NCBI GenBank assembly: GCA_040753175.1
Contig: JBFMEW010000019.1
Span: 112,300-144,299 of the forward strand
Origin: Acidobacteriota bacterium
GTDB taxonomy: Bacteria; Acidobacteriota; Terriglobia; Versatilivoradales; Versatilivoraceae
DNA length: 32,000 bases
Direction: 5' to 3'
Positions within the stretch are counted from its first letter, which is position 1. Every line of letters starts with the position of its first letter. A model generated the notes under the pieces. It did not search any database. It saw only the letters and a program-made list of their open reading frames with translations, and was not told where the DNA came from. The position numbers and the translations under genes are program-made. Shown piece after piece: positions 1 to 32,000 of this stretch.

Positions 1-785
1 TTTCCTGCATACCCATGGCTGCGCACCGACACCACTGCGCTGGTGATGGATTCCGGAAGAACCGACAGGGGGGCGCTCACCTGGCTGAGCTCGATATCCT
101 TTCCGATCTCAGTTTGACCGACCGCACAAACATTCACCGGGATCTTTCTGCTCTGAAACTGCGAGATGACGGCGCTCAGGTTGCGGGACAGGTTGTCGGC
201 ACCATCGCTAAACACCAACACGCTGGCCAGCTGTGCGGAGCTCAACTCTTTCGAGATCGCGTCCAGAGCGCTTTCCAGGCCAGTCCCGGTTCCGCTGGGC
301 TGCAATGCCTCAGCTGACCGGAGGTGCTCCACATCACGGGAGAAGCGGAACAGCTGTGTTTGGAACCGCTTATTCAGCTCATCCATCAAGGGGCTTTTTT
401 GCGGGTCCAGAGCCTGCTTGACCGCTTCCAGCCGGCTCTGGCCATCGGTGTCCTCGATAGACATGCTGCGGGAGTCGTCGACCAGCACAGCCGCCAGATT
501 TTCCCGAGGACGAACCGTCGACACGCGCAGGACGGGTTGGCACAAAATGATCATGAGGACCAGTACCGTGCAGATCCGCAACAGCGCCAGCCCTACGATA
601 TTCCAGGACGGTCTGGAGGGGGGGCCGGCGGAAGGGCGAAATCGATACAGGAACAGGATCAGACCTAGAAGCGTGACGGTGAGAAGGACCCAGATCCAGG
701 CGGCTGGGCCTGCATCGAACGCAAGGCGACCCTTGGCAAACAAGTGAGGTTTGTATTTGAAGAAGAATTGGACGAGTCCATCCAT
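1..785 (-). CDS. BatA-like membrane protein with an N-terminal double-transmembrane segment and a von Willebrand factor A (vWA) domain; the 3' end runs off the left edge of the window
   Basis: Own translation of the reverse strand from the ATG at 785-783 gives MDGLVQFFFKYKPHLFAKGRLAFDAGPAAWIWVLLTVTLLGLILFLY...NIVGLALLRICTVLVLMIILCQP, which contains two hydrophobic helices. This is followed by AAVLVDDSRSMSIED (a DxSxS MIDAS-type motif) and VLVFSDGADN. The frame stays open to position 1, so the ORF track misses it because there is no stop in the window. It starts 22 nt downstream of the DUF4159 gene on the same strand. Confidence 0.6.
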   Translation of the reverse strand, partial: MDGLVQFFFKYKPHLFAKGRLAFDAGPAAWIWVLLTVTLLGLILFLYRFRPSAGPPSRPSWNIVGLALLRICTVLVLMIILCQPVLRVSTVRPRENLAAVLVDDSRSMSIEDTDGQSRLEAVKQALDPQKSPLMDELNKRFQTQLFRFSRDVEHLRSAEALQPSGTGTGLESALDAISKELSSAQLASVLVFSDGADNLSRNLSAVISQFQSRKIPVNVCAVGQTEIGKDIELSQVSAPLSVLPESITSAVVSVRSHGYAG

Positions 786-807
786 GCTGGGTCCGGCCGG
801 GTTTCGC

Positions 808-1614
808 CTAGTGAGTCATTGAGTACACGATGTAGTTGATTCCTAGGCGGTAGGCTGTAGTGGAGTATTTCTCCGGGTAGTAAGGGCTGTCTGCCCACTC
901 CCAAGCGTCGCCGAGGTCGGAATTGAAGTTCACCATCACCATCAGTCGGCCTGTTTCGTCGAAAATGCCTCGGAAGTGCGGGTCATACCCGTCCTTCTCG
1001 TACGTATTCCCCGAGTAGAGGAACTGAATTCCCGGCACTTGAATCAGCTCTTCCACATCGAAAAAACAGTGATAGATTGGGTGGCTCAAAGGAACGTCTA
1101 CAAACTTAGCGTTCGGAAATACCTTGTGCATCTGGTCTTCGAAGTTGGCCCATTCGTATGTTCCATGGAAGTCGTCCACCACGAGAAATCCGCCGCGCAA
1201 CAAGTACTCGCGCAGCAAATCCGCCTCCTCCCGAGACAGCTGAAGATAGCCGACCTCCACCGCATAGAGAAACGGGAACTTAAACATCTCGTTGGAAAAG
1301 GGAACAAACAAATGGGACTCCCGAACGTCCAGATTGGTCAGACGTTTAATGCCGGCAACAAAGGTGATGTCGGCTTTAGGAGCGTCGGTGGCCCAGCTTC
1401 CGTACCTCCAGCCACTGCCCCCGCTATACACCATGCGAGCGAACGAGAATTCGTTTTGAGAAGCTGCTCTCCCGTCGATTTCGTCCTGCCCAAACTGGAA
1501 TGCCGAGGGCCGTGATCTTCTTGAGCGGCGAGGATCCGAGGCGGATTGCGCCAAAAGAGCTGCCACAACTCCCGTGATCATCACCACTGCCAGGCTGAAT
1601 CTAGGTTTCCACAT
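808..1614 (-). CDS. DUF4159 domain-containing secreted or membrane protein, typical partner of Bat/vWA/MoxR clusters
   Basis: ORF 808..1704. The internal ATG at 1614 gives MWKPRFSLAVVMITGVVAALLAQSAS, a signal or anchor sequence, and is the preferred start. The segment REEADLLREYLLRGGFLVVDDFHGTYEWANFEDQMHKVFPN matches my memory of the DUF4159 family signature. Confidence 0.65.
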   Translation of the reverse strand: MWKPRFSLAVVMITGVVAALLAQSASDPRRSRRSRPSAFQFGQDEIDGRAASQNEFSFARMVYSGGSGWRYGSWATDAPKADITFVAGIKRLTNLDVRESHLFVPFSNEMFKFPFLYAVEVGYLQLSREEADLLREYLLRGGFLVVDDFHGTYEWANFEDQMHKVFPNAKFVDVPLSHPIYHCFFDVEELIQVPGIQFLYSGNTYEKDGYDPHFRGIFDETGRLMVMVNFNSDLGDAWEWADSPYYPEKYSTTAYRLGINYIVYSMTH

Positions 1615-1893
1615 CGTCGCGACCGTGCTTGAAAACAGAGCTTTAGTGATTATAGGTGGCTTCCAGACCCGACACAACCTGCCTGAAACAGGGGTTGACA
1701 GCACAACGACTTGCGCGCTTCCAATGGCCGAGTGACCCAGGTCGGGGTTAGATCCGATCAGGTGCCACCTCGTTGTTAGAGGATCGGCCCATGTTGCTGC
1801 TTTGCGTGCAGACTGATGATGAATTCAAGAGGAGGGAGGTGGAGAAGAAGGCCAGCCCCTGGGCGGCTTGCCTCAGGGACTGGGCTCGGTGTG

Positions 1894-2526
1894 CTATCGG
1901 CGCTTCGGCTCAAAGATCAGCGGACGATTCAGCTCGACTTCCAGGCGGGTTCCTTTTTGCAGCACGAGGTCTTTTCCGCCGGATATCGCTCCAATGGCCG
2001 CACCGCCCGCCGCACCGGTTCCCGCCCCAATGGCGGCATCTTTCCCGCTTCCGCGAGCAGCCCCCACGGCGGTTCCGACGGCTGCTCCAATTGCCGCGCC
2101 GATCGCAGCGTTTTTACCTCGGCTTCCGGAACTCTTGATCTCACCTTCATTCCCCACCCGCGTTTTCACGTTCTTTTCTCCCACCACGCCAGCGACGGAC
2201 GCGACGACGGGAAGTTTTCCGCGAGGAGCCTGAATTTCTTCGAAGCGTAAGACCAGCTCATTGTCCTTCACGTAGCTAACCTTGCCCTTCAACTTGGTTC
2301 CGGCCGGAATTAGGTTCCCGTCCGTCGCGCGAAGGGCCTCCAGCGATCGGACCTCAAACTTCTTCCCGGATTTGATTTTCTTGGCCTCCAGCTTGTCGCG
2401 AAGTTCCACCATGAATCGTGTGCCCGTGGGGATTTCTGACGCAGCCAGAATTGTGGAGGCTGAGGCCATCCAAAGGCCCCAGAGGGCCGTTTGTAATACT
2501 CGAAGCGTGTGACGGCTCAATCGCAT
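1894..2526 (-). CDS. Secreted protein with a C-terminal tandem glycine-zipper (GxxxG/A) region
   Basis: AAGGAGAA RBS upstream of the ATG at 2526. N-terminal signal-like TALWGLWMASASTILAA. Gly/Ala zipper GKNAAIGAAIGAAVGTAVGAARGSGKDAAIGAGTGAAGGAAIGAISGG. The Pro/Ala-rich ORFs on the opposite strand are shadows of this low-complexity region. Confidence 0.6.
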   Translation of the reverse strand: MRLSRHTLRVLQTALWGLWMASASTILAASEIPTGTRFMVELRDKLEAKKIKSGKKFEVRSLEALRATDGNLIPAGTKLKGKVSYVKDNELVLRFEEIQAPRGKLPVVASVAGVVGEKNVKTRVGNEGEIKSSGSRGKNAAIGAAIGAAVGTAVGAARGSGKDAAIGAGTGAAGGAAIGAISGGKDLVLQKGTRLEVELNRPLIFEPKRR

Positions 2527-2844
2527 AGCTTCTCCTTAAGTGTGGCGTCTCGTGACCGGACCTGGGCAGAACCTGCGTCCGGCACTTGGATTCGCCTGCA
2601 GTGTCTGCCGAGATGCTCACCGCAATCGGAATTCCAGGATTTGGCGTAACGCCAGGAGCATCCGCGGATTCAGTCACTTGGACGAGCGCCGGACACGTTG
2701 CGGTTGTCTTTCAGAAGTAATCCGGGGTGGAAAATTATTCACACCTGCTCCCCAATCTACCAGGGCGCTAGGCCTAACCGTCGGATTTTCCAGGTGCATC
2801 TTCGTTCCGGTTTTTCTATCCTCGAACAACCAAAGGAGGTCAAA

Positions 2845-4155
2845 ATGCCTGCAAAACGTCAGCTCTTATTGTATTGCCTCTTGCCCATTGTGCTCGCTCC
2901 GCTGGTGGCCTGTAGCAGTCGGCTTGAAAAGGACATCGAGGGCCAGTCCCGGAAACCACGTGTCGTCACGGTTGCTCAGACTGGTGAGGCGGACTTCGTG
3001 GGTAGCGACAACGTGGTGCTTCAAAGGGCCGCTGATTCTCTTCAACCGGGGGATACGCTGCAAATCGGTCCGGGCACCTACCTGATGGAGAACAGTCTAC
3101 TCATTCCTTCCGGAGTTACGGTTCGCGGCAAGCGAGGGGAAACCATTCTTCGAAAGGGGAAGGGAGTCGAGAGCCTCCTCACCGATGACGGTGACTACGG
3201 TGAGAACCAGTTGAGGGTTGCGGAGCCTCACAAATTTCGATCTGGTATGGGTCTCAGCGTGTCTGACAATCTCTTAAACAGCGGCTGGGATGTGTCGGTT
3301 ACGACAGTCAAAGCGGTGGAAGGCGACGTCCTTCGGATTGAACCCATGACTTTGCGCGACTACAACGTGGAAGAGCAAAAAGCCCGCGCTCGAAACAGCT
3401 TTCCCATTCTGTGCGCGATCGAGACCGATGGGATCGTTTTTGAAGACCTGATCGTGGACGGGAACAAGGAGGAGAATGCCTACCTGGATGGATGCCGAGG
3501 CGGGGCCATTTATCTGTACCGCTCCAAGAATGCCATCATCCGGAACTGCGTAGCCAGGAACTACAATGGAGACGGGATTTCGTTTCAAATCACGGACAAC
3601 GTGCAAGTATTGAACTGCGAGTCGCATGGACATACGGGGTATGGCGTTCACCCAGGTACGGGCAGCCCCCGGGCGGTCGTAAAAGATTGCCACCTTCACG
3701 ACAACGGGCAGGTCGGTCTCTTTCTATGCTGGCGCGTGCGTAACGGGAGGTTTGAGGGCAACCTGATCGAGAGGAACGGACAATACGGAGTCTCCATTGG
3801 CCACAAAGATACTGACAATGTGTTCCTCAACAACACGATTGCCCAAAACGGCTTTTGCGGCGTGTATTTTCGCAAGGAATCGTTCAAGAACAGTGGTCAC
3901 CGCAACCGGTTCGAGCGCAACCGAATCCAGGATAACGGAAACGATCGCGAGGGATATGGCGTCTACATAGAGCCCCATGCGGAAGGCCTGGAGTTTTCTG
4001 GAAATCAAATTTCAGAATCCCGGACGGGAGCGGCGCGGTTGCAGCGCTACGGGATTTACAGGACCGCCGCAGCCGGAGCTCTTCATCTCAAGGACAATCA
4101 AATGAGCGGACATCCGCAGCGCGACCTGTTCGAGGAGAACAAACGTGGCCAGTAG
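2845..4155 (+). CDS. Right-handed parallel beta-helix repeat lipoprotein (NosD or pectate-lyase-like fold)
   Basis: AAAGGAGG RBS then ATG at 2845. MPAKRQLLLYCLLPIVLAPLVAC carries an LVAC lipobox. Repeated beta-helix rungs are visible: IIRNCVARNYNGDGISF / VQVLNCESHGHTGYGVH / VVKDCHLHDNGQVGLF / GRFEGNLIERNGQYGVSI / VFLNNTIAQNGFCGVYF / NRFERNRIQDNG. The TTG-initiated extension back to 2698 is rejected. Confidence 0.7.
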   Translation: MPAKRQLLLYCLLPIVLAPLVACSSRLEKDIEGQSRKPRVVTVAQTGEADFVGSDNVVLQRAADSLQPGDTLQIGPGTYLMENSLLIPSGVTVRGKRGETILRKGKGVESLLTDDGDYGENQLRVAEPHKFRSGMGLSVSDNLLNSGWDVSVTTVKAVEGDVLRIEPMTLRDYNVEEQKARARNSFPILCAIETDGIVFEDLIVDGNKEENAYLDGCRGGAIYLYRSKNAIIRNCVARNYNGDGISFQITDNVQVLNCESHGHTGYGVHPGTGSPRAVVKDCHLHDNGQVGLFLCWRVRNGRFEGNLIERNGQYGVSIGHKDTDNVFLNNTIAQNGFCGVYFRKESFKNSGHRNRFERNRIQDNGNDREGYGVYIEPHAEGLEFSGNQISESRTGAARLQRYGIYRTAAAGALHLKDNQMSGHPQRDLFEENKRGQ

Positions 4156-4346
4156 AAGTACGAACTGAGGTAGCCGGATCCTCGTCGAGCTTCCAGCGAA
4201 CCGATCTTAGGCCTTTCATGACTTTGATACCGATGCGACGCGTCAGGCGACAGAACAAAGGCTGGGCTTGCCAACCAATGTCTTGGTAACGCCGGTTCCG
4301 ACGGCGGCGCGGGCCCGAACCGGATCTCGCTTGAAAGGAGGGAAAC

Positions 4347-5357
4347 ATGCCGGAGCTACGTCAAGATCCCACCACCAAAGAGTGGATCATCATTGCCAAA
4401 GAGCGTACGAAACGCCCCCACGAGTTTCACCGGCCCGTTTCCCAGCGTCCCAAGGCTGAGTACGAAGAATCGTGTCCCTTCTGTCTTGGAAACGAGTCTC
4501 GAACCCCACCGGAGGTCCTGGCCTATCGACAAGAGGAGAGAGCCAATTCCCCCGGTTGGACGGTTCGGGTATTTCCCAATAAATACGCTGCTTTGGAGCC
4601 CGAGGGTACCACCGTACGCCAGGTGGAGGCGGACTTCTTCTGGAAAATGGATGGGGTTGGCTACCACGAGGTCATTGTCGAAACGCCGCTCCACAATCGG
4701 TTTCTTCCAAGTATGGACTGGCAAGAGGTTCAGGCTATCCTGCAAGCCTATCGTCAACGCTACCTTTTTCTCAGGGAAGACAAGCGGGTTCGCTACATCT
4801 TGATCTTCAAGAACCACGGAGAGGCGGCAGGTACCTCGCTGGCTCATCCTCATTCTCAGCTCGTTGCGACCTCTGTGGTACCGGCCAACTTGCGGCGAAA
4901 GTACGAGGAGGCCGGCCGCTACTTCGACGCGACCGGGCGTTGTATTCATTGCGATGCTCTGGAAGCTGAACTCAGGGCCAAGAGGCGAGTCGTGATGGAG
5001 ACGGAACGCTTCGTCGTCTACCACCCCTTCGCCTCCCAGACCCCCTTTGAAACCTGGATCGTACCCAGACGCTATTGTCCCTCCTTTGCTCAAGCGACCA
5101 ATGAGGAGATCGCAGACTTGTCTGTTGTCCTGAAGAAGACGTTGGGATCGCTGTCCGCTGCGCTGAATGATCCGGACTACAATTACGTGGTCAATTCCGC
5201 GCCCATCGCTGGAGAAGACGAAGAATACTACCTCTGGCACCTGCAGATTCTTCCGAGACTGGGCCGACTGGCAGGGTTTGAGCTGGGATCGGGAATGCGC
5301 ATCAACCCCGCGCAGCCCGAAGAAACCGCCCGCTTTATTCGAGAACTCGACTCCTGA
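4347..5357 (+). CDS. galT: Galactose-1-phosphate uridylyltransferase family (GalT-type HIT) nucleotidyltransferase
   Basis: AGGAGGG RBS. Zinc-knuckle CPFCLGNE, FPNKY, HEVIVETP and the active-site motif HPHSQL (His-x-His-x-Gln of GalT-branch HIT enzymes). Length 336 aa. Confidence 0.8.
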   Translation: MPELRQDPTTKEWIIIAKERTKRPHEFHRPVSQRPKAEYEESCPFCLGNESRTPPEVLAYRQEERANSPGWTVRVFPNKYAALEPEGTTVRQVEADFFWKMDGVGYHEVIVETPLHNRFLPSMDWQEVQAILQAYRQRYLFLREDKRVRYILIFKNHGEAAGTSLAHPHSQLVATSVVPANLRRKYEEAGRYFDATGRCIHCDALEAELRAKRRVVMETERFVVYHPFASQTPFETWIVPRRYCPSFAQATNEEIADLSVVLKKTLGSLSAALNDPDYNYVVNSAPIAGEDEEYYLWHLQILPRLGRLAGFELGSGMRINPAQPEETARFIRELDS

Positions 5358-5393
5358 ACCGCATTCTGGTTGAGTTGCCTACACGGTTATCAA

Positions 5394-5407
5394 GGCCTCT
5401 TGAGGCC
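5394..5407. terminator. Short GC palindrome in the convergent gap between galT and the cytochrome operon; weak bidirectional terminator candidate
   Basis: GGCCTC-TT-GAGGCC is a perfect inverted repeat lying between two converging genes. There is no clear U-tract, so support is weak. Confidence 0.2.
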
Positions 5408-5464
5408 CGATCAGACAAGACCTATCCGTACATGGCAAAGGAACAGTTGTGGAATGGGGTTTTC

Positions 5465-6574
5465 TTATTGAACGAGTCGAGTGATTCTCCGGAACGTGAT
5501 TTCCTGTTGAGTCTCGCTGCGGGCCATGGGTGAGTAGTAATACCTCAGATTTGCCGTGATTCGGGTCTGGATGCCAGCTGGAATCGCGAAAGAGAACGAC
5601 TCGGTCCTTCTCTCATCGGGGGCCAGTCGGGTATCGGACAGCACCTTCGTAGCCTTCATGAAGGCGGCATGTTCTTTGGCCAACGGCGTTCCGCTTTGGT
5701 CCGCGACGACTCGCTGATAACGCTTCTCCTCACGAAGATGGCGGCCGTCGCTGGTGTCCGCCTTGACTTCCAAAATCAACTGGCGGAGAGGAGACCCAGT
5801 GGGCACGAAATGTCCGGCACCTCGGTTGGCGATGACAACCGTCACCTTCAATTGCTGGCCCGTTCGTGAGGTGGACAGCTGAGCTGTGATTGTTTTTGTA
5901 AGCTGATCCAAAGAATGCGATCCGGGCATCGCATGCAAGTTGATCTTGGCTTCTCGCGAACGCTTTATCCTGGGATCCACGACGTCTCCAGCCACCTGAT
6001 ACATATGGCAGGTCTGGCATTGCTTGCCATCCTTTCCGTAAGGGCTAGCTTTCCATTCTGAAAAGGTCGTGAGCAGAGAGAATCCGAGGTGGTTCTTGTA
6101 TTCGTGGCAGGGCGCACACGCTATTGATGAGGTATGGATGGGAGAGTATTGAGTGGCGTGTGCCGTTGAGCTGGCATCCTTCAGCGGCCCGCTTTTCACC
6201 GCGGAAAAGCTCACCACTGCCTTGGGGTTCGAGCCCTCTAGGGAAACGTCCCGGATGGAATGGCAGTAATCACAAGTCACACCGTCCCAGCTGACCTTTT
6301 TTTGAAGCTTGAGGTCTCCGGATGCCAGTCCGATTGGAGAATGGCATTGGAGACAAGTCTTGCGAACGGAAGGTCCAAACTCAGATTCGGCCATCTCCAG
6401 AGCGTCCTGAAAGAGCCAGCTCTCCATCGACCGGGCATGGGCGGAGGTCTTCCATGCCTCAAAGATGGTTCGGTGGCATCGCCCGCAACGTTCGGCGTTG
6501 TCGGGAGGATCCAGGGCGGTCGACCCGGCCGGACTCCACAACAGCAACAACATCAGGGGTGTATGTAGACTCAT
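5465..6574 (-). CDS. Secreted pentaheme c-type cytochrome (cytochrome c554-like multiheme family) with a C-terminal beta-rich domain
   Basis: GGAGGTG RBS and signal peptide MSLHTPLMLLLLWSPAGSTA. Five CxxCH motifs: CGRCH, CLQCH, CDYCH, CAPCH, CQTCH. It is the last gene of the Rieske/cyt b operon, 39 nt after the 9-heme gene. Confidence 0.8.
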   Translation of the reverse strand: MSLHTPLMLLLLWSPAGSTALDPPDNAERCGRCHRTIFEAWKTSAHARSMESWLFQDALEMAESEFGPSVRKTCLQCHSPIGLASGDLKLQKKVSWDGVTCDYCHSIRDVSLEGSNPKAVVSFSAVKSGPLKDASSTAHATQYSPIHTSSIACAPCHEYKNHLGFSLLTTFSEWKASPYGKDGKQCQTCHMYQVAGDVVDPRIKRSREAKINLHAMPGSHSLDQLTKTITAQLSTSRTGQQLKVTVVIANRGAGHFVPTGSPLRQLILEVKADTSDGRHLREEKRYQRVVADQSGTPLAKEHAAFMKATKVLSDTRLAPDERRTESFSFAIPAGIQTRITANLRYYYSPMARSETQQEITFRRITRLVQ

Positions 6575-6613
6575 CCTGCACCTCCTTGTGATGGCTGTCG
6601 AGCCCCTGGGCTG

Positions 6614-7894
6614 CTATGCGCCCCGGTTGGTACCGGACCCGTGCGGACTGCGAGCCCCGTTCTTCTTCTCCAGGGAATGGAGAGCCAACTGGAGTCCGGC
6701 AATGGTCATAACGATGGCGAGAAGCGAAAACCCGAGTCCGATTCGGCGAAATCTTCTTTCATTCATCGCCTCCACACCTGCCTGGTAGGTGCGCGCTGCG
6801 ATAGCGAGGCCCTCATTGACCGGTTTACTGAGCTCCGGAAGCGCAAACGCATGAACGGCCACTCTGGCTTTCACCAGAGCCTGATGGCCCTGCTGCTGCT
6901 CCAGGAGAGCTTCCGACACCTCCATTCCAGAACGTCTGGCAACCTCCAGAATGTCATCGGAGCGCTGGAGGGCAACATCCAGGCTGGAGAGCAGCCGGGT
7001 CATTTGCTCGGCCACAGTGGCGCCTGCAGATCCGCCTTCATGGCAGGAAGAGCAGAGTGAATCCGCTCCGGCCAGCATGGCGTCAGAGGGGCTCACAATC
7101 TTATGGTTGCCGTGACAGCTGACACATCCGGCCATGCCCATGCTTTCGAAGGCGGGCTCATGGGGGCTCTTCTGGTACAGATCTTCCATCAACGCATGGC
7201 AGGTTCCGCAAACAGCCGCTACCGATTTCACGGCTGGAGGCGTCGCTCCATGGTTGCCATGGCAGGAGGCGCAACTGGGGGCCGACAGATCGCCCCTTTG
7301 CGACAGGGCGTGCCAGTGGACGCTTTGCCGATAATCGTCAAACTGACTGGTGGCGAGATTGTATCGGCCCATTCGCTTTTGATCGCTATGACAATGAGCG
7401 CAGGTCTCTGGAAGATGAAGGGGATGGACTGGAGTGCGGGGGTCTTTCACCTCACGAATGTCGTGAACGCTATGGCAATCGATGCAGGTTGCAGCGTTGG
7501 TATCGCCTTCAGCGAGTCGTTTGCCGTGAACGCTGGTCTGATACTGGGCATACTGATCGACCCGCTGCTGCGGCCGGAAGCGGTGAATCAGATCGGCGTC
7601 ACTATGGCAGCGGGCACACAGTTTTGGAATCTCGGTTCGCTTGATTTTTCCCAGGAAGCCTCGCTTGGGGCTCATGGATGCTTCGGGATCGTCCAGGGTC
7701 GCGTCTCCTCCATGACAGTCCACGCACCCGAACCCTCGGTGCTTATGGATGTCCGCGTCAAAACGGACCGCTGGAGTCTGAAGATAGTCCTCCAAGGCCG
7801 AGTGACACTCAAGGCAGGAGTCCTTTGCAGACGCCGTTGCCGGAAAAACCAGCAAGACCCAAAAGAGCAGTGTTCTGTTCGCCACGATATTCAC
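6614..7894 (-). CDS. Nonaheme c-type cytochrome with a C-terminal transmembrane anchor
   Basis: Signal peptide [15 protein letters not shown]. Nine CxxCH motifs: CLECH, CVDCH, CARCH, CIDCH, CAHCH, CASCH, CGTCH, CVSCH, CSSCH. C-terminal hydrophobic helix [21 protein letters not shown]. The GTG start overlaps the cyt b TGA stop (GTGA at 7894-7891). Confidence 0.8.
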
Positions 7895-9003
7895 CGAAAG
7901 TACCCCAATATTGAGAACGTCACCAGATAAGCCAAGAGTACGAATCCAGCGCCCTGAACCAGATGAGTTCGAGTCATCCCTTGTTTGTTGGTGGCCCAGA
8001 AGGGCAAGCTAATCCACCCCAACGCCAGGACTCCAAATCCCAGCAGCCCCAGAAGTTCACCTTCGATGAAGCCCACATGACTGGGAATCAGCTTAAGGGT
8101 GTAAAAGGGTGCCAGGAAATACCATTCCGGACGGATACCGGCAGGAGCCGAGGCAAAGGGATCCGCCTTCTCTCCGAGCTCCCAGGGAAAAAGTGCCGCC
8201 AGCGCCCCCAACACGCCCAGCGCGGCATACCAGGCCATCAACTCACGGATCAGAAAGTTTGGCACGAAGGGCATTTGAGGGACCTGACCACCCTGACCGC
8301 GGTACTTGTCGGTGACCTTGGGAGGCGAACTCATCCCGAACTTCTGTACCAAAGCGAGGTGAAGCAGGAGAAAAATCGTGGCCAATCCAGGCAGCACCGC
8401 GACGTGAAATCCGAAAAATCGGGTTAGAGTTGCTCCGCTGACTTCCTCGCCGCCACGAAGAAAACGGGCTACTGGGGGACCGATCCACGGAATGCTGGCC
8501 GCCATGTCGGTCCCGACTTTCGTGGCGAAATAAGAAACCGTATTCCAGGGAAGCAGATACCCGCTGAAACCGAAAGCCAAAGCCAGCCCCAGCAGAACGA
8601 TTCCGCTCAACCAGGTTACTTCCCGCGGCCTGCGGTAAGAGTGCAGGAAGACGACACTGAACATGTGAATGAAGGCGGCCAGCACCATCAGGTTGGCGGA
8701 CCAGCTATGGACCGAACGGACCAGCCATCCGAACTGTACCCGCGTCATGATGAACTGCACACTCTCGTAGGCGTCCGAAGCGGTTGGTCGATAATACAAG
8801 AGCAGCAAGGTGCCCGTGAGGACTTGAATCACGAACAGGAAGAGCGTGATGCCGCCAAAGTAGTACCACAGGGTTCCCGAATGCACGGGTACGGTTTTGT
8901 GAGCGAGGAACTCGCGGATGGAATCGAGCCCCAGCCGCTCATCCAACCATCCACGGATCCCTGTTGCAGTCTCGGAACGGTTTGCCAATGTACCCCTCCC
9001 CAC
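7891..9003 (-). CDS. Cytochrome b subunit of a Rieske/cytochrome b (bc/b6f-type) complex; fused cyt b plus subunit-IV-like C-terminus
   Basis: [47 protein letters not shown] and the Qo-site [11 protein letters not shown] (PEWY) motif. Multiple TM helices over 370 aa. The GTG start directly abuts the Rieske stop (TGA at 9006-9004). Confidence 0.85.
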
Positions 9004-9435
9004 TCAAGTTTGCCGTGTAATGAAGACTTCGTCCCCGCGGACCCGCACCGCAAAGGCCTCGAGAGGTCTTGGTGGCGGTCCGGACACGACCTTTCCATTG
9101 AGGTCGAAAAGGCCGTTATGACAGGCGCACCAGATGTGCTGGGTGGACTCCTGGAACTGCACCGTGCAGTTCAAATGCGTACAGACGGCGGAAAACGCAC
9201 GCCACTCGGTTTCCGTAACACGAATCAGCAGCGCCGGACGACTGCCGAACTTCACGATCTTTCCCGTGTGAGGTTTCAAGTCGTCAACCTTGCCCGCGAC
9301 CACCTCATTGGTGGAGGCCTCGGGGACGGGCGGCGGATTCATGAATTTGATGGCTGGATAGAAGAACGAGATGAGGGACGCGGTAAATCCGCCTCCCAGA
9401 AGCCAGCCGACAAAGCTACGACGTAGTGTGGCCAC
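9004..9435 (-). CDS. Rieske [2Fe-2S] iron-sulfur subunit
   Basis: Twin-arginine-like N-terminus TLRRSFVGWLLGG followed by a TM helix. Cluster-binding boxes CTHLNC and CACHNG (the CxH...CxxH pairs). Confidence 0.85.
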   Translation of the reverse strand: MATLRRSFVGWLLGGGFTASLISFFYPAIKFMNPPPVPEASTNEVVAGKVDDLKPHTGKIVKFGSRPALLIRVTETEWRAFSAVCTHLNCTVQFQESTQHIWCACHNGLFDLNGKVVSGPPPRPLEAFAVRVRGDEVFITRQT

Positions 9436-9577
9436 CGACCCTCCTTGCTCAGATTTAAGATGTTTCGAAAGAGGCTTCTTGTCTCGATGACTGCTTAAGA
9501 CAACAAAAGCGCCTTATTGTGAGCCAGTCTAGAGAATGGTCAGAACGCGAATCGGAACCGTTAGAGCATGAACTGGT

Positions 9578-9598
9578 GTTGCATATTGCAACAATTGT
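9578..9598. promoter_or_regulatory. AT-rich palindromes upstream of the Rieske operon; candidate operator or promoter region
   Basis: GTTGCA-TAT-TGCAAC (9578-9592, 6 bp arms) is immediately followed by the 8 bp palindrome ACAATTGT (9591-9598). They lie about 145-160 bp upstream of the Rieske ATG, in the most AT-rich part of a 790 bp gene-free region. The function is inferred only. Confidence 0.25.
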
Positions 9599-10222
9599 GC
9601 CAAGTTCGCAGTGTTGTGGCTTTGCTTGCGAAGTAGAGTACCACTCTTTTGTTCCTTTGCCCCACAAAACCCAGGCCCCAGTCTTGAGCATTGCTTTGCC
9701 ACTACGGAACGGTACCGGAATGAGGCGTGACCCAGCCATGAGCCTCCGTTGCCGTGAAATCGAAGCTGGTGGCTCGGCTTCCGTGTATCTGGACTCGGCC
9801 GATAGTGCCGCCGGGAATGGGAACAACGCTATGGAGATTGACCTGCCCCAGCGTTTCGGAGCGCGGACGAGCTTGAGGGCTAGGTGCTCTGGAATCGTGT
9901 CAACAGGGCCTGCCTAAGGGATGGAACCGGCCCTGACTTGGAGTCTTGCCCGTCCAAATGAGCGGGGGAATTGAACCAAGATTGTGGCAAAACACGCAGC
10001 GCCAGGAAAATTTAGCAGGGAGGGAGTTTGCAATCTTACGGCTTGTCAACTCCGGGAGGATGGCGATACAGTACCGGTTGTTGAGATCCCCCGATTTCCA
10101 ACGCTGCCTCCCGGATTGTGCTCCGCTCCCGCTCGGCCACCTATCCGATGATCTCGCACCACTCGCAACGAGACGACTCATACGCAATCATTCGATCAGC
10201 GCATGTTGCATGGAGGTGACCC

Positions 10223-11845
10223 ATGCTGCTGGGCATCGATTTTGGAACCACCCGGACACGCGTCGCCGTCGAAAGCCAAGGGTCCTATTCACTGGTTGAG
10301 TTCAGGGCTAAAGATGGCTTCGACCAGGACTGGTACCCCTCTTTGATCGCCGCCCGCAGAGACGAGGCTTTGTTTGGCCTGGAAGCTCGGGCGGTCCAAT
10401 ATGATGCCGACTGGGAACTCTGCCGTTCGTTCAAGCGGCTGTTGAACGATGGCCATCCACAGTCTGTGCTGAGAATCGGTGGGATCGATCAGACTCTGTT
10501 AGAGTGGTTCACCCAATACCTGCGGACGCTGCGTGAACATTTGCTTCATGATAGCAGCCTGGAAGTCGAGGCCGGGGAGCCCTTGCGGGTGATTGCCGGT
10601 GTCCCCACGAATGCCAACAGCAACCAGCGTTTTCTCACTCTGGAGGGCTTTCGCCGGGCCGGTTTCGAGGTGCTGGGCATGCTGAATGAACCCTCGGCCG
10701 CCGGCATTGAGTTTTCTCACCACTACCAGTCCTCCAGGAGAAGTCATCGAAACAAACACCTGGTTGTCTACGACCTTGGAGGCGGAACGTTCGATGTCTC
10801 GGTGATTCGAATGACCGGCCTCCAGCATGATGTGGTCGGCAGTGAGGGAATTGCCCGGCTCGGAGGAGATGACTTCGACGAACTGCTTCTGGAGCTGGCC
10901 CTGGACCAGCCCACCGTTGATCCGCTCGTGCGAAAGAATCTTCGCCTCGCGGCGGGTGGGATCCTCATCCCCCCCTTTTCGGCGGGCGTTCGTTCGCGAA
11001 TGCTGAATCTCTGTCGCGAGGCCAAGGAAAGCATTGGTCCTGCAACCAGAAGGATCAGCGTCGATTTCAGTCAATTAGGGATCGTGTCGGACCTGGCATT
11101 GGTGCCGATCGACCGATTCTACGAAAAGTGCCAGTCGGTGATTGCGTCCACCATTGAAGCCACCGAATCTGCTTTGAATCGCGCCTTCGGAAACTCAGAA
11201 CCGGGCCAGGACGATGCGGCCCATGTTTATCTGGTGGGCGGTTCCTGTGACCTGCCTGTCTTGGCTCGCGCCCTGAAACAACGCTTCGGAAAGCGAGTCC
11301 GCCGGTCCCCCTATCCCGCCGGGGCCACCGCTACGGGGCTGGTACTGGCTGGGGCCAAAGAGAGCGGAATTGAGATTAAGGAACAATTCAGCCGGTTCTT
11401 CGGAGTCTGGAGAGAAAATGACTCGGGTGCTCAGCTGGCTTTCGATCCCATTTTTGCCAAGAACACGGTGCTGCCGGGTCTCGGGGATCGGCCCCTTGTA
11501 GTCACTCGCCGTTATCGTCCCATGCACAACATCGGACATCTGCGATTCCTGGAGTGCAGCCGGCTGGCAGAAACCGGGCAGCCCCAGGGAGACATCATCT
11601 CCTGGGACGAAGTGTATTTCCCCTACGATCCTGCGCTGATCGAAAACACGGCTCTGCATCTGGTTCCGGTGGAGCGTTGGCCCGGCGCCCAGTCTCACTG
11701 TGTAGAGGAAACCTACCGATGCGACGCGCAGGGCATCATCGAAGTCACCATCGTTAATGCCACCGCCGGATACTCCCGTCAGTACCGGGTCCGACAGACT
11801 CGAGGAGAGGTCGCTAAGCGCAAAACAGCCCACGTCGGTTCGTGA
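10223..11845 (+). CDS. Atypical Hsp70 family ATPase: complete actin-like NBD and a short beta-rich C-terminal domain, with no helical lid and no EEVD
   Basis: GGAGGTGA RBS. NBD motifs MLLGIDFGTTRTRVA (phosphate 1), VVYDLGGGTFDVSVI (phosphate 2) and VYLVGGSCDLPVL (adenosine). The last 170 aa or so are beta-rich and end at RQTRGEVAKRKTAHVGS. Confidence 0.8.
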   Translation: MLLGIDFGTTRTRVAVESQGSYSLVEFRAKDGFDQDWYPSLIAARRDEALFGLEARAVQYDADWELCRSFKRLLNDGHPQSVLRIGGIDQTLLEWFTQYLRTLREHLLHDSSLEVEAGEPLRVIAGVPTNANSNQRFLTLEGFRRAGFEVLGMLNEPSAAGIEFSHHYQSSRRSHRNKHLVVYDLGGGTFDVSVIRMTGLQHDVVGSEGIARLGGDDFDELLLELALDQPTVDPLVRKNLRLAAGGILIPPFSAGVRSRMLNLCREAKESIGPATRRISVDFSQLGIVSDLALVPIDRFYEKCQSVIASTIEATESALNRAFGNSEPGQDDAAHVYLVGGSCDLPVLARALKQRFGKRVRRSPYPAGATATGLVLAGAKESGIEIKEQFSRFFGVWRENDSGAQLAFDPIFAKNTVLPGLGDRPLVVTRRYRPMHNIGHLRFLECSRLAETGQPQGDIISWDEVYFPYDPALIENTALHLVPVERWPGAQSHCVEETYRCDAQGIIEVTIVNATAGYSRQYRVRQTRGEVAKRKTAHVGS

Positions 11846-12023
11846 CGTGAACCAGCAAGGACCGCCCCTGCTCGACCTGTTCCCGATGTTTCGGTCGCAT
11901 CCCTGGCGTCGGTAGAGGTCAGGACGTGTGCAGCCAGGTCCGGGAACTGCGTTCGGATGCGGCCACATGGTGACAACCTTCTACTCCATCCCAACACCAA
12001 GCCGGGCTCCCGGCGACCGGCCG

Positions 12024-13289
12024 CTAGTTCAAAAACTTCTCGATCTCCGTACAAGCCTGGCCAAGACCATCTTCAGCGCGAACTTCATCAGCGACCTTGC
12101 GCGCTTGTCTGGCGTAGTGCGAATTTCCGAGCAGCCTCTTCAGTTCTTCTACCACCTTGGCAGCACGGTATTGGCGCGGGTAGAGAATCCGGGCAACCCC
12201 CAGGTTTTTGACCCGAAAGGCGTTGTCAGGTTGGTCGTGCGCGAAAGGCACGACCAGCATGGGATGTCCTGACTGGAGCGCTTGCGCCGTCGTCCCAACA
12301 CCCCCTTGGTGCACAATGGCCGCCGCTCTGGGAAACAACAGTGAAAACGGCGCTCGACTGGTGATTGCCACTGTTTCAGGAATCGGTTCTCGCGGCCGAT
12401 TCTGATCGTGGTCCCCAATCATCAGAATCGCCCTGCAGCCCAGCCGCCGAACCGCTTCCAGGCTCACCTGGTAGAAATTTCCGGCGGCGCCCACGGCGGA
12501 TGAACCCAGAGTGAAAACAACCGGTGCCGGCCCGGCGTCGAGGAAACGGGTCAGCTCAGGCGTCAGTCCGTCGCCGCTAATGGACCGATCATAGAAAACA
12601 TGTCCGGTCACCCGCACATGGGGCGGCCAGTCGGGCTGAGGCTTGGCCAGCAGGCGTGAAAACAAAGCCAGAGTCAATCGGGACGAGAACTGCCCTTCGA
12701 AGATGGGGTCCTTCCCTGGCGGTAATCCCAGCTCGGTTCGCAAACGCCGCAGTGGGTCCGACCAGCCACGTGTCATTCGCTTGGCCATGCCTGTCAGCCA
12801 TCGGGTGACAGGCAATCCCAGCTTCCTCAAAACGACGGCCTGAGGGAAGACCGGAAACACGGGAAGGTCATGAGCGGAGAAGAAGGAAATGGGCGCCAGC
12901 ACGGTTGAAATCCAACGGAGCTTGAGTTTCTCTGCCACCAGCGGACCGGCAAAGGCTACCGGGTGAGAAATCAGCAAATCGGCTCCATCCGCGACGGTAA
13001 CCAGATCGGCGTAAGAATCGCGAATCGCCGGAAACAGCAGCTCCCGAAGAATCACTTCCGTTCCTCTTTTCGCATCCATCACCCGGCGCAACAACTCGCC
13101 GTTCTGGGGCTCTACGTCGGGGCGCACGGCATGAAACTCGATCTGCTCGCGCTCCACCACGCTGCGGTAGTACTCCGAGGTGGCGATTGTCGTCGCGTAG
13201 CCCCGCTGGCGCAGCCCAAGTGCCAGTCCCATGTAAGGGTTGACGTCTCCAAAGGAGCCGAAGCACGTCATGACGATTCTCTTCTTCAT
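12024..13289 (-). CDS. GT1-family (UDP-glycosyltransferase/MGT-like, GT-B fold) glycosyltransferase
   Basis: MKKRIVMTCFGSFGDVNPYMGLALGLRQRGY matches the N-terminal acceptor-domain pattern. The C-terminal donor motif is HQGGVGTTAQALQSGHPMLVVPFAHDQPDNA. The ATG at 13289 is preferred over the TTG at 13298. Confidence 0.75.
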   Translation of the reverse strand: MKKRIVMTCFGSFGDVNPYMGLALGLRQRGYATTIATSEYYRSVVEREQIEFHAVRPDVEPQNGELLRRVMDAKRGTEVILRELLFPAIRDSYADLVTVADGADLLISHPVAFAGPLVAEKLKLRWISTVLAPISFFSAHDLPVFPVFPQAVVLRKLGLPVTRWLTGMAKRMTRGWSDPLRRLRTELGLPPGKDPIFEGQFSSRLTLALFSRLLAKPQPDWPPHVRVTGHVFYDRSISGDGLTPELTRFLDAGPAPVVFTLGSSAVGAAGNFYQVSLEAVRRLGCRAILMIGDHDQNRPREPIPETVAITSRAPFSLLFPRAAAIVHQGGVGTTAQALQSGHPMLVVPFAHDQPDNAFRVKNLGVARILYPRQYRAAKVVEELKRLLGNSHYARQARKVADEVRAEDGLGQACTEIEKFLN

Positions 13290-13691
13290 CGGTCTCAAGT
13301 CTTCCTCGTTGATTCCTTGCTGGAATTCTCATCCAACGGGTCTGCCCAGAGCTGCCTTAACGTACCGCCAAGCCCAGAAACAGCCACTCGACAAGAGATG
13401 ATACCCCCTCGCGGTTGCCGGGCAAACGCAATCAGCCAAACACATGGAAAGTTGATCCCTCCTCGACTTCACCCGACATGCCTCTGCTGGCCGGGGTCAG
13501 CATCGTAAGATTGTGTTTCAGCGGCGGCGTCATATAATCCGAACCACAACGTTCGTTCAAGAGCAAGAGACGCCGGTGGGGTCGAGAGAGAGGTCTGCGA
13601 AGGCAAAGAAACCCGGTGCTGGGTGGGCCGGCTGAGCCAAATGCTCACGCGGTTGCCGGTCCACCAGAAGTAACTCTCAGGGGGTAGTGGA

Positions 13692-15296
13692 ATGTTTGAC
13701 GTATGTGTGATTGGTTCCGGTCCGGCAGGCGGTGTTCTGGCCAAAGAACTGGCGGAGGCAGGGGCTAAGGTGGCCTTGGTGGAGGCTGGCCGGATCATGA
13801 CTCCAACCGACTTTCGGGGACACGCCTGGCCCTACGAGCTACCAAGACGTGGATTAAACCGCCCGGAGCCCCCTGCTGCTTACCCCTCAGAACATACCCG
13901 AGCCATCCGCTACGAGGACGGCGACGCCATTTCCGCTGACCGCATCCGGGCGGTTGGGGGGCGCAGCATTCATTGGAACGCAGTTTGTCTGCGTTTTGCG
14001 GAACGTGACTTTCGGGAAAAGAGCCGAGAGGGGGCCGAATCGGACTGGCCGTTAAGCTATTCCGACTTGGCGCCGTACTACAGCTACGTCGAGAAGATGA
14101 TCGGGGTCACCGGCTCCCGGGAGAACCTGGAGATCGTTCCAGACGGTGAGTACTTGCCCCCCCTGAAGTTTCGGTGTTCAGAGCACCTCGTCAAGAAAGC
14201 CTGCTCCAAGATGGGGATTCCCATGATTCCGGCCCGCAAAGCCGTCCTCACCGAGCCTTACGACGATCGCCCGCCGTGCCACTACTGCGGACACTGCATG
14301 AAAGGTTGCGATGTGGGTGCCATTTTCTCGGTTCCTGTGGCCATGCTGCCCAAAGCGCAAAAAACGGGGAACTTCACGCTTCTTTCAGAGAGGGTAGCAC
14401 GGGAAATCCTGGTGAACCGGGAAGGCCAAGCCCGGGCCGTCTCCGTGATTGATACCCGCACGCGACGCGAAGAGGAGATTTCAGCCCGGATTTTTGCCGT
14501 CTGTTGCGGGGCCATCGAATCCCCGCGGCTGCTGCTTAACTCACGTTCTCCGCGCTTCCCCAACGGCCTGGCCAACTCCCAGGACGTTGTGGGGCGCTAC
14601 CTCCACGGCCACGTGGTTTGCTCATTCTACGCCTATCTGGAAGAGCTGGCGGGCACCCCGCCGGTCAACAACGACGGCGCTACCGATCATTCCTACATCC
14701 CACGATTCAATTTGAACCAGGCCGCCCACTCTTTTGTGGGGGGATATCATTACCAGCTGCAGTACTCTTCCTTTATGTTTCCCCACCAGGCACGCTTTCT
14801 CAATGGCTTCGGCAGCAGCTTCAAAAGGGAAGTGCGGCACCTGCAGCCGGGATTCTTTCAAATGGGCGGTTTTGGCAAGGTGCTGGCAAGGCCCGAGAAT
14901 CGGGTGACCGTGGACCGCAATCACCTGGATTCCTATGGCATCCCGATTCCCGTGGTGCGCTTTCGATTCAGCGACAACGACAAGGCGCTGTTCCAGGACA
15001 TGAAGGAGAAGGGAAGGGAAATCCTCCATGCGGCCAGGTGTCGGCTGTTGATTGATGCTTCCAGCGCCCCCAGCGGATTTGCCAGCCACGAGGTGGGAAC
15101 CATCCGCATGGGAGACGACCCCCGCACCTCCGTACTAAATGGCCAGTGTCAAGCTCACGAAGTGAGGAATCTGTTTGTCGTGGATGGGAGCACATTCACC
15201 ACGTTCCCCGAGAAAAACCCCACCCTCACCATCATGGCCTTAGCGGTGCGTAGCGCCCGTTACATCACCGAGGAACGGCGCAAAGGCAATTTGTAG
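13692..15296 (+). CDS. GMC-family FAD-dependent oxidoreductase
   Basis: N-terminal FAD fold FDVCVIGSGPAGGVLAKELAEAGAKVALVEAG. C-terminal GMC signature HEVGTIRMGDDPRTSVLNGQCQAHEVRNLFVVDGSTFTTFPEKNPTLTIMALA. Confidence 0.8.
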   Translation: MFDVCVIGSGPAGGVLAKELAEAGAKVALVEAGRIMTPTDFRGHAWPYELPRRGLNRPEPPAAYPSEHTRAIRYEDGDAISADRIRAVGGRSIHWNAVCLRFAERDFREKSREGAESDWPLSYSDLAPYYSYVEKMIGVTGSRENLEIVPDGEYLPPLKFRCSEHLVKKACSKMGIPMIPARKAVLTEPYDDRPPCHYCGHCMKGCDVGAIFSVPVAMLPKAQKTGNFTLLSERVAREILVNREGQARAVSVIDTRTRREEEISARIFAVCCGAIESPRLLLNSRSPRFPNGLANSQDVVGRYLHGHVVCSFYAYLEELAGTPPVNNDGATDHSYIPRFNLNQAAHSFVGGYHYQLQYSSFMFPHQARFLNGFGSSFKREVRHLQPGFFQMGGFGKVLARPENRVTVDRNHLDSYGIPIPVVRFRFSDNDKALFQDMKEKGREILHAARCRLLIDASSAPSGFASHEVGTIRMGDDPRTSVLNGQCQAHEVRNLFVVDGSTFTTFPEKNPTLTIMALAVRSARYITEERRKGNL

Positions 15297-15346
15297 AGCA
15301 CGCCGGTGCAAATGGGGCGAATCAAGGCGTCCCGCAGACCAGGCAA

Positions 15347-16063
15347 TTAACTTGACGGCTTCCTGAACGTGGCGTCATCGATGGGTACGTTGTGCTTGAC
15401 TTCGGAAATGCGCAGGATGACGTCGGAATTGATCTGGCGAATGGTGAAGGGTAGCTTGATTCCATCCACTTCACGGTAGTCTTCATAAAAAGCCCAGACC
15501 TCGATGGGCCCCTGCCAGCTGTTTCCAATATAGTCTCTCTGGACAAGCAAACCGGTGGCCGCATCGAAATAGAGTTTTTCCGGGTTTCCTTCTGTGGGCT
15601 TGGCTTCTACCATCCACGCCTCTTGTCCTTTGACCTTCTCCAGGCCCTTTACCCTCATCTCGGCGTAGAAGTCCCGCAGGCGAATTTCCCGGAAGAAAGC
15701 ACTATTCCGCCTGGCCCAAGACAGCTCTTCCTTGCTCATGTCTCGCACCGGCTCTTCGCCAAACTTGATCCAGCCTGCCGTGCCGTCGAAACCCTCACGG
15801 GAAATTCCGTCCAGTGTGTTGGCCACGATCAGGGAAGAGGCCGGTGCCTTCATGTAAATCTCGACGGGATCAGCGCTGCCCCCTCCAATGTACTCCTGAG
15901 TCCCCTTGACCACTCGGGATGTCAGTTTCTCCCAAGCCGCTTGACCGCCGATGGCCGCCACGTATTTTTCCAAGAGCTCATCGACACCTGGCACTGCCGC
16001 ACTCTGTCCCCAGAGCGGAGCCGCCAGCAAGCAGCTTGTCAGGACCAGCATCGAGATCCTCAT
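15347..16063 (-). CDS. Secreted hypothetical protein, possibly LolA-like or of the outer-membrane lipoprotein-sorting fold family
   Basis: GAGAGGAG RBS then ATG at 16063. Signal peptide MRISMLVLTSCLLAAPLWGQ. The DELLEKYVAAIGGQAAWEKLTS opening resembles LolA-like domains as I remember them. The family call is tentative. Confidence 0.45.
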   Translation of the reverse strand: MRISMLVLTSCLLAAPLWGQSAAVPGVDELLEKYVAAIGGQAAWEKLTSRVVKGTQEYIGGGSADPVEIYMKAPASSLIVANTLDGISREGFDGTAGWIKFGEEPVRDMSKEELSWARRNSAFFREIRLRDFYAEMRVKGLEKVKGQEAWMVEAKPTEGNPEKLYFDAATGLLVQRDYIGNSWQGPIEVWAFYEDYREVDGIKLPFTIRQINSDVILRISEVKHNVPIDDATFRKPSS

Positions 16064-16349
16064 CGGTCGTCTCCTCTCTTGTGCCTCAGACTTCAAAAAC
16101 TGAGGGAAATCATTCTCAAAGGCGGGAACGGAAGTGAACGGCCTGGTTCAGGGATCAAAGAATCTCGACGTGAACCTTCTCCAGACACCCTACGCCACGG
16201 CTGCGGATGAACCAGGTACTGGAAGCATTATAGGCCACTTCGGGTGGAGGAAGACAGGACTGGAATCAAGCGTGACCGCGAGCCAAAAAGTTGGTTTGGG
16301 ATGCTTCTCGAGTTGAACGGACATGCACCCGTTGGCTATAGTGGGGCCC

Positions 16350-17648
16350 ATGAAAAGACTCGGATTGCCATTTCTCTCCGTCATGGTCTTGCTGGTGGCT
16401 GCAGGAGTTCAAGCAGGGAACTGGCCCTCGTGGCGCGGGCCTGACGGATCAGGTGTGACGCCCGAAACCAACCTGCCCTTGCGCTGGAGCGCCACGGAAA
16501 ATGTCCGCTGGAAAGCGACGCTGCCTGATCGCGGCAACTCATCCCCCATCGTCTGGGGCGATCGCGTTTTTCTGACGCAGGCCATCGAGAAAGAGCACCG
16601 TCTGATGGTGATGTGTCTGAATCGGGCGGATGGCAGAATTCTCTGGCAATCCGGGCCGACTCACTTGGAAAAGGCGCCGACACATCCCACCAATCCTTAC
16701 GCTTCGGCCTCGCCCGTCACAGATGGCGAGCGCGTCATTGCCTGGTTTGGTTCCGCGGGCGTTTACTGCTTCGACTACAACGGTAAGGAATTGTGGCATC
16801 GAGACCTGGGCGAACAGAATCACCAGTGGGGCTACGCGGCTTCGCCTCTCATTCATGAGGACTACTGTTTTTTGAACTTCGGGCCGGGGGAACGGACATT
16901 TCTGATTGCGCTGGATAAGAGAACCGGCCGAACCATCTGGAAGGTCGACATACCTTCGGTGCAGCCCAAAGAACGAACGGATGGCTTTGCCGGAGACAGA
17001 AATGGAGTGGTGGGCTCGTGGAGCACGCCGATTGTCGTCGCAGCCAACGGTCGTGCTGAATTGATCATGAGCTTCCCGGAACAAGTGCGTGCCTTCGACC
17101 CCAGGACGGGCAAGGAATTGTGGGTGTGCCAGGGGCTGAACCCGCTGATCTATTCCTCACCGATCTACGGCGAGGGCGTCATTGTGGCGATGGGCGGTTT
17201 CCTCGGCACAACGGTAGCGGTCAAGCCGGGCGGCAACGGTAATGTGACAGACACACATCGCTTGTGGATCCGAGAACGCAACAAGAATCAACTTGGAACC
17301 GGGGTCATTCACAAGGGGTATTTCTACGTTTTGGATACGCCCGGAATTGCCGAGTGCATCGAACTCCGGACGGGCAAGCTGATTTGGCAAGAGCGGGTAA
17401 ACGGCCTTGGTCCGACCAATGAATCATGGTCGTCCATGGTGCTCTCGGGAGACAAGATCTATATCCTCAACCAGTCGGGTGACACGATCATTCTTCGGGC
17501 CAGTCCGCAGTTTGAACTCATCGCGGTGAACTCCATAGGCGCCGAACTCACGAACGCAACCCTGGCAGTATCGGAGGGGCAACTATACATCCGCACCCAT
17601 CAGAACCTCTGGTGCATCGGGAATCCGATATCCCCGTCCCAAAAGTGA
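16350..17648 (+). CDS. PQQ-like (BamB-type) beta-propeller repeat protein, secreted
   Basis: MKRLGLPFLSVMVLLVAAGVQAGNWPSWRGPDGSGV gives a signal peptide plus the GNWP.WRG opening typical of this family. Repeated propeller blades are visible (SSPIVWGDRVFL, ASPVTDGERVIA, SSPIYGEGVIVA, GQLYIRT). An alternative start lies at 16323. Confidence 0.7.
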   Translation: MKRLGLPFLSVMVLLVAAGVQAGNWPSWRGPDGSGVTPETNLPLRWSATENVRWKATLPDRGNSSPIVWGDRVFLTQAIEKEHRLMVMCLNRADGRILWQSGPTHLEKAPTHPTNPYASASPVTDGERVIAWFGSAGVYCFDYNGKELWHRDLGEQNHQWGYAASPLIHEDYCFLNFGPGERTFLIALDKRTGRTIWKVDIPSVQPKERTDGFAGDRNGVVGSWSTPIVVAANGRAELIMSFPEQVRAFDPRTGKELWVCQGLNPLIYSSPIYGEGVIVAMGGFLGTTVAVKPGGNGNVTDTHRLWIRERNKNQLGTGVIHKGYFYVLDTPGIAECIELRTGKLIWQERVNGLGPTNESWSSMVLSGDKIYILNQSGDTIILRASPQFELIAVNSIGAELTNATLAVSEGQLYIRTHQNLWCIGNPISPSQK

Positions 17649-17958
17649 CGACCGTGTCGGAAGAATCACCTGCCTTCCGACACATTTGCCGCTTCTTTTG
17701 TTGACAGCCTCGCCTGACCTTCTCCAGCGCCTTGCTTCAAGAGACTCGAAACTGGCATCTGGTGTTACAATGTGGCAGATTTCCCGACGAGAATCGACTT
17801 CACGGCAAACAGCCTGGGAAGCAGCATCGATTGATGGGCAGTGGCAAGGTGTCTTCCTGGAGCCTCGGCCCGCTCCCCATCCGGCAATCCTCTCCGAAGG
17901 GTTCAGGCCGAACGGCTTGTTGTCACTCGTAACCCAAGAGGAAAAGGAGGCACTGAGG

Positions 17959-18516
17959 ATGGTCAGGATCAGACTGATCGTAACAATGAGCCTATCGCTC
18001 ACAACGGTCTACTGCAACAGCAACCCAAATGCAACAAGTGGCTCCCCCACCCCCGGCTCTTCTCCGGTGGGTCAAGCTACAGCGGCCAAGGCGATCGATC
18101 CCTGTTCTCTACTGACCTCGGAAGAAATCGAGAACATCCTCGGATGGAAGGTGGCCAATGCCGATGCCAAAACCTACGGCACCACTGGAAACTGTACTTA
18201 CACCAGCGCCAATCCCTATGCTGGCAAGATCATGGAGCAAGTGACGACTCTGATCGGCCAAGGCATGCCGGCCATGAGCAGCTCCAACGCCATGGCTCAG
18301 TGGCGTTTGAAGCAGTACGAGGGCAAGTCTTACCAAGATATCGAAAAAACAGTGGAACCGGTGGAAGGCCTCGGCGTACCCGCCATCCGAAATGAAGTGG
18401 CGGGCCTCATAGCCGTTGAAATGGCCGTCGAGGGGCGGCTGATCTCCGTTTCAACTTTCGGATCCATGGACGCTGCCCGGGCACTGGCCGCGAAAGTTCT
18501 GACCCGGGCCAAGTAA
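17959..18516 (+). CDS. Small secreted or lipoprotein-like hypothetical protein
   Basis: AAAGGAGG RBS upstream of the ATG at 17959. MVRIRLIVTMSLSLTTVYC is followed by a Ser/Pro/Gly linker, with an atypical lipobox residue at -1. The 91-codon upstream extension of ORF 17686 has no support. Confidence 0.5.
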   Translation: MVRIRLIVTMSLSLTTVYCNSNPNATSGSPTPGSSPVGQATAAKAIDPCSLLTSEEIENILGWKVANADAKTYGTTGNCTYTSANPYAGKIMEQVTTLIGQGMPAMSSSNAMAQWRLKQYEGKSYQDIEKTVEPVEGLGVPAIRNEVAGLIAVEMAVEGRLISVSTFGSMDAARALAAKVLTRAK

Positions 18517-18602
18517 CTGCCGACCGGTTCGATCATGGGTCCCCAAAGCGACCCTCGCTTCGAAACCGGGAGGAAGGCGGCCTGGTGCTTTCGAATGTGG
18601 AG

Positions 18603-19070
18603 TCAAAGGTTGGGCAGTGGAGCGTCGTGTGGGGAGTCCTCAACCTGCCGGGCGATGGAATCGAAAAAGTGCGAAATGGTCTGTTTCGCGAAGCCTTGTA
18701 CCATTCTTTGGCCCACGCTGGCGATGAGGCCGCCAATCTGAACTTCGCCTGAGTAGAGAACGTTGGTGTTCAATCCGGCGTCCTCCAACCGGATGGCGCC
18801 CTCTCCTCTTACAAAACCGAGGGCTCCATTCCCTTGGATCGCCAACCGGTACTGCGAGGGTGGTTCCTGATCTGAGACCCGCACGCGGCTGGTGAAGGTG
18901 CCTTTGATGGCGCCGATGCCAAACTTCAGGCTGGCCTCGTAGTTGTCATCGCCCAGCGGCTCCATTTTTTCGCATCCCGGGATGCTTTTGGCGATCACGT
19001 GGGGGTCGATCAGGAAATTCCAGACTTTTTGACGTGGCGCACTGATCAGGTGGGTTCCTTCAATTTTCAC
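18603..19070 (-). CDS. CoxG-like SRPBCC-fold protein (carbon monoxide dehydrogenase subunit G family)
   Basis: GTG start with a GGAGAAA RBS. KIEGTHLISAPRQKVWNFLIDPHVIAKSIPGCEKMEPLGDDNYEASLKFGIGAIKGTFTSRV matches the CoxG pattern. Confidence 0.7.
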   Translation of the reverse strand: MKIEGTHLISAPRQKVWNFLIDPHVIAKSIPGCEKMEPLGDDNYEASLKFGIGAIKGTFTSRVRVSDQEPPSQYRLAIQGNGALGFVRGEGAIRLEDAGLNTNVLYSGEVQIGGLIASVGQRMVQGFAKQTISHFFDSIARQVEDSPHDAPLPNL

Positions 19071-19193
19071 GAGGTATTTCTCCGCAGGAGAGGATAGGCC
19101 GGTCCGGCAGGCTCAAAGGGGAGCTTGAAATGCGAGGGGGCCACTTCAAACGACCGTGTGGCCCACGAGTGATTGCCCTTTGGGTGCACTGGC

Positions 19194-20060
19194 CTATTTG
19201 ATACGAGCAAAGGCCGTCTCCAGGGCCCTGCGGGTGTAGACCTTGGCCAGGTGCAGACGAAATTCCTCAGAAGCATGCAGGTCGGAGAGGGCTTCCACCC
19301 CTTCCACGGCCTTCTGGGAGGCTTTCTGGATGAGGTCACTGTCCACTTTCCGGCCCTTCAGGGCCGCCTCCACAGCCCTGGCCCGGTAAGCCTTGGGTGC
19401 GATTCCCGTAACGCCAATGCCTGCCTGTTGGCAAACCTGATTGGCGTCCACGGTCAGACAAGCGGCCACCCCTACCAAAGCGAAGCCTGAGGCTTGCTGG
19501 GCCATTTTGAGATAGCAGCCCCCTGTCCGAGCGGGCAGGCGAGGCACTCGGATTTCTGTGAGTAACTCGTTGGCCTGAAGTGTCGTGGCCAACATTTCCA
19601 GGAAGAAGTCCTCGGCCGGGATCCGGCGCTCCCCCGCTTTTCCCACCAGTTTGAATTCAGCGTCGTGCGCCAACATGGCCGCCGGCCAATCGGCTGCGGG
19701 ATCAGCATGGGCCAGGCTTCCACCAATCGTTCCTCTGTTTCGCACTTGAACGTCCCCGATTGCGGCCGCGGTCTCGGAAAGCAACGGGCATTTCTGCTGA
19801 AGAAGAGCCGAACTCTCCAGGGCATGGTGCGTCGCCAGCGCTCCAATCACAATGGCTCCGTTCTCCTCCCTGATGGAGTCCAGACCCCGGATACGACCGA
19901 TGTCTACGATATAGCGAGGCGCGGCCAGCCGGAGCTTCATCTGGGGGATCAAACTGTGGCCTCCGGCCAGAACCTTGGCCTCCTCCTGGTGTTTATCCAA
20001 CAGGTCCAGGGCCTCCTGAACCGACTTGGGAGCATAGTATTCGAAAGAGGTGGGAATCAT
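19194..20060 (-). CDS. FAD-binding medium subunit of a xanthine dehydrogenase/CODH-family molybdenum hydroxylase (CoxM-like)
   Basis: AGGAGGA RBS. MIPTSFEYYAPKSVQEALDLL...AKVLAGGHSLIPQMKLRLA and IGDVQVRNRGTIGGSLAHADPAADWP are FAD-binding PCMH-type motifs. Confidence 0.8.
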   Translation of the reverse strand: MIPTSFEYYAPKSVQEALDLLDKHQEEAKVLAGGHSLIPQMKLRLAAPRYIVDIGRIRGLDSIREENGAIVIGALATHHALESSALLQQKCPLLSETAAAIGDVQVRNRGTIGGSLAHADPAADWPAAMLAHDAEFKLVGKAGERRIPAEDFFLEMLATTLQANELLTEIRVPRLPARTGGCYLKMAQQASGFALVGVAACLTVDANQVCQQAGIGVTGIAPKAYRARAVEAALKGRKVDSDLIQKASQKAVEGVEALSDLHASEEFRLHLAKVYTRRALETAFARIK

Positions 20061-20213
20061 GCCTTGTGTCCTCCTGTCGTGTGCGAACCCCTCGAGTCTC
20101 TTAGCCTTCCTTCACCCGGCGCCGGTTTCCTCTGCTGAGGTCCGATCCGGCTCTGGTTGGGCAGGCAGCAGCGACCGCTGCCTGCACCGATGTTGAATAC
20201 CCAGGGTGGTTGT

Positions 20214-22541
20214 TCACGGCTTTTCTTTAACCAATTGCCAGATCTTTTCAGGGGTCAGCGGCATATCGATGTGCCGGACACCCAACGGCGACAGCGCGTC
20301 CACCACCGAATTCACCAGGGCGGGGGAGGCGGCAATGGTACCGGCTTCGCCCACTCCTTTGGCTCCCAGGGGGTTTACAGGTGACGGCGTCTCCGTGCGG
20401 TCCGTTTCCATTCGCGGAATCATAGTGGCTTTGGGGACGGCGTAATCCATATACTCCCCGGTAATCAGCTGGCCGATGTCGTCGTAAACCACCTGCTCGT
20501 AAAGGGCCTGCCCCAGCCCCTGCGCAACGCCACCGTGCACCTGCCCATCGACCAGCATGGGGTTGATCACCTTGCCGCAGTCGTCCACCGCGACATAACG
20601 TTTGATCTCGATCTGCCCGTTGTCACGGTCGATTTCACTGACCACCAGGTGGGCGCCAAACGGGAAAGCGAAGTTTGGAGGCTCCCAATAGTTCGTGCAC
20701 ACCAGACCGGGCTGAGTTTCCGGTGGCAGCTTCGAGGCCTTGTAGCTGGCCGCTGCAATTTCGGGTAAACCCACCGTCTTCCCGGTCTTGTTGCAGGTAC
20801 AGACCCCGGCGGCATATGTCACGTCCTCGGACTCGAGCAGCATGGCGCCGTACCGTTCGATCTTGTCCTTCAATTCTCGCAGGGCCAAAAACAAAGCCGT
20901 CCCGCCCACGGCCGTGTTTCGGCTTCCGAAGGTTCCCACCCCATGCTGCACGGTGGCTGTATCGCCGTGGAGTACGACGACGTCCTCGATACCGATCCCG
21001 AGTTCGTCGGCGGCAATCTGGGCAAACGTCGTCTCGGCCCCCTGGCCGTGAGGAGACACCCCGGTCATGACCGTCACACGACCGGTCGGCTCGACCTTGA
21101 CCGTTGCACTTTCCCAACCTCCGACCGGAAGTGCCGGCGAAGGGCCGAATGCGCACACCTCACCATAGGTGGAGAGCCCAATTCCCATCAGTCGTCCCTC
21201 CTGGCGAGCCTTCTTCTGTTCCTGGCGCAGTTGCTGGTATCCGGCAATGTCGAGGGCTTTCTGCAAAGGCGCGGCATAGTTTCCACTGTCATAGGACAGG
21301 CCCGTCGGGGTTTCATAGGGGAATTCGCTGGGCTGGATGAAATTCTTGAGCCGGATGTCGACCGGATCCATCTTCAGTTCGGCCGCCAGGATGTCCACCA
21401 TGCGTTCAATCCCGTGAGTGGCTTCAGGCCTGCCGGCCCCACGATACAGGTCCGTCGCCATCCGGTTGGTGAAGGCCCCCACGATATCGGCCCTCACGTT
21501 TCGGAAGCGGTATAGCCCGGGTATCATCAAAACGGACAGCGTTGGGATGGCCGGCGTCAGCAACATGTGAAACGCGCCAATGTCCTGAATCAGCTTGAGC
21601 TTCAGCCCGAGCATCGTGCCGTCTTTCTTGGCGGCAATCTCGAAGTAATCCACATGGCCGCGGCCGTGGATGGTAGAGAGAAAGTCCTCGCGCCGCGTCA
21701 GCACCAGCTTCACCGGCTTGCCGATCTTCATCGAGATGAACGCCGTCAGAGCTTCTTCGGCGTAGAGTTCGCATTTGCTGCCAAATCCACCCCCCACCTC
21801 AGGAGCCACCACCCGCAACTTATGCTCCGGCAGCCTTAACAGTTGCGAAAGCAGGGTTCGCACGATGTGCGGGATCTGGGTCGAGGTGTACACCGTCAGG
21901 GCCTGATCGCCCAAGTTCCAGATGGCCACCGTTCCCCGCGGCTCCATGGCCGAGGGAATCAGCCGCTGGCTGACGATCCGCTCCTTGACGACCACGTCGG
22001 CTTCGGCGAAGGCCTTGTCCACCTCGCCCCCTTCCTGGTGATAGGTGAAGGCGACGTTATCCGGCCACTCCGGATGCACTGCGGGCGCCCCCTTTTCAAG
22101 CGCCTTCTCCGGATCCGAAATGGAGGGCAACGGTTCGTAGTCGACTTCAATCAGGTCCACCGCGTCCCGGGCGATGTAACGATCCCGCGCCACAACCGCC
22201 ACGACAGGATGACCCACGTAGTACACCCGGTCCCGAGCCAGCAGCGAATGGTGAGGAACACGTAAGTCGGGAAGCGAGATGCCGCAGGGCACCGGGCCAA
22301 CCTCGGCGACATCCTTTCCGGTGAACACAGCCACCACCCCAGGTCGTTCCAGAGCGGCGGTGCTGTCGATCTTTTTGATCTTGGCGGCAGCATGTGGACT
22401 TCGCAGGATCGAGACGTAGTGCATGCCCGGCAGCTGGATGTCTTCGACATAGGTTGCGGTGCCTGTAATCAGCCGGGGATCCTCCCGCCGTCGCACGCGT
22501 CTGCCAATGAAAGGTTCGGCTTTGGTAACGGTCGTCTCCAT
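20214..22541 (-). CDS. Molybdopterin-binding large subunit of an XDH/CODH-family hydroxylase (CoxL-like, form-II-type active-site loop)
   Basis: METTVTKAEPFIGRRVRRREDPRLITGTATYVEDI is the canonical N-terminus. The start at 22541 lies 6 nt after the small-subunit stop. The active-site loop reads DLYRGAGRPEA rather than the AYxCSFR of bona fide form-I CO dehydrogenases. The C-terminal region is GVGEAGTIASPALVNSV. Confidence 0.85.
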   Translation of the reverse strand: METTVTKAEPFIGRRVRRREDPRLITGTATYVEDIQLPGMHYVSILRSPHAAAKIKKIDSTAALERPGVVAVFTGKDVAEVGPVPCGISLPDLRVPHHSLLARDRVYYVGHPVVAVVARDRYIARDAVDLIEVDYEPLPSISDPEKALEKGAPAVHPEWPDNVAFTYHQEGGEVDKAFAEADVVVKERIVSQRLIPSAMEPRGTVAIWNLGDQALTVYTSTQIPHIVRTLLSQLLRLPEHKLRVVAPEVGGGFGSKCELYAEEALTAFISMKIGKPVKLVLTRREDFLSTIHGRGHVDYFEIAAKKDGTMLGLKLKLIQDIGAFHMLLTPAIPTLSVLMIPGLYRFRNVRADIVGAFTNRMATDLYRGAGRPEATHGIERMVDILAAELKMDPVDIRLKNFIQPSEFPYETPTGLSYDSGNYAAPLQKALDIAGYQQLRQEQKKARQEGRLMGIGLSTYGEVCAFGPSPALPVGGWESATVKVEPTGRVTVMTGVSPHGQGAETTFAQIAADELGIGIEDVVVLHGDTATVQHGVGTFGSRNTAVGGTALFLALRELKDKIERYGAMLLESEDVTYAAGVCTCNKTGKTVGLPEIAAASYKASKLPPETQPGLVCTNYWEPPNFAFPFGAHLVVSEIDRDNGQIEIKRYVAVDDCGKVINPMLVDGQVHGGVAQGLGQALYEQVVYDDIGQLITGEYMDYAVPKATMIPRMETDRTETPSPVNPLGAKGVGEAGTIAASPALVNSVVDALSPLGVRHIDMPLTPEKIWQLVKEKP

Positions 22542-22546
22542 TGCGC

Positions 22547-23011
22547 TTACCTCCTCACCTGGGTGGCCGCAGCTTTCACCGCGTTGACGATATGCTGATA
22601 GCCCGTACAGCGGCAAAGATTACCCTCGAGTCCATGGCGGATTTCCTCCTCCGTGGGCTGCGGATTTCGCTCGAGCAGTTCGCTGGCTGCCATCAGCATC
22701 CCGGGAGTACAAAAACCGCATTGCAAGCCGTGCTCGCTCCAGAAAGCCTCCTGGAGAGGATGTAATCTGCCGTTGGTCGCCAACCCCTCGACCGTCAGCA
22801 CCTCCCGGCCGTCGGCTTGAACGGCCAAAACCGTGCAGGACTTGACGGCGTGGCCGTCCAGCAGAACCGTGCAGGCTCCACAAAGCGTTGTTTCGCAGCC
22901 GATATGAGTTCCCGTGAGGCCCAAGACCTCCCTCAGGTAGTGAACCAACAGCAGTCTGGGCTCAACCTCAGACTCGTAACGGGAGCCGTTCACGTTGACG
23001 GTGATCTTCAT
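22547..23011 (-). CDS. [2Fe-2S]-binding small subunit (CoxS-like)
   Basis: GGAGGT RBS 7 nt before the ATG at 23011. [40 protein letters not shown] and [10 protein letters not shown]...NLCRCTGY are the two 2Fe-2S cysteine clusters. Confidence 0.85.
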
Positions 23012-23220
23012 CGCATGAACCTCCGCATTCATGCCTACTGGCCCAGGCCGCTTGTGTGTTCGGAAAAAGGACCGAAACTGCCCGAAGCTACCCTGGCCTG
23101 ATATGTTGTCGATGTTCGCTGCGGATCTTACTTCCCTTGAGAACGAAAACTCAAGACGAAAGTGAGTGCGAGCCAGCCAAGGCCAGCAACGGCCGTCCCC
23201 AACCCAGATCGCCGGCCGTG

Positions 23221-23541
23221 CTACTTGCCAGGTGCCCGATAGCCCACCGTTTTCTTGGTGGCCGCGTCGATCTCCTCGGGAGTCATCAGGACGGCCGTCT
23301 TGAGATTCACCGCTCCGCTGGCGTTGACCGTTAGAGAGACGGCCGCCGCGCTGGCCTGGTCCGGTAGGTCAACGATGACAAAGAAATCGGATTCTCCGAA
23401 GGCATAGTAGAACGCCTCCAGCTTCCCTCCGACTCCCTTCGCTACTTGTTCAACCGCCGCTCGACGGCTGGAACCGCCCTCCTTCAGCAGTCCTTTGGTT
23501 CCTTCTGTGGAATAGGATCCATGAAGCAGGTATTTCGGCAT
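23221..23541 (-). CDS. GYD domain-containing protein
   Basis: GGAGGTG RBS then ATG at 23541. [61 protein letters not shown] matches the GYD family pattern. Confidence 0.7.
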
Positions 23542-23764
23542 AGGCCACCTCCGGTTCAAAGCCCTCGATCATGTTGTATTGGACTCAGACCGAACTTATC
23601 ACATTTCTCTGACGGTGACACGGCTTCTTGCGAGCCCGGCGATGGCTGGTAACAAGAACACTGCCGGCTTTGGCTCGCAGAGCGACTGTGTCGCCCGGCA
23701 GGATCGAGAGCCTTCCAGGAAACCCACGGTTGTCCTGATCATCCGTAATCGGAAACTCTGAAAG

Positions 23765-23791
23765 CCGCTCTCTGATTCGGAATCAGAGCGG
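23765..23791 (-). terminator. Candidate intrinsic terminator hairpin after the 756-aa gene
   Basis: CCGCTCT(CT)CTGATTC-G-GAATCAGAGCGG is an imperfect inverted repeat of about 12 bp with a 2-nt bulge. It starts 21 nt after the stop at 23812 and, on the minus strand, is followed by CUUUCAGAGUUUCC. Confidence 0.35.
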
Positions 23792-23811
23792 AAGGAAATC
23801 CCTCAGCAATC

Positions 23812-26082
23812 TCACAGCACTTTGCCGCTGGACGTGATCGTCATCTTCTTGCCGTAGGGATTCTCGCCCATTACTCTTCCGTCCCTCAGAACTCGGAACG
23901 AGTGGTCTCCCATTTCGACGTCGTAAAAGTGGCCTCGAAAACGGTAATCGCGCATCACGGCCTTTCCGTATTCGTGATGATACGAGGGCGAGATTTCCAG
24001 CGTCCCGTCGATTTGGGGTGCCAGGCCGAAGATCCCGAACAAAATGGCTTCGATTCCAGCCCCAGAGGAAATCTCCAGGGGCATGGATGACATGTCCTGC
24101 TCGGCGCGATCGGTCCTTGGGTTTTGGGGGATGTATGGGAAATAATCAATATAGTCCATGAATCGTTTCAGAATATTCCAGCCCAGTTCCGAATGACCGC
24201 TGCGGTAAAGCGATAGCGCGATGCGCAACGGCATGCCGGGGTATTGGCCGCCGCCTCCCCAATCGGCGTCGATCAAGTCCCAATGGATCCGATCCGTCTT
24301 GGAGATCGAGTACATCCCAAACCGGCCCAGAAACGCTCCCTCCTTGATATGGGAGATCAGCCGCTCTCGCTGGGCCGGGGTGAGGACGGGCGTCCCCAGA
24401 AGATCGTAGAGGTGGTAGCTGTAAACCAGCTCTCGATTTCCATCCGGAAAGAGGTTATCGAACCAGCCGGCTTTCTCGTTCCAGAGTTTCTCGTGAAAGG
24501 ACCGAGAGAGTTGATCGGCATAGCGCTGGAATTTGGCGCCGTCCGGATCCTCTCGTTCCCGGCCCCATCCGGCCAGATGTTGATAGAGCCAGATCGTGAG
24601 TCCATTGGTTACCGGAACGACGTTGCAGTAACCGTCCGTGCGAATCTCCACGATCTTTTCGGTATTCAAGCCGATGTCGATCAAGCCATCCTCGGGACGG
24701 CCGTACTCGTCGTGCAAGACCGTTCCCCATTTCTTCATCCATTCGTAAACGGTATGTCCTTCCAGCCGGTAGTCCAGAAAAGCCACGTCGCCAGTCTGCT
24801 TGAAGTAAGCTTCCAGCATCATCAGCAGGGCGAAAGGCTCCTGCAGATAAAGAATGTCACCCTCCGCACCGCGCCAGCTGATATAGGTTTGTTTCAGCTT
24901 GCCCTCTTTAAACGGGATCAGGATGGCGTCGCGCATGCTGCCTGGATCCAGCAGGCTCAGGACATGAGCGCTGAATGAATTATCCCAGGTGATGGTGTAG
25001 ATCCAGGTGCCCACGGCCCAGAATGGGTTCAGGATGAAGTCGTTTCTTTCCCAACGGCACTCCATGACGCTCAGCAGGCAGCGATTGTAGAACTCCTCCA
25101 GCTTGGGGTAATTGCTGGTGACCACGGGCAGCCGCTCCGCCGCCCAGCGCAGCCGGGCCCGCGTGTCCCGATGGGACTGCTCCATGCGATCCGGAATGTC
25201 TTGTTGATGGAGATCGGGCGTTTCGTTTGAGACGGGCTGCAGCACAATGGCGAAGTAGGCCGTGGCGGTTTCCCGACCAGGGATGGTGAGGTCCCAACCC
25301 TTTTCAGTGCGCTGAGCGAGCGTGCTGGCCAGAGTGATCCGGGCTTGCTCGCTTTCCAGCCGGAAAGCGTCGCGCTTTGTGACAGCCGTCGAGCCCTTGG
25401 CTGAATCTCTGGCGAGTCGCGAGGCGGTCTGGTTGGGAAGGATAGCCAGTTCCAGGGGCTCGCTTCGCCGGTTCGTGATTCGGAGCTCCAGGTAGATCTC
25501 GTCGACACGGGCCGAGACGGAAGCCTTTGTTTCCATCGCAAATGAAACCCAGCGCCCACTGTACAGCTTGTGGAAGGTTCCCATCCGATGATAGAGATTG
25601 GGCTGCCAGATCTCGTCCTGGGTCACCATCACGGTGGGAGAGTTCGGACGAAAGTTCGAACCCAGCGGATCGAAGCTCTTCCCGTGGCTCAGGTAGTCTT
25701 TCCACATGTCCGCCACGTCGTCCTGAATCAGCGTGGCGCTCTTCTTGTCCAGGAAATCGAGGTTGAAGTTGTAATCCGAAGAAGAGATCGGTAGGAACAG
25801 AATGTTGTGCAGACCGGTCAGAGTGTATTCCTGAACGTTGACGGCGCCACGCCCATTGAACAGCCGCAACTGGGCGTCGCTGAAGTGCATCCGCGCGCGA
25901 GGCATCTGCAGCATTTCGGGAGTCAGAACGTGAGGAGTGGGCGTGGAGACGACGTTCGAAGGATCCAGGCTCGACTGAGAATAGGCCCAAGGCGAAAACC
26001 AGACGACCAGAAGTACGGCGGAAGCCCAAGAAGGCAGGGTGCGACCAGATTGAAACGGACGATTGATGCAGTGGGTGGCCAT
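23812..26082 (-). CDS. Large secreted hypothetical protein; possible (alpha/alpha)6-barrel glycoside-hydrolase-like protein flanked by beta-sandwich domains
   Basis: AGGAGGT RBS. Signal-like SWASAVLLVVWFSPWAYSQ. 756 aa. The central region carries ITWDNSFSAHVL, a WD(S/N)xF-type motif recalling the GH63/GH37/MGH clan, and helix-rich repeats. The functional call is tentative. Confidence 0.4.
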   Translation of the reverse strand: MATHCINRPFQSGRTLPSWASAVLLVVWFSPWAYSQSSLDPSNVVSTPTPHVLTPEMLQMPRARMHFSDAQLRLFNGRGAVNVQEYTLTGLHNILFLPISSSDYNFNLDFLDKKSATLIQDDVADMWKDYLSHGKSFDPLGSNFRPNSPTVMVTQDEIWQPNLYHRMGTFHKLYSGRWVSFAMETKASVSARVDEIYLELRITNRRSEPLELAILPNQTASRLARDSAKGSTAVTKRDAFRLESEQARITLASTLAQRTEKGWDLTIPGRETATAYFAIVLQPVSNETPDLHQQDIPDRMEQSHRDTRARLRWAAERLPVVTSNYPKLEEFYNRCLLSVMECRWERNDFILNPFWAVGTWIYTITWDNSFSAHVLSLLDPGSMRDAILIPFKEGKLKQTYISWRGAEGDILYLQEPFALLMMLEAYFKQTGDVAFLDYRLEGHTVYEWMKKWGTVLHDEYGRPEDGLIDIGLNTEKIVEIRTDGYCNVVPVTNGLTIWLYQHLAGWGREREDPDGAKFQRYADQLSRSFHEKLWNEKAGWFDNLFPDGNRELVYSYHLYDLLGTPVLTPAQRERLISHIKEGAFLGRFGMYSISKTDRIHWDLIDADWGGGGQYPGMPLRIALSLYRSGHSELGWNILKRFMDYIDYFPYIPQNPRTDRAEQDMSSMPLEISSGAGIEAILFGIFGLAPQIDGTLEISPSYHHEYGKAVMRDYRFRGHFYDVEMGDHSFRVLRDGRVMGENPYGKKMTITSSGKVL

Positions 26083-26576
26083 GTTAACCTCCTAAACTCG
26101 TTACTCTGGCTGGACGACTTCACGGTGCCGCGATGAGAATCTCGTGGAAGTTGCGAGGGTTCTTGCGGCAGGAGTGCATGACGCGGTCTCGGAAAGCGGG
26201 GCCTCGTTAACGGAACCGTAACTCAAGCGATCGGAAACGTCACGCTCTTTTGGACTGCATCAGGAAATGATCCCCTTCTCGATCTGGCTTTCCACACAGT
26301 TCGCCGGTGGCCTGCCCGTTCGAACAGAACGTTCGACGTTCCAACGGTGAAGATTCTTGGAATGGGCTGCCGGCTTAGAAGCACGATCGGGTTCTCTTGG
26401 CGAGTCTGTGACTGTTGCGTTTGGTGGAAGGTGGCTCATGGCAGGTTGGCACCTCATGCCAAACGAGGATCGATCGGCAGGAGATCTCGAGAGCCACCGA
26501 GAATAGGATCCGGCACTCGAAACAATAACGGTTGATCACGCCTCATTCATCAAATAATGCGAATGCGGGCCGGACT

Positions 26577-26894
26577 TCACCCCGAGTCGTCGATGACCAC
26601 CGAGATGCCTTGCTTTCTCATGAAGTCCGCGATCTTTAGCGCAATCCGTTTACGGTCTGCTTCCGTGAGCGGCTCGTCCTGATGCGGCGGCAGCCATCGC
26701 CTGATGGTTGAGGAGTAGAGTACCCGGCTGGGATCGCCCTTCAACAGTTCAATCTGAAGCCGTAAACGGCGCTTTCCTTCAATGTACTGGTACTCGTCGC
26801 GCCCCGTTGGAATCAGTTGGGAGGACTCGTCCATTCGCGTTTCATGAACGATGCCGAGCCGGACCAACGCTTGCCAAAGAGCCGCGAATCTCAT
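26577..26894 (-). CDS. Small hypothetical protein, family B copy 1 (candidate immunity protein)
   Basis: The ATG at 26894 gives MRFAALWQALVRLGIVHETRMDESSQLIPTGRDEYQYIEGKRRLRLQIELLKGDPSRVLYSSTIRRWLPPHQDEPLTEADRKRIALKIADFMRKQGISVVIDDSG. It is identical to copy 2 at 72 of 106 hand-aligned positions. The 48-codon upstream extension is not conserved in the paralogues. Confidence 0.6.
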   Translation of the reverse strand: MRFAALWQALVRLGIVHETRMDESSQLIPTGRDEYQYIEGKRRLRLQIELLKGDPSRVLYSSTIRRWLPPHQDEPLTEADRKRIALKIADFMRKQGISVVIDDSG

Positions 26895-27024
26895 CGGGTT
26901 GTGCCCCTTGCAGATTGAGTTAAGAGTCTCGTCACTTGAAGGTGCGGGACCCAGCGTGGTCGCGAAAGTACCCGGGGGATCGCCTGACGGGTTCCACTCA
27001 GCATAGCGATCTCGAACGCAAGAG

Positions 27025-27345
27025 CTACTCCGAGTCATCGATGGCCACGGAGATACCTTGCTTTCTCATGAAGTCCGCGATCTTTTGCGCAATTCGCTTG
27101 CGGTCCAGATCCGTGATGGGTTTGTCCTCATGGGGGGGCAGCCACCGGTCTATCGAAGAAGGATAGATGAGTTTGCTGGGGCGTCCCTTCAGCATGTCGA
27201 TTTGGAGCGTCAGGGTGCGTTCGCCTTCGACGTACCGGTATTCGTCTCTCCCAATCCTTATGAGTCGAGAGTAGCGGTCGATCCGTGTTTCACGAGCGAT
27301 GCCAAGCCGGACCAACGCTTGCCAAAAAACGCTTAAGAAACGCAT
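27025..27345 (-). CDS. Small hypothetical protein, family B copy 2 (candidate immunity protein)
   Basis: 106 aa, MRFLSVFWQALVRLGIARETRIDRYSRLIRIGRDEYRYVEG...RWLPPHEDKPITDLDRKRIAQKIADFMRKQGISVAIDDSE. Conservation between paralogues argues that it is really coding. Confidence 0.65.
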   Translation of the reverse strand: MRFLSVFWQALVRLGIARETRIDRYSRLIRIGRDEYRYVEGERTLTLQIDMLKGRPSKLIYPSSIDRWLPPHEDKPITDLDRKRIAQKIADFMRKQGISVAIDDSE

Positions 27346-27534
27346 GGCAGGTTTACTTCCAGTCAGAACGATTCGTCGTCAGGAAGGTCAGCAGTCCCGA
27401 CGGTCCGGCACAAGCGGCTCGTTCACGGAAAGCCGGAATCTCAGACGAGCACCATCGGGCCAGGGGGTCTTTAAGGGGCTCTGATCCTCCCGCCATGGGA
27501 CTAGCCCTGTCCTGACTGAACCGCCGTACTCCCA

Positions 27535-27846
27535 TCATCGGATTTCGACAGAATGACCCTGTCGGTTGAGGAACTCCGAGATCTTCCCGGCAATTCGCTC
27601 TCGCTCGGTTTCGTCGATGTCCTCTCTCTCGTGCGGCGGCAGCCAGCGATCGATGGAAGATCGATCCAGCATTCTATCGGGCGTTCCGGAGAGCATCTCG
27701 ATGTAAACGTTCACCCGCCGTGCTCCTTCCACGAACTGATACTCGTCCCGGCCCAATCGGATCAAGTGAGAACTCCCGTCAATTCGTGTCTCCGCGCCGC
27801 CCAGGCCCAGTCGCAGGGTGCGGCGGATTTTCAAAAGGATGCTCAT
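27535..27846 (-). CDS. Small hypothetical protein, family B copy 3 (divergent; candidate immunity protein)
   Basis: The ATG at 27846 gives MSILLKIRRTLRLGLGGAETRIDGSSHLIRLGRDEYQFVEGARRVNVYIEMLSGTPDRMLDRSSIDRWLPPHEREDIDETERERIAGKISEFLNRQGHSVEIR. It shares the GRDEY.(Y/F).EG and RWLPPH motifs with copies 1 and 2. Confidence 0.6.
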   Translation of the reverse strand: MSILLKIRRTLRLGLGGAETRIDGSSHLIRLGRDEYQFVEGARRVNVYIEMLSGTPDRMLDRSSIDRWLPPHEREDIDETERERIAGKISEFLNRQGHSVEIR

Positions 27847-27901
27847 GTCTGTCTCAGTCCAGACCGGAACAATCGCAGGTTCGGACCAAATCGATTTGCG
27901 A

Positions 27902-28393
27902 CTACCGCTTCCATCCAAACTTTTCGGCCTGCGCGCCCCACTTCTGAAAAGCCATCTCCTTAGCCCGTTGTTTCACCACCTTGTCCAGGTCGGCGAAGAC
28001 CTGAAAGTTTCCGGCCAGAACTTCGCCGGCATAGGTCTTGAGATTGTAGGCTTGGCCTAGGACGGCGTTCAACAGCACATTCTCCCCCTTCGGGGATGGG
28101 CCGGGCCTGCCGCCTTTCAAGAACACCAAGTCATCCAGATCGAAGGTGAAGAGTTCCGTGTCGGGCCTAATCTCCCCGACAGGCATGACGATCTCGCCCT
28201 TCATCAATCTGGCGAGTTGTACCAGAACAATCAGGCCGCGATTCTCCAGAGTCACCACCACGCCGGTGGTTTTGTTCTGGGTGGAAAACCGCTCACCCCA
28301 GGAATGGCGCTGTTTGCTGGCGCCCTTGCATCCATAATCGGACTTGAGAAAGGCGAAGTGGACCTCACAGGCATCGAAGAATGGATCGCTCAT
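27902..28393 (-). CDS. Hypothetical 163-aa protein (candidate immunity protein) in the RHS-associated island
   Basis: GAGGAGG RBS then ATG at 28393. The product is MSDPFFDACEVHFAFLKSDYGCKG...VVVTLENRGLIVLVQLARL...FADLDKVVKQRAKEMAFQKWG. The 59-codon Arg/Cys-rich upstream extension of ORF 27902..28570 is rejected. Confidence 0.55.
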   Translation of the reverse strand: MSDPFFDACEVHFAFLKSDYGCKGASKQRHSWGERFSTQNKTTGVVVTLENRGLIVLVQLARLMKGEIVMPVGEIRPDTELFTFDLDDLVFLKGGRPGPSPKGENVLLNAVLGQAYNLKTYAGEVLAGNFQVFADLDKVVKQRAKEMAFQKWGAQAEKFGWKR

Positions 28394-28506
28394 TGGCCTC
28401 CTCTCACCGCCGCCGGCCTGGAAGCGGCCCTGGCTGCTTAGCCACCGCCACCCTCGAACTGAAGGACAGATTCGAGTGCTCTTTCTTGCCCGACACCGCG
28501 TCGGAA

Positions 28507-28917
28507 TCAGACGACAGACTGCAAAAGGTTGGACACGAAATCCGGGTCGTCGATCTCTTCCACCGAGCATCGCCGGATCTCCCGATAGTCGAGCAATCGC
28601 TGAAAGCTGCCGAGAAAACGGCGCACTTCACGTCTGGTCAGCAGATAGAACACTTGATGATCCTGCGCGTAGTTGGGGTTCAGTCCCAGGGTAATTTCCA
28701 CGTACCCAAAGATCTTTTGTCTCCGCAATCGCCTTGCCGGCCAATCTCCGTGGATATTCGAAAGAAATCGAAGCTTGCCTCTGGAGGCCATACTTCTCAT
28801 CACGACCTCTGTCGTGACTAGATGCTTTTGAAACTGAATCCAAACCGCCATGGAGAAATCTACCCGGGCGCCCCCGGAATCGCCTGGATAAGAGTCCTTC
28901 GATATCATCGCAGCCAC
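28507..28917 (-). CDS. Hypothetical protein, family A copy 2
   Basis: Paralogous to 28994..29419: GDWPARRLRRQKIFGYVEITLGLNPNYAQDHQVFYLLTRREVRRFL aligns with GGWPARRVRRLRALAFSEVQIVLNPNFLQNEKRFYQLNRHTARSLF. The start is uncertain (GTG at 28917 or ATG at 28908). Confidence 0.55.
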   Translation of the reverse strand: MAAMISKDSYPGDSGGARVDFSMAVWIQFQKHLVTTEVVMRSMASRGKLRFLSNIHGDWPARRLRRQKIFGYVEITLGLNPNYAQDHQVFYLLTRREVRRFLGSFQRLLDYREIRRCSVEEIDDPDFVSNLLQSVV

Positions 28918-28993
28918 GGTCAGCCCCGACGGATGCTCCTGCTTTCAGGCGGCACACCAAAATGACTCAACCACGGGAAACCGTTTTCGCTGT

Positions 28994-29419
28994 TCAGAAG
29001 CTTGCCAGGGCATCATTCAGGTCTCTGACCAGCAATTCCCGATTTGCCAAATCAACCACCGAGTAGACCTTCACTGTCTGAAAGGCTGTTGTCTTCTCCC
29101 GGTGAAACAAGCTTCGAGCGGTGTGCCGGTTCAGCTGGTAAAAGCGTTTTTCGTTTTGAAGAAAATTGGGGTTTAAGACGATCTGCACTTCAGAGAACGC
29201 GAGGGCCCTGAGCCTTCTTACTCTGCGAGCCGGCCAGCCACCACCTCTCACCTTCAGGTCGGTCAGAAACAACAGGCGGCACTGGGTTGCTGCCAGACGC
29301 ATGATCCCGTCAACGGTCGCCAGATCGCGTTGGCACTCGATCCAGCTTTCTAGAGGAAAGAGGAAATCCGCCTGTCCTTCATCGCCTCGCAAGTACGCAT
29401 CCAGCGAGAACTGCTTCAT
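28994..29419 (-). CDS. Hypothetical protein, family A copy 1
   Basis: GGAGGTG RBS 3 nt (GAA) before the ATG at 29419, so the GTG at 29431 lies inside the RBS. The product MKQFSLDAYLRGDEGQADFLFPLESWIECQRDL... is conserved with copy 2. Confidence 0.6.
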   Translation of the reverse strand: MKQFSLDAYLRGDEGQADFLFPLESWIECQRDLATVDGIMRLAATQCRLLFLTDLKVRGGGWPARRVRRLRALAFSEVQIVLNPNFLQNEKRFYQLNRHTARSLFHREKTTAFQTVKVYSVVDLANRELLVRDLNDALASF

Positions 29420-29456
29420 TTCCACCTCCACTTAGCGACGCCGCCTTTCACGCCTT

Positions 29457-29753
29457 TCACGATTGCAGTATGACCTCCGGCAAATTCATGGCATAGCCCT
29501 TGTGAACTCGAACGTCGCCATGAACAAAGATGTCACCCGCAATTGCTGAGCAAGTCCAGTTGATGGCAGACACTTCCTTGTCTACGGGCGAGAAAATGAT
29601 CCTACCGCTTTCGTCTGTTTCTTTACTTTCCAACGGTAGCCGCGAATCATCATCCCAGCTGTAAACTCGCTTTTGAATCCGCTGGCCCTGGTAGTTGTAA
29701 GCAAACTCGATCTTCTGTCTAGCGGCCGTGGGAACCGCGGCCATCGCCTCCAT
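29457..29753 (-). pseudogene. Orphan RHS fragment: the first 33 codons repeat a pre-core segment of the upstream RHS gene, then continue into 65 unrelated codons
   Basis: MEAMAAVPTAARQKIEFAYNYQGQRIQKRVYSW aligns with MEAMATVPVAAKLELEFAYNYQSRRIQKRVYSW in the main gene, 25 of 33 identical by hand. It has no RHS core (no GRWLxRDP or DPxG-type junction). An in-frame TAA lies 12 codons upstream of its ATG. Confidence 0.55.
29655..29753 (-). repeat. 99-nt direct repeat, copy 2 (homologous to 31860..31958)
   Basis: Codon-by-codon DNA comparison shows shared blocks atggaRgcgatggcc and gagtttgcttacaactaccag...cggattcaRaagcg...tacagctgg. Confidence 0.7.
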
Positions 29754-29818
29754 GGGGCCTGACCCGAAGCTGACCCGAGGTCGGTAAACTTAAGCGCGGT
29801 TCGGCCACCTACACTGGA

Positions 29819-30703
29819 CTATTGAGTTCGCGCCGTAAGCCGAGCGAACTGTTTGGACGAAAGGTCTCGAATATAAGAGTCCGTGCTTTTCGAAGCTTGC
29901 TGCAGGGCGGGTAGGAGCACCCTTAAATCAAAAAGTGCTGCAGGAAGCTGGTCGATTTCTCGCAGAGCCACACCAGCGGAACGTCTATCGGCGATCAGAA
30001 CGCTTGCCAGCGCATCGGTTCCTTGAGTGTCAGTGGGTTGACCCTTTAGAATCGCCAAAGCTGCATACAGGCGTGCTTCTCCAGCCAGCCCACTCAGACG
30101 ACGTCGTAACTCTGGCATGGCGTCACTGCCAAGGGGACTTAGTTTGTAGAGCGCCATGCTTGCGGATTTCTGCATTGTAAACTCATGAATACTTCCTTCA
30201 GGTCCTTTCTCATCCAAGCTCTTAATCAGTGCTGGTACCGCTGATCTGGCTGCAGGCCCAAGATTCCCCAATGCATCTGCCGCCAACCAGCTAGAGTCCT
30301 CCGCTTTGTATTCCATCAGCACTCTGACCAGTCCACCCACTGCGGGTTCGGCCTTTGCTCCGTACTGACCGAGCCCTTTCACCGCATATCTCCGTACATA
30401 GGGATCCTCGTCTTCTAGCTTTTCAATGAGAAGAGGTACTAACGCATCTCCCAAAGCTTGGCAATGGTGCACTCCCAGATTTCCAGCTACCGACGTTGCT
30501 TGAGTTCTGATCGTCCGATTCTCGTGGGTCAGATAGCCTGTGAGTTGGGTGAGGCTTGCCTTATCAAAGGGGTTTGACTCCAGCAGCCGACGCAAGTTGT
30601 GAATTTGCTCGATCTCCTTTCTCAGTTCAACTTGCCGCATCTGAGCACACCCGGTCAGAGAAACAATAACAATCGCCGCCAGCCGAGAGAGTTTCTGATT
30701 CAT
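29819..30703 (-). CDS. HEAT/ARM-like repeat lipoprotein; positional candidate for the cognate immunity protein of the RHS toxin
   Basis: The start lies 22 nt after the RHS stop. MNQKLSRLAAIVIVSLTGC carries an LTGC lipobox. Repeated helical pairs are visible (LTHENRTIRTQATSVAGNLG, LEDEDPYVRRYAVKGLGQYG, AEDSSWLAADALGNLG, SKSTDSYIRDLSSKQFARL). Composition is AT-rich: 27/60 G+C in 30181-30240. Confidence 0.65.
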   Translation of the reverse strand: MNQKLSRLAAIVIVSLTGCAQMRQVELRKEIEQIHNLRRLLESNPFDKASLTQLTGYLTHENRTIRTQATSVAGNLGVHHCQALGDALVPLLIEKLEDEDPYVRRYAVKGLGQYGAKAEPAVGGLVRVLMEYKAEDSSWLAADALGNLGPAARSAVPALIKSLDEKGPEGSIHEFTMQKSASMALYKLSPLGSDAMPELRRRLSGLAGEARLYAALAILKGQPTDTQGTDALASVLIADRRSAGVALREIDQLPAALFDLRVLLPALQQASKSTDSYIRDLSSKQFARLTARTQ

Positions 30704-30725
30704 CTATGGACTTTCCATGCCAACA

Positions 30726-32000
30726 TCAAAAGTCGAAGGGATTTGGCATTGGCCCCCTTTGAATTGTGGGGGGCACTTTGACCTCCCCTAACTCGCCTCC
30801 GAAGCGAGCTTTTATTTTTGCCCCGATATTCTTGAGATAAATTGTCCAAAGAGCTTTCTGATCTTCGCGCCCCAGGCTTTCGCCAAGTCTATTGAAGATT
30901 CCGCGCGGGCGTTCCCAAGCCTCAGTCACCATATTAATGTCCAGCGGATTAGGAGAGAGTTGATCAACGCGCCACTTTCGGACACCAACTAATGGGTGCC
31001 CTCCAGCCGTTATCGCCTTCGTCTCATCGTCGTTATTGCCTTTGAGATAAACTGGAAATCTTTCATTTACAAGGTTTAACAGGATATCATTGACCGGATT
31101 CTTTAGGTCGAAATAGGCCATCCCATCTGGTGTCAGTCTAACTGCTGCAACATTCTCCTGGGGATCATTCAAGCTCGCAAACCTTGAGAAATCATCGTAG
31201 ACAAAGTTCTTCACTCTTTTGAAGTCGGTTTCTCTAAGACACTTCACCTCCAAGCTGTGTATCGTGTAGGTCCATAATGTTGTCTCTCTGAGCTGCTCCT
31301 TATGCGGCTTCGGCTTAAACCATCTTGACGGAACAGTAGGAAGACCTATTCTTCCATCAGCGTCGATGAAGTCGGTTGGAGCATTGTAGACAAACCCATA
31401 GAGATTCCTGTCACCGATTTCCTCGCTTGGATCTCGTCCAAGCCATCGTCCCGTCACGGGCACGTAGTGCCTATATCCATAGTAGACAAAATCGGTCTCC
31501 TGATCTTTGTATTTCACGCCAATTCCAAAAGGATTGGTCGTAGCATAGTCTCCGATCTGGACCAGCGTTTCTCCGAAAGGGCTGAATTCGTAAGAAGCAG
31601 CAAAGGAACCGCTGCTACCCTTCGTTAGGGCGATCACGTTCCCGTTGCCATCGTAGGATGGAATGTAACTCTCGCCCGAATCGCTAATTACTAGGAGCCC
31701 ACCAATCCCACCGGCGCCTTGCAGCGTGCCACTCAGGTCTTGGCCCCAGAGGTAGCTGCGGATGAGGTTGTCGCTGGCGTCGAGCTCGGCCACAAGGTTC
31801 CAGCCGCCGTAAACGAATCGAGTCGTCGATTGAAGCTGATAGGAGCCGCTGCTTGCATTCCAGCTGTAGACGCGCTTCTGAATCCGGCGGCTCTGGTAGT
31901 TGTAAGCAAACTCCAGCTCCAGTTTGGCAGCCACTGGAACCGTGGCCATCGCTTCCATCGCCATCAGCCGGTTTTCGGCATCCCAGGTGTAGGTCCAGCG
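30726..32000 (-). CDS. RHS/YD-repeat polymorphic toxin: C-terminal portion with the RHS core plus an unassigned 207-aa toxin tip; the 5' end lies beyond the right edge of the window
   Basis: The frame is open to position 32000, reading RWTYTWDAENRLMAMEAM... (a YD repeat). The RHS-associated core reads LWGQDLSGTLQGAGGIGGLL, YDGNGNV, YEFSPFGE, YYGYRHYVPVTGRWLGRDPS, NLYGFVYNAPTDFIDADGR. This is followed by a C-terminal domain I cannot assign (30729..31349). Confidence 0.85.
   Translation of the reverse strand, partial: RWTYTWDAENRLMAMEAMATVPVAAKLELEFAYNYQSRRIQKRVYSWNASSGSYQLQSTTRFVYGGWNLVAELDASDNLIRSYLWGQDLSGTLQGAGGIGGLLVISDSGESYIPSYDGNGNVIALTKGSSGSFAASYEFSPFGETLVQIGDYATTNPFGIGVKYKDQETDFVYYGYRHYVPVTGRWLGRDPSEEIGDRNLYGFVYNAPTDFIDADGRIGLPTVPSRWFKPKPHKEQLRETTLWTYTIHSLEVKCLRETDFKRVKNFVYDDFSRFASLNDPQENVAAVRLTPDGMAYFDLKNPVNDILLNLVNERFPVYLKGNNDDETKAITAGGHPLVGVRKWRVDQLSPNPLDINMVTEAWERPRGIFNRLGESLGREDQKALWTIYLKNIGAKIKARFGGELGEVKVPPTIQRGPMPNPFDF
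31860..31958 (-). repeat. 99-nt direct repeat, copy 1 (inside the RHS gene)
   Basis: See the 29655..29753 entry. This is a plausible recombination substrate for swapping or deleting C-terminal modules. Confidence 0.7.

Follow-up and report, generated by a model that had tools for sequence, protein, structure and literature searches.

The window, a 32,000-nt stretch of DNA, belongs to a public contig of an Acidobacteriota MAG. Its last part contains nine minus-strand open reading frames, which read in order as an RHS gene, a HEAT-repeat gene, a fragment, two genes of family A, a 163-aa gene and three genes of family B (Table 1). This train had been described in an earlier note on the same DNA, and all nine frames exist in the order and at the positions reported there. 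The RHS gene covers 30726-32000 and has a 424-aa translation in the ORF list, which the NCBI record names 'RHS repeat-associated core domain-containing protein, partial' (424 aa). The window does end inside this gene, as the note had said; the cut is also the end of the source contig, which truncates the gene 424 codons before its stop. From the RHS gene on, the intergenic gaps are 22, 65, 25, 76 and 113 nt, followed by small overlaps or gaps of at most 189 nt. There are no terminator-like sites on the minus strand within the train, and its genes may be co-transcribed.

Table 1. Features of the RHS locus (positions in the window)
Feature	Position	Strand	Remarks
RHS core, 3′ part	31350..32000	-	TIGR03696, weak last RHS repeat, NCBI record
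C-terminal toxin tip, 207 aa	30726..31349	-	Unnamed family; START/SRPBCC helix-grip fold (predicted)
HEAT-repeat lipoprotein, 294 aa	29819..30703	-	HEAT_2, lipobox LTGC
Fragment ORF, 98 aa	29457..29753	-	RHS-core relic at 29651-29753, then 62 codons without relatives
Family A copy 1, 145-aa ORF (141 aa in NCBI call)	28994..29431	-	Unnamed family
Family A copy 2, 136 aa	28507..28917	-	Paralogue of copy 1
163-aa protein ('family C')	27902..28393	-	Unnamed, very rare family
Imm74 copy 1, 103 aa	27535..27846	-	PF15603, 37.6 bits; ORF reaches 27918
Imm74 copy 2, 106 aa	27025..27345	-	PF15603, 44.0 bits
Imm74 copy 3, 105 aa	26577..26894	-	PF15603, 39.6 bits; ORF reaches 27038

The Rhs-associated core is recognised by TIGR03696 (Rhs_assc_core) at residues 140-216 of 424 (E=3e-15, 56.5 bits against a cut-off of 32.5), and the core domain closes with the motif ...NLYGFVYNAPTDFIDADGR. 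The last RHS repeat gives a single weak match (E=0.0019, 19 bits) that lies below its cut-off of 22. The core shares 38-55% identity with the cores found in 79 genomes. This similarity stops at about residue 220 of the translation, and the 207-aa tip that follows is unlike the related proteins. The tip has a G+C content of 47.3%, below all 624-nt windows in positions 1-26000 (minimum 51.6%, median 57.8%). The hand counts on which the earlier note had based a drop at this junction (39, 21, 27, 29 and 33 G+C per 60 nt) were exact in all five cases.

No match to the tip was found in Pfam, NCBIfam, PADLOC or the PDB sequences. It is a member of a family with 122 homologues at E<=1e-3, situated almost without exception at the C-termini of proteins, often RHS proteins. 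The RHS core-end motif stands just upstream of the tip in at least 38 of the 69 longer proteins of the family, and an RHS_repeat match is present in each of the five sizeable homologues (679-2266 aa) among nine scanned, as well as in P0065 (3698 aa). RHS relatives sharing the tip are 1300-3700 aa long, and Sec-type signal peptides are found at the start of three full-length examples (P0022, P0027 and P0038).

The AF2 model of the tip (pLDDT 91.1, pTM 0.87) runs from a strand through a helix and an antiparallel sheet to a long C-terminal helix packed on the sheet, which is the element order of the helix-grip fold. A Foldseek comparison with the PDB returned 80 matches at E<=1e-3, and all of the 50 listed have START/Bet v 1/CoxG/PYL folds. 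These include norcoclaurine synthase; the best E-value is 3.6e-6, with TM scores of 0.4-0.66 (up to 0.66 on the target) and 9-16% identity. The tip and 19 homologues gave no match to sequence profiles such as Pfam Polyketide_cyc, COXG or Bet_v_1, and hhalign between the tip and the window's own CoxG gave a probability of only 0.1. The kinship to START/Bet v 1/SRPBCC proteins is that of a common predicted fold, and membership in any named family is not claimed. The profile, AlphaFold and Foldseek checks proposed in the note have in this way supplied a START-like fold for the tip, alongside names for the RHS core, the HEAT protein and Imm74.

Within the tip family T114, H118, G122, R124 and W168 (tip numbering) are invariant, and an acidic residue, E or D, is fully conserved at 146. 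Conserved residues fall at even positions of strands 109-115, 120-133 and 136-148, and with i/i+4/i+7 spacing on helix 157-183. Judging from this secondary-structure periodicity, the conserved polar residues T114, H118, R124, T142, E/D146, N153, Q164 and Y171 would occupy one face of three adjacent strands and one face of the C-terminal helix, where they may line a pocket. START domains hold their ligand at the matching face.

The HEAT gene starts 22 nt downstream of the RHS stop codon. Its product has a HEAT_2 match (E=9e-11, 42.4 bits against a cut-off of 27.7), and the N-terminus, MNQKLSRLAAIVIVSLTGC, bears a lipobox (L-T-G-C) that can be read directly in the sequence, in agreement with its earlier description as a HEAT-repeat lipoprotein. 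The arrangement of a tip followed directly by a HEAT-repeat gene, the pairing of Imm-HEAT proteins, is seen in 12 distinct loci. HEAT genes, homologous or analogous, stand directly after the tip in L082/83, L084, L085, a JGI contig, L091-93, L094, L095, L096, L098, L101 and L104. Because of this recurrent adjacency, the HEAT gene is taken as the putative cognate immunity gene, which would protect against the tip. Partners elsewhere are 24-30% identical to the window's HEAT protein, and 10 of the 11 examined carry an N-terminal hydrophobic signal or lipobox. The protein is predicted to face the periplasm, since its lipoprotein signal suggests that it works outside the cytoplasm. Tips that are only distantly related are followed by genes for proteins with 3-4 transmembrane segments. 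Since almost all loci have an exported partner, and the distant tips are paired with multi-pass membrane proteins, the toxin probably acts in the envelope.

An exported HEAT partner might, in principle, have an accessory role instead of conferring immunity. Cytoplasmic enzymes make up the majority of the Rhs tips described (PMC3482391), and the present tip might resemble these characterised cargos and attack a cytoplasmic target such as nucleic acids or the ribosome. In that case the HEAT lipoprotein would serve in export or maturation, or capture the toxin only in transit through the producer's periplasm, and the true immunity protein would be encoded by a small downstream gene. The HEAT-repeat immunity proteins listed in the same survey go with toxins of nuclease type or of unknown kind (Tox-REase-7 and Ntox34), and the Sec export of RHS relatives means that the producer's periplasm does meet the toxin. 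However, the HEAT gene alone is conserved beside the tip across loci, and it has no small immunity-like gene behind it in L084 and L085. Family A is paired with a different tip and Imm74 with ARC toxins, while the integral membrane partners of the distant tips again point toward the envelope. A cytoplasmic site of action is considered unlikely, and the envelope-acting tip with HEAT immunity is the preferred reading.

The fragment ORF repeats part of the RHS gene, as had been reported. Over the first 37 aa its product shares 70% identity with RHS residues 15-51, and the DNA at 29651-29753 is 82% identical to 31856-31958 over 103 nt, with sharp edges of homology on both sides. The relic matches a stretch of the core about 165 codons ahead of the core end. 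The C-terminal 62 aa of the fragment have no match among 109 loci, and the exact product is absent from the protein collection. The ORF is probably a scar of recombination or deletion, not a working gene. A comparable core fragment is located right after the HEAT gene of L082. Orphan toxin tips, consisting of a core 3′ end, an alternative tip and an immunity gene, were not found in the island, where gaps do not exceed 189 nt. The island contains immunity genes only, and the core relic of about 100 nt is the sole remnant of a toxin gene. The former description of an island of immunity genes and orphan modules therefore stands for the orphan immunity genes and falls for the orphan toxin module.

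The two copies of family A are paralogues with 39% identity (E=7e-23). Only 18 homologues were found, with no Pfam match in any member, and the AF2 model of copy 1 (pLDDT 85.7, alpha/beta) has no significant fold match in the PDB. The family contains a basic motif, GDWPARRLR, that is unusually conserved for an immunity family. In L087/L088 and L109 a member comes immediately behind the RHS tip, with a 4-nt overlap with the RHS stop codon in two independent loci. In L002 a member follows the remnant of an L087/L109-type tip, and in both L001 and L002 family A is within 1.5 kb downstream of RHS genes. Copy 2 is 60% identical to the L001 member, which is preceded by an RHS tip and an Imm74 gene; the dN/dS of copy 2 is 0.09-0.16 in comparison with L001 and L086. 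The tip that precedes family A elsewhere is a Trp/Gly-rich RHS tip, different from that of the window. From these neighbourhoods, both copies are presumed to be orphan immunity genes with a protective role.

A word-index search with the 163-aa protein returned itself alone, and no Pfam, NCBIfam or PADLOC match was found. It shares 40% identity with the product of L002 9920-10534, which belongs to the RHS-downstream array of L002 together with two further paralogues. Its pN is 0.39 against a pS of 0.81. It is a candidate orphan immunity gene whose family link comes from this single other locus.

The three family B proteins all exceed the Pfam gathering cut-off for Imm74 (PF15603) of 27.1 bits, and the NCBI record names each of them Imm74 (copy 1 as 'Imm74 family immunity protein', 103 aa). 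The ORFs as listed extend over 27535-27918, 27025-27345 and 26577-27038; the likely starts of the first and third are 27846 (103 aa) and 26894 (105 aa), equal to the lengths in the NCBI record. The copies are 50-69% identical, in keeping with the paralogy already noted for this family, and copy 3 is closest to copy 2 at 69% (dN/dS 0.18). The conserved columns of the family are kept in all three. Copy 2 shares 57% identity with an Imm74 gene of L001, which directly follows an RHS tip. Imm74 (Tci1) is known as the partner of Tox-ARC/Tac1 ADP-ribosyl-cyclase NADase toxins (PMC3482391; PMC12356396) and occurs in heterogeneous polyimmunity loci (PMC3482391). No ARC toxin, and hence no cognate Imm74/Tox-ARC pair, is present within the window, and this makes the copies orphan immunity genes. 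Standard profiles name four of the eight small genes (HEAT and three Imm74) that the earlier note had regarded as unnameable. Its suggestion of possibly new families applies to family A and the 163-aa protein, not to HEAT and family B, which are known.

In the neighbourhood check, RHS-linked relatives were recorded for family A (L087/88, L109, L001 and L002), the 163-aa family (L002) and Imm74 (L001). The downstream regions of 79 other RHS genes, most of them verrucomicrobial, contained none of the three. The associations of the small families consequently rest on few loci. This absence, the strong conservation of GDWPARRLR and the want of a naming profile or fold match for family A and the 163-aa family would suit a system independent of polymorphic toxins, such as a toxin-antitoxin or phage defence system, which the note had offered as an alternative. 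Such an origin is nevertheless very improbable. PADLOC matched HEAT repeats only, family B is Imm74, and the 163-aa family was seen again only within an RHS-downstream array. Family A overlaps the RHS stop codon in two loci, and in a third it comes after what remains of the same tip.

Selection on the small ORFs bears on whether they are functionless, decaying remains of former toxin cassettes. In each comparison pN stays far below pS, and the dN/dS values that could be calculated are 0.09-0.24, so that the purifying selection which the note had wished to see checked is evident. Although the fragment is clearly a relic, and the window has no toxin to match family A, the 163-aa gene or Imm74, the other seven ORFs are all intact, the Imm74 copies keep their conserved columns, and immunity genes without their toxin are known as a functional class of their own, the 'heterogeneous polyimmunity loci' (PMC3482391). 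Decay of the train is thus quite improbable.

The locus is best explained, with good though not complete confidence, as the 3′ end of an RHS/YD-repeat polymorphic toxin system with a variable START-fold tip, a HEAT immunity gene directly downstream and an island of orphan immunity genes. This agrees with the earlier outline of an RHS toxin, a cognate immunity gene and extra immunity genes. In the proposed mechanism, the RHS shell would carry the 207-aa C-terminal cargo after the core-end motif, and the toxin would act in the periplasm or on the membrane, where it would most likely bind or cleave a lipid or a lipid-linked precursor of the envelope. Direct binding by the HEAT protein would block the toxin at that site. 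The orphan immunity genes (two of family A, the 163-aa gene and three of Imm74) may guard the cell against the toxins of neighbours; the Imm74 copies would neutralise ADP-ribosyl-cyclase NADase toxins and family A would answer the Trp/Gly-rich RHS tip. The core relic was probably left behind by the recombination event that brought in the present low-G+C cassette of tip plus HEAT gene.

The layout is ordinary for RHS polymorphic toxins, and the undescribed part is the toxin-immunity pair. As in the polymorphic toxin systems described in 2012 (PMC3482391), an Rhs-associated core is followed by a variable tip with a drop in G+C at the junction, then by an immunity gene, a core fragment and extra immunity genes. 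The locus differs from those systems in a tip outside Pfam and NCBIfam, an exported lipoprotein as immunity protein, the absence of an orphan tip and the missing N-terminal part of the gene. The likeness to Imm74/Tci1 consists of the three genes above the Pfam cut-off and the L001 gene directly after an RHS tip; the window copies differ as orphans with no ARC toxin, and the L001 tip is not confirmed as ARC. The Imm-HEAT proteins are likewise encoded directly after a polymorphic toxin tip, although the partner here has a START fold, not that of a nuclease, and a lipoprotein signal is present. Cystatin-domain polymorphic toxins (Burroughs et al. 2025, PMC12419801) have a START-like C-terminal toxin domain with a predicted lipid target, and membrane-anchored or periplasmic immunity. 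They share with the present system, compared by description only, the helix-grip/START fold as C-terminal toxin domain and immunity outside the cytoplasm, but theirs stands behind a lipobox and a Cystatin-like domain with BamE-like immunity, in place of an RHS shell and HEAT. Colicin M and TelC/TipC are envelope-acting systems with periplasmic immunity and lipid-linked precursor targets (reviewed in PMC12419801). While their folds are unrelated to the present tip, they resemble it in an immunity protein outside the cytoplasm and in the proposed target, which here would be a lipid-linked envelope intermediate.

The gene train that closes the window is, with high confidence, a standard RHS polymorphic-toxin locus with cognate immunity and an orphan-immunity island. 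This is the interpretation put forward in an earlier note on this DNA, and it is supported here. The layout follows textbook polymorphic-toxin grammar and leaves the understanding of such systems unchanged. Two elements are new: a predicted START-fold RHS tip paired with an exported HEAT-repeat lipoprotein, and a context-based assignment of family A, a pair of small paralogues, to a second unnamed tip.

The six-frame ORF list agrees with the nine genes, single strand and order read by eye, with intergenic gaps of 22-189 nt or else small overlaps. The HEAT protein is already named by NCBI, and the family B products are listed there as ‘Imm74 family immunity protein’ of 103, 106 and 105 aa, which gives likely starts at 27846, 27345 and 26894. 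The RHS gene is cut at the window end, as had been noted, but the contig itself also ends there. The source contig is a 144,299-bp sequence of an NCBI Acidobacteriota MAG, and its RHS product is labelled ‘partial’, with a length of 424 aa that equals the translation from the window exactly (MEW5978123.1); window and contig therefore end together, and the N-terminus is missing. Exact look-ups of the HEAT protein and of family A copy 1 retrieved no contig, and so did not supply it. Over its final 624 nt the RHS gene has a G+C content of 47.3%, and 624-nt windows of positions 1-26000 have at least 51.6% (median 57.8%); the five earlier hand counts of G+C were all exact on recount. The next gene downstream of the train (23812-26082) lies 494 nt away, with a sub-threshold glycoside-hydrolase domain match only. 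Co-transcription of the train may be proposed on the weak evidence that no terminator-like site was found within it on the minus strand, in a promoter and terminator scan that as a whole performed at chance level. Elsewhere in the window, a gene cluster at 18603-23032 encodes subunits of molybdenum enzymes (xanthine dehydrogenase / CO dehydrogenase type; Fer2_2, MoCoBD, FAD_binding_5) and a CoxG protein.

Table. Coordinates of the gene train and of related features in the comparison loci (L numbers) and tip-family proteins (P numbers).
Feature	Locus	Coordinates	Strand	Basis or remark
RHS gene	Window	leaves window at 32000; stop codon 30726-30728	minus	ORF list
HEAT protein	Window	29819-30703	minus	ORF list
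Fragment, 98-aa ORF	Window	29457-29753	minus	ORF list
Family A, copies 1 and 2	Window	28994-29431, 28507-28917	minus	Paralogues, 39% identity, E=7e-23
163-aa ORF	Window	27902-28393	minus	ORF list
Family B, three paralogues	Window	27535-27918, 27025-27345, 26577-27038	minus	ORF list, mutual similarity
Tip-family protein P0022	L082/L083			HEAT-repeat gene directly after tip
Tip-family protein P0027	JGI contig			HEAT-repeat gene directly after tip
Tip-family protein P0029	L084			HEAT-repeat gene directly after tip
Tip-family protein P0028	L085			HEAT-repeat gene directly after tip
Distant tip	L099	638-1237
Distant tip	L102	895-1494
Distant tip	L106	999-1619
Distant tip	L103	1842-2309
Distant tip	L107	4597-4941
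Trp/Gly-rich RHS tip	L087	2289-2771		No Pfam match
Trp/Gly-rich RHS tip	L109	2012-2377		No Pfam match
Trp/Gly-rich RHS tip	L002	8135-8488 (remnant)		No Pfam match
RHS-core fragment	L082	9401-10986		Stretch with the fragment and the IS66-type transposase genes after it

The Rhs-associated core model TIGR03696 matches residues 140-216 of the 424-aa translation (E=3e-15). When the RHS C-terminus was used as query in a genome-collection scan, the alignments to 79 RHS genes from other genomes spanned residues 1 to ~220 only, and the last 207 aa (30726-31349) are therefore the variable tip. None of these 79 loci contained relatives of family A, family B, the 163-aa family, the HEAT protein or the tip. 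The tip is without a match in Pfam, NCBIfam, PADLOC and PDB sequences, a word-index homology search of 5.8 billion proteins returned nothing, and both the tip and its profile gave chance-level matches only against PDB sequences. The family surfaced by exhaustive HMMER alone, with 122 cluster representatives at E≤1e-3 among 1.84 billion proteins. In nearly all of them the match runs to within ~30 residues of the C-terminus, and RHS_repeat was matched in every sizeable homologue scanned (679-3698 aa). A motif of the RHS core end lies just upstream of the domain in at least 38 of the 69 proteins with an upstream region; no Pfam family matched over the domain itself (0/19 homologues scanned). Judged by sequence, the tip is a genuine, unnamed C-terminal module of toxin type with predicted toxicity. 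The family is rare but real, and adds an unnamed toxin family to the catalogue. Three full-length relatives (P0022, P0027 and P0038) start with a Sec-type signal peptide. At L082 1095-2284 and at 3770-4998 of JGI contig ABF7V2Qn, a 173-aa gene and a ~220-aa gene precede the tip-family RHS gene, the ~220-aa gene of L082 being DUF1573; they may form a conserved accessory pair for this Sec-exported RHS type.

The AlphaFold2 model of the tip, built on a 48-sequence alignment, has a mean pLDDT of 91.1 and a pTM of 0.87, with the element order strand, helix, six strands and long C-terminal helix. In the PDB, Foldseek found 80 structures matching at E≤1e-3 (best E=3.6e-6). Among the matches listed (50 of 80), all are START/Bet v 1/SRPBCC proteins, including 2pcs, CoxG 2ns9, PYR/PYL receptors, norcoclaurine synthase and CERT START, with a TM of up to 0.66 (target-normalised) and an identity of 9-16%. 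Profile comparison of the tip with the CoxG (SRPBCC) protein of the window found no sequence relationship, and a kinship of the two was rejected. As identity is only 9-16% and the CoxG profile comparison was empty, the claim is confined to a shared fold: the tip is modelled as a START/SRPBCC domain, and family membership is not claimed. This fold, confidently predicted here, has barely been recorded as a toxin. Residues T114, H118, G122, R124 and W168 (tip numbering) show no variation, only Glu or Asp occurs at position 146, and W126, T142, N153, Q164 and Y171 are conserved at 90-98%. In the secondary structure of the model, the conserved residues occupy alternate positions on three neighbouring strands and one face of the C-terminal helix. 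This periodicity suggests that they sit where START domains form the ligand cavity.

A HEAT-repeat gene comes next in all four of the tip-bearing RHS proteins looked up. Scanning metagenomes for the tip motif (8-sequence alignment) yielded 19 loci, from which seven of ten downstream proteins scanned matched HEAT_2 (L091, with the near-identical L092 and L093, and L094, L095, L096, L098, L101 and L104). With the window counted, tip and HEAT gene adjoin in 12 distinct loci, a recurrence that upholds the earlier placing of the cognate immunity gene directly after the tip. Identity between the partners and the HEAT protein of the window is 24-30%, and the N-terminus of the latter (MNQKLSRLAAIVIVSLTGC) carries a lipobox; in 10 of 11 partners the N-terminus has a hydrophobic segment, in many cases with a Cys after it. 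Behind distant tips (27-33% identity; L099/L102, L106, L103 and L107), the next protein has 3-4 predicted membrane segments and not HEAT repeats. L089/L090 and L105 gave no clear assignment to either kind of partner. The HEAT protein is thus predicted to be the exported, cognate immunity partner of the tip.

If immunity is exerted outside the cytoplasm, the toxin should act there too, and the cell envelope is the probable site of action. That the tip is consistently paired with an exported HEAT-repeat protein or a membrane protein suggests a target in the envelope, or a lipid. From a lipid-binding fold and action outside the cytoplasm, a lipid or lipid-linked envelope component is offered as a tentative best guess for the target. 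A fuller proposal, unlikely to hold in all its parts, is that the tip represents a toxin family, new and active at the envelope, in which a lipid-binding START pocket has been turned into an enzyme (invariant His, Arg and Glu/Asp). Such an enzyme would cleave or trap a lipid-linked intermediate of the cell wall or membrane, for which undecaprenyl-linked precursors are the obvious candidates. In the same proposal, the periplasmic HEAT lipoprotein would be a new immunity class, and family A with its Trp/Gly-rich tip a second undescribed pair.

Family A returned only 18 homologues from a search of 5.8 billion clusters, and no member has a Pfam match. Its AlphaFold2 model (pLDDT 85.7) is alpha/beta; the best PDB fold match was not significant (E=0.05, TM ~0.2), and the naming of the fold was dropped. 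Copy 1 of the window and its relatives (alignment A4) share an invariant basic motif, G-[DS]-W-P-A-R-R-L-R, and also keep M44-R45, E81 and N87, a conservation unusually strong for an immunity family. In L087/L088 (a Terriglobia MAG) and L109, the family A gene overlaps the RHS stop codon by 4 nt. The tips of L087 and L109 are homologues (49% over 120 aa); both are unnamed and rich in Trp and Gly, with the motifs ..GGFFAxLWTPxTSD.. and terminal ..GGGxEYxxGWxWP. L002 holds a 118-aa remnant of the same type of tip (55% identity), adjoining the family A gene on its upstream side. In L001 a family A gene comes after an RHS tip and an Imm74 gene; the contigs of L086 and L108 begin too near the family A gene to show what precedes it. 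From the neighbourhoods in L087/L088, L109 and L002, family A is assigned as the putative immunity family of the L087/L109-type tip, the two copies of the window being orphans. An unnamed immunity family is now linked to its probable cognate tip.

All three copies of family B exceed the Pfam gathering score for PF15603, which identifies the family as Imm74 by profile. Zhang et al. recorded Imm74 as paired with Tox-ARC and present in heterogeneous polyimmunity loci (PMC3482391). It was reported in a 2025 JBC paper that Tci1 (Imm74) partially rescues growth inhibited by Tac1, an ADP-ribosyl-cyclase toxin that depletes NAD(P)+ (PMC12356396). The gene immediately behind an RHS tip in L001 (8990-9916) is an Imm74 gene that shares 57% identity with copy 2 of the window. 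From the published pairing this tip was expected to be an ADP-ribosyl cyclase; neither Pfam nor PDB sequences supported this, and both the tip and the Imm74 profile gave chance-level matches only against PDB sequences. There is no ARC toxin within the window, and the three copies are therefore read as orphan immunity genes. They represent clear immunity hoarding by a soil Acidobacterium against NADase toxins not carried at the locus.

The 163-aa protein retrieved only itself in the word-index search and has no profile match in Pfam, NCBIfam or PADLOC. One relative (40% identity) was found in the RHS-downstream array of L002, together with a distant paralogue and a truncated copy of the family. 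The best reading, with two loci behind it, is a candidate orphan immunity gene. The L002 array follows a 2494-aa NHL-plus-RHS protein (35-7745) whose tip is Pfam TNT, a NAD+ glycohydrolase (E=2.8e-25); a 74-aa gene comes next, and then the array with family A and the three 163-aa relatives.

The 98-aa fragment does repeat part of the RHS gene, as was claimed, over 103 nt at 82% identity to 31856-31958 (37 aa at 70%), with sharp homology edges on both sides. This ~100-nt patch of RHS core comes from ~165 codons before the core end, and the last 62 codons have no match among the 109 loci. On this composition the fragment was rejected as a classical orphan module, in which a core end is joined to a tip. 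The idea that the 62 codons closed the partner toxin of family A was also rejected, as they show no likeness to the L087/L109 tip. Gaps of at most 189 nt leave no room for another tip in the train; the expected orphan toxin module is absent, and the fragment is a core relic. L082 shows a parallel: directly behind its HEAT gene is a fragment of RHS core with 89% identity to residues 1355-1438 of the RHS encoded there. Each of the two fragments resembles a scar left when a tip-immunity cassette was installed by recombination.

The small ORFs, taken for genes in the earlier note, are under purifying selection: pN was far below pS in all ten paralogue or orthologue comparisons, and dN/dS was 0.09-0.24 where synonymous sites were unsaturated. 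The description of the downstream genes as belonging to unnameable families stands for half of them, as four of the eight can be named (HEAT and three Imm74). It had also been suggested that part of the train is an independent, unrelated system. PADLOC matched the HEAT repeats only and Rfam had no match in the region, neither giving anything relevant, and the single-locus interpretation is retained.

The only published mention of a START-like toxin domain found in the literature is a single sentence of Burroughs et al. 2025 (PMC12419801). In that study the domain stands behind a Cystatin-like domain, is paired with BamE-like membrane-anchored immunity proteins and has a predicted lipid target. 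A lipid target is thus proposed for both toxins; however, the published domain has a Cystatin-like domain and a BamE-like partner, whereas the tip described here has an RHS shell and a HEAT partner. HEAT-repeat immunity proteins were listed with Tox-REase-7 and Ntox34 by Zhang et al. 2012 (PMC3482391), whereas the HEAT protein of the window accompanies a tip of predicted START fold.
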